From an uncultured Candidatus Saccharibacteria bacterium (GTDB taxonomy: Bacteria > Patescibacteriota > Minisyncoccia > Phycocordibacterales > Zambryskibacteraceae): a stretch of DNA of 29,544 bases. Position numbers and translations under genes: made by a program. Below, piece by piece: positions 1-29,544 of this stretch (positions are counted from its first letter, which is position 1; the number at the start of each line of letters is the position of its first letter). The stretch spans positions 1 to 29,544 of the forward strand of contig CAYNNE010000001.1 in the NCBI GenBank assembly GCA_964398725.1. Direction: 5' to 3'. The notes beneath the pieces were generated by a model. The model was not told the origin of the DNA, did not search any database, and worked only from the letters and a program-made list of their open reading frames with translations.

Positions 1-414
1 CGCAATTTCATCTACCCTTTCATTTCCTGCAACACCAGAGTGTCCTTTTACTAAAATCCACTTCAATTTTTTGTTGCCAGCTTCTTTTTCTAATTCAATC
101 CATAATTCTTTATTTGAAACCGGTTGTTTCTGCATTGTCTTCCAATTGTTTTTCATCCAGTTTTTTACCCATTTTGTAATTCCATTTATTACATAAGAAG
201 AATCTGTATGAACCTCTCCCACATCTCCTTTCTTTAAGGGTTTAAGCGCGTGAATGGCAGCGGTGAGCTCCATCCTGTTGTTTGTCGTCTTTGGATTTGC
301 TCCGCCAAATTCTCGGATATGTTTTTCTCCAGCAACAATTGCGCCCCATCCCCCCGGCCCTGGGTTACCTTTCGCTGCCCCATCACAAAAAATTATGTAT
401 TTTTCTATTTTCAT
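1..414 (-). CDS. rnhA: Ribonuclease HI, 3' end runs off the window
   Basis: Not in the ORF track; hand translation from ATG at 414 gives MKIEKYIIFCDGAAKGNPGPGGWG...TTNNRMELTAAI...HTDSSYV...LVKGHSGVAGNERVDEIA, i.e. the RNase HI DG..GNPG, NNRMEL, TDS and KGH..GNE.VD motifs. Confidence 0.95.
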   Translation of the reverse strand, partial: MKIEKYIIFCDGAAKGNPGPGGWGAIVAGEKHIREFGGANPKTTNNRMELTAAIHALKPLKKGDVGEVHTDSSYVINGITKWVKNWMKNNWKTMQKQPVSNKELWIELEKEAGNKKLKWILVKGHSGVAGNERVDEIA

Positions 415-417
415 AAA

Positions 418-2037
418 TTAAATAATATCAATAATTCTCACTCTCCACGCATCCCTTCCTTTAAATGGATCCTCTTCAATATTCCCCAAAATATCAATAC
501 TTCCTCCATCAGCTTTCTTTTTCATATCTTCTCCAGCAAAAAATTTAATTGCTCTCGCCTTCTTTTCCCCTTGTGAAAATATTATTTCTAAGTGTTCTGC
601 AGTTTTTCCAAACATTTTTGTTTCTTCTGCCCAAGTTTTGGGGAAATGAAAAAGTGGCCTCTCATTAGCTAATCCAAATGGACGCAAACTAAAGAGAGAT
701 TTCAAAAAATGATTATTTATATCTGTTAACGAGACAACCGCATCGGCCAAATCATTTGCATCACTATCTTTATGAATTATTTTTTCTTTTGCAGAAACAA
801 GCGCATCGGCTAAATGATGAATTTTTTCTTTAACAACCGTAAATCCACCAGCCTCACGGTGTCCGCCAAATTGTAAAAATGTTTCAGATGCTTCTTGCAT
901 CAAATCGTGCATTGAAATAGTGCCGTTCCCTCTGCACGAACCACGGATTTCTCCGGAACCATCTTCGCCCCACAAAAATACCGGCACACCATATTTTTCA
1001 ACTAAGTTTGTGGCAACAAGCCCAAGTAGTGATGGGCGCCAATGCGTTGAGCCAAGCACCAATACGGGCTTTTCGTGTAATCCGCCCTCTATAATTCGTG
1101 AATGCGCTTCTTTTACAATTGAGGCAACCACGCCCTTGCGTGAATTATTTGTTCCTTCAAGCTCTCGAGCAAATACAATGGCTTCTTTATCATCTTCTGT
1201 CGCAAGTAAATCATACGCGAGGCGCGCTTCGCCCATACGAGATGCGGCATTAATGCGAGGCGCAATAGAAAAAGCCACATCATCTTCTGTAATGTTTCTT
1301 AAACGAAGTGAACTAATTAGTGCTTGTAAACCTTTACGGCGAGATTTCTGTAAAACCCTCAAACCAAAGTGTGCAAAAATTCTATTTTCATCTGTAAGAG
1401 GCACCATGTCTGCAATTGTGGCAATCGCCACCAAATCAAGAAGCCATTTTTCTTGACCGTCAGCTAATTTCAAAACATTTTTTTGTTGAAGTGCTTGCAC
1501 AAGCTTAAATGCAACACCCGCGCCACACAAACCCTTGAATGGATATTTACAATCTGGTTGCATTGGATTCAAAATGGCGTGTGCTTTTGGAAGTTCTCCA
1601 TTGCTTTCATGGTGATCAGTAATAATTACATCAATACCCGCCTCCTCTGCTGAATTAACTCCCTCATTGTTAGCAATTCCACAATCAACCGTGATTATTA
1701 AACCAACTCCTTTTTCTTTTAGGGCTGGAATTGAGTTTGAATGAAAACCAAATCCATCTGTGTGTCTGTCTGGAATATATGGAAACACTTTTGCTGGGGC
1801 ACCCTCTAATGCCTTACGGAGCATTACGCCAGCCGGAATTCCATCGGCATCATAATCGCTATAAACAGCAATTGTCTCCCCATTATCAAAAGCTTTTTTA
1901 ATGCGAGAAACTGCCTTATCCATATCTTTCATTAAGAATGGGTCATGTAGTTTTTCGTATTTTGGATTAAGAAAATCCTCTCTTTCTTCTGTTGTGAGAC
2001 CTCGCTTAGACAAAATTTCTTCAATAATTGGATGCAT
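418..2037 (-). CDS. recJ: Single-stranded DNA exonuclease RecJ (DHH/DHHA1)
   Basis: Motifs YSDYDADG, ITVDCG, IITDHH, ATIADMVPL, PRINAASR, FGGH. Start moved from track position 2205 to ATG 2037 (MHPII) because the longer ORF overlaps the divergent HIT gene. Confidence 0.95.
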   Translation of the reverse strand: MHPIIEEILSKRGLTTEEREDFLNPKYEKLHDPFLMKDMDKAVSRIKKAFDNGETIAVYSDYDADGIPAGVMLRKALEGAPAKVFPYIPDRHTDGFGFHSNSIPALKEKGVGLIITVDCGIANNEGVNSAEEAGIDVIITDHHESNGELPKAHAILNPMQPDCKYPFKGLCGAGVAFKLVQALQQKNVLKLADGQEKWLLDLVAIATIADMVPLTDENRIFAHFGLRVLQKSRRKGLQALISSLRLRNITEDDVAFSIAPRINAASRMGEARLAYDLLATEDDKEAIVFARELEGTNNSRKGVVASIVKEAHSRIIEGGLHEKPVLVLGSTHWRPSLLGLVATNLVEKYGVPVFLWGEDGSGEIRGSCRGNGTISMHDLMQEASETFLQFGGHREAGGFTVVKEKIHHLADALVSAKEKIIHKDSDANDLADAVVSLTDINNHFLKSLFSLRPFGLANERPLFHFPKTWAEETKMFGKTAEHLEIIFSQGEKKARAIKFFAGEDMKKKADGGSIDILGNIEEDPFKGRDAWRVRIIDII

Positions 2038-2046
2038 TGATTGGGG

Positions 2047-2053
2047 TATTATA
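2047..2053. promoter_or_regulatory. Overlapping divergent -10 elements (TATTAT on +, TATAAT on -) for HIT and recJ
   Basis: TATTAT at 2047-2052 is 8 nt before HIT ATG 2061; minus-strand TATAAT at 2053-2048 is 10 nt before recJ ATG 2037; only 23 bp separate the two starts. Confidence 0.6.
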
Positions 2054-2060
2054 TATGAGT

Positions 2061-2456
2061 ATGGAAAACTGTATTTTTTGCAAAGTTGCAAATAAAGAAA
2101 TCCCTCACTATCCTGTGTATGAAGACGAAAATGTCTTGGCTTTTTTAGACATCGCGCCCACCGAACGGGGCCATACTCTAGTAATTCCCAAAAAACATTT
2201 TTCACAGCTCGCCCACACTCCAGATGCTGAGAGATTGAATGTCTTTAGAGCAATAGACAAAATTCGACCGGTTTTGACTGAAGCAATGGGAGCTTGGTAC
2301 ACAATGATTATGATAGCGGGAATAGATCAAGACCATTTCCATGTCCACCTAATACCCAAGATTGATGACACACCAAAACCCTTACATTCAATTAAATTGA
2401 GTCCGAAAGAATTTGAAGAAATCAGAACAAAGATAGTCGAGAAAATGCCCGCTTAA
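2061..2456 (+). CDS. HIT family nucleotide hydrolase
   Basis: N-terminal CIFC, GHTLVIPK and histidine triad HFHVHLIP. Start ATG 2061 (or 2055). Confidence 0.92.
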   Translation: MENCIFCKVANKEIPHYPVYEDENVLAFLDIAPTERGHTLVIPKKHFSQLAHTPDAERLNVFRAIDKIRPVLTEAMGAWYTMIMIAGIDQDHFHVHLIPKIDDTPKPLHSIKLSPKEFEEIRTKIVEKMPA

Positions 2457-3577
2457 CCAAGCGCTTTTATTCCCGGCAGGGTTTCATCGTTTAGGAAATC
2501 AAGCATTGCCGCTCCAGCAGTTGAAAGAAATGTAAAATTTTTTTGAAGACCTAATTTTCTTATGCATGCCACAGTATCTCCGCCCCCCACAATAGATTGT
2601 GCTTTCGTTTCTGAAATCATTTTTGATAAAGCTCTCGTTCCCTCTGTGTATCCCCTTTCATAATTTCCCATTGGGCCATTCCAGATAATAGTTTTTGCTC
2701 CAAAAATAATATCGCGCAAAGATTCAATTGATTGGGGGCCAATATCCATAATTGTTTCTTCTGATCTGATATCGGTCACTTCGGTAAAACGATCGCCACC
2801 ACCACTTACAATAACGTCTGTTGGAAGATATAGCGGTGGTTCAGCAAAAGAGTGCAAGTGTGGAGGAATACTGGAGATAAGAGATCTTCCAACGTCATAT
2901 CCTTTGGACTTAAAGAAGTCGTTTGCAATGGCACCTCCCACAAAAGTTACGTCTGCTTTAGAATAAAAATTTCTAAGGATTGGTAATTTGGTTTCAAACT
3001 TTGCACCACCCAAAATAAAAACAAATGGTTTTTCAGGCACAAAAGCTTTTGATAACTCTTCTATCTCCATTTCAAATTGAATACCCGCAAAGCTTGGTAA
3101 AAATTTTGGCACCGAAACAATAGAGGCGTGCTCGCGATGCGAGCTTGAAAAAGCGTCATTAACATAAATATCAGCATAAGAGGCTAATGCCTTTGCAAAA
3201 TTTTCATCGTTATTTTTTTCCCCGTCATATATTCTTAAATTTTCTAGCAAAACCACTTCCCCCAAATTTAAATGTTCGTCAATCTCTTTGTTGTGTTCTG
3301 GAAAATACTTCTCAGCAAAAAATAAAGGGAAACTTTTGCTTAAAATATCAGCCACGGGTTTTAATGTTTGCTCTCCAAACGAATGGTTGGATTCTATGTG
3401 GCTAACAATTATTATCTTTGCTCCTGCCTCAATTAAAAAATTAATCGTTGGAAGAATAACTTCAATTCTATATTTGTCTTCTAAAATCCCCGAATCAATT
3501 GGCACATTCAAATCAGCGCGCAAGAGCACTCGTTTACCCGCAAACTCCGCTTTATTTTTACTTAATAGCTTCATCAA
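2453..3577 (-). CDS. pgk: Phosphoglycerate kinase
   Basis: RADLNVP, LENLR, YVNDAF, ILGGAK, WNGPMG, VGGGDT motifs. Confidence 0.97.
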   Translation of the reverse strand: MMKLLSKNKAEFAGKRVLLRADLNVPIDSGILEDKYRIEVILPTINFLIEAGAKIIIVSHIESNHSFGEQTLKPVADILSKSFPLFFAEKYFPEHNKEIDEHLNLGEVVLLENLRIYDGEKNNDENFAKALASYADIYVNDAFSSSHREHASIVSVPKFLPSFAGIQFEMEIEELSKAFVPEKPFVFILGGAKFETKLPILRNFYSKADVTFVGGAIANDFFKSKGYDVGRSLISSIPPHLHSFAEPPLYLPTDVIVSGGGDRFTEVTDIRSEETIMDIGPQSIESLRDIIFGAKTIIWNGPMGNYERGYTEGTRALSKMISETKAQSIVGGGDTVACIRKLGLQKNFTFLSTAGAAMLDFLNDETLPGIKALG

Positions 3578-4322
3578 TAATTTTTTCTACTTCATGCTTA
3601 TCTAAACTTTCACGACCCACCAAAAATCCTGAAACATTGCCTATTGTAAACAAATCATGAGCATTATGAGGAAATACCGAACCACCATAAAGAATTTGTA
3701 TATTTTTCCCTATTTTTCCACCAAACAAATTAGAAATAACTTTTCTAATAAACAAAACTGTTTCATGAAGATCTGCTGGAGTCATTGGTCCGACTGAAGA
3801 TTCTCCAATCGCCCAAATTGGTTCGTAAGCAATAATAATATTTGTTATGTCTCTGTTTGTTAAACCAGAAATTGTTTCTTCTATCTGATTTTTAAGTTCG
3901 TGCCAAAACTCTCCGTCGTGCTCCCTTTTTAATTCCCCCACACACACAATAGGTTTCAGCTTTGCTTTCAAAGCACTTTTAATTTTGTAAGAAACAAGAG
4001 TGCTGGTATCGCCAAATTCTCTTTGTTCTGAGTGTCCGAGGATTACATAATCAACCCCCAATCCAAAAACTTGTCTCGGACTTACAAAACCAGTAAAAGC
4101 TCCTTCGCTTTCTACGGAAGTGTTTTGAGCTGAGATTTTTAAGTTTTTAGGAAGTTTTGTCCCAAAAAAAAGTCCCAAATGAGGGGTGGCTGGTGCAAAA
4201 ATTAAAGAAACTCCGCGCCTCATAAACTTTTTAGAAATCTTTTTATAGGAATTAAATAAATTCTTTGCGTCAGTTGCAGACAGGGGGTTCATTTTCCAGT
4301 TACCGGCAAAAATAAAGTTCAT
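3558..4322 (-). CDS. tpiA: Triosephosphate isomerase
   Basis: AGNWKMN, LGHSE, AYEPIWAIG, LYGGSV motifs; start taken at ATG 4322 (MNFIFAG), 7 nt after a TATAAT. Confidence 0.96.
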   Translation of the reverse strand: MNFIFAGNWKMNPLSATDAKNLFNSYKKISKKFMRRGVSLIFAPATPHLGLFFGTKLPKNLKISAQNTSVESEGAFTGFVSPRQVFGLGVDYVILGHSEQREFGDTSTLVSYKIKSALKAKLKPIVCVGELKREHDGEFWHELKNQIEETISGLTNRDITNIIIAYEPIWAIGESSVGPMTPADLHETVLFIRKVISNLFGGKIGKNIQILYGGSVFPHNAHDLFTIGNVSGFLVGRESLDKHEVEKIIDEAIK

Positions 4323-4363
4323 ATTAATGATTATACCGCACACTTATTTTGGTGTTGTCAGAG

Positions 4364-6124
4364 CTATGTTTCTGACGCGACTCTGAAAACCTCGTCTATT
4401 GTAGTAACTCCTTGTACGGCCTTAAATAAGGCATCTTCCACAAAAGAGAGCATTCCATTTTTTAAAGCCTGACTTCTTATTTCTTCTCCAGAACCTTTCT
4501 TCAAAATAATATCCTTAATGGGTTGAGAGATTTCTAGAACTTCAAAGACACCGACAAAGCCAACATAAGCATTCTCTTGTATTTCGTTTATGGGTTTAAA
4601 AAACTTTATATTCTCCAAAGGGGTATTTTTAGAAATTATTTTTTCCAATCTTAATTTTTCTAAAACTTTTTCAGTATCAACAATTCTATTTAATTTGGAT
4701 ATTTCTTTTTCTGAAAGAATATATTCTTGCTTATCTTCACTTAAACGTTTTACCAAAAAATGTCCGACTAATAGCTTGAGCGTTGATGCGAGAGAAAAAA
4801 GATCAACCCCCATATTTAAAACCTTCTCTATTGCCTCATTTGGAGTGGTGGCATTCATAGAGACGAGAACCAACTTCCCTGACATTGATGCGTTTACAGC
4901 AAGTTTCAAAGTTTCGTTGTTTTCAATATTTCCAACCATCACAACATCTGGATCTTGTTTGAGAATTGCTCTTAATCCAGATAAGAAAGTTAAACCTAAG
5001 TCTTCTTTTACTTCTGTTTGATTAATTCTTCTCATTGGATATTCAACAGGAGATTCAATTGTTGAAATAGAAATGCTTGGTTTATTTAAAACATCAAGAA
5101 TGGTGTAAAGGGTAGTCGTTTTCCCTGTTTGAGGTCCACCGCAAGAAATAATAAGACCCGTATTAGACCTAAGTCCCCTGTGTAATGCTTCAAGACTATC
5201 TCCATAAAACCCTAATGTTTCCAAATTAAAACCAAGTGCTCCTGTTTGAATAATTCTCAAAACCATTTTTTCTCCAAATGATGTCGGCAGGGTATTTATC
5301 CTAAAAGACGACTTAACCCCAAACCTTTCGTCTATTTCCATCTTAAATCTGCCGTCTTGGGGAAGAACGCTCGCCAAATCTAAACCTGCCAAAAACTTAA
5401 TGCGTAAAACAATAAGCGAGTGGACCATGGCAGGCAGTGAAAAAGCTTCTCTTAAAATTCCGTCAATTCTATATCTAATAAGCGTATTTTCTTCTTGCGG
5501 TTCCAAGCTAATATCAACAGCGCCTTGAGATATCGCGTGTTTCAAAAATAAATCAACGAGGTGTGAAATTGTTTTATCTTCCGCTATTTTTTTAAAATCT
5601 GCAGAACCAGAATCACCGTCTCCAAAAGATTTGAAATGTTTTGCTAGTTTTTCTGCTTCTTTTTCTATTTTTATACCAAAATCTTTTTTAAGATTTTTTT
5701 GATACAAGAAAAGTGCCTCTCTCATTGATTCCCTATCGGTAAATCTTGGAAGAAATTTTAGTTTATATTCCTTAGATAAAAAATCTACTGAAGAAAAATC
5801 TTCCATATGAAGGAGTGCGACCTCCACAGAAAATTCATCTTTATCAAAAGCTACAATGTTGTGTTTTCTGGAGATTGGTTCTGGAATTAGCTGTAAAATC
5901 TCTAGGCTTATGTTTCTATTTTTCAAATCCACAAAAGGTATTCCGGATAAATTTGCATTTATACGACGCAAATCGTCCTCTGTGATAAGGCCATCTTTTA
6001 TTAAAATTTCCCCAAGGCTAGAGCCTATTTTTTGTGCTTCTTTTTGTGCTTTTACAAGTTCTGTTTTGGAAACCAAGCCAGAATCAAAAGCAAACTCGCT
6101 GAATTTTTTTTCGTCCAATTGCAT
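4364..6124 (-). CDS. PilB/GspE-family secretion ATPase homolog with degenerate catalytic motifs
   Basis: YRIDGIL, PQDGRF, EKMVLR, GKTTTLY, ILKQDPDVVMVG, KAVQGVTTIDEVFRV match the PilB/GspE fold; Walker B, Asp box and His box are substituted (see findings). Confidence 0.9.
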   Translation of the reverse strand: MQLDEKKFSEFAFDSGLVSKTELVKAQKEAQKIGSSLGEILIKDGLITEDDLRRINANLSGIPFVDLKNRNISLEILQLIPEPISRKHNIVAFDKDEFSVEVALLHMEDFSSVDFLSKEYKLKFLPRFTDRESMREALFLYQKNLKKDFGIKIEKEAEKLAKHFKSFGDGDSGSADFKKIAEDKTISHLVDLFLKHAISQGAVDISLEPQEENTLIRYRIDGILREAFSLPAMVHSLIVLRIKFLAGLDLASVLPQDGRFKMEIDERFGVKSSFRINTLPTSFGEKMVLRIIQTGALGFNLETLGFYGDSLEALHRGLRSNTGLIISCGGPQTGKTTTLYTILDVLNKPSISISTIESPVEYPMRRINQTEVKEDLGLTFLSGLRAILKQDPDVVMVGNIENNETLKLAVNASMSGKLVLVSMNATTPNEAIEKVLNMGVDLFSLASTLKLLVGHFLVKRLSEDKQEYILSEKEISKLNRIVDTEKVLEKLRLEKIISKNTPLENIKFFKPINEIQENAYVGFVGVFEVLEISQPIKDIILKKGSGEEIRSQALKNGMLSFVEDALFKAVQGVTTIDEVFRVASET

Positions 6125-6177
6125 CTAGAGCTTATTCTAACAAAAATTGGGTTCAAAAAGTTTAATTTTTTTACTAA

Positions 6178-6244
6178 CTTGAACTTTCTAGCGAGCGAAC
6201 AAGAATAGCAATCTTGAACTTCCGAGCAAGCGAAAATAGCAATC
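6178..6244. repeat. Two imperfect ~35-bp tandem units (CTTGAACTT...AGCRAGCGAA...AATAGCAATC)
   Basis: 6178-6213 cttgaactttctagcgagcgaacaagaatagcaatc versus 6213-6244 cttgaacttccgagcaagcgaaaatagcaatc. Confidence 0.75.
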
Positions 6245-6269
6245 CGGTAGCTAAAAAGCTACCGGATTG
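6240..6269. repeat. Perfect 13-bp inverted repeat with a 4-nt loop, overlapping the nusA -35
   Basis: caatccggtagct-aaaa-agctaccggattg. Confidence 0.85.
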
Positions 6270-6294
6270 ACAAAAATAAAGCAGAGTATATAAT
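6267..6294 (+). promoter_or_regulatory. Sigma70-type promoter for nusA
   Basis: TTGACA (6267-6272), 16-nt spacer, TATAAT (6289-6294). Confidence 0.8.
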
Positions 6295-6308
6295 ACTTTT
6301 ATTACAAG

Positions 6309-6341
6309 ATAACGGTTCGCCTCAAAAAGGCGGGCCGTTAT
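6309..6341 (+). promoter_or_regulatory. Hairpin in the nusA 5' leader (possible attenuator)
   Basis: ataacggttcgcct-caaaa-aggcgggccgttat, 14 bp with 2 G-U pairs, between promoter and start codon. Confidence 0.55.
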
Positions 6342-6366
6342 TGTTAAAAGAAATAAAATAAACAAC

Positions 6367-7611
6367 ATGTTTGATCTAAAAGTCATCAATTCAGTGCTTG
6401 CAGAACTTGAGGAAACCAGAGGTATTCCAAAAGAAAGAGTCATTGAGGCCATAGAAGCTGCCCTTGCTACTGCTTATAGAAAAGAATTTGGTAAACGTGG
6501 GCAAATTGTGCGTGCAAAATTTGATCTTTCCTCAGGAAAGGTGGATTTTTTCCAAGTAAAAACCGTTGTTGATGATACTCGTGTTGTTATGACAGAAGAA
6601 GATCTCTCAAAAGAAAGGGAGGAAACTCCAGAGTCTATGCGTGTTCTTTTCAACACCGAACACGACATCATGCTTGATGACGCGCGCCTTATAAAAAAAG
6701 ATGCACAAATTGATGATGAAATAATCTTTCCTCTAGAAGCAAAGGCTGATTTCGGACGCATTGCGTCTCAAACCGCAAAGCAGGTAATAATGCAAAAAAT
6801 ACGTGAGGCTGAGAAAGTTTCTGTAGTTGGCGAGTTTGGTAAACGCGAAGGTCAAATAATTACAGGAACCGTGCAAAGAATTGAGCGCGGAAATATCTTT
6901 ATTGACCTAGGAAGAGCTACTGGCCTTCTTTCATACGATGAAAGAATCCCCGGAGAGCACTTTAGTCAGGGTGAAAGAGTGCGTGCATACTTATACAAAG
7001 TGGAAGAAACCCCACGCGGAGTCTTCTTAAGACTTTCTCGAGCTCATCCAAAATTTGTTGAGGAATTGTTTAAACAAGAATCTCCTGAAGTGCAAAGCGG
7101 AACGGTACTTATTAAAGCAATTGCTCGCGAGGCAGGCTCTCGTACAAAAATTGCTGCATTTTCTGATGATTCTCATGTAGATCCTGTTGGCTCTCTAGTT
7201 GGTCAGCGTGGAGTGCGAGTATCAACTGTGATGTCTGAGCTGGGCGGCGAAAAAATAGACATAATCGAGTGGTCACAAGACCCTAAAACCTTTATTGAAG
7301 ATTCCCTTTCTCCTGCAAAAGTAATGGAAGTTGTTGTAGATGAAGCAAACCAAAGCGCTGTGGTTGAAGTTTCCGAAGACCAGCAATCTCTTGCCATCGG
7401 TCGTGGCGGACAAAATGTGCGCTTGGCCGCAAAGCTAACCGGATGGAAAATTGATATTAAATCAATGCAAGGACTTGAACTTGCTCACGCTGACGCTGAT
7501 TCTATAAAAACAGAGGTGGTCGCGGAGTCTCCTGTAGAAGAAATTAAAATTGAAGAAACAGTTGATGTTCCTGTTGTAGAAGAAATTCCAGCCGAAAAAT
7601 CCGAAGCCTAA
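6367..7611 (+). CDS. nusA: Transcription termination/antitermination factor NusA
   Basis: FGRIASQTAKQVI, S1 domain, AREAGSRTKIA, GEKIDII, SLAIGRGGQNVRLAAKLTGWKIDI. Confidence 0.98.
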   Translation: MFDLKVINSVLAELEETRGIPKERVIEAIEAALATAYRKEFGKRGQIVRAKFDLSSGKVDFFQVKTVVDDTRVVMTEEDLSKEREETPESMRVLFNTEHDIMLDDARLIKKDAQIDDEIIFPLEAKADFGRIASQTAKQVIMQKIREAEKVSVVGEFGKREGQIITGTVQRIERGNIFIDLGRATGLLSYDERIPGEHFSQGERVRAYLYKVEETPRGVFLRLSRAHPKFVEELFKQESPEVQSGTVLIKAIAREAGSRTKIAAFSDDSHVDPVGSLVGQRGVRVSTVMSELGGEKIDIIEWSQDPKTFIEDSLSPAKVMEVVVDEANQSAVVEVSEDQQSLAIGRGGQNVRLAAKLTGWKIDIKSMQGLELAHADADSIKTEVVAESPVEEIKIEETVDVPVVEEIPAEKSEA

Positions 7612-7645
7612 TCCTTTATTCACTAATTCACTATCCATATGAATC

Positions 7646-7752
7646 CCGTTAGTAGTTCAACAGGTACACAAAATGAAACAACCGGTACGAAACGAACTCA
7701 CCTAACCCCTTCATGTGAACACAAATTAATATTATTAAATAACTACTAACGG
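7646..7752. repeat. 12-bp inverted repeat pair bracketing the nusA-ppa spacer (family B-like)
   Basis: ccgttagtagtt (7646-7657) and aactactaacgg (7741-7752); right arm ends 2 nt before ppa ATG. Confidence 0.7.
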
Positions 7753-7754
7753 AG

Positions 7755-8279
7755 ATGAATCTTTGGCATGAAATAGAACCTGGAACAAAGGAAGCAATAA
7801 ATGTAATTATTGAAATTCCAAAGGGGTCTAAAAATAAATACGAAATAGACAAAAAAACCGGGCTAATCGCTCTGGATAGGGTGATGCATACCGGCCAGGA
7901 CTACCCGTTTGATTATGGTTTTGTCCCACAAACACTTTGGCACGATGGGGACGCTGTGGATGTCGTTATTCTTTCCACTTATCCGTTTGCGCCAGGCGTC
8001 CTTGTGAAAGTACGCCCTGTGGGATTAATGCATATTGTTGATCATGGAGATAAAGACGACAAAATAATAGCGGTACCTAAAGAAGACCCGAGGTTTGATA
8101 ATGTCAAAGACATAGGAGATGTTAATAAACACACTCTAAAGGAAATTCAGCATTTTTTTGAAACATATAAAGACCTGCAAGAAAAAGTGGTGGTGGTTTC
8201 TGGACACAAGAGCAAAAAGGAGGCTGAGGATGTGTTTGAGGCTGGATTAAAAATATATTCTAAAAAATATCCAAAATAA
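7755..8279 (+). CDS. ppa: Family I soluble inorganic pyrophosphatase
   Basis: EIPKGSKNKYEIDK, LDR, YGFVPQT, DGDAVD, DDKIIAV, HFFETYKDL. Confidence 0.97.
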   Translation: MNLWHEIEPGTKEAINVIIEIPKGSKNKYEIDKKTGLIALDRVMHTGQDYPFDYGFVPQTLWHDGDAVDVVILSTYPFAPGVLVKVRPVGLMHIVDHGDKDDKIIAVPKEDPRFDNVKDIGDVNKHTLKEIQHFFETYKDLQEKVVVVSGHKSKKEAEDVFEAGLKIYSKKYPK

Positions 8280-8372
8280 CCCTTGTTTTGTGTACAAAGC
8301 TTTGGCTTGAAATCTGAAAAACCTATATAATATTGTTAGTTCTAATTTATAAGAAATAAGAAGTTAAAAAGC

Positions 8373-8564
8373 ATGCTTAGCAACAAAAAAGGTTCTACAA
8401 CAACAAATATCGTTATAGCAGTAGTTGTTATTATCGTTATTTGGGCAATTTGGAACTGGACAAAGGGAACACCTGCTCCAGTTGATAATTCAGCAGCAGC
8501 CGCAGCAGTTACAGAAACAGTACCTGCAGCAGAAGTTCCAGTTACAGCACCAGCAGCACAATAG
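8373..8564 (+). CDS. Small membrane-anchored Ala/Pro-rich protein, possibly pilin-like N-terminus
   Basis: KKG followed by a hydrophobic helix (NIVIAVVVIIVIWAIW) and an Ala/Pro/Thr tail; has an upstream TATAAT (8326-8331) and a downstream terminator. Confidence 0.7.
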   Translation: MLSNKKGSTTTNIVIAVVVIIVIWAIWNWTKGTPAPVDNSAAAAAVTETVPAAEVPVTAPAAQ

Positions 8565-8580
8565 GTTTTCTTTAACCTAG

Positions 8581-8612
8581 ACAGAAAACGCCCAATCTTG
8601 GGCGTTTTCTGT
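8581..8612. terminator. Intrinsic terminator
   Basis: acagaaaacgccca-atct-tgggcgttttctgt, 14-bp stem, 16 nt after the stop at 8564. Confidence 0.85.
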
Positions 8613-8730
8613 TATTTAAACGCGATAAAATTTATATAAATCTAACCATAATTGGCACATTGCATAGCAAGGGAGTAAAATGATGCTACCAAACCTTTGA
8701 TTGGCTTGGTTTAAAAGTTAACAACTAAAA

Positions 8731-9507
8731 ATGGATAAAAGAAAACTAAGAAATATTTCTGTGTTGGCACTGGGGTTAGCTTTATCCCTAATGTTCTCTA
8801 CTACAGTATTTGCAGAAGATGACGCTGAAACTAATACTGCAAAATCGGCAGTCGAAAACACAAAGCAACTTATCAAAGAGCGAGCTGAAGCAGTAAAGCA
8901 AAATCTCGAACTTGAAAGAGAGGCTGCAAAAAATAAAGTGGAAGCCTTGAGAGAACAACAAAAGACAGAAATGGAAACAGTGAGGGAACAGAAAAAAAAT
9001 GAACTAGAGGCCTTGAAGGAAGAAAGAAAGGCTGAGTTTAAAAAGATAACAGAAGAGAAAAAAGACGCAAAAAGAAAGACTACTGAAGATCGCTTAGAAA
9101 AAGTCATTAAAAAAGCCGTAGAGCGTTTAAATGAAAACATTGCGAAGCTTGAGGGTGTTTCTAAAAGAATAGAAACGAGACTAGCCACACTTAAAACAGC
9201 AGGAAAAAACACTGTTGAAGCAGAAAAGCTCATTGCTGATGCTAAGGCTAAGATTCAATTGGCAAAAGATGGTATTGCAAAATTACCAGCAATTCAAACA
9301 GATGGCATGACAGCAGAAAAGCTTTCAGAAGGACTAGTGCAGGTAAAAATAGCTCTAAAAGAAATAGAATTAAACTTAAAATCTGTTAGAGATAACTTGT
9401 CAAAAGCAATTGGAAGTATTAAAGGACTTGGTCCTATCGTTACTCCAGCAACAGACAAAACGGAAACAGAAGTTGGTACAACAACAGCAACTACAACTAC
9501 TCCGTAA
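8731..9507 (+). CDS. Secreted coiled-coil hypothetical protein
   Basis: Sec-type signal peptide (MDKRKLRN...TTVFA), long E/K/A-rich heptad region, Thr-rich tail. Confidence 0.8.
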   Translation: MDKRKLRNISVLALGLALSLMFSTTVFAEDDAETNTAKSAVENTKQLIKERAEAVKQNLELEREAAKNKVEALREQQKTEMETVREQKKNELEALKEERKAEFKKITEEKKDAKRKTTEDRLEKVIKKAVERLNENIAKLEGVSKRIETRLATLKTAGKNTVEAEKLIADAKAKIQLAKDGIAKLPAIQTDGMTAEKLSEGLVQVKIALKEIELNLKSVRDNLSKAIGSIKGLGPIVTPATDKTETEVGTTTATTTTP

Positions 9508-9528
9508 TTAATAGAAATTAAATTAGAA

Positions 9529-9801
9529 ATGTATACACCTAATTACAACAACGCCATGATGCAAAACGAACCAACAGAAGGAGGCTCAGTAGGATCACTT
9601 ATTGGAATTATTCTAATAGTGGCAATTATCGTTCTTGGAGGTATTTACTTTTGGGGCAAAAGAACAGCCAATCAAACTCCAGCAGAAACCAATGCTGCAG
9701 CAGTACAAGAAGTGAATTCTATTGAAGCAGACTTAAACTCTACTAATACTTCAGTAGACGCAGACCTAAATTCCATAGACGCAGAACTTCAAACACAATA
9801 A
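9529..9801 (+). CDS. Small single-pass membrane hypothetical protein
   Basis: TM segment SLIGIILIVAIIVLGGIYFW, then an acidic helical tail; followed by a terminator. Confidence 0.75.
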   Translation: MYTPNYNNAMMQNEPTEGGSVGSLIGIILIVAIIVLGGIYFWGKRTANQTPAETNAAAVQEVNSIEADLNSTNTSVDADLNSIDAELQTQ

Positions 9802-9817
9802 TTGTTTGGAGGGGGCT

Positions 9818-9853
9818 CAACAAAAAATCCACCAGTAGGTGGATTTTTTGTTG
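9818..9853. terminator. Intrinsic terminator
   Basis: caacaaaaaatccacc-agta-ggtggattttttgttg. Confidence 0.85.
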
Positions 9854-9875
9854 TAAATAAAGTATCCTCTCGCTT

Positions 9876-10901
9876 ATGTCTAAAAGTTATAAAAAAGCTA
9901 CATCAAAACAGGAAGGAATGCGCATTACCATAAGCGCTGTTATTGATTGGAAAATTCTTGAGGAAAAGTCAAAAATAGCCCTTGATGAAATGCTTTCAAA
10001 AGCAGAGCTCCCGGGGTTTAGAAAGGGAAAGGTTCCAAAAGATATGTTTGTGGAAAAAGTTGGAGAACTCACAATCCTTGAAGAAGGTGCGGAGAGAACC
10101 ATCGCAGATGCATATCCAGAAATTGTTGCGGAAGAAAAAATTATGCCTATTTCTAGGCCCAAAATTCGTATAACAAAAATTGCCTCAAAAAATGACTTGG
10201 AGTTTGAGATAGAGGTTGAAACCATGCCCGAAATCATTCTTCCCGACTATAAAAAAATCGCAGGGGAAATAAAAGAAGAAAAAGCAGACGATACCGTAAA
10301 AGATGAAGAAGTTGACACTGTTTTACACAATCTTCAGCATCAAGTGATGCATTCGGAAGGAAAACCAGATTCACACGATGCACACCCAGAAATAAATGAT
10401 GACTTTGCAAAAAAAGTTGGTAATTTTGATAGTTTAGAAAAACTAAAAGAAAATATCCGCCAGAATGTAAAAATGGAAAAGCAGTTACGAGTAAAGGATA
10501 AGCGTCGCTCTGAAATTGCAGAAAGACTTATTTCAGAAACAAAAGGCGAAATTCCTGAAGTGTTAGCTAGTGATGAATCTCGTGCTCTACTTGAAAGACT
10601 AAAGTTTGATTTAGGAAATGCAGGAATAAAATGGGATGAGTATTTAAGAAATATTAAAAAAACTGAAGAAGAGATATTGAAAGACGTGCGCCCTGACGCA
10701 GAAAAAAGGGTGAAGCTGGAAATGATTGTGGCGAAAATAGCTCGCGCAGAAAAATTTGAACCAAATCCTGAAGAAATAAAATCTGAAGTAGAAAAAATAA
10801 TGAAAGTTCACACAAATGCAGACCCAATCCGCGCAGAAGAATATGTGCGCTCTATTTTTACTAATCGCAAAGTCTTTGAATTTCTAGAAAATCAAAAATA
10901 A
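9876..10901 (+). CDS. tig: Trigger factor (N and C domains; PPIase domain apparently absent)
   Basis: Ribosome-binding GFRKGKVP; INDDFAKKVG and AEKRVKLEMIV C-domain motifs; only 341 aa. Confidence 0.9.
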   Translation: MSKSYKKATSKQEGMRITISAVIDWKILEEKSKIALDEMLSKAELPGFRKGKVPKDMFVEKVGELTILEEGAERTIADAYPEIVAEEKIMPISRPKIRITKIASKNDLEFEIEVETMPEIILPDYKKIAGEIKEEKADDTVKDEEVDTVLHNLQHQVMHSEGKPDSHDAHPEINDDFAKKVGNFDSLEKLKENIRQNVKMEKQLRVKDKRRSEIAERLISETKGEIPEVLASDESRALLERLKFDLGNAGIKWDEYLRNIKKTEEEILKDVRPDAEKRVKLEMIVAKIARAEKFEPNPEEIKSEVEKIMKVHTNADPIRAEEYVRSIFTNRKVFEFLENQK

Positions 10902-10907
10902 AAACAC

Positions 10908-10937
10908 AAACCGCGCGACAGAAATGTCGCGCGGTTT
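10908..10937. terminator. Bidirectional terminator between convergent tig and ACP genes
   Basis: aaaccgcgcgaca-gaaa-tgtcgcgcggttt, 13-bp stem with GAAA tetraloop. Confidence 0.85.
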
Positions 10938-10959
10938 CTTGATAGCCAATCTCGGCCTC

Positions 10960-11232
10960 CTAGTGTGAAAGTCTGCCCTCCACATACCGAACCATATCTT
11001 GGACCGTTCTAATCCCATCGATATCGTCATCAGAGATATAGATGTTGAACACCCTCTCAAGCTCAACCACAAGCTCAATCAAATCCAGACTATCGGAGTT
11101 GATTTCATGTCCGAATCGAGCATCGGGTGTTAATACCCTCTCCGCAACCGCAAGCTCATTCACAATGACTGAGCGAACCCAAGTTCCAACATCCTCTCCT
11201 GCCCGATACTTCGCTGTGGCGACCATTCGCAT
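10960..11232 (-). CDS. Acyl carrier protein / phosphopantetheine-binding domain protein
   Basis: SDSLDLIELVVELERVFNIYISDDDIDGIRTVQD resembles the ACP DSL attachment site and the E..F.I.I.D...I.TV.D pattern. Confidence 0.85.
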   Translation of the reverse strand: MRMVATAKYRAGEDVGTWVRSVIVNELAVAERVLTPDARFGHEINSDSLDLIELVVELERVFNIYISDDDIDGIRTVQDMVRYVEGRLSH

Positions 11233-11299
11233 TTAAACCCCATGGAAGGTGGAAATGTACATCTTGGAGTATTAAACGCGCCAAATAAAATTTAGCAAG

Positions 11300-11998
11300 C
11301 TATATCAAAAAAATTGTTGAAGCAACAATCGCTGCAGTTTCTGCACGCAAAACTCCAGAACCCAGCGCTGAAATATGTGCTCCTTGTTTATTTGCAACAA
11401 AAACTTCTTGGTCTGTGAAACCGCCCTCTGGCCCCACCACTAAACACGCGCCCGTCTCCCCTTCCCTTATTTCACTTGAAACCTCCTCGCCTTTTGGGTT
11501 AAAAAGAAAAATATCCATTCCTTTACACTCAGAAAATATTTCTTCGAATGAAATGGGTTCTCGCACAACTGGAACTGACGCTCTTTGAGATTGTTCCACC
11601 GCTTCTTTTACAATCGCCAACGCCCTTTCTCTTTTAAATCCTTTTTTCTCTGACCTATCTGAAATAAAAGGGAGGAAACGCGTAACACCCAGCTCTGTTC
11701 CTTTTTGTAAAATCCATTCCATTTTGTCTTTTTTTATCAAAGAAAATGCAAGAGTAATTTCACGGCGAGGAAGGGTGGAACTTTTTACAGATTTTAAAAT
11801 ATCACAAGTAATACCCCTGAAGTTTATATCGGTTATAAAGGCCGTATATTCCCTTCCTGTGCCATCTAAAAGAACAATCTGGCCGCCCACCGTCATACGC
11901 AAAACATTTCTCACTTGGTGAATTAAATCTGCGTCTTTTATAAGGATGTGTTTTGCTCCCGCAAGGGAATCCTTTACGAAAAATCGGTGATAGCGCAT
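11300..11998 (-). CDS. rsmE: 16S rRNA m3U1498 methyltransferase RsmE
   Basis: HQVRNVLR, LQKGTELGV, EAVEQSQR, VGPEGGFT, LRAETA. Confidence 0.95.
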   Translation of the reverse strand: MRYHRFFVKDSLAGAKHILIKDADLIHQVRNVLRMTVGGQIVLLDGTGREYTAFITDINFRGITCDILKSVKSSTLPRREITLAFSLIKKDKMEWILQKGTELGVTRFLPFISDRSEKKGFKRERALAIVKEAVEQSQRASVPVVREPISFEEIFSECKGMDIFLFNPKGEEVSSEIREGETGACLVVGPEGGFTDQEVFVANKQGAHISALGSGVLRAETAAIVASTIFLI

Positions 11999-12003
11999 GT
12001 AGC

Positions 12004-12038
12004 AAGCTTAAAGCTTTAAGCTGTAAGCTTCAAGCTTG
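12004..12038. repeat. Five tandem AAGCTNN heptamers
   Basis: aagctta aagcttt aagctgt aagcttc aagcttg between the divergent rsmE and clpP starts. Confidence 0.85.
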
Positions 12039-12070
12039 AAGATAGTAAAAAATTTATATAGGATACTGCC

Positions 12071-12655
12071 ATGCTTATACCAACAGTTATTGAAAAAGTC
12101 CCTCAGGGCGAGCGTGCCTACGATATTTATTCACGACTTTTAAAAGAAAGGATTATTTTTCTCGGTGGCCCAATAGACGACCATGTTGCCAACCTTATAA
12201 TTGCTCAATTATTGTTTTTGGAATCAGAAGATCCTAAAAAAGATATTTCTCTATACATAAATTCCCCTGGGGGCTCTGTAACAGCCGGTCTTGCTATTTT
12301 AGACACCATGAACCACATAAAGCCAAATGTATCTACGGTGGCAGTTGGTATTGCCGCATCAATGGGAGCAATAATTTTGTCTGCCGGAGCAAAAGGAAAA
12401 AGATTTGCTTTAACAAATGCGGAAATAATGATTCATCAACCTCTTGGTGGAGCAGAAGGCCAGGCATCGGACATTGAAATAAGTGCAAAACGCATTGTGA
12501 AAAACCGGGAAACAATGAATAAAATTCTTTCAAAAAATACCGGTCAACCTTTATCAAAAATAGAAAAAGACGTTGACCGTGATTTCTTTATGGATGCAGA
12601 AGAAGGGGTTAAATACGGAATAATAGACAAGGTTTTTTCGGGTAAAAACAAATAA
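12071..12655 (+). CDS. clpP: ATP-dependent Clp protease proteolytic subunit
   Basis: [25 protein letters not shown] (Ser), MIHQP (His), DRD (Asp). Confidence 0.98.
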
Positions 12656-12737
12656 AGTTCGCTCAGGGTACCACCTGAAATAGCGAGCGACGAAAGGCCA
12701 CCAATACTATTTCAGGTGGCACCCTTCGCTTTAAGTT
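12656..12737 (+). repeat. Family A palindromic element, copy 1 (after clpP stop)
   Basis: Arms 12665-12683 and 12707-12725 (19 bp, 1 mismatch); 23-nt loop cgagcgacgaaaggccaccaata. Confidence 0.9.
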
Positions 12738-12797
12738 TTAAATGAAAAGTAATATTTTTAATAAGACTAGATATTTGTAATAAAGTCAATAGTTAAT

Positions 12798-12826
12798 TTG
12801 ACATTAAATTAGCGTCGGAGTAATGT
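12798..12826 (+). promoter_or_regulatory. Probable sigma70 promoter for rny
   Basis: TTGACA (12798-12803), 17-nt spacer, TAATGT. Confidence 0.55.
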
Positions 12827-12905
12827 ACTAATGTGCCCTTAAAAAGCTGAAAATCAGAACGAAAGTAACGGTAGTTAAGCTAGAAAATCCCCTAAAAATT
12901 AAATT

Positions 12906-14435
12906 ATGTCATTACGATTGGTACTTCTCGCTGTAGCACTTTCTGCTGCGGCTGGTATTGCGTTTGGTTATTTTTTGAGATGGATTATCTCTCTTGGTCG
13001 CCGTGGCTCAATGGAGCTTGATATCAAGCAAAAAATGCTTGAGGCCCAAGAAGAGGCATCCCGTGTAAGAGCAGAGGCAGAACAAACAGCCGAAGAGATT
13101 TTAGAAACTGCGAGAAAAGAAATAAAAGAAAAAGAAGAAAAAACGCTCAAGCTTGAAGAGCGTCTTTTGAAGCGTGAAGAATTTTTAGACAACAGACAAG
13201 TTGATTTGGATTCTGAAAACGAAAACATAAAGGAGAAAACTTTGGAGATTGCGGTTTTGAAAGAAAAAGCCGACATTCTATTGTCCGAAAGACAAGAAAA
13301 ATTACAAAAAATATCTGGTTTGAGTAGCGAAGAGGCAAAATCAGAGGTTTTGAAAATTGCAGAAAAAAACGCAGAAAGCGACATAGAGTCCAGATTAAGA
13401 AAGCTCGAGATGGAGGGCAGTGAAAGACTTGAAAATAGAGCTAGAGAAATCCTCGCAACATCCATTCAGCGCCTAGCCACAGATGTGCCAGCGGAATTAA
13501 TGACCACGTCCGTACCTATCCCATCCGAAGAAATAAAGGGAAAAATAATTGGAAAGGAAGGAAGAAATATAAAAACTTTTGAAAGAGCAACAGGGGTGGA
13601 GGTGATTGTGGATGATACGCCCGGCACCATTACCCTATCCTCTTTTGATCCCGTAAGAAGACAAATTGCTCGCGCCGCGTTGGAAGAATTAATTAAAGAC
13701 GGCAGAATTCAACCTGCGCGCATTGAAGATGTTGTTGAAAAAGCAAAATTAGAAATTCAACAAATAATTAAACAAAAAGGAGAAGAGGCCGCTTATGAGT
13801 GTGGCGTATTTAATCTTGACCAAAGAGTAATTGCTATTCTTGGACGCCTACATTTTCGTACCAGCTACGGACAAAATGTTTTACAACACTCAATTGAAAT
13901 GGCACACATTGCAAGAATGCTTGCAGAAGAACTTGGAGCAGATGAAACTGTCGCAAAAACTGGTGCGCTTCTTCACGACATTGGAAAAGCACTAGACCAC
14001 GAGGTGCAAGGTACTCATGTGGAAATAGGAAGAAGAATCTTACAAAAATTTGGAATTAGCGAAGAAATTGTGAAAGCGATGCAGGCGCACCACGGCGAAT
14101 ATCCTTACGAAACAGTTGAGTCAGTGATAGTTCAAGTGGCAGACCAAATATCAGGAGGAAGGCCGGGAGCTAGAAGAGATACTGCAGAAAACTATGTTAA
14201 GAGGTTGAGAGAATTAGAGGCAATAGCACAGGAGTTTACGGGAGTTGAAAAAGCCTATGCACTACAAGCTGGGCGCGAAATAAGGGTTTTTGTCTCTCCA
14301 GAGGAAATAGGAGATATGGAGGCAAAGGATTTGGCTAGAAATATAGCCCTAAAAATAGAACACGACCTTAAATACCCAGGTGAAATCAAGGTAACGGTAA
14401 TCAGAGAAACAAGAATTACCGAGTTCGCAAGGTAA
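12906..14435 (+). CDS. rny: Ribonuclease Y
   Basis: N-terminal TM helix, coiled coil, KH domain (KGKIIGKEGRNI), RTSYGQN, HDIGK HD motif, SGGRPGAR, YALQAGREIRV. Confidence 0.98.
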   Translation: MSLRLVLLAVALSAAAGIAFGYFLRWIISLGRRGSMELDIKQKMLEAQEEASRVRAEAEQTAEEILETARKEIKEKEEKTLKLEERLLKREEFLDNRQVDLDSENENIKEKTLEIAVLKEKADILLSERQEKLQKISGLSSEEAKSEVLKIAEKNAESDIESRLRKLEMEGSERLENRAREILATSIQRLATDVPAELMTTSVPIPSEEIKGKIIGKEGRNIKTFERATGVEVIVDDTPGTITLSSFDPVRRQIARAALEELIKDGRIQPARIEDVVEKAKLEIQQIIKQKGEEAAYECGVFNLDQRVIAILGRLHFRTSYGQNVLQHSIEMAHIARMLAEELGADETVAKTGALLHDIGKALDHEVQGTHVEIGRRILQKFGISEEIVKAMQAHHGEYPYETVESVIVQVADQISGGRPGARRDTAENYVKRLRELEAIAQEFTGVEKAYALQAGREIRVFVSPEEIGDMEAKDLARNIALKIEHDLKYPGEIKVTVIRETRITEFAR

Positions 14436-14462
14436 TTATTGAAAAAATCAAAAAGAAATTTT

Positions 14463-14498
14463 CTAGCAACTTTTTCTCTGGCAACTGACAACTTTTAA
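14463..14498. repeat. Degenerate CTRRCAA heptamer run after rny
   Basis: ctagcaa ctttttct ctggcaa ctgacaa cttttaa. Confidence 0.5.
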
Positions 14499-14536
14499 GC
14501 TATTTTGTCAATGCTTTTATCAAAAATGTGGCTTGC

Positions 14537-14564
14537 TTGCGGTCTTTTTTGATAGGTCTATAAT
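14537..14564 (+). promoter_or_regulatory. Probable promoter for HU
   Basis: TTGCGG, 16-nt spacer, TATAAT (14559-14564). Confidence 0.55.
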
Positions 14565-14634
14565 TAAGGTACCTTTAGTTCGTGTAAAACGAGCTGGGAA
14601 AGCGGGTCGTTTATAAGAAAAGTTAAATTACAAA

Positions 14635-14910
14635 ATGATGAATAAAGCATCAATCGTTGAACAAGTTCACGCAAAGATTGGAGGAACAAAAGTTTCTTCC
14701 GAGCAAGCAGTTGAAACTATGATCGACTGCATAGTAAATACTTTGAAAAAGAACGGTGAGGTTTCAATTGCAGGCCTTGGTATCTTCTCAACGAAGACTC
14801 GAGCTGCAAGACAAGCAAGAAATCCACGCACAGGAGCTGCTATTTCTGTTCCAGCAATGCGCGTACCAAAATTCCGTGCAGCTAAAGCATTGAAGGACGC
14901 AGTTAAATAA
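14635..14910 (+). CDS. hup: Histone-like DNA-binding protein HU
   Basis: MNKAS, GLGIF, RAARQARNPRTG, VPKFRAAKALKDAVK. Confidence 0.96.
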   Translation: MMNKASIVEQVHAKIGGTKVSSEQAVETMIDCIVNTLKKNGEVSIAGLGIFSTKTRAARQARNPRTGAAISVPAMRVPKFRAAKALKDAVK

Positions 14911-14977
14911 ATAAATCTCAGAAAGCGAATCCTAAAAAATTTTGCTGAGTAAAATTTAAAGGACAAGGACCCGCTTC

Positions 14978-15011
14978 AACATAAAACTCCCCTTTCGGGG
15001 AGTTTTATGTT
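14978..15011. terminator. Bidirectional terminator
   Basis: aacataaaactcccc-tttc-ggggagttttatgtt between convergent hup and the 15013 ORF. Confidence 0.85.
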
Positions 15012-15012
15012 T

Positions 15013-15795
15013 TTATTTTGGATATTTTCTTATGGAAAGAAAGTGATAATAAAATTCTTCAAACTTTTTTTGATCGGCTGGTGGAGGAGTATTGGTAAAT
15101 TCTTTAAATCTCAATGCCAAAGTTGAGCTTGTTAGTCCGTCGTACTCTTTTATTAAATCTTTGAGTTCGTTTGCAGACAGGCTCCTAAAAAACCCTGTAT
15201 TTACAACCATTTCCGCTTGTTTGTTGCCATCTGCATCAATCTTGTTCCTGTAGTTATTATCTAATATGCCTTTAATTAGCCATTCTAGCTCCTTTACCCT
15301 AGCTAATGCCTTTGGCGTCGATTGGAGTTTAATTGTCTCTATATTTTTTATATAGGAGTTTTTTTCGTTTGTAAGAGTCGCCACTTTTTCCTGTAAATCA
15401 GAAACTGTTTTTCTTAGAGATTCATTTTCTGTTTTTAGTTTATTAATTTGCGCTATTAACCCATCGTAATTTGAATCTTGTGTCAGATTTTTTGATGTGC
15501 TAATTAGTTTGCTTTTTATTTGTGAAAAAGTTGTAGTAGCTGTTGTGGTTGTAGAAAAAGCAGTAGTTGAAGTTGCAATTGGTGTACTTGTTGCTACAGC
15601 TTCAACGACAGCTTCCCTCCCGCCCGACTGAACGGCCTCAGTCGTTCGGGCGGGCTTTATCTCTTTTATTATTTTTTGTTTGTTTCTTAACTCTGGAACT
15701 ACTTTCAAATTAGTTATCCAGGAGAAAAAACTGGAGTCCGCCGAAACCAAACTCGGTATTAATATGAGGCTTAAAATTAAAATCTTAAATTTCAT
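15013..15795 (-). CDS. Secreted Thr-rich/coiled-coil hypothetical protein
   Basis: Start reassigned to ATG 15795 (MKFKILILSLILIPSLVSA, a signal peptide); the track's 19 extra codons lie in or just after tRNA-Gly. Confidence 0.75.
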   Translation of the reverse strand: MKFKILILSLILIPSLVSADSSFFSWITNLKVVPELRNKQKIIKEIKPARTTEAVQSGGREAVVEAVATSTPIATSTTAFSTTTTATTTFSQIKSKLISTSKNLTQDSNYDGLIAQINKLKTENESLRKTVSDLQEKVATLTNEKNSYIKNIETIKLQSTPKALARVKELEWLIKGILDNNYRNKIDADGNKQAEMVVNTGFFRSLSANELKDLIKEYDGLTSSTLALRFKEFTNTPPPADQKKFEEFYYHFLSIRKYPK

Positions 15796-15821
15796 AAAAA
15801 TTGTAATGATGTCAGATACGG

Positions 15822-15892
15822 TGCGGGATGGGAGAATCGAACTCCCACCCACAGTTTGGAAAACTGTTATTCTACCATTAAACTAATCCCGC
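15822..15892 (-). tRNA. tRNA-Gly(TCC)
   Basis: gcgggat ta gttt aatggta gaat a acagt tt-TCC-aa actgt gggt gggag ttcgatt ctccc atcccgc a; full cloverleaf, 71 nt, no encoded CCA. Confidence 0.95.
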
Positions 15893-15906
15893 CTAGATAA
15901 AGAATA

Positions 15907-16353
15907 CTATCTTTCTTGCTCCAACTCTTCAACTGTTTTTAAAATATACTCATACCTATATTTTTGATTTCTATTAAACACTTCGAACACCCTTAAATCA
16001 TAGCGAATCCCATTTATTGTGTTTAATTCAATTCTTAATACTGCTCTTGGTTTATGTCCCGAAAGTGGTTGCATAAATTCATCGGTATCTACTTCTTCTC
16101 CGTTAACTACTCTTCTTATGGCGTCAGTGGACATTACCTGTGTCATTCCCATAGCTATTTCCTCTAGCCCATCATTACTTACCATTCCGTATCTACCACT
16201 AAGTGTTTCAAAAATTTCTTCTTCGTTCTCAAATGCCGTGTCTTTCAAATATTTGGCCAATTCTTCTATATCTAAATCCGATGATTCATATCTGCCATTA
16301 TCGCCATGCCCCTCTGGTGGCATTATTGGATCTTTTGGTTCTTCGTGGCTCAT
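15907..16353 (-). CDS. Acidic hypothetical protein
   Basis: Open 148-codon frame from ATG 16353 with TACAAT 8 nt upstream; no recognised family. Confidence 0.6.
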   Translation of the reverse strand: MSHEEPKDPIMPPEGHGDNGRYESSDLDIEELAKYLKDTAFENEEEIFETLSGRYGMVSNDGLEEIAMGMTQVMSTDAIRRVVNGEEVDTDEFMQPLSGHKPRAVLRIELNTINGIRYDLRVFEVFNRNQKYRYEYILKTVEELEQER

Positions 16354-16371
16354 TGGGTTGAATTGTATCAA

Positions 16372-16656
16372 TTAAAACAACGCTTGTATTTCTTCTGTAG
16401 AATCGTCTTCTACAATTGGAGCAGTTCTGTTAAAACCACACGCAACGCACTGAAGTTTAATTTTTATTGGCACGCCCCCTTTTGTTTCTACTCCTATGGG
16501 CTTCATTAATCCTTTACATACCTCTTCCCTATCTCCTGGGCTTATATCCACGTGTTTAGACCACAAGCATTTAGGACAATGATTGGTATAGCCATTCCCC
16601 ATAACTTTTGCTCCGCAATTTTCACAAACAAAGTTTTCTTTTGTACGGATAAACAT
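16372..16656 (-). CDS. RNHCP-domain-like zinc-binding protein
   Basis: F.CENCG...NGYTNHCPKCLWSKHVDISPGDR...C.G.M.P...C..CG; start taken at MFIRTKE (16656). Confidence 0.85.
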   Translation of the reverse strand: MFIRTKENFVCENCGAKVMGNGYTNHCPKCLWSKHVDISPGDREEVCKGLMKPIGVETKGGVPIKIKLQCVACGFNRTAPIVEDDSTEEIQALF

Positions 16657-16740
16657 AATATTGTCTGGATTACCAGACAAACATGTCGTCGCTCAAAAAT
16701 ACTAAAGCAAGCTTTGTATTTTATTCGCTCCTAATGTTTG

Positions 16741-16811
16741 TCGGGCCGCTGGGAATCGAACCCAGCCCTAATGCTCCCAAAGCATTTATACTACCGATAT
16801 ACTACGGCCCG
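16741..16811 (-). tRNA. tRNA-Pro(TGG)
   Basis: cgggccg ta gtat atcggta gtat a aatgc tt-TGG-ga gcatt aggg ctggg ttcgatt cccag cggcccg a; C1-G72 as in bacterial tRNA-Pro. Confidence 0.95.
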
Positions 16812-16950
16812 AAGAGAGAAACTGAACGAGGGTCCGTCGGAATTTATGACGATGTGGGCCCGCGCGCTTACAGAATATAACACATAGTACTCGTATAAGA
16901 CCACAAATTTGCGTATGATGTGTTTAATCGCGGATAAGGCGATATTAGAT

Positions 16951-17022
16951 GCACCCGTAGCTCAACGGATAGAGTACCGGTCTTCGGAACCGTGGATGTG
17001 GGTTCGATTCCTGCCGGGTGCA
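16951..17022 (+). tRNA. tRNA-Arg(TCG)
   Basis: gcacccg ta gctc aacggata gagt a ccggt ct-TCG-ga accgt ggat gtggg ttcgatt cctgc cgggtgc a; A20 present. Confidence 0.93.
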
Positions 17023-17081
17023 CAATAAGAAGTGGGGGTTTTTATTTTTGAGACATTCATAATATAATCACAGCTTGAGTT

Positions 17082-17152
17082 GCGGCTATGGTTTAGTGGT
17101 AGAACACGTCCTTGCCAAGGATGAGATGGGAGTCCGATTCTCCCTAGCCGCA
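17082..17152 (+). tRNA. tRNA-Gly(GCC)
   Basis: gcggcta tg gttt agtggta gaac a cgtcc tt-GCC-aa ggatg agat gggag tccgatt ctccc tagccgc a. Confidence 0.93.
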
Positions 17153-17315
17153 CAAAATTAGAGGTACTGGATGTTAGAATGTTTTGTGAGAAGTATGAAA
17201 ATAGTTTTGTCCGATTTTGGTCCTATAAGAAAATGAGTACTTTTTATCCCCTATCAAAAGAATGGCTCAACAACAAAGAAACTCTGCAATATATTTTCCA
17301 AAAAGGAATAATCAG

Positions 17316-17324
17316 TGTGGATAA
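17316..17324 (-). promoter_or_regulatory. Perfect DnaA box (TTATCCACA)
   Basis: tgtggataa in the AT-rich gap between tRNA-Gly and yraN. Confidence 0.55.
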
Positions 17325-17421
17325 GCTTGGGGACATGTGTATTAAAGACATTGATTGTCTTATAGCTTTATGTTCTAAAAGGGCTATAACTAGCCATATC
17401 GCTAAAAGTAGATACCAACAA

Positions 17422-17437
17422 TGTTTCATGTGAAACA
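17422..17437. other. parS-like site (1 mismatch)
   Basis: TGTTTCATGTGAAACA versus consensus TGTTTCACGTGAAACA. Confidence 0.8.
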
Positions 17438-17438
17438 T

Positions 17439-17822
17439 ATGCCTACAAAGAACAAAAACATCGGTAATAATGGCGAAAACCTAGTAGAAAGGTTTCTTGT
17501 GAAACAGGGCTATACCATTATTGGAAAGAACTATCTAAAGCCATGGGGAGAAATAGATATTGTGGCTAAAAATAAGGGTATTATTCACTTTATAGAGGTA
17601 AAGGCTAAGGAAATAACCTTAAACAACCAAAAATATGGCGATAAATATAGACCAGAAGACCATATGCACTCTTGGAAAGTTAGAAGGTTTAAAAGAATCA
17701 TAGAAACTTGGCTTATGGAAAAAGACTACGACGGAGAGTGGCAAATAGATGCGGCCATAGCCTATGTTTCACCTGAAACAAGTTTGGAATCAGTAGAAAT
17801 GTTCTGGGATATAGTTCTATAA
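17439..17822 (+). CDS. yraN: YraN family PD-(D/E)xK endonuclease
   Basis: G..GE.....FL...GY.I...N.....GEIDIVA......FIEVK; start taken at ATG 17439. Confidence 0.9.
   Translation: MPTKNKNIGNNGENLVERFLVKQGYTIIGKNYLKPWGEIDIVAKNKGIIHFIEVKAKEITLNNQKYGDKYRPEDHMHSWKVRRFKRIIETWLMEKDYDGEWQIDAAIAYVSPETSLESVEMFWDIVL
17491..17506. other. parS-like site (3 mismatches)
   Basis: GGTTTCTTGTGAAACA within yraN. Confidence 0.45.
17765..17780. other. parS-like site (1 mismatch)
   Basis: TGTTTCACCTGAAACA within yraN. Confidence 0.8.
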
Positions 17823-17851
17823 AGTCAGAATGCGCTAGAATATAAAAAGAA

Positions 17852-19318
17852 ATGGCAACCTTTCCAATACCAAAACCAGTTTCACATGTAACAAAAACCC
17901 TTATTGATGGGGGTTTTCAAGCGTATTTGGTTGGTGGATGTGTGAGAGATCTCTTTTTGGGGGAGAAACCCAAAGACTGGGATGTGGCAACAAATGCTAA
18001 GCCGGAAGAGATAATTTCTTTATTTACAAAGACTTTTTATGAAAATAGCTTTGGAACCGTAAGTGTTGTTCAGGAGGATGTGGAAGATGAGAGTTTAAAG
18101 GTAATAGAAATAACGCCATATAGAAAAGAGGGTACCTACACAGACAAAAGACGCCCAGATTCTGTGTCTTTTTCTAAAAAAATAGAAGACGATCTCTCTC
18201 GCAGAGATTTTACTATTAACGCCCTTGCATATTCTGTTGAAAATGATGAGCTTTTGGACCTGTTTGATGGTAGAAAAGACCTTATTTCTGGCCACATTAG
18301 AGCTGTTGGAGACCCAAAAGAGCGTTTTAGTGAGGATGCCTTGCGAATACTTCGCGGAATCCGCCTACATTCAGAACTTGGATTTGGTGTAGATAAAGAA
18401 ACTTTGGCTGGAATGAGTGAAAAGGTTGAGCTTTTAAGTTTTATTTCAAAAGAAAGAATAAGGGATGAATTTACAAGAATAATCAACTCTCCAAACCCCT
18501 CTCTGGGGCTTATTTTGGCTGATAGGGTAGGTGCACTCGAGTATATGCTCCCAGAACTCATAGAGGCAAAAGACATAGCTCAAAACCAAGCGCATTCGTT
18601 TGACGTATGGACTCATTTATTAAAATCTTTAGACCATGCTGCACATAAGAAGTACCAGTTTCACGTGAGACTAGCAGCTCTTCTTCACGATATAGGGAAA
18701 CCAGCTTCTAGAAGGTGGTCTGACGAAAAAAAGGATTGGACCTTTTACGGACACGAGGTTATTGGTGCAAAAATGGCTAAGAATATAATGGAAAGACTAC
18801 ATTTTTCACGTGAAACGACTAAAAAAGTGGTTAGTTTAATCCGTTGGCATATGTTTTTTTCTGATACGGAACAAATAACTCTTTCAGCCGTAAGGAGGAT
18901 GGTCTCAAATGTTGGAAAGGACCTTGTCGACGACCTTATGTCTGTTCGTCTTTGCGACAGAATAGGCACGGGCAGACCAAAAGAAAGTCCTTACCGCCTT
19001 CGTAAGTATCAATCAATGATTGAGGAAGTCATGCGAGACCCTATTTCTGTAGGTATGCTTGCTATAGATGGCAATGATTTAATAAAAATTGGCGAGAAAG
19101 CTGGACCACGCCTTGGCTATATACTTCACGCGCTTTTAAATGATGTTTTAGAGGAACCCAAAGCAAATACAAAAGAAAATTTATTAGAGAAAGCTAAAAA
19201 AATGGCTTTATTAAGCGATATTGAGCTAAAAAAGCTTGGAGAAATCGGGAAAATAGCAAAAGAACAAGAAGAGGGGGAGGAATTGGGGAAAATAAGAGCT
19301 AAATATGGGGTTAAATAG
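17852..19318 (+). CDS. cca: Class II tRNA nucleotidyltransferase (CCA-adding) with HD domain
   Basis: YLVGGCVRD, DWDVAT, loop EGTYTDKRRP, EDDLSRRDFTINA, FSEDALRILR, HDIGKP. Confidence 0.92.
   Translation: MATFPIPKPVSHVTKTLIDGGFQAYLVGGCVRDLFLGEKPKDWDVATNAKPEEIISLFTKTFYENSFGTVSVVQEDVEDESLKVIEITPYRKEGTYTDKRRPDSVSFSKKIEDDLSRRDFTINALAYSVENDELLDLFDGRKDLISGHIRAVGDPKERFSEDALRILRGIRLHSELGFGVDKETLAGMSEKVELLSFISKERIRDEFTRIINSPNPSLGLILADRVGALEYMLPELIEAKDIAQNQAHSFDVWTHLLKSLDHAAHKKYQFHVRLAALLHDIGKPASRRWSDEKKDWTFYGHEVIGAKMAKNIMERLHFSRETTKKVVSLIRWHMFFSDTEQITLSAVRRMVSNVGKDLVDDLMSVRLCDRIGTGRPKESPYRLRKYQSMIEEVMRDPISVGMLAIDGNDLIKIGEKAGPRLGYILHALLNDVLEEPKANTKENLLEKAKKMALLSDIELKKLGEIGKIAKEQEEGEELGKIRAKYGVK
17878..17893. 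other. parS-like site (3 mismatches)
   Basis: AGTTTCACATGTAACA within cca. Confidence 0.4.
18657..18672. other. parS-like site (3 mismatches, still near-palindromic)
   Basis: AGTTTCACGTGAGACT within cca. Confidence 0.5.
18802..18817. other. parS-like site (2 mismatches)
   Basis: TTTTTCACGTGAAACG within cca. Confidence 0.6.
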
Positions 19319-19394
19319 TCGCTCGTGTGTTTATTTTAAAAGCGAGCGACATAAGGTCACCAATGCTTTTAAAATAAACACACTCACTTTAAAT
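19319..19394 (+). repeat. Family A palindromic element, copy 2 (after cca stop)
   Basis: Perfect 18-bp arms 19325-19342 and 19366-19383; 23-nt loop cgagcgacataaggtcaccaatg. Confidence 0.9.
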
Positions 19395-19412
19395 ATAAAA
19401 ATGGAAATAGGG

Positions 19413-19451
19413 AATAAATAAAGAACACCCCGACGTGTGTCTGGGGTGTTC
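19413..19451 (-). terminator. Minus-strand intrinsic terminator
   Basis: gaacacccc / ggggtgttc stem (19423-19451) followed on the minus strand by tttatttatt. Confidence 0.7.
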
Positions 19452-19610
19452 GAGAGCGCAAATGACTGAGGAGCTCAACGCTGCTACCTTTTTACAATTT
19501 ATATTTTGTCGTAGTGTTGGTTGGTGGTCTACCTACTGCCAGTTGCATAAACAACTATTGCCTAACGGTCCCCAAGAGGAGAAAAGGGTCTCAGTTCTTG
19601 CTAGGCATCT
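19415..19610 (-). ncRNA. Candidate structured non-coding RNA (unassigned)
   Basis: End-to-end pairing 19458-19470 with 19590-19601, internal hairpin agttg/caact (19541-19556), and a terminator at 19423-19451; no recognised family. Confidence 0.25.
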
Positions 19611-19654
19611 AAAAGACATTGTATATCTAAAAGACAATTTGTATATAGAGATTA

Positions 19655-19663
19655 TGTGGATAA
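19655..19663 (-). promoter_or_regulatory. Perfect DnaA box (TTATCCACA)
   Basis: tgtggataa in the cca-exoA gap, 10 nt after an imperfect tandem repeat (19607-19644). Confidence 0.5.
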
Positions 19664-19705
19664 CTTTGTCCTTTAAATTAAGCGCTTTTAAATGGCTCGG
19701 TTGAG

Positions 19706-20476
19706 CTATATTTTTATATCTAATTCAATTGGGCAATGGTCTGAACCATAAATATCTTTCCAGATAAAACTTTTATTCACATCTTTTATTAACTCTTTGT
19801 TTACAAAAAAATAATCAATTCTCCAGCCAGCATTTCTGTCTCTGGCAAAAGATTTTTGATCCCACCAAGTGTATGCATTTATTGTCTCTGGATTTAAATG
19901 TCTGAAGGTGTCCACATATCCCTTTTCAATAACTTTGTCCATCCATGCTCTTTCAACTGGCAAAAAGCCAACATGTTCTGAGTTTTCTTTTGGTCTTGCT
20001 ATGTCTATTTCTGTGTGTGCCACATTTACATCCCCACAAAAAATGACTTTTTTGTGCTTTTTTCTTAATTTTTCAGCAAATTTTAGAAATTCTTCATAAA
20101 AACCAAGTTTATACTCCAGTCTCTCTGGAGCACCTCCGCCGTTAGGGAAGTAGCAATTTATAAGTACAAAGTCTTTATATACGACAGCAATCAAACGGCC
20201 TTCTTGGTCGTATTTCTCCACACCCATCCCATATAAAACCTCTTCGGGCTTCTCTTTTGCATATATAGCAACACCGCTATAACCCTTTTTTTCCTTAGGC
20301 CAATCAAAAAATGAATAATAACCTTGTGGGGTTGCAATCTCTGGTGGAAGTTGGTCTATTGTCGCCTTTACTTCTTGCAAACAAATAAAATTTGGGCTTT
20401 GTGTGAAAATCCAATCTAGGTTTCCTGACTTTAGGGTGGAGCGGATACCATTTAGGTTCCAAGAAATTATGCGCAT
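19706..20476 (-). CDS. xth: Exodeoxyribonuclease III / AP endonuclease
   Basis: SWNLNGIR, CLQEVK, YSGVA, EGR, YFPNG, GDVNVAH, YTWW, GWRIDYF, SDHCP. Confidence 0.96.
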   Translation of the reverse strand: MRIISWNLNGIRSTLKSGNLDWIFTQSPNFICLQEVKATIDQLPPEIATPQGYYSFFDWPKEKKGYSGVAIYAKEKPEEVLYGMGVEKYDQEGRLIAVVYKDFVLINCYFPNGGGAPERLEYKLGFYEEFLKFAEKLRKKHKKVIFCGDVNVAHTEIDIARPKENSEHVGFLPVERAWMDKVIEKGYVDTFRHLNPETINAYTWWDQKSFARDRNAGWRIDYFFVNKELIKDVNKSFIWKDIYGSDHCPIELDIKI

Positions 20477-20492
20477 ATGGAGTAGTTTACAT

Positions 20493-20520
20493 TTGCTAGT
20501 TGCTAGTTGCTAGTTGCTTG
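20493..20520. repeat. TTGCTAG heptamer array (3 perfect copies plus 1 variant)
   Basis: ttgctag ttgctag ttgctag ttgcttg, adjacent to family A copy 3. Confidence 0.85.
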
Positions 20521-20599
20521 AACTTGGAGCAAGAGTGCTCATTTAAAAAGCATTGGTGTCCTTATGTCGCTCGCTTTTTAAATGAGCACTCTTGCGAAC
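20517..20599 (-). repeat. Family A palindromic element, copy 3 (after Xer recombinase stop)
   Basis: Perfect 22-bp arms 20529-20550 and 20574-20595; loop reads cgagcgacataaggacaccaatg on the minus strand (23 nt). Confidence 0.9.
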
Positions 20600-21517
20600 T
20601 TATTTATTGTGAAATTTTTTATGAACGTCTCGCAGTTGTTTGTCTGTAACATGGGTATAAATTTGTGTAGTTCCAATATTTGCGTGTCCAAGAAGCATTT
20701 GAACACTTCGTAAATCTGCACCATTTTGCAAAAGATCCGTTGCAAATGAGTGGCGCACCACGTGAGGAGTTACTTTTTTTGAAATACCAGCTTTGATTGC
20801 GTAGTGTTTTACTAAACGCTGAACAGAACGAGGAGAGAGGGGAGAAACATCTCCTTTTTCTTTTTTTGAAGTTTCTACAAACAACGCATCAGACATATCT
20901 TTTCTTTTACTCAAATAATTTTTTAATGCCTTGCGCGCTTCATCTGAAAGAAAAACAACGCGAACTTTTTCGCCCTTTCCTCGTACTGAAAACTCATCGG
21001 AAGATAAATCTAATTCCCTAGGCAAATTACATAATTCAGAAACACGAAGGCCTGTTGAAAATAAAAGCTCGAGCACAGCCTTATCTCTAAGGCTTTTTAT
21101 ATCGTCATCGCTTGGCGCGGATAAAAGGCGCACTAATTCAGCCTTAGAAATTAAATCTAAATGCCTTTCACCAACTTTCGCTAACTCAATTCTGTCTGGT
21201 GGCAAACTTTGTACGCCCGTTCTCATTAAATATTTTAAAAATGCGCGAAGTGCAATTAAATAATAATTTTGTGTGCGTTTTTTCAAAGTTTGAGAATGGC
21301 CATCAATTTTTTCTCCCGAAGCTTGGCGATTGAGCCACAATCTGAAGTCGCGAACATTTGTATCTGAAATATCTTCTGCTTTTTTGAGTTCGCTCCATAG
21401 GGCAAAGCGGTTTAAATAGTGAGAATAGTTTTCAACCGTTTTTAATGAACGGCCTTTTTCTATTTCTAGATATTGAAGAAATTGGTGTATTTGTTCTTGG
21501 AGTTTAGTTTTTGCCAT
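20600..21517 (-). CDS. XerC/XerD-family tyrosine recombinase
   Basis: N-terminal SAM-like domain; TGLRVSEL, RGKGEK, HVVRHSFAT, LLGH, TTQIYTHV catalytic residues. Confidence 0.95.
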   Translation of the reverse strand: MAKTKLQEQIHQFLQYLEIEKGRSLKTVENYSHYLNRFALWSELKKAEDISDTNVRDFRLWLNRQASGEKIDGHSQTLKKRTQNYYLIALRAFLKYLMRTGVQSLPPDRIELAKVGERHLDLISKAELVRLLSAPSDDDIKSLRDKAVLELLFSTGLRVSELCNLPRELDLSSDEFSVRGKGEKVRVVFLSDEARKALKNYLSKRKDMSDALFVETSKKEKGDVSPLSPRSVQRLVKHYAIKAGISKKVTPHVVRHSFATDLLQNGADLRSVQMLLGHANIGTTQIYTHVTDKQLRDVHKKFHNK

Positions 21518-21611
21518 AGCCTGCCAAATTTTGAAAAAGCATAGTGTCGTACAATATTATAGCAAATTGACCCCCCATTTTTTACCTATATATAAGGCCA
21601 TAAAAAGGCAC

Positions 21612-21640
21612 TTGCGTAAAATTAAAGGGTGTGCTATTAT
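21612..21640 (+). promoter_or_regulatory. Promoter for rpsO, probably leaderless
   Basis: TTGCGT, 17-nt spacer, TGn-TATTAT ending at 21640; GTG start at 21647. Confidence 0.65.
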
Positions 21641-21646
21641 TTAAAG

Positions 21647-21922
21647 GTGATTACAAAGACCAAAAACCACAAAATTATTTCAGCAACCCCTGCTCATGAT
21701 ACTGCCAACCGCTCTCCTGAAGTACAAATTTCCATACTGACCAAACAAATAGAGGAGCTTGCTTCACATTTAAAAAAGCATGCTAAAGACAATCACTCTC
21801 GCAGAGGTCTATTAAAAATGGTTTCAATGCGTCAAAAGCATATGAAATACTTGGAAAAGAAAAGTCCAAAAAGATTTACTGGGCTTATGAAAAAGCTCGG
21901 AATGAAAAAGAAGACTGCTTAA
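21647..21922 (+). CDS. rpsO: 30S ribosomal protein S15
   Basis: SPEVQISILT..I..L..HLKKH.KDNHSRRGLLKMV..R.K...YL; GTG start at 21647. Confidence 0.93.
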   Translation: MITKTKNHKIISATPAHDTANRSPEVQISILTKQIEELASHLKKHAKDNHSRRGLLKMVSMRQKHMKYLEKKSPKRFTGLMKKLGMKKKTA

Positions 21923-21981
21923 TTCTTATCTATTTTTGTAATCTAGTTCGATTTATTCTATTAACTATTTAAGTTATTTTT

Positions 21982-22584
21982 ATGTCAATAATTAAACATT
22001 CTGAACAGCGAGTCGCTGTTCTTATAGATACACAAAACCTTTATCACAGCGCAAAAAACCTTTATCACTCAAAAGTAAACTTCAAAAACGTTTTGGAGGA
22101 AGCGGTTGCTGGAAGGGTATTGGTGCGAGCCACTGCATATGTTATTACCACAGAGTCTGGCGACGAAAAGGCTTTTTTCGAAGCGCTTGAAAAAGCTGGT
22201 ATTGAAACAAAAACAAAAAACTTACAAATATTTTCCGGTGGTGCAAAAAAGGCAGACTGGGATGTTGGCCTCGCAATCGACGCTGTAAAAATAGCCTCAA
22301 AAATAGATGCTGTTGTTATTGTGTCTGGTGACGGAGATTTTATTCCACTCATTGAATATATGCGCTCTCATGGTGTACAGGCAGAAGCGGCAGCTTTTGG
22401 AAGATCCACATCAGCAAAACTGATTGAAGCTGTGGACGACTTTATAGACTTGGATGATAATCCAAAAAGATTCTTACTGCGCGCGCCAGTTAATCGTCAA
22501 AGAAGAAACACTGGTAAACCTACAAACGGAAACTCTCCAGAAGTAATTTCTGAAACTCCTGAAGAAACCAACATGTTAGAATAG
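21982..22584 (+). CDS. NYN-domain (LabA/DUF88, PIN-like) protein
   Basis: VLIDTQNL, KADWDVGLAID, IVSGDGDF, DDFIDL. Confidence 0.9.
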   Translation: MSIIKHSEQRVAVLIDTQNLYHSAKNLYHSKVNFKNVLEEAVAGRVLVRATAYVITTESGDEKAFFEALEKAGIETKTKNLQIFSGGAKKADWDVGLAIDAVKIASKIDAVVIVSGDGDFIPLIEYMRSHGVQAEAAAFGRSTSAKLIEAVDDFIDLDDNPKRFLLRAPVNRQRRNTGKPTNGNSPEVISETPEETNMLE

Positions 22585-22590
22585 TTTTGA

Positions 22591-22710
22591 CCCCAATAGA
22601 AACATCGGTCGTGGGTTAAAAATCTATTTCAATGAACGAAAATCAATCAAAGGATGAGAATTTAAATCCTATAAATAATTCTGGAGAACCACGACCTGTT
22701 TCTAACGGGG
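22591..22710. repeat. Family B bipartite inverted repeat, copy 1, spanning ATG 22632
   Basis: Left ccccaatagaaacatcggtcgtgggtt (22591-22617); right aaccacgacctgtttctaacgggg (22687-22710). Confidence 0.8.
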
Positions 22711-24050
22711 CAAGTGGGCCTGTAAAGGGTTTAGATTTTGAAGATGACACCGTACAAGCTCTTCTTGCAAAAGCAAGAAAGGAGTCAGAAATGCGTGTCC
22801 AAATGAACTCTATTAATAAGGGTGTTCTTACAAATGTTCCACCAGGTGTAAGGGGTGAACTTTCAAATGGAAGCGCATTTAAACAGCCCCAAAATCCTTC
22901 TACTGAAGGGATAACGCCTCCCCAAGAGACACATTTTTCTGCAACACCAATTGAAGTGCAGACCGACTCTTCACAGGAGCAACAAGCTGTTTCACAAACT
23001 CCAGAAGAAACAAAAGATAAATCTCTTTTAAAGAATCTTAGAACTTATCAGGGGGACATTGCAGAAGCGTTAAAAAATCAAAATGCTTCCAGCATAAGCA
23101 TTGCTATGGCAGAGAGGAGGAGGGCAGAAAAAAGACCAGTTGTTACACAAACGCCCGCTCAAAAACAAAAAGAAAAAAGAAATTTATGGCTAGCTTTGGG
23201 CTCAGCAACTTTTTTGGTAATTGGTTTGGCCATTCTTGGTGGCCTTTATTATGTGCACGTAGAAAACTTACCAGTACCTGTTGCTGAGGCGCCAAAAACA
23301 ATTATAAGTTTTGATAAAGAAACAGAAATTTTGTTTCAAGGACTTACCAGAGATAAGTTTATGTCGATTGTTTATGACATAAAAAACACAATTGATTTAC
23401 CTGCAAACCAAATACAATATTTGCACATTGTTAAAAGAGCAACATCAACTCTTGAAAATAAAATTACCCAAGACATAACTGCAAATGATTTCTTTTCTCT
23501 TATAAAAACAAAAGCGGGCTCATCGGTTACAAGGTCTCTAGCAAAAACTTTTATGCTCGGGATATATCAGGGCAAAAAAACTGATGTATTTATGTTGGTT
23601 GGATTAACATCTTACGAAAATGCTTTTGATGGAATATTTAGATGGGAAGATTTTATGTGGGATGACTTGGGTGCACTATTTTCTTCAATCACGCACGCAA
23701 CCCCAACTTATATGCCAATAATTAATCAGATGGGAACCACTACGGCTTCTTCTACAAATTTAATTTCATCCACTAGTCCAAAAACTGCAACCTCTACTGC
23801 AACAACAAGCGCGCCCTTGCTCGACTCAAACAAAGTGGTCACTACTCCAGTTGCAAGTGTGCTCGTACTTACTAAAGAAACTTTTATAGATAAAATAATT
23901 TCAAATAAAGATGCTCGCATTCTCCAAAGTCAGTTTGGGGAAAGTGTTTTGGTGTATGGGTTTGTAACAAAGAACCTTTTACTCATAACCTCTTCAGAAG
24001 AATCGTTTAAGGCCATTCTCGATAGAGTATTTGCTTCCCAAGCTCAATAA
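22632..24050 (+). CDS. Single-pass membrane hypothetical protein
   Basis: Low-complexity N-terminus, TM helix LWLALGSATFLVIGLAILGGLYYV, Thr/Ser-rich linker in the C-terminal part. Confidence 0.8.
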   Translation: MNENQSKDENLNPINNSGEPRPVSNGASGPVKGLDFEDDTVQALLAKARKESEMRVQMNSINKGVLTNVPPGVRGELSNGSAFKQPQNPSTEGITPPQETHFSATPIEVQTDSSQEQQAVSQTPEETKDKSLLKNLRTYQGDIAEALKNQNASSISIAMAERRRAEKRPVVTQTPAQKQKEKRNLWLALGSATFLVIGLAILGGLYYVHVENLPVPVAEAPKTIISFDKETEILFQGLTRDKFMSIVYDIKNTIDLPANQIQYLHIVKRATSTLENKITQDITANDFFSLIKTKAGSSVTRSLAKTFMLGIYQGKKTDVFMLVGLTSYENAFDGIFRWEDFMWDDLGALFSSITHATPTYMPIINQMGTTTASSTNLISSTSPKTATSTATTSAPLLDSNKVVTTPVASVLVLTKETFIDKIISNKDARILQSQFGESVLVYGFVTKNLLLITSSEESFKAILDRVFASQAQ

Positions 24051-24077
24051 ATTATATTTTTGGTATAATATGCCGAT

Positions 24078-24437
24078 ATGAATAAAAACCTTATAGAAAA
24101 ATTTGAGAAATCCCTTTTAGAAGAGAAGGCTCTTTTGGAAAAAGAGTTGTCTGAAGTCGCAAAAAGAAACCCCAGCAACCCAACAGATTGGGTTCCAACT
24201 ACTGGAGATAAAGACCAATCAATGGCAGATGAAAATGTAACGGCAGACTCTTTTGAAAATCTCGAAAATAATATGGGAGTTACAACCAATCTTGAGAATA
24301 GACTTAATGATGTAAATACTGCATTAGAAAAAATAAAAAATGGTAATTACGGAATTTGTGAAAAGGGGGAAGAGGAAATAGAGCAAGATAGACTGGAAGT
24401 GAATCCAGCAGCAAGAACTTGTAAGGCACATATGTAA
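24078..24437 (+). CDS. DksA/TraR C4-zinc-finger family protein (degenerate Zn site)
   Basis: Coiled coil then ALEKIKNGNYGICEKGEEEIEQDRLEVNPAARTCKAH. Confidence 0.85.
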   Translation: MNKNLIEKFEKSLLEEKALLEKELSEVAKRNPSNPTDWVPTTGDKDQSMADENVTADSFENLENNMGVTTNLENRLNDVNTALEKIKNGNYGICEKGEEEIEQDRLEVNPAARTCKAHM

Positions 24438-24463
24438 TTTTTTTGGATTAATCCAAAAAAATT
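24436..24463. repeat. Perfect 28-bp palindrome at the DksA-like stop codon
   Basis: aatttttttggatt|aatccaaaaaaatt. Confidence 0.8.
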
Positions 24464-24503
24464 TCTGCCACTAACAGATAAACCATGCGCTATAATTTTA
24501 TTT

Positions 24504-26027
24504 ATGGCATTTGCGAAAGTACACACAGCACAAACAAATCTACTTTCAGGCAATTTAATTGATGTTGAAATAGACCTTTCTAGGGGCTTACACTCTTTTT
24601 CAATCGTTGGTTTACCCGATAAAGCAACAGAAGAAGCTAAGGATAGGGTGTCGGCTGCCATCAAAAATTCTGGTTTCACATCACCAAAACAACGAAACCA
24701 AAAGATAGTAATCGCTTTGGCACCAGCGGAAATAAAAAAGGAGGGGTCTGGGTTTGATGTGGCTATGGCCGTTGGATATTTAATGGCAACAGAAGAGTTG
24801 GAGGGAAATATTTCAGAGACAATTTTTATGGGTGAACTATCGCTTGATGGAGTTTTAAGGCCCGTGCGTGGAATAATTTCAATTACACAAATTGCTCGCA
24901 ATAATGGCTTTAAAGAAATCATTGTTCCTTTTGAAAACAGAATTGAAGCCGCTCTTATTGATGGAATTAATGTTCTTCCAGCCAGAACTTTTACAGATGT
25001 AATAAATCACATTAACGGTGAAACAATACCTCCTCAACCAAAAACATTAATTGAAGCAACTCCTGAAGAAAATGAAATCACGTTTGACGATATTGTTGGA
25101 CAAGAAAGCGCAAAGAGAGCTCTCACAATAGCGGCCGCAGGGAAACATAATATTGGTTTATTCGGCCCTCCCGGGACAGGAAAAACAATGCTGGCAAAAG
25201 CATTTAAAGGAATTCTTCCTCCGCTATCACACGAAGAAATTCTTGAGACAACTAGCATTCATTCTATTTCTGGAACTTTAAAAAAACCATATTTGACCGA
25301 AGCTCCGTTTCGTTCACCGCATCACACCTCGTCTTATGTTGCACTCGTCGGTGGCGGAGCAACTCCAAAACCGGGCGAAATAACTTTGGCTCACAAAGGT
25401 GTTTTATTTTTAGATGAATTCGCAGAGTTTGAAACGAGAGTGCTAGAGGCCCTGCGCGAACCATTGGAAGAAAAAAGAGTTTCTGTTTCTCGCGCAAAAG
25501 GTAGCGCAATTTTTCCTGCTAATTTTATTTTAGTGGCCGCACTAAATCCTTGTCCATGTGGCAACCGCGGATTTAAAGGACCACCATGTATTTGTTCTCC
25601 TGTGCAATTATTAAAATACGAAAGAAAAATTTCTGGACCAATTTTAGACAGAATTGATATGTGGATTTCTGTTCCAAGAATTGATCACGAAAAACTTCTC
25701 TCTGAAAAAAACACGCGGGAGAATAATCGTATTAGAGAAAAAGTTTTAGAGGCGCGAGCAATACAAGCAAAAAGATTTGTTAAAAATAAATCTAAATTGA
25801 ATGGAGATATCTCTGTAAAAGAATTGGTTAATTTAATAAAAATTTCAGCGGAGGTTAAAAGTGTTTTGGATGAAGCGGCAAAAATATTAAATTTATCTCC
25901 ACGCGCTTATCACAAAGTTGTAAAACTAGCTCGCACAATTGCAGATTTAGAGGGGGGTGAAGAAATTAAAAAAGAAAATCTTCTGGAAGCACTTTCATAC
26001 AGACCACCAAAAAATACGCTCGCATAA
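24504..26027 (+). CDS. comM: ComM/YifB Mg-chelatase-like AAA+ helicase
   Basis: IVGLPD, LAPAEIKKEGSGFDVA, GELSLDG, GPPGTGKTMLA, FRSPHH, GEITLAHKGVLFLDE, AALNPCPCG, SGPILDRID, RAYHKVVKLARTIADL. Confidence 0.95.
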   Translation: MAFAKVHTAQTNLLSGNLIDVEIDLSRGLHSFSIVGLPDKATEEAKDRVSAAIKNSGFTSPKQRNQKIVIALAPAEIKKEGSGFDVAMAVGYLMATEELEGNISETIFMGELSLDGVLRPVRGIISITQIARNNGFKEIIVPFENRIEAALIDGINVLPARTFTDVINHINGETIPPQPKTLIEATPEENEITFDDIVGQESAKRALTIAAAGKHNIGLFGPPGTGKTMLAKAFKGILPPLSHEEILETTSIHSISGTLKKPYLTEAPFRSPHHTSSYVALVGGGATPKPGEITLAHKGVLFLDEFAEFETRVLEALREPLEEKRVSVSRAKGSAIFPANFILVAALNPCPCGNRGFKGPPCICSPVQLLKYERKISGPILDRIDMWISVPRIDHEKLLSEKNTRENNRIREKVLEARAIQAKRFVKNKSKLNGDISVKELVNLIKISAEVKSVLDEAAKILNLSPRAYHKVVKLARTIADLEGGEEIKKENLLEALSYRPPKNTLA

Positions 26028-26064
26028 ATAATTTGAAACCTGTCGTATACTAATGGGCTAGCCA

Positions 26065-26161
26065 GAACTTAGAAGTGAGTTTTTGTTTTCGCCGTTCGTC
26101 TCGGAAGTTTTTTAGCATGGTAAATCAATGCGTGAACGCCGAAAACAAAAATGAACGAACT
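26065..26161 (-). repeat. Family A palindromic element, divergent copy 4 (after LysM-M23 stop)
   Basis: Arms 26080-26097 and 26134-26151 (18 bp, 1 mismatch); same flanks TAA-AGTTCG... and ...TCACTT..AAGTT; 36-nt loop. Confidence 0.75.
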
Positions 26162-27127
26162 TTAAAAGGGATTCTTAGCTCCACGAACTTCAAAGTGCAC
26201 ATGCGCTCCGGTTGTTTTTCCAGTTAAACCAACATGGCCAATCGTTTGTCCGCGTTCCACCTTATCTCCAACAGAAACGGTGTTGCTTGAATTGTGTGAA
26301 TACAAAGTTTGGGTACCATTATCATGCTGAATAACAATGTAGTTTCCATATCCTCCATTCCAACCTCCAGTTCTAGAGATGATAACAGTACCAGGAGCAG
26401 CAGCGGAGATAGGGGTTCCCACCGGAGCACCAAAATCAACTCCATTGTGTCCGTGTAAGCCTTGAGTTTTTCTGCCAGATATTGGTCTCAAATAGTACCC
26501 AACCACTACTTGTTGTTGAGATTCAACAAATCTTACGGGTGTTCCACTATTCACCGAGCCCATTTCACCGTCTGGGACAATAACAATATCTCCTATGCTT
26601 AACTTTGTATCCTTAGATATATCGTTGTAAGCCAAAATATCTTCTAGGCTAGCTTTGTAAGATTTTGCTATTGTTGCCACGGTATCGCCCTTCTTAACCA
26701 CATGTCTTACTCCAGAAATAGGCAAAATGGTGAGTGTTTGGCCCTCCTTTAAAGTATTAGTGGTTAAATTATTGGTCCATCTAATAGTATTTACTGAAAC
26801 ATTAAACATTTTGGCGATTGTAGATAATGTGTCTCCCTTTCTCACTATATATATAGAAATCTGATCGGATGATGGTTTATCTTTTATGTTTTCCGCCAAA
26901 CCGCCCGCTGGGGAGTCTTGGGGAACCAAAGCGTCATTGTCTACTAAAATTTCTGCTCCTCCCATTGCTAGGTCTTGGTTTGAATTAAGCGCCGCCTGAA
27001 GAAGGGGGATATTTTGTGAATTATAGATTTTTGGTAAGTCCTTATTGCTTTTAAAAACTCCGCTAAAAAAATCCGTTATTCCTGCATAAACTGGGCTTAT
27101 GGGCAAAAGCACAAAAACAGAAGGCAA
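26162..27127 (-). CDS. LysM-repeat M23 family peptidase (cell-wall hydrolase)
   Basis: Two LysM repeats (YIVRKGDTLSTIA, HVVKKGDTVATIA); M23 HNGVD and YSH and HVHFEV motifs. Start codon uncertain. Confidence 0.93.
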   Translation of the reverse strand: MPSVFVLLPISPVYAGITDFFSGVFKSNKDLPKIYNSQNIPLLQAALNSNQDLAMGGAEILVDNDALVPQDSPAGGLAENIKDKPSSDQISIYIVRKGDTLSTIAKMFNVSVNTIRWTNNLTTNTLKEGQTLTILPISGVRHVVKKGDTVATIAKSYKASLEDILAYNDISKDTKLSIGDIVIVPDGEMGSVNSGTPVRFVESQQQVVVGYYLRPISGRKTQGLHGHNGVDFGAPVGTPISAAAPGTVIISRTGGWNGGYGNYIVIQHDNGTQTLYSHNSSNTVSVGDKVERGQTIGHVGLTGKTTGAHVHFEVRGAKNPF

Positions 27128-27402
27128 AACTAAAAGAGCCCATACAAGGAAGCGTAAAAGCCGAGACGTATTTTTCCGACCAGCCTTTTGGGGGTCAGAT
27201 TGTTTATGGGATGAAGAAATAAAGTCTAAATTAAGTTGTAATTCCGCTTTTCTTTCGTTTCAGTATCCGGATTTCCTGAGACCACAATTATACTCCTTGG
27301 GGGGGGTATTTTCAACCAAAATCACAATATTACAACCCCCCATAATTCAATAATATGGCTAAAACAATAGCTATTTTGAGATAGTGGTATAGTATGTGGA
27401 CA

Positions 27403-29340
27403 ATGCTAAATCTAAACGAACCGCAAAAAGAGGCCGTAGAGACCCTCAATGGCCCCCTACTTATACTGGCTGGAGCTGGGGCTGGCAAAACCAAGACAAT
27501 AACGGAAAGAATCTCTAACTTAATTAAGCATGGGGTCCCTGCAGACAAGATTCTGGCTATCACTTTCACAAACAAAGCTGCTAAAGAAATGCGCGAGAGA
27601 ATTTATTCCAAACTCGGAGAAAAAGCGCCTCGTTCTTTTGAGGCATATGGCGCTTTTGGGGTTCCCTTTATATCCACCTTTCACTCTTTATGTGTTTTTA
27701 TTTTGCGACAAGAATACCAAACGGCAAACATATCAAAAAACTTCAAAATTTTTGATAAAAGCGATCAAAAATCGGCTATCAAAAAAGCAATGGAGAGGGT
27801 TGGTATAAATCCTAAAGAAAATGAGCCTGGAAAAATTTCTTCCGTTATATCAAGAATGAAAAATGATTTTTTAAATCCAGAAGAAGCTTTGGCAAAATCT
27901 CACAGTGCTATTTATGAATTAGCAGGAAGAGTTTACGGGGAATACCAAAGAGTTTTAACAGAAGAGAAGGCCCTAGATTTTGATGATTTGCTTTTCAAGA
28001 CTGCTACTTTGCTAAAAAAACATCCTTTGATTTTAAAAAAATACAGAGAAATGTGGCTTTATATACACATAGATGAATACCAAGATACAAATGAAGTTCA
28101 ATATGAATTAGCCAAGATGCTTGTTTCAGCAAATAAAAATATATGTGTTGTTGGAGACGCCGACCAAAATATCTATTCTTGGAGAGGAGCAAGTTTAAAA
28201 CACATTTTGCAATTTGAAAAAGATTATCCTGAAGCAAAAGTAGTTGTGTTAGAAGAAAATTACCGCTCAACAAAAAGAATTTTGGAAACTGCAAACTCAA
28301 TAATATCCAAAAATAATCTTAGAAAAGAAAAAAACCTCTTCACTAAAAACAAAGACGGCGAGCTCATTGGACTCCTTTCTGCATACGATGAAAACACTGA
28401 AGCAATGTTTGTCGCAGAAAAATGTATTGAGTTAATAGGAGGGGGAACGCCAGAGGAAGAAATTGCCGTTCTTTACAGAGCAAACTTTCAATCAAGACCA
28501 CTCGAGGAAGCCTTGTTACATAACTCAATTAAATACGAATTGGTTGGCACAAAGTTTTTTGAGAGAGAAGAAATAAAACATGCTGTTTCTTATTTAAGAT
28601 TGCTACTTGATGAATCACAAAGCGATATTGGACGGGTCGTAAACATACCAACCCGTGGTTTAGGAAAGGTTTCTGTATTAAAAATTTTATCCGGCAATGA
28701 AAATGATTTGTCTCCTTCTGCTAAAAAATCGTGGGGTGAGTTTAAAAAAATTATAGCTGATGGAAAAACTTTTCTGCAAAATCACACACCAAAAGAAACT
28801 CTGGAGCATATGTTAAACATTTCTGGACTCACAAATTATTATGAAGAGGGTGCAAGAAAGGGTTTTGAAGAAGACGAAGAAAGGCTATACAACTTGCGCG
28901 AATTGGTAAACCTCTCATCAAGATTTAATGGCGCAGGCGCTGATGCTTTGGGAATTTTTTTGGCTGAAATTGCCCTACAAACAAGCGAAGAGGTTGCTGA
29001 TGGAAGTGGAGTAAAACTTATGACTGTTCATGCTGCAAAAGGCCTTGAATTTTCTTATGTTTTTATCGTAGGACTTGAAGAAGGTTTGTTTCCTCATGAA
29101 AAAATGTTTGAGGAAAATAATACTGAAGAAGAGAGGGAGGAGGAAAGGAGGCTTTTTTATGTCGCCATTACTCGTGCAAAAGAAAAACTTTTCTTAACAT
29201 GGGCGCAAACTAGATTGGTATTTGGCTCGCGCGAAATAAATATACCTTCTTCATTTTTACTAGATGTCCCAGAAGAACATTTAGAAAATGTTGAATCTGA
29301 GTGGGGTGGAAGAAAATCGTTAATGAACATAGAATTCTAA
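27403..29340 (+). CDS. pcrA: UvrD/PcrA superfamily 1 helicase
   Basis: LNEPQ, AGAGAGKT, AITFTNKAA, STFH, DEYQD, VGDADQNIYSWRGA, NYRST, MTVHAAKGLEF, EERRLFYVAITRA; start taken at ATG 27403 (27394 possible). Confidence 0.97.
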   Translation: MLNLNEPQKEAVETLNGPLLILAGAGAGKTKTITERISNLIKHGVPADKILAITFTNKAAKEMRERIYSKLGEKAPRSFEAYGAFGVPFISTFHSLCVFILRQEYQTANISKNFKIFDKSDQKSAIKKAMERVGINPKENEPGKISSVISRMKNDFLNPEEALAKSHSAIYELAGRVYGEYQRVLTEEKALDFDDLLFKTATLLKKHPLILKKYREMWLYIHIDEYQDTNEVQYELAKMLVSANKNICVVGDADQNIYSWRGASLKHILQFEKDYPEAKVVVLEENYRSTKRILETANSIISKNNLRKEKNLFTKNKDGELIGLLSAYDENTEAMFVAEKCIELIGGGTPEEEIAVLYRANFQSRPLEEALLHNSIKYELVGTKFFEREEIKHAVSYLRLLLDESQSDIGRVVNIPTRGLGKVSVLKILSGNENDLSPSAKKSWGEFKKIIADGKTFLQNHTPKETLEHMLNISGLTNYYEEGARKGFEEDEERLYNLRELVNLSSRFNGAGADALGIFLAEIALQTSEEVADGSGVKLMTVHAAKGLEFSYVFIVGLEEGLFPHEKMFEENNTEEEREEERRLFYVAITRAKEKLFLTWAQTRLVFGSREINIPSSFLLDVPEEHLENVESEWGGRKSLMNIEF

Positions 29341-29460
29341 TCCCGAACGAAACCGCGGTCACGGTTTCTGGTGGTAAGCTAGAGTCTAGCTACTGAAATA
29401 TGAAAAATGAATCAAAACTCCAAAAAAATAATAGGGGACCGCGACCTGTTTCGTACGGGA
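29341..29460. repeat. Family B bipartite inverted repeat, copy 2, at the pcrA-rsmA junction
   Basis: Left tcccgaacgaaaccgcggtcacggt (29341-29365); right accgcgacctgtttcgtacggga (29438-29460). Confidence 0.8.
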
Positions 29461-29544
29461 TGGGACCAAAAAAACAATTTGGACAAAATTTTTTAACTCA
29501 ACCAAAAATCGCACAGGATATTGTGGACGCTGGTAGGTTATCTA
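29400..29544 (+). CDS. rsmA: 16S rRNA m6,2A dimethyltransferase RsmA/KsgA, 5' fragment
   Basis: Hand translation MKNESKLQKNNRGPRPVSYGMGPKKQFGQNFLTQPKIAQDIV contains the KsgA N-terminal KK.FGQNFL motif; true start is 29400 or in-frame ATG 29460. Confidence 0.8.
   Translation, partial: MKNESKLQKNNRGPRPVSYGMGPKKQFGQNFLTQPKIAQDIVDAGRLS

Follow-up and report, generated by a model that had tools for sequence, protein, structure and literature searches.

A full-length PilB/GspE homologue with lost hydrolysis residues, orphaned by deletion of its pilus operon and maintained under purifying selection

An open reading frame of 586 amino acids, here termed pilBx, was confirmed by sequence analysis to encode a PilB/GspE homologue that is complete in length and has lost its hydrolysis residues. 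It lies in the window, the whole stretch of 29,544 nucleotides analysed here, which derives from an uncultured member of the Patescibacteria. The fold is kept and catalytic residues are missing, which makes pilBx a probable pseudoenzyme. Rather than an extra paralogue, it is an in-situ orthologue, and its canonical counterpart serves a second type IV filament operon as assembly ATPase. Since the catalytic residues have been lost and the gene is nevertheless kept under strong selection, pilBx probably serves as a non-motor, ATP-binding protein. The account that we put forward with moderate confidence is that of an ATPase orphaned from its operon, which would bind ATP-Mg, hydrolyse it poorly, and dock on the remaining pilus machinery to modulate or scaffold it. 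The gene and its domains are located as follows (aa, residues of the protein).

4364..6124, minus strand: pilBx, PilB/GspE-derived ORF of 586 aa, stop codon included (ORF, Pfam/NCBIfam and alignment)
5615..6124, minus strand: N1 domain, MshEN/GSPII-like, aa 1-170 (Pfam MshEN)
5195..5614, minus strand: N2 domain, aa 171-310, holding R259, R275 and R290 (alignment to 5tsg)
4367..5194, minus strand: C-terminal ATPase domain, aa 311-586 (Pfam, alignment and AF2)

The ORF runs from an ATG start to a TAG stop and contains neither stops nor frameshifts, in agreement with the first-pass annotation of this DNA, which had described a full-length ORF of 586 aa. Among the Pfam models, T2SSE (PF00437) matched aa 181-581 with 259.5 bits against a cut-off of 24.9 (E=5e-77), and the MshEN/GSPII N-terminal domain scored 26.8 bits against 23.1. 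The NCBIfam models stayed under their cut-offs: TIGR02538 PilB reached 375.7 bits (cut-off 675.65), TIGR02533 GspE 330.6 (630.25), ComGA 162.5 (300) and NF053729, which stands for c-di-GMP binding by N1, 31.6 (38). The structure predicted by AF2 had a mean pLDDT of 84.6. In a Foldseek comparison it shared its fold with PilB of Geobacter metallireducens and G. sulfurreducens (5TSG, 5TSH and 5ZFR) at target-normalised TM-scores of 0.77-0.85, the upper value being the limit against 5zfr and 5tsh, and the sequence E-value to Geobacter PilB was 3e-79.

The unusual motifs quoted in the first-pass annotation are all present as written. Their positions are listed below.

5117..5140, minus strand: Walker A, GGPQTGKT, aa 329-336, Lys335 and Thr336 kept (alignment)
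5039..5056, minus strand: Asp box, ESPVEY, aa 357-362, Asp replaced by Ser, both Glu (E357 and E361) kept (alignment)
4919..4954, minus strand: atypical Walker B region, DPDVVMVGNIEN, VGNIEN at aa 397-402 (alignment)
4853..4882, minus strand: His-box region, SGKLVLVSMN, VSMN at aa 421-424 (alignment)
4733..4756, minus strand: LVKRLSED, aa 457-464, site of the first CxxC in the PilB/GspE clade (alignment)
4550..4561, minus strand: GFVG in place of GRxG, Arg lost, aa 522-525 (alignment)

These motifs match GPTGSGKT, EDPVEF, GEIRD, STLH, the Cys region and GRVG of Geobacter PilB column by column. In the Walker B region Asn399 stands where the catalytic Glu would be, and GEIRD has further exchanged its Arg for Glu401 and its Asp for Asn402. 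The first His of the His box is exchanged for Lys417 and the second for Asn424. Conserved positions, several arginines among them, are lost at N399, K417, N424, E401, F456 and F523, while K335, T336, E357, E361, R259, R275 and R290 are kept. Residue roles were taken from the Geobacter PilB study (PMC5424180). By alignment, E361 falls on E357, the residue that coordinates Mg in Geobacter PilB, R275 and R290 correspond to the arginine fingers R271 and R286, and R259 to Geobacter R257; Walker A has its equivalent as well. Geobacter E395, H413, H420 and T411 are represented in pilBx by Asn, Lys, Asn and Ser, and pilBx differs further from Geobacter PilB in having neither a zinc site nor a cognate PilC. 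Walker A had been counted among the replaced motifs; it does read GGPQTGKT with the Lys kept, but the pattern GxxxxGK[ST] is still satisfied.

The three other PilB paralogues of the same genome, which provide the intact pilB copies that the first-pass annotation had proposed to look for, and PilT have canonical motifs throughout, and 25 of 30 orthologues from relatives are strictly canonical at all these motif positions, so that chance can be ruled out as the source of the replacements in pilBx. The absence of the CxxC pairs has to be judged differently. No Cys occurs at either site of the tetracysteine zinc motif, as had been noticed, but none of the 25 canonical orthologues carries the four cysteines either (two are retained in a few). 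The loss of the zinc site can therefore be placed in the ancestry of the whole orthologue family and outside the degeneration. An assembly or sequencing artefact was also considered and ruled out, as P0002, which is 92% identical and comes from another source, and G004 (85%) carry the same motifs.

Purifying selection on pilBx is as strong as on the adjacent housekeeping genes. Between this genome (G000) and its sister species G004, dN/dS (NG86) was 0.078 for pilBx and 0.093, 0.117, 0.053 and 0.039 for recJ, tpiA, pgk and nusA, respectively; the omega of pilBx is imprecise because its dS of about 1.17 is near saturation, and pN/pS (0.086/0.592) is still far below 1. Four segments of the gene gave values of 0.055 to 0.124, the lowest (0.055) belonging to N1. 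All seven degenerate copies among 41 relatives have an intact ORF of 560-586 aa. Lengths in the genus range from 581 to 586 aa, and in-frame shrinkage was not seen there. The combination of an ORF without stop or frameshift and a dN/dS of 0.078 ruled out a decaying pseudogene. Neutral decay, which the first-pass annotation had set against its proposal, is excluded by a dN/dS like those of recJ and tpiA, and of the proposal itself, the part that describes a maintained gene with lost hydrolysis residues was borne out.

The degenerate genes evolve rapidly. The ratio of PilB to housekeeping p-distances was 1.50 in the genus (10 pairs) compared with 0.56 among canonical genomes (190 pairs), which corresponds to a rate about 2.7 times that of canonical orthologues when measured against housekeeping genes. 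Of 249 columns that are invariant in canonical sequences, 131 are kept and 57 lost. The losses are densest in the ATPase core (27/91), and N1 has kept 36 of its 57 canonical-invariant columns.

The genomic surroundings of pilBx comprise the following features.

6367..7611, plus strand: nusA, divergent, conserved as the upstream neighbour and used as marker of positional orthology (Pfam and synteny)
6134..6142, minus strand: extended -10-like TGTTAGAAT (TGnTAGAAT), 9 nt before the pilBx ATG, inferred promoter element
3558..4343, minus strand: tpiA, next gene downstream of pilBx after a gap of 20 nt, deletion junction (Pfam and synteny)
2453..3577, minus strand: pgk, overlapping the end of tpiA (ORF and Pfam)

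Throughout this order of Patescibacteria, the interval between nusA and tpiA-pgk is the position of an ancestral operon consisting of pilB, pilC, three or four pilin-like genes and a gene for a protein of ~460 aa. Its canonical PilB ('family A', e.g. G007, L036:6898-8658) shares with pilBx this location, the length, the three-domain layout and the lack of a tetracysteine zinc site at 46-50% identity, but its motifs are GPTGSGKT, EDP[VI]EY, GEIRD, TGH..H and GRxG, and pilC and pilin-like genes come after it. Where the orthologue is canonical, pilC begins at most about 250 nt downstream in 26 of 26 relatives; conversely, all 26 relatives with pilC adjacent to pilB have canonical motifs. When 24 canonical loci were laid out, tpiA-pgk followed pilC and its downstream genes in 22, one of the other two ending at a contig end and one having tpiA about 8 kb further. 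G007 and G025, for example, show pilC, ORFs with the Pfam N_methyl pilin-like domain and then tpiA-pgk. Degenerate motifs occur together with a pilB that abuts tpiA owing to a pilC-to-pilin deletion in seven of seven cases among the 41 relatives. In the ancestor of the genus and its sister G017, 4-6 kb reaching from pilC through the ~460-aa gene were deleted, and the deletion left pilB as the first gene before tpiA-pgk. This origin, an in-situ orthologue deprived of pilC and the pilin genes, had gone unseen in the first-pass annotation.

Further losses at the locus were found in other relatives. In G024 and G014 pilB has been deleted too and an upstream gene for a secreted protein abuts tpiA, and G035 and G026 also miss the pilB of the nusA/tpiA locus; as these four genomes do without it, tpiA-pgk does not need pilB. 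In G019 a canonical copy of the orthologue is interrupted by the contig start. The genome that carries pilBx (G000) has two PilC genes compared with three in G007. It has retained a pilM-pilO-pilB-pilT-pilC cluster on contig C17 and carries an orphan PilB with canonical motifs on contig C2, so that orphan status alone is no proof of inactivity.

The first-pass annotation had given pilBx its own promoter. A scan for -35/-10 promoters on the minus strand from 6125 to 6366 found nothing and missed the extended -10-like element as well, which is the only promoter-like feature there. This element reads TGCTAGAAT in G004, conserved amid diverged flanks, and would yield a near-leaderless mRNA. No terminator-like sites were found on the minus strand between pilBx and pgk, and pgk and tpiA probably share one transcription unit. 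Such a layout would suit a functionless relic whose ORF stays open only through promoter or translational coupling to tpiA-pgk or through the polarity of nonsense mutations: the sole promoter-like element stands before pilBx, 20 nt without a terminator-like site separate the gene from tpiA, tpiA-pgk lay close behind the operon even in its ancestral state, and evolution is accelerated. Polarity selects against stop codons and not against amino-acid changes, and hence a dN/dS of 0.078 over the full length, low in each of the four segments, counts against a relic. The genus without in-frame shrinkage (581-586 aa), the maintenance of tpiA-pgk in G024 and G014 despite complete removal of pilB, and intact copies at 30-45% identity in another lineage point in the same direction. 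We therefore disfavour the relic and consider it very unlikely.

The motif state varies among relatives. At the catalytic position the five species of the genus read N, N, E, D and D, which disagrees with the earlier idea of E-to-N as a clade-defining substitution. Glu was found in G001, G011 and G017, and Asp in G002 and G003. Common to all degenerate members of the genus is that the His box has neither of its histidines and GRxG has no arginine. The first His is replaced by Lys or Arg in 10/10 non-redundant degenerate sequences. Within the genus, the P-loop Lys and Thr do not vary among 12 degenerate sequences that differ by up to 66% (alignment A3), and neither do the Mg-Glu and the two arginine fingers.

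In a tree of Pgk, TpiA and RecJ, based on only these three genes, all linked to the pilB locus, the genus and G017 formed one clade (support 100) and G011 was the sister of the canonical G010 (100). An AU test rejected a single clade for the seven degenerate genomes, a group named after tree inspection (delta lnL 125, p 1e-68). PilB gene trees united all degenerate sequences (support 95 and 94), and a single origin was dismissed because the housekeeping data reject one clade. The grouping in the PilB trees is unreliable in view of the long branches of G011 and G017, the housekeeping rejection and the compatibility of the PilB data with the species-tree position of G011, G010 and G011 as sisters not being rejected (p 0.11). 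By the housekeeping trees, degeneration set in independently at least twice.

In the same order, intact but more eroded copies occur at the nusA/tpiA locus of a Ca. Adlerbacteria genome and 12 of its relatives, in each of the 13 without a pilC beside it. At 30-45% identity these copies have remained intact, and the Ca. Adlerbacteria copy is an older version of the degenerate PilB at this locus. Four further relatives have copies shortened to about 470-500 aa. Among 97 degenerate cluster representatives, the Walker A Lys was present in 67, the Mg-Glu in 73 and the second arginine finger in 53; the contrast of 97 degenerate 50%-identity clusters with few canonical ones overstates prevalence, since fast-evolving proteins split into more clusters. 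Positions conserved to at least 90% across the wider degenerate clade number 12 in N1, 14 in N2 and 9 in the ATPase core (numbering approximate). A profile built from degenerate sequences retrieved canonical PilBs at all of its top 30 loci, 24 with pilC within the 1.5 kb flank, and ten mid-scoring genomes of that search contained canonical PilBs of other families. A query with P0225 at E <= 1e-125, a threshold stricter than the scores of P0225's own relatives, matched none of 301 genomes. Catalytic residues disappear in a sequence that repeats itself, beginning with the His box and the GRxG arginine and continuing with the catalytic Glu; the P-loop follows later.

According to the proposed mechanism, pilBx would bind ATP-Mg at subunit interfaces and therefore still oligomerise. 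ATP hydrolysis would be poor or nil, and the protein would no longer power its own pilus. Its well-conserved N1/N2 half may dock onto the remaining pilus machinery, which pilBx might modulate or scaffold. Candidate partners are the PilM socket, a PilB/PilT paralogue other than pilBx, and either of the two PilC platforms still encoded in the genome. PilM is described in one study as making a cytoplasmic socket that houses PilB (PMC11656802). The scaffold or regulator role is what we infer; the hetero-hexamer or sensor role suggested in the first-pass annotation is a candidate one as well.

Alternatively, pilBx might still function as a motor ATPase, perhaps a slow one, with a PilC from another locus as its new partner, in which case Lys417 and other replacements would compensate for the lost His box. 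Neither Walker A nor the Mg-Glu nor either arginine finger has been lost, the first His is always exchanged for Lys or Arg, both of them basic, two PilC genes are left in the genome, and the orphan PilB on C2 has canonical motifs. Moreover, Glu stands at the catalytic position in G001, G011 and G017 and Asp in G002 and G003, and residual hydrolysis is possible in the three species of the genus that have Glu or Asp there. In pilBx itself, however, Asn takes the place of the catalytic Glu and neither histidine survives; one of them corresponds to the residue that contacts the gamma-phosphate in Geobacter PilB (PMC5424180). The rate acceleration and the 27/91 core losses point to released catalytic constraint, and 30 of the 97 wider-clade representatives lack even the P-loop Lys. 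We regard a working motor as quite unlikely.

The same erosion bears on a nucleotide-independent protein with a new job outside the pilus, for instance in signalling or structure, which would use the PilB fold as a scaffold and retain its ATP-site residues as a transient leftover. In the wider degenerate clade, ATP-site residues are lost step by step from ORFs that stay intact, and the best-conserved positions lie in N1 and N2 and not in the ATPase core. As the nucleotide-binding residues erode across the 97 representatives, ATP may be dispensable to whatever keeps these proteins; whole-locus loss in some lineages and shortened copies in others would fit a dispensable, slowly eroding function. 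Conversely, unless nucleotide is bound, it is difficult to see why the ATP-site residues and the fingers should be invariant in 12 sequences of the genus. No candidate partner outside the pilus was seen, and the housekeeping neighbours already flanked the ancestral operon. A nucleotide-independent role thus appears unlikely to us, even with a precedent in Myxococcus xanthus. In that study, M. xanthus PilB regulates exopolysaccharide apart from pilus assembly, and a variant deficient in ATPase retains the signalling activity (PMC5544727), so that a hydrolysis-deficient form suffices for a pilus-assembly-independent role. There the signalling protein is at the same time the working motor, and its inactive variants were made in the laboratory, whereas in pilBx the loss is natural, fixed and accompanied by the loss of partner genes.

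For the non-motor, ATP-binding role that we prefer, the archaellum offers a functional analogue. ArlH/FlaH binds ATP, hydrolyses it poorly, and associates with and regulates the motor ATPase ArlI/FlaI, which resembles the way pilBx might work. ArlH is RecA/KaiC-like and encoded with its partner and, unlike pilBx, is not a PilB homologue. The ancestral operon resembles the competence pseudopilus operons, in which the order is comGA-comGB-comGC..GG: an ATPase, a platform and several small pilin-like genes. The likeness is one of gene order alone, and in the window only the ATPase gene remains.

Type IV pili are central to host attachment and DNA uptake in CPR bacteria, and PilB is viewed as a pure motor. 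pilBx represents a motor gene that has outlived its own machine and is kept by selection in several lineages, and the degenerate series provides natural material for asking which roles the PilB hexamer has beyond ATP hydrolysis. As a tentative extension, PilB-derived pseudo-ATPases may form a widespread, unrecognised family of Paceibacteria-type CPR that arose recurrently through pilC-pilin deletion at the ComG-like nusA/tpiA operon. Its members would be long-lived and non-catalytic, and would take up a place in the remaining pilus machine or tune it, for instance by locking docking sites on PilM or PilC or by joining hetero-hexamers. If true, this would be a natural pseudoenzyme class inside the PilT/VirB11 secretion-ATPase superfamily. 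A full-text literature search of incomplete coverage, which does not prove absence, found no description of such degenerate PilB-derived proteins, and none was met in passages of a PilB review, a Saccharibacteria pilus study and a CPR protein-family study. Automatic 'PilB/GspE' annotation of CPR genomes overcounts working pilus motors. Among sequencing data sets no RNA set was listed as containing the genome analysed here, and five DNA sets that contain it are groundwater metagenomes.

The analysis centred on pilBx, a PilB/GspE homologue with replaced catalytic motifs:

Window 4364-6124, minus strand: pilBx, ORF of 586 codons, ATG start, TAG stop

Pfam searches of the deduced protein revealed a complete T2SSE ATPase domain (5e-77) as well as an MshEN domain at the N terminus. 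PilB ranked best among the NCBIfam models, although its 375.7 bits fall short of the 675.65 cut-off. pilBx was aligned residue by residue to Geobacter PilB structures, and the residue roles described in the accessible text of McCallum et al. 2017 (PMC5424180) were transferred to its numbering via the 20-residue offset of chain 5tsg. K335 and T336 of the P-loop, the Mg-coordinating Asp-box glutamate E361, R259 and both arginine fingers (R275, R290) are retained. The catalytic glutamate is replaced (N399), both His-box histidines are gone (K417, N424), and so are the Arg and Asp of GEIRD and the arginines of QRL (F456) and GRxG (F523). The alignment confirmed every motif replacement listed in the first-pass annotation. 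An AlphaFold2 model with an 85-sequence alignment as input was confident (mean pLDDT 84.6) and resembled PilB and GspE structures with a TM-score, normalised to the target, of up to 0.85.

The window's genome (578 kb, 54 contigs, 95% complete) also carries three other PilB-type genes and a single PilT gene. Their motifs are all canonical, and they share just 24-36% identity with pilBx; intact pilB paralogues, as sought in the first-pass annotation, therefore exist in this genome. Database homologues 47-50% identical to pilBx were overwhelmingly canonical, degeneration being common to only the closest few. From 41 related genomes, 30 orthologues were taken. All five from the own genus were degenerate, and all 25 from other genera were canonical at every motif. 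The replacements in pilBx exceed what would be expected by chance. Of the substitutions previously proposed to define a clade, E-to-N did not hold, as the catalytic position reads N, N, E, D and D across the five genus members, whereas the loss of both histidines is common to all five, together with that of the GRxG arginine. The missing zinc CxxC pairs had been counted among the degenerate features. However, the four cysteines are also missing from all 25 canonical orthologues, and their absence is therefore older than the degeneration.

Synteny demonstrated that pilBx is not an extra paralogue and that it originated by truncation of a pilus operon. The gene order in G007 and G025, two relatives with canonical orthologues, is nusA (divergent), an upstream ORF, pilB, pilC (T2SSF), downstream ORFs, tpiA and pgk according to Pfam. 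The upstream ORF encodes a large secreted protein in G007 and is an unannotated 190-aa ORF in G025; the ORFs between pilC and tpiA include N_methyl pilin-like proteins and an ORF of 458-474 aa. Other canonical loci that were laid out display the same order, with tpiA-pgk following pilC and its downstream genes in 22 of 24, and locus coordinates put no more than about 250 nt between pilB and the pilC start in all 26 canonical relatives. In the window, its sister species G004 and the genus members G001, G002 and G003, tpiA comes immediately after pilB, with a 20-nt gap in the window. This junction was also found in G011 and G017 from other genera, whose PilB is likewise degenerate, so that degenerate PilB coincides with the pilB-tpiA junction in 7/7 genomes versus 0/26 canonical relatives. 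Two PilC genes are present in the window's genome and three in G007. The other pilus genes of the own genome lie in two loci, pilM-pilO-pilB-pilT-pilC and short-pilB-pilC-pilin, apart from one canonical pilB that stands alone.

A set of 1.84 billion cluster representatives was searched with a profile built from the degenerate clade. Among the 150 matches listed together with P0001, 96 lack the Glu/His/His set. FastTree placed 97 such sequences together beside the canonical orthologue family, a grouping that is subject to a long-branch caveat. Counting clusters overstates the prevalence, since proteins that evolve fast are divided among more of them. Erosion of the ATP site is graded across the 97 representatives: the first Asp-box Glu is kept in 96, the Mg-Glu in 73, the Walker A Lys in 67, the arginine fingers in 66 and 53, the catalytic Glu in 29 and the first His in 6, its substitutes being mostly Arg, Lys or Val. 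A Ca. Adlerbacteria genome encodes one of these proteins, P0225; this genome belongs to the window's order since the coordinates of its listed relatives coincide with G025-G040. The P0225 locus is arranged as in the window (RNase Y, trigger factor, ppa, nusA, degenerate pilB, tpiA, pgk, recJ, RNase H). Intact degenerate copies of 538-627 aa occur in this genome and 12 close relatives; pilC is adjacent in 0/13 and tpiA-pgk lie directly downstream in 9/13. Among five further relatives, four harbor shorter copies in this position and the fifth lacks the gene.

A housekeeping tree of Pgk, TpiA and RecJ from 27 genomes, three genes linked to the locus, united the genus with G017 (support 100) and placed G011 as sister to G010, which has an intact operon (support 100). 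Forcing the seven degenerate-bearing genomes together, a group defined once the tree was known, cost 125 log-likelihood units (p-AU 1e-68). In the PilB gene tree all degenerate sequences grouped, with G011 and G017 on long branches, and the PilB data did not reject G010 and G011 as sisters (p 0.11). When the P0225 genome was added to the housekeeping tree, it occupied a long branch without a resolved place; the degenerate label then needs three changes, at least two of them forced by supported branches. We conclude that at least two independent truncations occurred, each followed by motif loss. The case is of interest because operon loss and loss of catalysis recurrently go together, and because the orphaned gene has been retained for so long.

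Maintenance of pilBx, as proposed earlier, was borne out by a Nei-Gojobori dN/dS of 0.078 between the window and G004 at a dS of 1.17; pN/pS was 0.15, while dS is near saturation. The same comparison gave 0.093 for recJ, 0.117 for tpiA, 0.053 for pgk and 0.039 for nusA, and the quarters of pilBx gave 0.055, 0.067, 0.080 and 0.124. Relative to three housekeeping proteins, PilB evolved at 1.5x within the genus (degenerate) and at 0.56x in canonical orthologues. Out of 249 canonical-invariant columns, 131 are retained and 57 lost, with losses densest in the ATPase core. Judging by dN/dS, relative rates and column losses, constraint has been relaxed on catalysis and is still strong on the whole protein. 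A role as a pure 'promoter carrier' is unlikely, because amino-acid changes in pilBx are selected against and tpiA-pgk are still present in G024 and G014, from which pilB has been entirely removed.

Since it lacks three hallmarks of a functional PilB (catalytic Glu, His box and adjacent PilC), pilBx is filed as a predicted PilB-derived pseudo-ATPase and not as PilB. A full-text literature search covering listings and abstracts found no description of such proteins, nor did the accessible text of a PilB review, a Saccharibacteria pilus paper, which reports conserved Walker boxes, or a CPR protein-family paper. Besides the origin by operon truncation, the analysis demonstrates which residues pilBx has kept and lost, that its fold is retained and that it evolves under purifying selection. 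In the proposed mechanism, pilBx would still bind ATP-Mg between subunits and, because of this, would still oligomerise. ATP turnover would be poor or nil, and pilBx would no longer power a filament; it may work on the remaining machinery through its conserved N-terminal half. According to the accessible text of PMC11656802, PilM forms a socket in which PilB normally docks, and PilB also engages PilC. For M. xanthus PilB, that of PMC5544727 describes a signalling role independent of assembly, which a hydrolysis-deficient variant still performs.

Outside the window, database matches included tandem PilB-PilB fusion-like proteins of about 980-1020 aa (P0124, P0131, P0134, P0141, P0147, P0150, P0153, P0156, P0157, P0160, P0162, P0164 and P0183). 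Two T2SSE domains were found in P0124, P0131 and P0153, the three scanned with Pfam, and a motif scan detected two canonical Walker A motifs in 13/13 and two TGH..H His boxes in 12/13. These fusions with canonical halves hint that mixed oligomers of related PilBs or PilB paralogues may be possible. P0181 is a PilC-PilB fusion.

The lone canonical PilB of the own genome (573 aa; contig C2, L066:2739-4460, minus strand) has no pilC nearby; its neighbours are tsaE and the gene of a polA-like 5'-3' exonuclease. Hits of this class recur in nearly all of the 41 relatives. Another small filament locus, the second in this genome, spans the end of contig C12 and the start of C19 (L068:8826-10064, L069:1-4226). 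It encodes a short PilB of 412 aa without N1 domain, a PilC interrupted at the contig ends, three N_methyl pilins, one PilX-like protein and an LVIVD beta-propeller protein of 459 aa. In G040 (L062) the canonical operon is rearranged: pilB-pilC are followed directly by tpiA-pgk-recJ, and pilin-like genes and a gene of ~460 aa lie beyond recJ on the opposite strand. The entire pilus operon including pilB is absent from L111 (G024) and L115 (G014), where the large secreted-protein gene adjoins tpiA.

An inverted repeat with a 13-bp stem (window 6240-6294) lies inside a 46-nt insertion missing from G004. It overlaps the -35 region of a promoter directed towards nusA, a perfect TTGACA-16-TATAAT, and is closely flanked by two direct repeats, AGTTCAAG. 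The nusA leader (window about 6300-6366) is near-identical between the window's genome and G004, and the rest of the spacer has diverged. It contains a hairpin-like CGGCCCGCC...GGCGAACCG and may represent a regulatory leader. Three further Pfam-annotated genes of the window look ordinary:

Window 16372-16680, minus strand: RNHCP-domain protein
Window 20600-21517, minus strand: XerC/D-type tyrosine recombinase
Window 24504-26027, plus strand: Mg-chelatase/ComM-like ATPase

Follow-up and report, generated by a model that had tools for sequence, protein, structure and literature searches.

What kind of element stands directly behind a stop codon, in the sense orientation, and folds into a long hairpin with a conserved loop? 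The question is raised by a 29,544-nt stretch of DNA (the window) from a 578-kb Candidatus Saccharibacteria assembly, in which three such palindromes, referred to here as family A, were noticed. The original prediction took the loop to be a site displayed for recognition by a trans-acting protein, for example an HUH/RAYT-type nuclease or an RNA-binding factor. The reading towards which we lean, with restrained confidence, is that of a transposase-less, modular DNA repeat, similar to REPINs, BOX elements and MITEs, that is docked behind stop codons and in which loop A is the core of a subfamily.

Family A hairpins in the window

A scan of the window with the loop pattern returned matches at 12684–12705 (+), 19343–19364 (+) and 20552–20573 (−), and no matches in 100 shuffles. 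It is apparent that the three predicted hairpins are all present (Table 1) and that they adjoin stop codons on the sense strand, the upstream ORFs ending at 12655, 19318 and 20600. Pfam assignments for the ORFs 5′ of copies 1–3 are ClpP, an enzyme of the CCA-adding/poly(A)-polymerase family and a Xer-like tyrosine recombinase, respectively. Copy 3 is situated within a 123-nt gap ahead of an exonuclease III-like gene. Orthologs of copies 2 and 3 exist in the sister species; that of copy 2 has an identical loop and an almost unrelated shaft. A fourth element, which spans 26065–26161 (−) when its stop codon is left out, has the foot of family A and a different apex, and its site in the sister species holds only a scar-like remnant.

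Table 1. Positions and parts of the four elements in the window. Spans include the stop codon of the preceding gene; feet and tails are given 5′ to 3′ on the strand of the element.
Element	Span	Strand	Stop codon	5′ tail	5′ foot	Shaft	Loop or apex	3′ foot	3′ tail
Family A copy 1, 3′ of clpP	12653–12737	+	TAA, 12653–12655	AGT	TCGCTC, 12659–12664	19 bp, 12665–12683 paired with 12707–12725	12684–12706	TCGCT, 12726–12730	TTAAGT
Family A copy 2, 3′ of the CCA-adding enzyme gene	19316–19394	+	TAG, 19316–19318	no gap	TCGCTC, 19319–19324	19 bp, 19325–19343 paired with 19365–19383	21 nt, 19344–19364	TCACT, 19384–19388	
Family A copy 3, 3′ of the Xer-like recombinase gene	20517–20602	−	TAA, 20602–20600		TCGCAA (degenerate)	23 bp, 20529–20551 paired with 20573–20595	21 nt, 20552–20572		
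Fourth superfamily element, short form of subfamily C, 3′ of the LysM/M23 peptidase gene	26065–26164	−	TAA	AGT	TCGTTC	present	different 36-nt apex	CTCACT	TCTAAGT

Modular architecture of the elements

The loop had been described as invariably 23 nt in length. This is the case for copy 1 only, which has a broken closing pair; the usual loop, seen in 25 of 29 aligned copies, measures 21 nt and is closed by G-C and C-G pairs. Sixteen of the 21 positions are invariant across the 29 copies, even among orthologous resident copies, and positions 6, 8, 9 and 14 vary. Such invariance is equally compatible with recent replacement and with selection for a function in the host or as RNA. A mini-stem within the loop (positions 5–7 with 13–15) was ruled out, as positions 6 and 14 do not covary, and a search of the genome for a loop-complementary partner yielded nothing beyond chance matches no longer than 12 nt. 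There may be a putative loop-binding factor, acting on DNA or on RNA.

Nor does the conserved loop define these elements, as had been supposed, since it is the apex of a single subfamily, and it is the foot that is common to all of the subfamilies, of which there are at least five. The parts follow one another in a set order: the stop codon, 0–3 purine-rich bases, TCG-CTCG, the shaft (variable in sequence, Watson–Crick paired), an apical module, CTCG-CT and YTAAGTAYT. The opposed CTCG/CTCG sequences form a conserved 2×2 mismatch (C-G, T·C, C·T, G-C), and the 5′ and 3′ tails differ, so that the termini are not inverted repeats. The apical module is the 21-nt loop in family A and 36–190 nt of nested hairpins in the other subfamilies; the nested hairpins in subfamilies B and C include a GC-stem and T-run, and in B the CTCG/CTCG motif itself is nested recursively within the element. 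Family A is the smallest of these subfamilies, and together they probably, if not securely, make up a superfamily of modular palindromic repeats that neither code for protein nor move autonomously and are confined to one genus.

Base pairing and covariation

The stems, which had been thought unrelated in sequence, turn out to be a diverged family with a common pattern (GGG, a T-rich run, AAAAGC) and with near-identical subgroups. In family A, 94.6% of cells are paired and 19 of 21 pairs have changed on both sides, a result equalled in none of 500 shuffles; in subfamily B, compensation is seen at 31 of 54 pairs. The TCGC sequence 5′ of the hairpin is conserved, as originally noted, but it is no mere flank: the helix continues into it past the 2×2 mismatch. 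Flank position 4 (C or T) covaries with a position in the 3′ flank (G or A), with 17 CG and 6 UA combinations. An alternative fold between flank and loop was also considered and rejected. The GAGCGA of the loop is constant, and the change from C to T in the flank is matched by the 3′ flank and not by the loop, which supports the extended hairpin. A flank–loop switch may occur as an alternative state of that hairpin.

Shaft pairs were made up of 926 Watson–Crick pairs, 19 G·T, 29 A·C and 45 other mismatches. G·U does not exceed A·C or the other mismatches in frequency, transversions account for many of the double changes, and no sense-strand signature of RNA wobble is seen in these counts. The lack of G·U enrichment counts against a constraint on the stem that operates purely at the RNA level, and in subfamilies B and C full-length pairing as RNA is doubtful because of the GC-stem and T-run in the apex. 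Templating of the shaft by the local target was rejected, the longest word common to arm and flank being 6.29, against 6.34 for the arms of other elements. Taken with the gene-sense placement described below, the covariation bears out the original view that this is a real, structured and orientation-biased family.

Copy number and distribution

Genome-wide, 16 copies of loop A were found, at least 14 of which lie behind the stop codon of a gene on the same strand. Foot-bearing elements number approximately 30 in this genome, drawn from at least five subfamilies; the sister genome has 22. Counts of the foot motif in the six genus genomes are 17, 10, 8, 5, 3 and 3, against at most two to three in 225 further genomes from the same family and order. 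The foot is restricted to the six species of this genus, and loop A is limited to two of these six, together with a few metagenome contigs.

The comparison with Rfam gave no family match, as the claim of novelty had required. With Rfam 15, the window at the gathering score returned four tRNAs only, and eight element loci together with the G003 locus, at E values of up to 5, returned only spurious matches to miRNA hairpins. No description of these elements was found in the literature searched.

Placement behind stop codons

The predicted bias in orientation was confirmed, 14 of 15 complete loop-A copies being located 3′ of a long same-strand ORF. In 28 of 40 elements, CTCG lies 6 nt from the stop codon; the ordinary terminator hairpins of the genome begin at variable distances, from 0 to 50 nt. 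The stop codons at the elements are TAA or TAG, with TAA accounting for approximately 83%, as compared with 65% genome-wide. Orientation tracks the direction of genes within a few kb and not the direction of replication, and the position of the stop is unchanged between filled and empty orthologous sites. TAA plus purines would be insufficient as a DNA target to account for the sense placement of nearly all copies at true stops, which suggests that translation or transcription matters.

Placement of this sort could reflect a host-functional RNA module of the 3′-UTR. The hairpin would then be selected in the mRNA because it terminates transcription, stops 3′ exonucleases or interacts with the terminating ribosome; loop A would be bound by a putative RNA-binding protein, and copies would spread only as a by-product. 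The strict sense orientation and the fixed spacing, which places the first stable pairs approximately 10 nt past the stop, close to the front of a terminating ribosome, are consistent with such a module, as are the enrichment of TAA and the invariance of loop A. Moreover, behind its CCA-adding enzyme gene a sister species carries an ordinary terminator hairpin in the corresponding position, and terminator-like hairpins are embedded in subfamilies B and C. The latter are evident by eye and go uncalled by the scanner because the T-run pairs with an A-run. An apical terminator in B and C would, however, leave the 3′ arms untranscribed, yet those arms covary. Family A has no U-tract, and none of its three copies was called in a terminator consensus scan. 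The absence of excess G·U pairs and the many compensations by transversion also argue against an RNA module, as do its confinement to one genus, the presence of an element at only about 6% of genes and the replacement of one subfamily by another at a single site. We regard this explanation as possible but rather unlikely.

Turnover and spread

At seven orthologous stop codons the two species carry different subfamilies. Filled and empty orthologous sites also exist, and at one of these the sister species has overlapping stop and start codons. The 3′ stubs of older elements are stacked 3′ of intact ones; new elements are always proximal to the stop, and older ones are displaced downstream. Elements that are 94–97% identical are found at loci with unrelated flanks, both within and between genomes, whereas orthologous coding DNA is only 80–91% identical.

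No clean junction of a recent insertion or excision was recovered. A candidate empty site from a near-identical groundwater strain was discarded, the difference there consisting of an imported recombination tract and scaffold gaps; a homologous-recombination tract is the sole structural difference seen within the species. The element on contig 37 came with 58 additional inserted nt, for which no donor locus was found.

Search for a mobilising partner

The proposed HUH/RAYT partner did not materialise: there was no match to PF01797 in the three genomes of the genus that were tested (G000, G004 and G003), which include both carriers of loop A. RAYT-like genes occur in the sister species G001 and G002, where they are flanked by their own, unrelated hairpins. 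RAYT, IS110 and TnpB, all absent from the loop-A carriers, were rejected as the mobiliser. So too was reverse transcriptase, which is present only in two other or partly overlapping genomes, with three diverged copies in the sister genome and none in this one. A search of five genus genomes for three DDE transposase families (PF01609, PF00665 and PF13359) was negative, so that these were discarded as mobilisers too, and no longer autonomous version (0.4–6 kb, with the same foot) was found.

These results bear on the possibility that the elements are ordinary MITEs left behind by an insertion sequence of the DDE type whose preferred target is TAA/TWA, restricted to post-stop positions because other insertions would be lethal in a compact genome. 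Long inverted arms, multiple copies and a patchy presence are typical of what such an origin would leave. In addition, TAA flanks many copies on both sides and, at two sites with a TAG stop, TAG is found on the 3′ side too, so that a 3-bp duplication of a TAA/TAG target is possible. A copy-specific duplication was not detected, however: similarity of the flanks within a copy was 3.75/6, as compared with 3.74 for permuted pairs (P=0.5), and this comparison rules out a target-site duplication longer than the stop triplet. The differing tails, the lack of a DDE transposase and of an autonomous element, and a sense orientation approaching 100%, which a symmetric DDE mechanism would not be expected to give, also stand against it. 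By a rough estimate, intergenic TAA sites greatly outnumber stop-codon TAA sites. An origin as ordinary MITEs is very improbable.

A further candidate is a site for recombination or nicking of single-stranded DNA, in which a structure-specific recombinase or an HUH nuclease would act on the folded strand, much as at integron attC sites, IS200/IS605-REP sequences or rolling-circle origins, with putative cleavage at the loop or the mismatched foot. The maintenance of palindromy at the DNA level, without wobble, agrees with this, as does the variable terminal structure above a conserved base, an attC-like architecture. Read on the opposite strand, the conserved stem mismatch becomes tandem G·A within CGAG/CGAG, a stable motif, and the stop-proximal spot is the one always taken by new elements. 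But the loop-A carriers have no Y1/HUH gene, and the sole tyrosine recombinase is an ordinary Xer-like gene, single in each genome and common to all relatives. R/L boxes and cassette arrays are lacking, the elements stand behind syntenic housekeeping genes, and their orientation follows genes instead of replication. This explanation is judged improbable, though less so than the preceding one.

A proposed mode of propagation

We infer, for the docked modular repeat favoured here, propagation at the DNA level, recognition of the foot and any role at the 3′ end of mRNA. Copying would take place at the DNA level, to new gene ends and from one lineage to another, and the elements would land directly 3′ of a TAA or TAG stop codon in the orientation of the gene. 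Later arrivals would overwrite residents, and copies would recombine to exchange apical modules. Of the three layers, the foot best qualifies as the feature recognised by the copying activity, probably in cruciform or folded single-strand form, and loop A would be a subfamily-specific core. The elements are probably tolerated and perhaps useful; in mRNA they may end the transcript or block 3′ decay past the terminating ribosome.

A more specific version is offered tentatively and should be read as doubtful. In this version, Saccharibacteria would host a transposase-independent propagation that senses gene ends, the CTCG/CTCG foot being the handle by which a host or phage activity installs, overwrites and reshuffles modular hairpins at a distance of exactly one codon from the stop. 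A selfish repeat would thereby be tied to the termination of translation or to the formation of mRNA 3′ ends.

The genomes of Saccharibacteria and other CPR bacteria are very small and dense, with few classical mobile elements, and yet here about 30 gene ends carry a single modular repeat family. If the elements are portable 3′-end signals, they show how ultra-compact genomes build and renew gene ends; if they are purely selfish, the fixed stop spacing and the missing transposase point to an undescribed mode of mobilisation. In practical terms, they break assemblies, mark points of recombination and turnover between strains, and would confuse the prediction of terminators and sRNAs.

Comparison with known systems

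Intrinsic (Rho-independent) terminators are likewise hairpins close 3′ of a stop, and the GC-stem and T-run of B and C resemble them; family A differs in its AT-rich shaft of 19–25 bp, its 21-nt loop and its lack of a T-tract. The bacterial SECIS is a hairpin at a fixed spacing past a stop-type codon; its apical loop is conserved and its stem is free. These properties are found here also, but the codon is TAA or TAG, not TGA, and the proteins end at the same residue in element-free relatives. Integron attC sites lie directly 3′ of the preceding gene's stop, in the sense orientation, and are recombined as a folded single strand. The elements are similar in position and in having a conserved paired base with unpaired positions below a highly variable terminal structure. 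They differ in that there is no IntI, no RYYYAAC/GTTRRRY boxes (by reading) and no cassette array, and the preceding genes are syntenic housekeeping genes.

The Correia elements of Neisseria are MITEs with defined terminal inverted repeats and a TA duplication; elements of this type can act as terminators or RNase III substrates, and their presence varies between strains. Inverted arms, a size of approximately 70–200 bp and gain or loss between strains are points of likeness, whereas asymmetric termini, no detected target duplication and no DDE transposase set the present elements apart. BOX elements of Streptococcus pneumoniae and the mosaic repeats BIME and NIME are modular and non-coding, with paired common end modules and variable inner modules. 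To our knowledge, no cognate transposase has been identified for them, and they are often near gene ends. All of these features recur here, but there is no sequence similarity, and the fixed stop spacing, the 2×2 mismatch foot and the recursive CTCG/CTCG nesting in B are distinct.

The elements resemble the REPIN/REP-RAYT system in being short, non-coding hairpin repeats in many copies. In both, the ends are conserved, compensatory changes maintain pairing in a less conserved middle, defunct remnants occur, and the presumed intermediate is a single-strand hairpin (PMC3116915). The inverted-doublet hairpin with compensatory changes that characterises REPINs and REPs is evident here in the 94.6% pairing and the 19/21 pairs. 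REPINs are, however, described as randomly distributed in extragenic space (Bertels & Rainey 2011, PMC3116915), and the present elements have a fixed stop spacing and sense orientation, in loop-A carriers that have no RAYT. One end of the REP palindrome is tagged by a GTAG or CGTC tetranucleotide (PMC3733652); here the ends are TCGCTC ... TCGCT-YTAAGT, with neither GTAG nor CGTC at the foot. Finally, the conserved parts are the foot and the apex and not two inverted REPs, and the apex is modular and nested.

Family A elements in the window and the genome

The loop pattern of family A was matched in the window at three sites, each on the predicted strand (see the table of features), and in none of 100 shuffled sequences. 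The original prediction had placed these copies in the sense orientation behind clpP, cca and a recombinase gene, and this holds: copies 1 and 2 follow + strand genes, while copy 3 and a fourth element, of subfamily C, follow - strand genes. The loop was matched 16 times in the window's assembly (578 kb, 54 contigs, G+C content 38%). In 14 of the 15 complete copies, an ORF of 102-633 codons on the same strand ends 19-33 nt 5′ of the loop (mode 28 nt). Three tandem AGCAACT heptamers beside copy 3 were also observed, and these are retained with changes in the sister species (G004).

The consensus was derived by aligning 29 copies, taken from this genome and the sister species. It reads, in order, stop codon, zero to three purine-rich bases, TCGCTC, GGG, a variable paired shaft, AAAAGC and a 21-nt loop, followed by GCTTTT, the second shaft arm, CCC, TCRCT and YTAAGT. 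Sixteen of the 21 loop positions are invariant; variation occurs at positions 6, 8, 9 and 14, even between copies with identical shafts. Paired cells make up 94.6% of the shaft, and both sides have changed in 19 of the 21 pairs, a level that none of 500 shuffles and no slid register approaches. The helix runs beyond the conserved 2×2 pyrimidine mismatch of the foot (CTCG opposite CTCG) into the flank, where a C-G pair has become T-A in six copies. G·U pairs are not favoured. Of the pairs counted in 56 elements, 926 are Watson-Crick; the rest comprise 19 G·T, 29 A·C and 45 mismatches of other kinds. Many of the double changes are transversions, which are impossible via a wobble intermediate.

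Elements sharing the foot

When the foot (TCG-CTCG ... CTCG-CT), rather than the loop, was used as the query, further elements were found behind stop codons. Subfamily A (~70 nt; 16 in this genome) has the 21-nt conserved loop as its apex. The apex of subfamily B (175-208 nt; ~10 copies) is a nested rod in which the CTCG/CTCG motif is repeated one level in and the tip is an A-run/GC-stem/T-run hairpin; its fold is a rod in which 31 of the 54 pairs show compensatory change. Subfamily C (85-307 nt), which includes the fourth window element, ends in a strong GC-stem/T-run hairpin; its 307-nt copy, compared with one of 145 nt, has an apical segment of ~190 nt in place of a short hairpin, and that segment itself includes a small foot-bearing hairpin. 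Subfamily D (175 nt; at least one copy) has a distinct apex, and that of subfamily E (106 nt; at least one copy) resembles an expanded loop A. Rfam models detected four tRNAs and no other family in the window, and only spurious hairpin hits among the superfamily elements at a permissive threshold.

For 40 foot-bearing elements of the two genomes, the spacing between the last base of the stop codon and CTCG was determined. It was 6 nt in 28, 5 nt in four, 3 nt in three and 7 nt in two. The ordinary terminator-like hairpins of this genome begin at distances scattered between 0 and 50 nt past the stop; the tight spacing is therefore a property of the elements and not a consequence of genome compactness in general. 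The stop codon is TAA at ~83% of elements, as against 65% of long ORFs genome-wide, and the purines that follow element-bearing stops are unlike the genomic context.

Distribution

Among 40 relatives, loop A was carried by the sister species alone. In a scan of 185,579 species genomes, its assembly was also the sole multi-copy carrier detected, a scan from which the window's own genome records were possibly absent; the remaining hits were single, in unrelated GC-rich genomes, and about as numerous as expected by chance. Metagenome contigs with loop A comprised those of a groundwater strain, which match G004 at 99.5-100% identity, and three that derive from further relatives. Counts of the 3′ foot motif in the genus's six species were 17, 10, 8, 5, 3 and 3. 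Elsewhere it occurred at most two or three times per genome, mostly zero or once, as seen in 75 further genomes of the family and 150 from the order's other families; reversed-pattern controls gave a similar background.

Turnover between species

Turnover was assessed by comparing flanks against the whole sister genome. Most element sites are common to both species, yet the occupant is often not the same: seven orthologous stop codons carry different subfamilies (A/B, A/C or A/D), and in some swaps the apex was exchanged with no change of foot variant and with the shaft partly retained. Behind the CCA-adding enzyme and recombinase genes, where both species have family A, the shafts are strongly diverged and fully compensated, and the loops differ at variable positions only. 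Certain sites have an element in only one of the genomes, the counterpart being empty or scar-like; at one such site the element was gained, since stop and start codons overlap there in the sister genome. Stubs, consisting of the 3′ ends of other subfamilies, lie 3′ of several intact elements, invariably on the side distal to the stop codon. Elements 94-97% identical occur at loci with unrelated flanks, both within one genome and between the two species, whose orthologous coding DNA is only 80-91% identical. Taken together, the swapped occupants, filled and empty sites, stubs and near-identical elements at unrelated loci show that elements are copied to new loci and replaced at occupied ones.

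The end of clpP is an insertion hotspot. In G003, from a sister species, clpP is followed by a gap with a subfamily B element and an additional ORF of 218 codons, which lies on the opposite strand and is missing from this genome. At one orthologous stop codon, both species have a stack of three 3′ halves, from subfamilies C, B and B′, in opposite order; in each species the first alone is complete.

G004 and the groundwater strain that is nearly identical to it differ in structure at one place only, where a tract has been imported by homologous recombination. The tract spans the start of a Rossmann-type gene, whose first ~40 codons are replaced, and the adjoining intergenic gap, where a family A element is exchanged for a 1-kb gene that has a promoter-like site of its own.

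Features located in the window and in related genomes (C, contig; L, fetched locus)
Feature	Genome	Position	Strand	Remarks
Family A copy 1	window	loop match 12684	+	preceding ORF ends 12655; ClpP (Pfam)
Family A copy 2	window	loop match 19343	+	preceding ORF ends 19318; CCA-adding/poly(A)-polymerase-family enzyme (Pfam)
Family A copy 3	window	loop match 20573	-	preceding ORF ends 20600; Xer-like tyrosine recombinase (Pfam)
Subfamily C element	window	26065-26161	-	found by foot search
AGCAACT heptamers	window	20478-20516	-	between copy 3 and exonuclease III-like gene start
C/B/B′ stack	G000 (this genome); G004	C27:7619-7730; C7:10508-10620		orthologous
clpP gap	G003	L061 (C3:13400-14700), bases 412-1068	-	
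Recombination tract	groundwater strain; G004	L213:1-330; C9:14480-15720		strains 99.9% identical
Reverse transcriptases	G004	C2:6740-7351; C1:53291-53818; C15:9560-10168		67-69% DNA identity
TGTGTTAAAATACTACC-AATT-GGTAGTATTTTAACACA	G000	C4:6866-6911; C7:22130-22167; C27:4496-4549; C35:2291-2330, 2838-2875; C39:4449-4486; C50:1537-1582		example copies
...ATACTCGC-GATT-GCGAGTAT...	G000	C17:133; C26:997; C30:1599		centre of sister variant
...CTGCCCGAC-TGAAGTCGTTCAGGCGGGGCTCAGTT	G000	C13 9228; C20 3481; C21 7800	-	reverse-complement coordinates

Search for a mobilising element

No mobiliser candidate was found for the superfamily. The HUH/RAYT nuclease that had been proposed as a partner was not borne out, as no Y1/HUH gene (RAYT, IS200) was found in this genome, G004 or G003. 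The RAYT-like genes of two other species have their own, different hairpins on their flanks: L194, L195 and L196 (from G002 and G001) contain genes for RAYT-like Y1 transposases, 217-225 codons long, and each gene lies in a REPtron-like manner between its own identical pair of short hairpins, which bear no relation to the foot family. Searches for IS110, TnpB and three DDE families, for an autonomous element (0.4-6 kb) bearing this foot, and for a copy-specific target duplication were all negative. Reverse transcriptase genes are present in three diverged copies in G004 and two in G002, and absent from this genome; one of those in G004 lies inside a ~2.6-kb insertion adjoining the region orthologous to window 10.9-11.3 kb. 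Every genome has one Xer-like tyrosine recombinase gene. Copying of the shaft from local flanks was ruled out by shaft-flank comparison.

Other repeats in this genome

Two other repeats were observed. A second, unrelated family of perfect palindromes with an AATT centre, present in ~10 copies and accompanied by a sister variant with a GATT centre, could be an operator or promoter-linked site. A conserved stretch in three copies, two of them directly upstream of tRNA-like sequence, may be where an rRNA or structured RNA gene ends.

Interpretation and comparison with known systems

The superfamily is best fitted by a selfish, DNA-level repeat of the REPIN/BOX/MITE kind, given that its elements are restricted to one genus, form palindromes free of wobble, have been repeatedly copied and replaced, and have left stubs. 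The foot would then be a handle common to all subfamilies, and the apex, loop A included, a subfamily module. Neither the near-exclusive location at true stop codons nor the sense orientation is explained by DNA targeting alone; both features argue that transcription or translation matters, either for landing sites or for the survival of copies. A putative role as a portable 3′-end hairpin is plausible, above all for subfamilies B and C, which carry terminator-like hairpins.

No published description of the superfamily was found in the literature searched, and it matches no Rfam family. It differs from DDE MITEs, integron attC sites and SECIS elements in the features that define them, as does family A from intrinsic terminators. 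It departs from the REPIN/RAYT system with respect to RAYT, tag and distribution, but has the logic of the hairpin in common with it.

Follow-up and report, generated by a model that had tools for sequence, protein, structure and literature searches.

The closest described system, compared here by description, is that of the Ssn nucleases and their SRM hairpins. SsnA is a 94 aa single-domain GIY-YIG ssDNA nuclease with NTS/SRM hairpin repeats, its gene stands in an IS-like NTS-ssnA-NTS layout, and Ssn is described as a modulator of transformation, not as a mobiliser of its repeats (Chenal et al., 2025; PMC11893778). The element family reported here, two copies of which lie in the window (the whole 29,544-nt stretch of DNA that was analysed), shares with it a single-domain GIY-YIG protein of ~90 aa, a nuclease gene bracketed by a hairpin repeat that is also dispersed genome-wide, and a repeat core reading TCCCG...CGGGA (NTS core ATTCCCGCG...CGCGGGAAT). 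In contrast, NTS/SRM repeats are ~30-nt hairpins clustered around genes and are not reported as 110-280 nt units duplicating their targets on start codons; the text of PMC11893778 mentions neither Patescibacteria nor start codons. The Ssn family is CDD cd10448 (GIY-YIG_unchar_3), whereas the likeness drawn here rests on PF01541, size, and layout. Ssn cleavage of single-stranded DNA is site-specific and occurs beside a hairpin, an activity for which the element's nuclease is, by analogy, a candidate.

Correia repeats (CREE/NEMIS, Neisseria), ERIC, and RUP resemble the element in being small, non-coding, and multicopy, with long terminal inverted repeats and target duplication. Correia repeats duplicate TA and are found in both orientations upstream of genes, whereas the element has a 4-nt duplication, is always in sense orientation, sits on and rebuilds the start codon, and has as its partner a GIY-YIG gene instead of a DDE transposase. 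Both are gene-adjacent and, judging from its size and position, the element is presumably also co-transcribed as an mRNA hairpin. Correia repeats are cut by RNase III according to a MITE review whose taxon survey does not include Patescibacteria and in which the words "start codon" are absent (PMC10969869).

Rickettsia palindromic elements (RPEs) are mobile palindromes of ~100-150 bp that join host proteins in a reduced genome (PMC10969869). The analogy with RPEs drawn in an earlier note on this DNA is a loose one: here too a mobile palindrome enters proteins, but RPEs insert in frame within ORFs, the whole of each being translated into a conserved peptide, whereas the element sits on start codons and contributes, in some cases, a new N-terminus from its right half alone; the likeness is one of description. 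Translational coupling requires overlaps or very short distances (PMC10666635), and in the element either ORFs overlap by ATGA or a stop precedes the next ATG by 4 nt, and a short ORF crosses the strand sequestering the start, as in upstream-ORF melting. By this analogy, the coupling device would arrive with a mobile element rather than evolve in place. A literature search found no paper describing the element family.

Structure of the repeats in the window and genome

The two inverted-repeat structures described in the earlier note were both found at the positions it gave (Table 1), with left arms 6 nt past the NYN stop codon (TAG, 22582-22584) and 0 nt past that of pcrA. The compensatory differences it listed between them (CCCC/GGGG vs TCCC/GGGA; TA/TA vs AC/GT) are real and are joined by another (GGTCGT/ACGACC vs GGTCAC/GCGACC); the common A.A mismatch falls at the sixth pair, and the reported 2-nt bulge after GAAAC is an asymmetric internal loop of 3 nt vs 1 nt in both copies. 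Fold z-scores of the two copies are -4.6 and -5.1. Copy 1 scores 86 bits with model R1, and the downstream half of its probable duplication (22711-22714, CAAG) appears decayed when set against the empty site of the sister species. The last base of copy 2 is the A of the rsmA ATG at 29460-29462.

Table 1. Element copies and neighbouring features in the window
Feature	Position	Strand	Remarks
NYN-domain gene	21982..22584	+	upstream of copy 1; PF01936, 122.6 bits
TTGA	22587..22590	+	upstream half of the probable 4-nt target duplication of copy 1, inferred from the G004 empty site
Element copy 1, 120 nt	22591..22710	+	CCCC...GGGG end variant; between NYN-domain and membrane-protein genes
Left arm, copy 1	22591..22614	+	P1 + internal loop + P2; pairs with 22689-22710
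Membrane-protein ORF	22632..24050	+	sole in-frame start, ATG 22632, inside copy 1
Right arm, copy 1	22689..22710	+	reads EPRPVSNG
pcrA-like helicase gene	27394..29340	+	stop TAA 29338-29340, 0 nt from copy 2
Element copy 2, 120 nt	29341..29460	+	between pcrA and rsmA; 110 bits
Left arm, copy 2	29341..29364	+	adjoins pcrA stop codon
Interior in-frame ATG, copy 2	29400..29402	+	could give RsmA 20 extra residues
Right arm, copy 2	29439..29460	+	PRPVSYG in fusion frame
rsmA 5' end	29460..29544	+	from the ancestral start codon, by ortholog starts; gene cut by the window end

The window's genome (G000; 578 kb, 95% complete) gave 14 matches to the right-arm pattern vs 1 for the reversed control, and contains 14 clean copies of a 110-124 nt palindrome plus ~6 that are diverged or short. 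Terminal inverted repeats with arms of 22-24 nt form a hairpin of ~22 bp, consisting of P1 (13-14 bp), a CGC/T internal loop that is nearly invariant across copies, and P2 (6-8 bp). Over the 14 copies in the genome, pairing holds in 89.9% of cells and double changes occur at 10 pairs, which none of 500 shuffles matched; arm complementarity is maintained by compensatory changes, in keeping with the selection on structure that had been proposed. In orthologous copies of G000 and its sister species G004, the arms are 267/276 (97%) identical and the interiors 89%, against ~76-90% for most coding flanks, so the arms are kept better than the sequence of neighbouring genes. RNAalifold chose an alternative P2 (CCGCGG with CCGCG), but the compensatory changes of copies C1_22591, C8, and C13 fit the GGTCGC/GCGACC register alone, so that pairing was rejected.

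The hairpin folds equally well from either strand. In the cross-genome copy set, where the right arm is fixed by the search pattern, the excess of A.C over G.U comes from three positions atop P2. No conserved fold of the element interior was found, and the 12 loci holding the element gave no Rfam match at E <= 1; the only nearby match was a sub-threshold one to n00280 within the pcrA coding sequence. Short copies contain micro-ORFs of ~20 codons only and no transposase gene. An internal promoter is unsupported, TATAAT-like words being spread as AT-rich sequence predicts. On inspection of the sequence, K-turn, tRNA-like, hammerhead, retron, and bridge-RNA explanations were set aside.

Insertion at start codons

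Copies were collected from many Patescibacteria, giving 103 whose shared descent means that counts over them overstate independence. TG directly follows 94 of the 103, so that the last A of the element, joined to the duplicated TG, rebuilds an ATG, and 92 of these 94 ATGs open a same-strand ORF of at least 60 aa. The insertion-site logo is A-T-G-R-A. The commonest flanking direct repeat is 4 nt (57/103 copies), often TGAA or TGGA, and its upstream half often retains the TGA stop of the previous gene, or else a stop codon adjoins the left arm; stop and start codons thus lie at the two feet of the stem. The element is always sense-oriented relative to the downstream gene. Those non-ATG copies that were traced lie within the first 4-7 codons of a gene, as at codon 6/7 of gltX, and the downstream genes are functionally unrelated (ligA, gltX, rplD, rsmA, and others). 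Target duplication, ATG rebuilding, strict gene co-orientation, and the nuclease-carrying full-length relatives are absent from the earlier note.

Its proposal of a mobile palindromic element is borne out by empty sites, target duplications, and the many copies. Filled and empty states differ at seven sites among congeners. The copy 1 site is empty in G004 (TAGTTTTGATGGACC); copy 2 is shared with G004, and its site is empty in G002 and G005; the rplD site is empty in G001; the gltX sites are empty in G003 and G005, with TTAA present there once; and three copies are private to G004, the matching G000 sites being empty. The element inserts as DNA, most often duplicating a 4-nt target. Its occurrence is patchy, in 29/61 relatives and 46/301 genomes of the order (0 control matches). 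A phylum-wide covariance-model search under strict filters found one other genome only, viral contigs gave 0 matches to the right arm, and none of the classical transposases DDE_Tnp_1, rve, and Y1_Tnp was found in the 95% complete G000.

Nuclease-carrying full-length relatives

Elements of 271-283 nt in G000 and its relatives have the same outer 12-13 nt ends, occupy the same start-codon sites, and carry a single gene, for an 84-90 aa single-domain GIY-YIG nuclease. G000 has five small GIY-YIG ORFs (80-91 aa; PF01541, 42.7-60.9 bits, cut-off 22.6), and two 276-nt copies in this genome are bounded by element ends and have one base difference between them over the stretch read. The same architecture with an intact ORF is present in G004, G016, G054, G007, G049, and G014, and also in G050, from which an intact ORF was not recovered; nuclease-carrying copies across the relatives mostly have duplicated ATG-containing flanks. 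The hairpin repeat flanks the nuclease gene on both sides, the flanks pairing together as element ends that read TCCCGT(TAG/ACG/ATG)A.., and in canonical TCCCG copies, including both in G000, the nuclease ORF reads across the right end and has the TGA of GGGATGA as its stop codon. Short copy C9 matches the autonomous ends of G000 at 12/13 positions on each arm; for the commonest short-copy end variants, GTTAG and GTACG, G000 has no exactly end-matched autonomous copy. Only the GIY-YIG search revealed the long forms, none having been found as distant arm pairs in 8-kb loci. An NCBIfam search with the small GIY-YIG protein returned nothing specific, and among solved structures the UPF0213 proteins 1ZG2 and 1YWL come nearest.

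All 11 genomes with at least four copies have a small GIY-YIG gene, and the 11 genomes without one have 0-1 weak pattern matches, a co-occurrence that is weak by itself because the gene is present in 50/61 relatives. The 271-283 nt elements are likely the autonomous partners of the short copies. The latter resemble MITEs in that they are small, lack a transposase gene, have terminal inverted repeats, show target duplication and site polymorphism, and have a same-ended, likely autonomous relative; both window repeats very probably belong, as non-autonomous (MITE-like) copies, to a mobile-element family of Patescibacteria with ends TCCCGT...ACGGGA. From architecture and co-occurrence we infer the means of movement: the GIY-YIG nuclease would mobilise short and full-length forms in trans and, by analogy with Ssn nucleases, probably recognises the element ends as a folded single strand. 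To our knowledge, GIY-YIG nucleases are not known transposases and have no identified strand-joining activity.

Translation across the element and alternative explanations

Peptides can be read from both right arms as had been noted (MNENQSKDENLNPINNSGEPRPVSNG... from 22632; MKNESKLQKNNRGPRPVSYG-MGPKKQFGQNFL from 29400). PRPVS(N/Y)G is not ancestral protein sequence: RsmA orthologs in G001-G005 all begin M-x-P-K-K-x-x-G-Q-N-F-L at ATG 29460, the ancestral start that rsmA keeps at the end of copy 2, and in G004, where the rsmA copy has a 1-nt indel, another ATG 7 nt further on supplies the in-frame interior ATG. As a general product of the family the peptide fails, the fusion frame occurring in 14/103 copies vs 16.7 expected by chance. 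The element does enter coding sequence, taking over the 5' end of the CDS in the membrane-protein gene and at codon 6/7 of gltX. The first 26 residues of the membrane protein are encoded by copy 1, and the next ATG comes only after a conserved block (LDFEDDTVQALLAKARKE); where orthologs have their native ATG, this gene reads AGT, a decay that leaves 22632, in the element, as the only in-frame start.

No upstream ORF reads through the element, since stops lie in the entering frame. An ORF ending at the right-arm TAA is present in 47/103 copies vs 16.4 expected, SD-like motifs peak at element positions 30-34 and ATGs at 35-49, and in eight copies an exact ATGA overlap links the short ORF upstream to the interior one. 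It is plausible that the hairpin gates translation initiation, as had been suggested. The hairpin would bury the host ATG, and copies would survive only if ribosomes arrive through the right arm, either from an internal SD-like motif and ATG that open a short ORF whose TAA stop precedes the host ATG by 4 nt, or from an in-frame interior ATG that gives an N-terminal extension, as the PRPVS(N/Y)G peptide of the window copies may be. This relay cannot account for everything, because in ~40% of copies no ORF traverses the right arm.

The hairpin might instead be mainly a host regulatory RNA, a translational gate or a processing site for RNase III or another enzyme, on the start codons of dispersed genes, with mobility accounting only for its spread (exaptation). 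Orthologous arms that are more conserved than flanking genes, the nearly invariant CGC/T loop, the sense orientation of all copies, and very stable hairpins with stop and start codons at their feet speak for such a role. The gene set is functionally incoherent, however, sites are not conserved even inside a genus, there is no Rfam match, and the same ends bracket a nuclease gene, so that mobility machinery can explain end conservation; we consider this account unlikely, if the most serious of the alternatives. Strict sense orientation would also suit excision of the element from RNA in the manner of an intron, or ribosome hopping between the duplicated codons, either of which would restore the native protein. 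Direct repeats around a stable hairpin are formally like take-off and landing sites, and deleting the gltX copy with one repeat would restore MPNNINPIVR... Efficient removal would permit insertion anywhere in genes, yet 92/103 copies are on start codons; an element of 110-124 nt falls short of group I or II intron size and has no match among ribozyme families, and the decay of the membrane gene's native ATG is expected only if the element stays, all of which makes removal or hopping highly improbable.

That the element is no transposon but a single-strand recombination site, either like integron attC or exploiting Xer, is equally far-fetched. attC sites span 57-141 nt, a range that includes the element, which also has an imperfect hairpin, conserved unpaired bases, a variable loop, and a position between ORFs. 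Against this, the core boxes RYYYAAC ... GTTRRRY (in that order; R''/R') are absent, the element having GTT 5' and AAC 3'; the flanking genes have housekeeping roles and keep their synteny, as rplC-rplD do, with no cassette context; and duplications vary by site, as expected of staggered cuts and not of a shared core. Within the preferred reading of a mobile element, a broader claim is made tentatively, as a possibility somewhat less probable than not: that the family is an undescribed class of prokaryotic transposable element, with a ~280 bp autonomous form that encodes an 84-90 aa GIY-YIG nuclease and nothing else, the enzyme acting on ends folded as single strands, with a specific preference for start codons, and with a built-in translational relay (SD-like motif, short ORF, and stop beside the rebuilt ATG), which may rewire the initiation of essential genes across Patescibacteria without host death.

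The nuclease-hairpin pair could widen the Ssn toolbox of sequence-specific ssDNA nucleases. Gene callers will misplace starts at these sites, by appending PRPVS-type peptides or by overlooking the true start. Start codons occupied by the elements include those of essential genes (ligA, gltX, rplD, rsmA), in ~0.6-Mb genomes, raising the question of how translation begins beside a hairpin of -40 kcal/mol. If the reading is true, few known self-contained mobile elements would be as small as the autonomous form, at ~280 bp and 84-90 codons, and the family would represent a transposon driven by a GIY-YIG nuclease, a class from which no bacterial transposase has been established.

Structure and genomic copies of the element

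The two palindromes that the earlier note had reported, with covarying arms, at two gene junctions of the window are real, and both coordinates, the folds and genome-wide covariation were confirmed (see table). Each unit has a 24-nt left arm, an A-rich variable interior of ~75 nt, and a complementary 22-nt right arm; the paired arms form an outer helix of 13-14 bp and an inner helix of 6-8 bp, with an asymmetric internal loop in which CGC (ATC in copy 1) lies opposite a single T. Folding z-scores against shuffled sequences are -4.6 and -5.1, and folding strength is approximately equal on both strands. Compensatory differences between the two stems and an A.A mismatch at the sixth pair of both are present as described, and the 2-nt bulge proposed there corresponds to the net 2-nt difference of the internal loop. 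A T.T or A.A mismatch recurs at pair 6 of the outer helix in many copies (GTACG/GTATG end variants) and in the nuclease-carrying (autonomous) element of the same genome, and the contig 22 copy has T.T in this genome (G000) and A.A in its sister species (G004). In two loci of other genomes (L046, ~1290-1408; L069, ~7000-7144), a GC-rich short palindrome (CCTGCC...GGCAGG) is nested in the internal loop of the left arm.

The G000 assembly (578 kb, 38% GC, 95% completeness; the window is contig 1) has 14 matches to the right-arm pattern vs 1 for the reversed control. Fourteen clean copies of 110-124 nt were extracted, and a covariance model built from them detected about six further forms, diverged or short (~60 nt), so the additional copies that the earlier note proposed to search for exist genome-wide. 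Across the 14 copies, 89.9% of cells are paired and 10 of 22 pairs show both-sided changes, a covariation approached by 0 of 500 shuffles and by no slid register. Six copies are common to G000 and G004; their arms are identical at 267 of 276 positions and their interiors are 89% identical, their coding flanks being mostly about 76-90% identical, and features peculiar to individual copies, the A.A mismatch among them, are inherited. The left arm of the contig 34 copy looks to have been converted to the variant of another copy. The element had no match in Rfam. Within the coding region of pcrA (window 29110-29209), the Rfam entry n00280 scores 43.7 bits, short of its threshold of 65.2; this match is probably conserved helicase coding sequence. 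The stop-codon-adjacent palindromes termed Family A (window 12656-20599 and 26065-26161) may represent another mobile hairpin family.

Coordinates of short and GIY-YIG-carrying elements in G000
Feature	Location	Strand	Length	Context or ends
Element copy 1	window 22591-22710	+	120 nt	NYN gene / membrane-protein gene junction
Element copy 2	window 29341-29460	+	120 nt	pcrA / rsmA junction
GIY-YIG element (L171)	contig 8, ~839-1114		276 nt	TCCCGTATGAAAT...ATTTCATTCGGGA ends
GIY-YIG element (L172/L175)	contig 14, ~10870-11145		276 nt	TCCCGTATGAAAT...ATTTCATTCGGGA ends
GIY-YIG copy (L170)	contig 3, ~16490-16773			CCCCCACACTAAACT ends
Short copy	contig 4, 12892-13014			ends match L170
Short copy	contig 8, 2153-2275
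Short copy	contig 14, 12495-12618			gltX
Short copy	contig 22, 6751-6872			rplD
Small GIY-YIG ORF (L173)	contig 21, 2663-2902			adjoins tRNA gene

Distribution and insertion at start codons

The right-arm pattern is present in 29 of 61 relatives and, within the order, in 46 of 301 genomes and 37 of 190 genera (control matches, 0); a strictly filtered search of 150 genomes from across the phylum found the element in one other genome, and no viral contig searched matched the pattern. Scanning a single genome for each species yielded >100 loci, nearly all from Patescibacteria MAGs labeled Nomura-, Zambryski-, Taylor-, Buchanan- or Tagabacteria, or Paceibacterota. The distribution is patchy.

Filled and empty sites among genomes of the same genus, together with the element-encoded start of the membrane protein, uphold the core idea of a mobile palindrome reaching into coding starts. 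The pcrA-rsmA junction is occupied in G000 and G004 and compact in G002 and G005, the NYN/membrane-gene junction is empty in G001-G004, and the rplC-rplD junction is empty in G001. At gltX, ATTAA is single in G003 and G005 and found on both sides of the element in G000, where the copy overlies the murG TAA stop and interrupts gltX at codon 6/7; the G004 copy at this site (contig 4, 36671-36770) reads as 100 withheld N between two ATTAATCC flanks. For three copies exclusive to G004, the matching G000 sites are empty and ATGAA or ATGAG is read once. The G001 pcrA-rsmA junction (contig 18, ~11290-11450, L023) contains a different, 155-nt palindromic element with a TGAA repeat; it shares the TCCCG...CGGGA ends but not the inner arms, and looks like an independent insertion at one hot site. 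Two loci (L115, ~4453-4600; L086, ~1781-1982) contain tandem elements with one ATGAA in common, so a rebuilt site can be hit again.

Landing sites were tabulated for 103 distinct long copies, and their consensus is A-T-G-R-A. TG directly follows the element in 94 of these, so that its terminal A makes an ATG, and 92 of the 94 rebuilt ATGs start a same-strand ORF of at least 60 aa (median, 208); none of the 103 lies on a start codon in the opposite orientation. A direct repeat of 4 nt surrounds TCCC...GGGA in 57 copies, one of 5 nt in 8 and one of 3 nt in 12; 22 copies have none, and in these the left arm is often directly preceded by a stop codon. Removal of the element at the RNA level is opposed by the traced non-ATG sites (TTAA in gltX; TTCA after codon 4 in L063), which also fall within the first few codons. 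Genes downstream of G000 copies include ligA, gltX, rplD, rsmA, an FtsX-like permease, MYG1, a methyltransferase and a glycosyltransferase, and those upstream include dnaN, secA, murG, rplC, pcrA and the NYN gene; no functional theme was found among these neighbors.

Elements carrying a GIY-YIG nuclease

G000 contains five small GIY-YIG ORFs, and searches of this genome for DDE_Tnp_1, rve and Y1 transposases found none. The two 276-nt elements, which differ by one base over the stretch read, each have as their sole gene an 86-90 aa GIY-YIG ORF that extends through the right end and stops at the TGA of GGGATGA. One occupies the start ATG of a glycosyltransferase gene and is flanked by a TGAG duplication, and the other separates the stop of an FtsW-like gene from the ATG of murG. 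The contig 8 element and the short copy on that contig bracket one glycosyltransferase gene. The ends of the contig 3 copy constitute a second end family, whose GIY-YIG copy immediately precedes an RNase III-like gene and which has a copy lacking the nuclease gene on contig 4. A second copy of TCCGCCCGTA, the 5' end of the tRNA, lies upstream of the contig 21 ORF, as though the unit had inserted at the first bases of the tRNA gene. Units of 276-283 nt whose ends match at 11-13 of 13 positions and which carry the same nuclease gene occur in G004, G016, G054, G007, G049 and G014; G050 has a 271-nt unit with 13/13 matching ends, from which the scan recovered no intact nuclease ORF. Duplicated ATG-containing flanks surround most of these units.

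The solved proteins closest to these nucleases are UPF0213. Ssn proteins are 94-aa single-domain GIY-YIG nucleases that cut ssDNA beside their own dispersed hairpin repeats, which often bracket the Ssn genes, an arrangement its authors call IS-like (PMC11893778). The Ssn repeat cores share TCCCG...CGGGA with the element ends.

Start codons, added peptides and a candidate relay

In all RsmA orthologs compared, the protein starts with M-x-P-K-K-x-x-G-Q-N-F-L from the ATG located at the end of the right arm (29460), so PRPVSYG is not ancestral sequence. The in-frame interior ATG 29400 is retained in the element, and in the G004 rsmA copy a 1-nt indel is compensated via a different ATG 7 nt later, which keeps an interior in-frame start. 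In the membrane gene, the native start (ATG-GAC-CCT in orthologs) reads AGT-GGG-CCT in G000 and the next ATG comes only after the conserved block LDFEDDTVQALLAKARKE, so ATG 22632 inside the element is the only in-frame start, and residues 1-26, including GEPRPVSNG, are element-encoded. An interior ATG lies in frame in 8 of the 12 G000 copies abutting gene starts; among the 103 copies from all genomes, the fusion frame is not enriched (14 observed vs 16.7 expected). The interior ATG region of the gltX copy, ACAATGCCCAAACAAT, mimics the native-start flank ACAATGCCCAACAAT, and that of the rplD copy, ATGGAAACA, mimics the native start ATGGAAACA; these resemblances seem too close for chance.

An ORF ending ...TATCF at the right-arm TAA, 4 nt before the host ATG, is present in 47 of 103 copies vs 16.4 expected from shuffled interiors. 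The peptides vary in sequence and length (19-26 aa), so it is the open frame that persists and not the peptide. SD-like GGGA/GGAG motifs peak at positions 30-34 and ATGs at 35-49. In 78 copies, a short ORF starting at the upstream duplicate ATG crosses the left arm, and in 8 copies the TGA of this ORF and the interior ATG overlap as ATGA. Such a chain of short ORFs could unwind both arms and hand ribosomes to the buried start. This relay would not be the full answer because the ORF through the right arm is absent in about 40% of copies.

Start-codon-seeking elements in Patescibacteria are not described in PMC11893778, a 2024 review of prokaryotic MITEs (PMC10969869), or the literature searched. 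The hairpin may gate translation, and the GIY-YIG nuclease may mobilize the element by recognizing its ends as a folded single strand; the element itself is best classified as non-autonomous, within a family of mobile hairpins associated with GIY-YIG nucleases.
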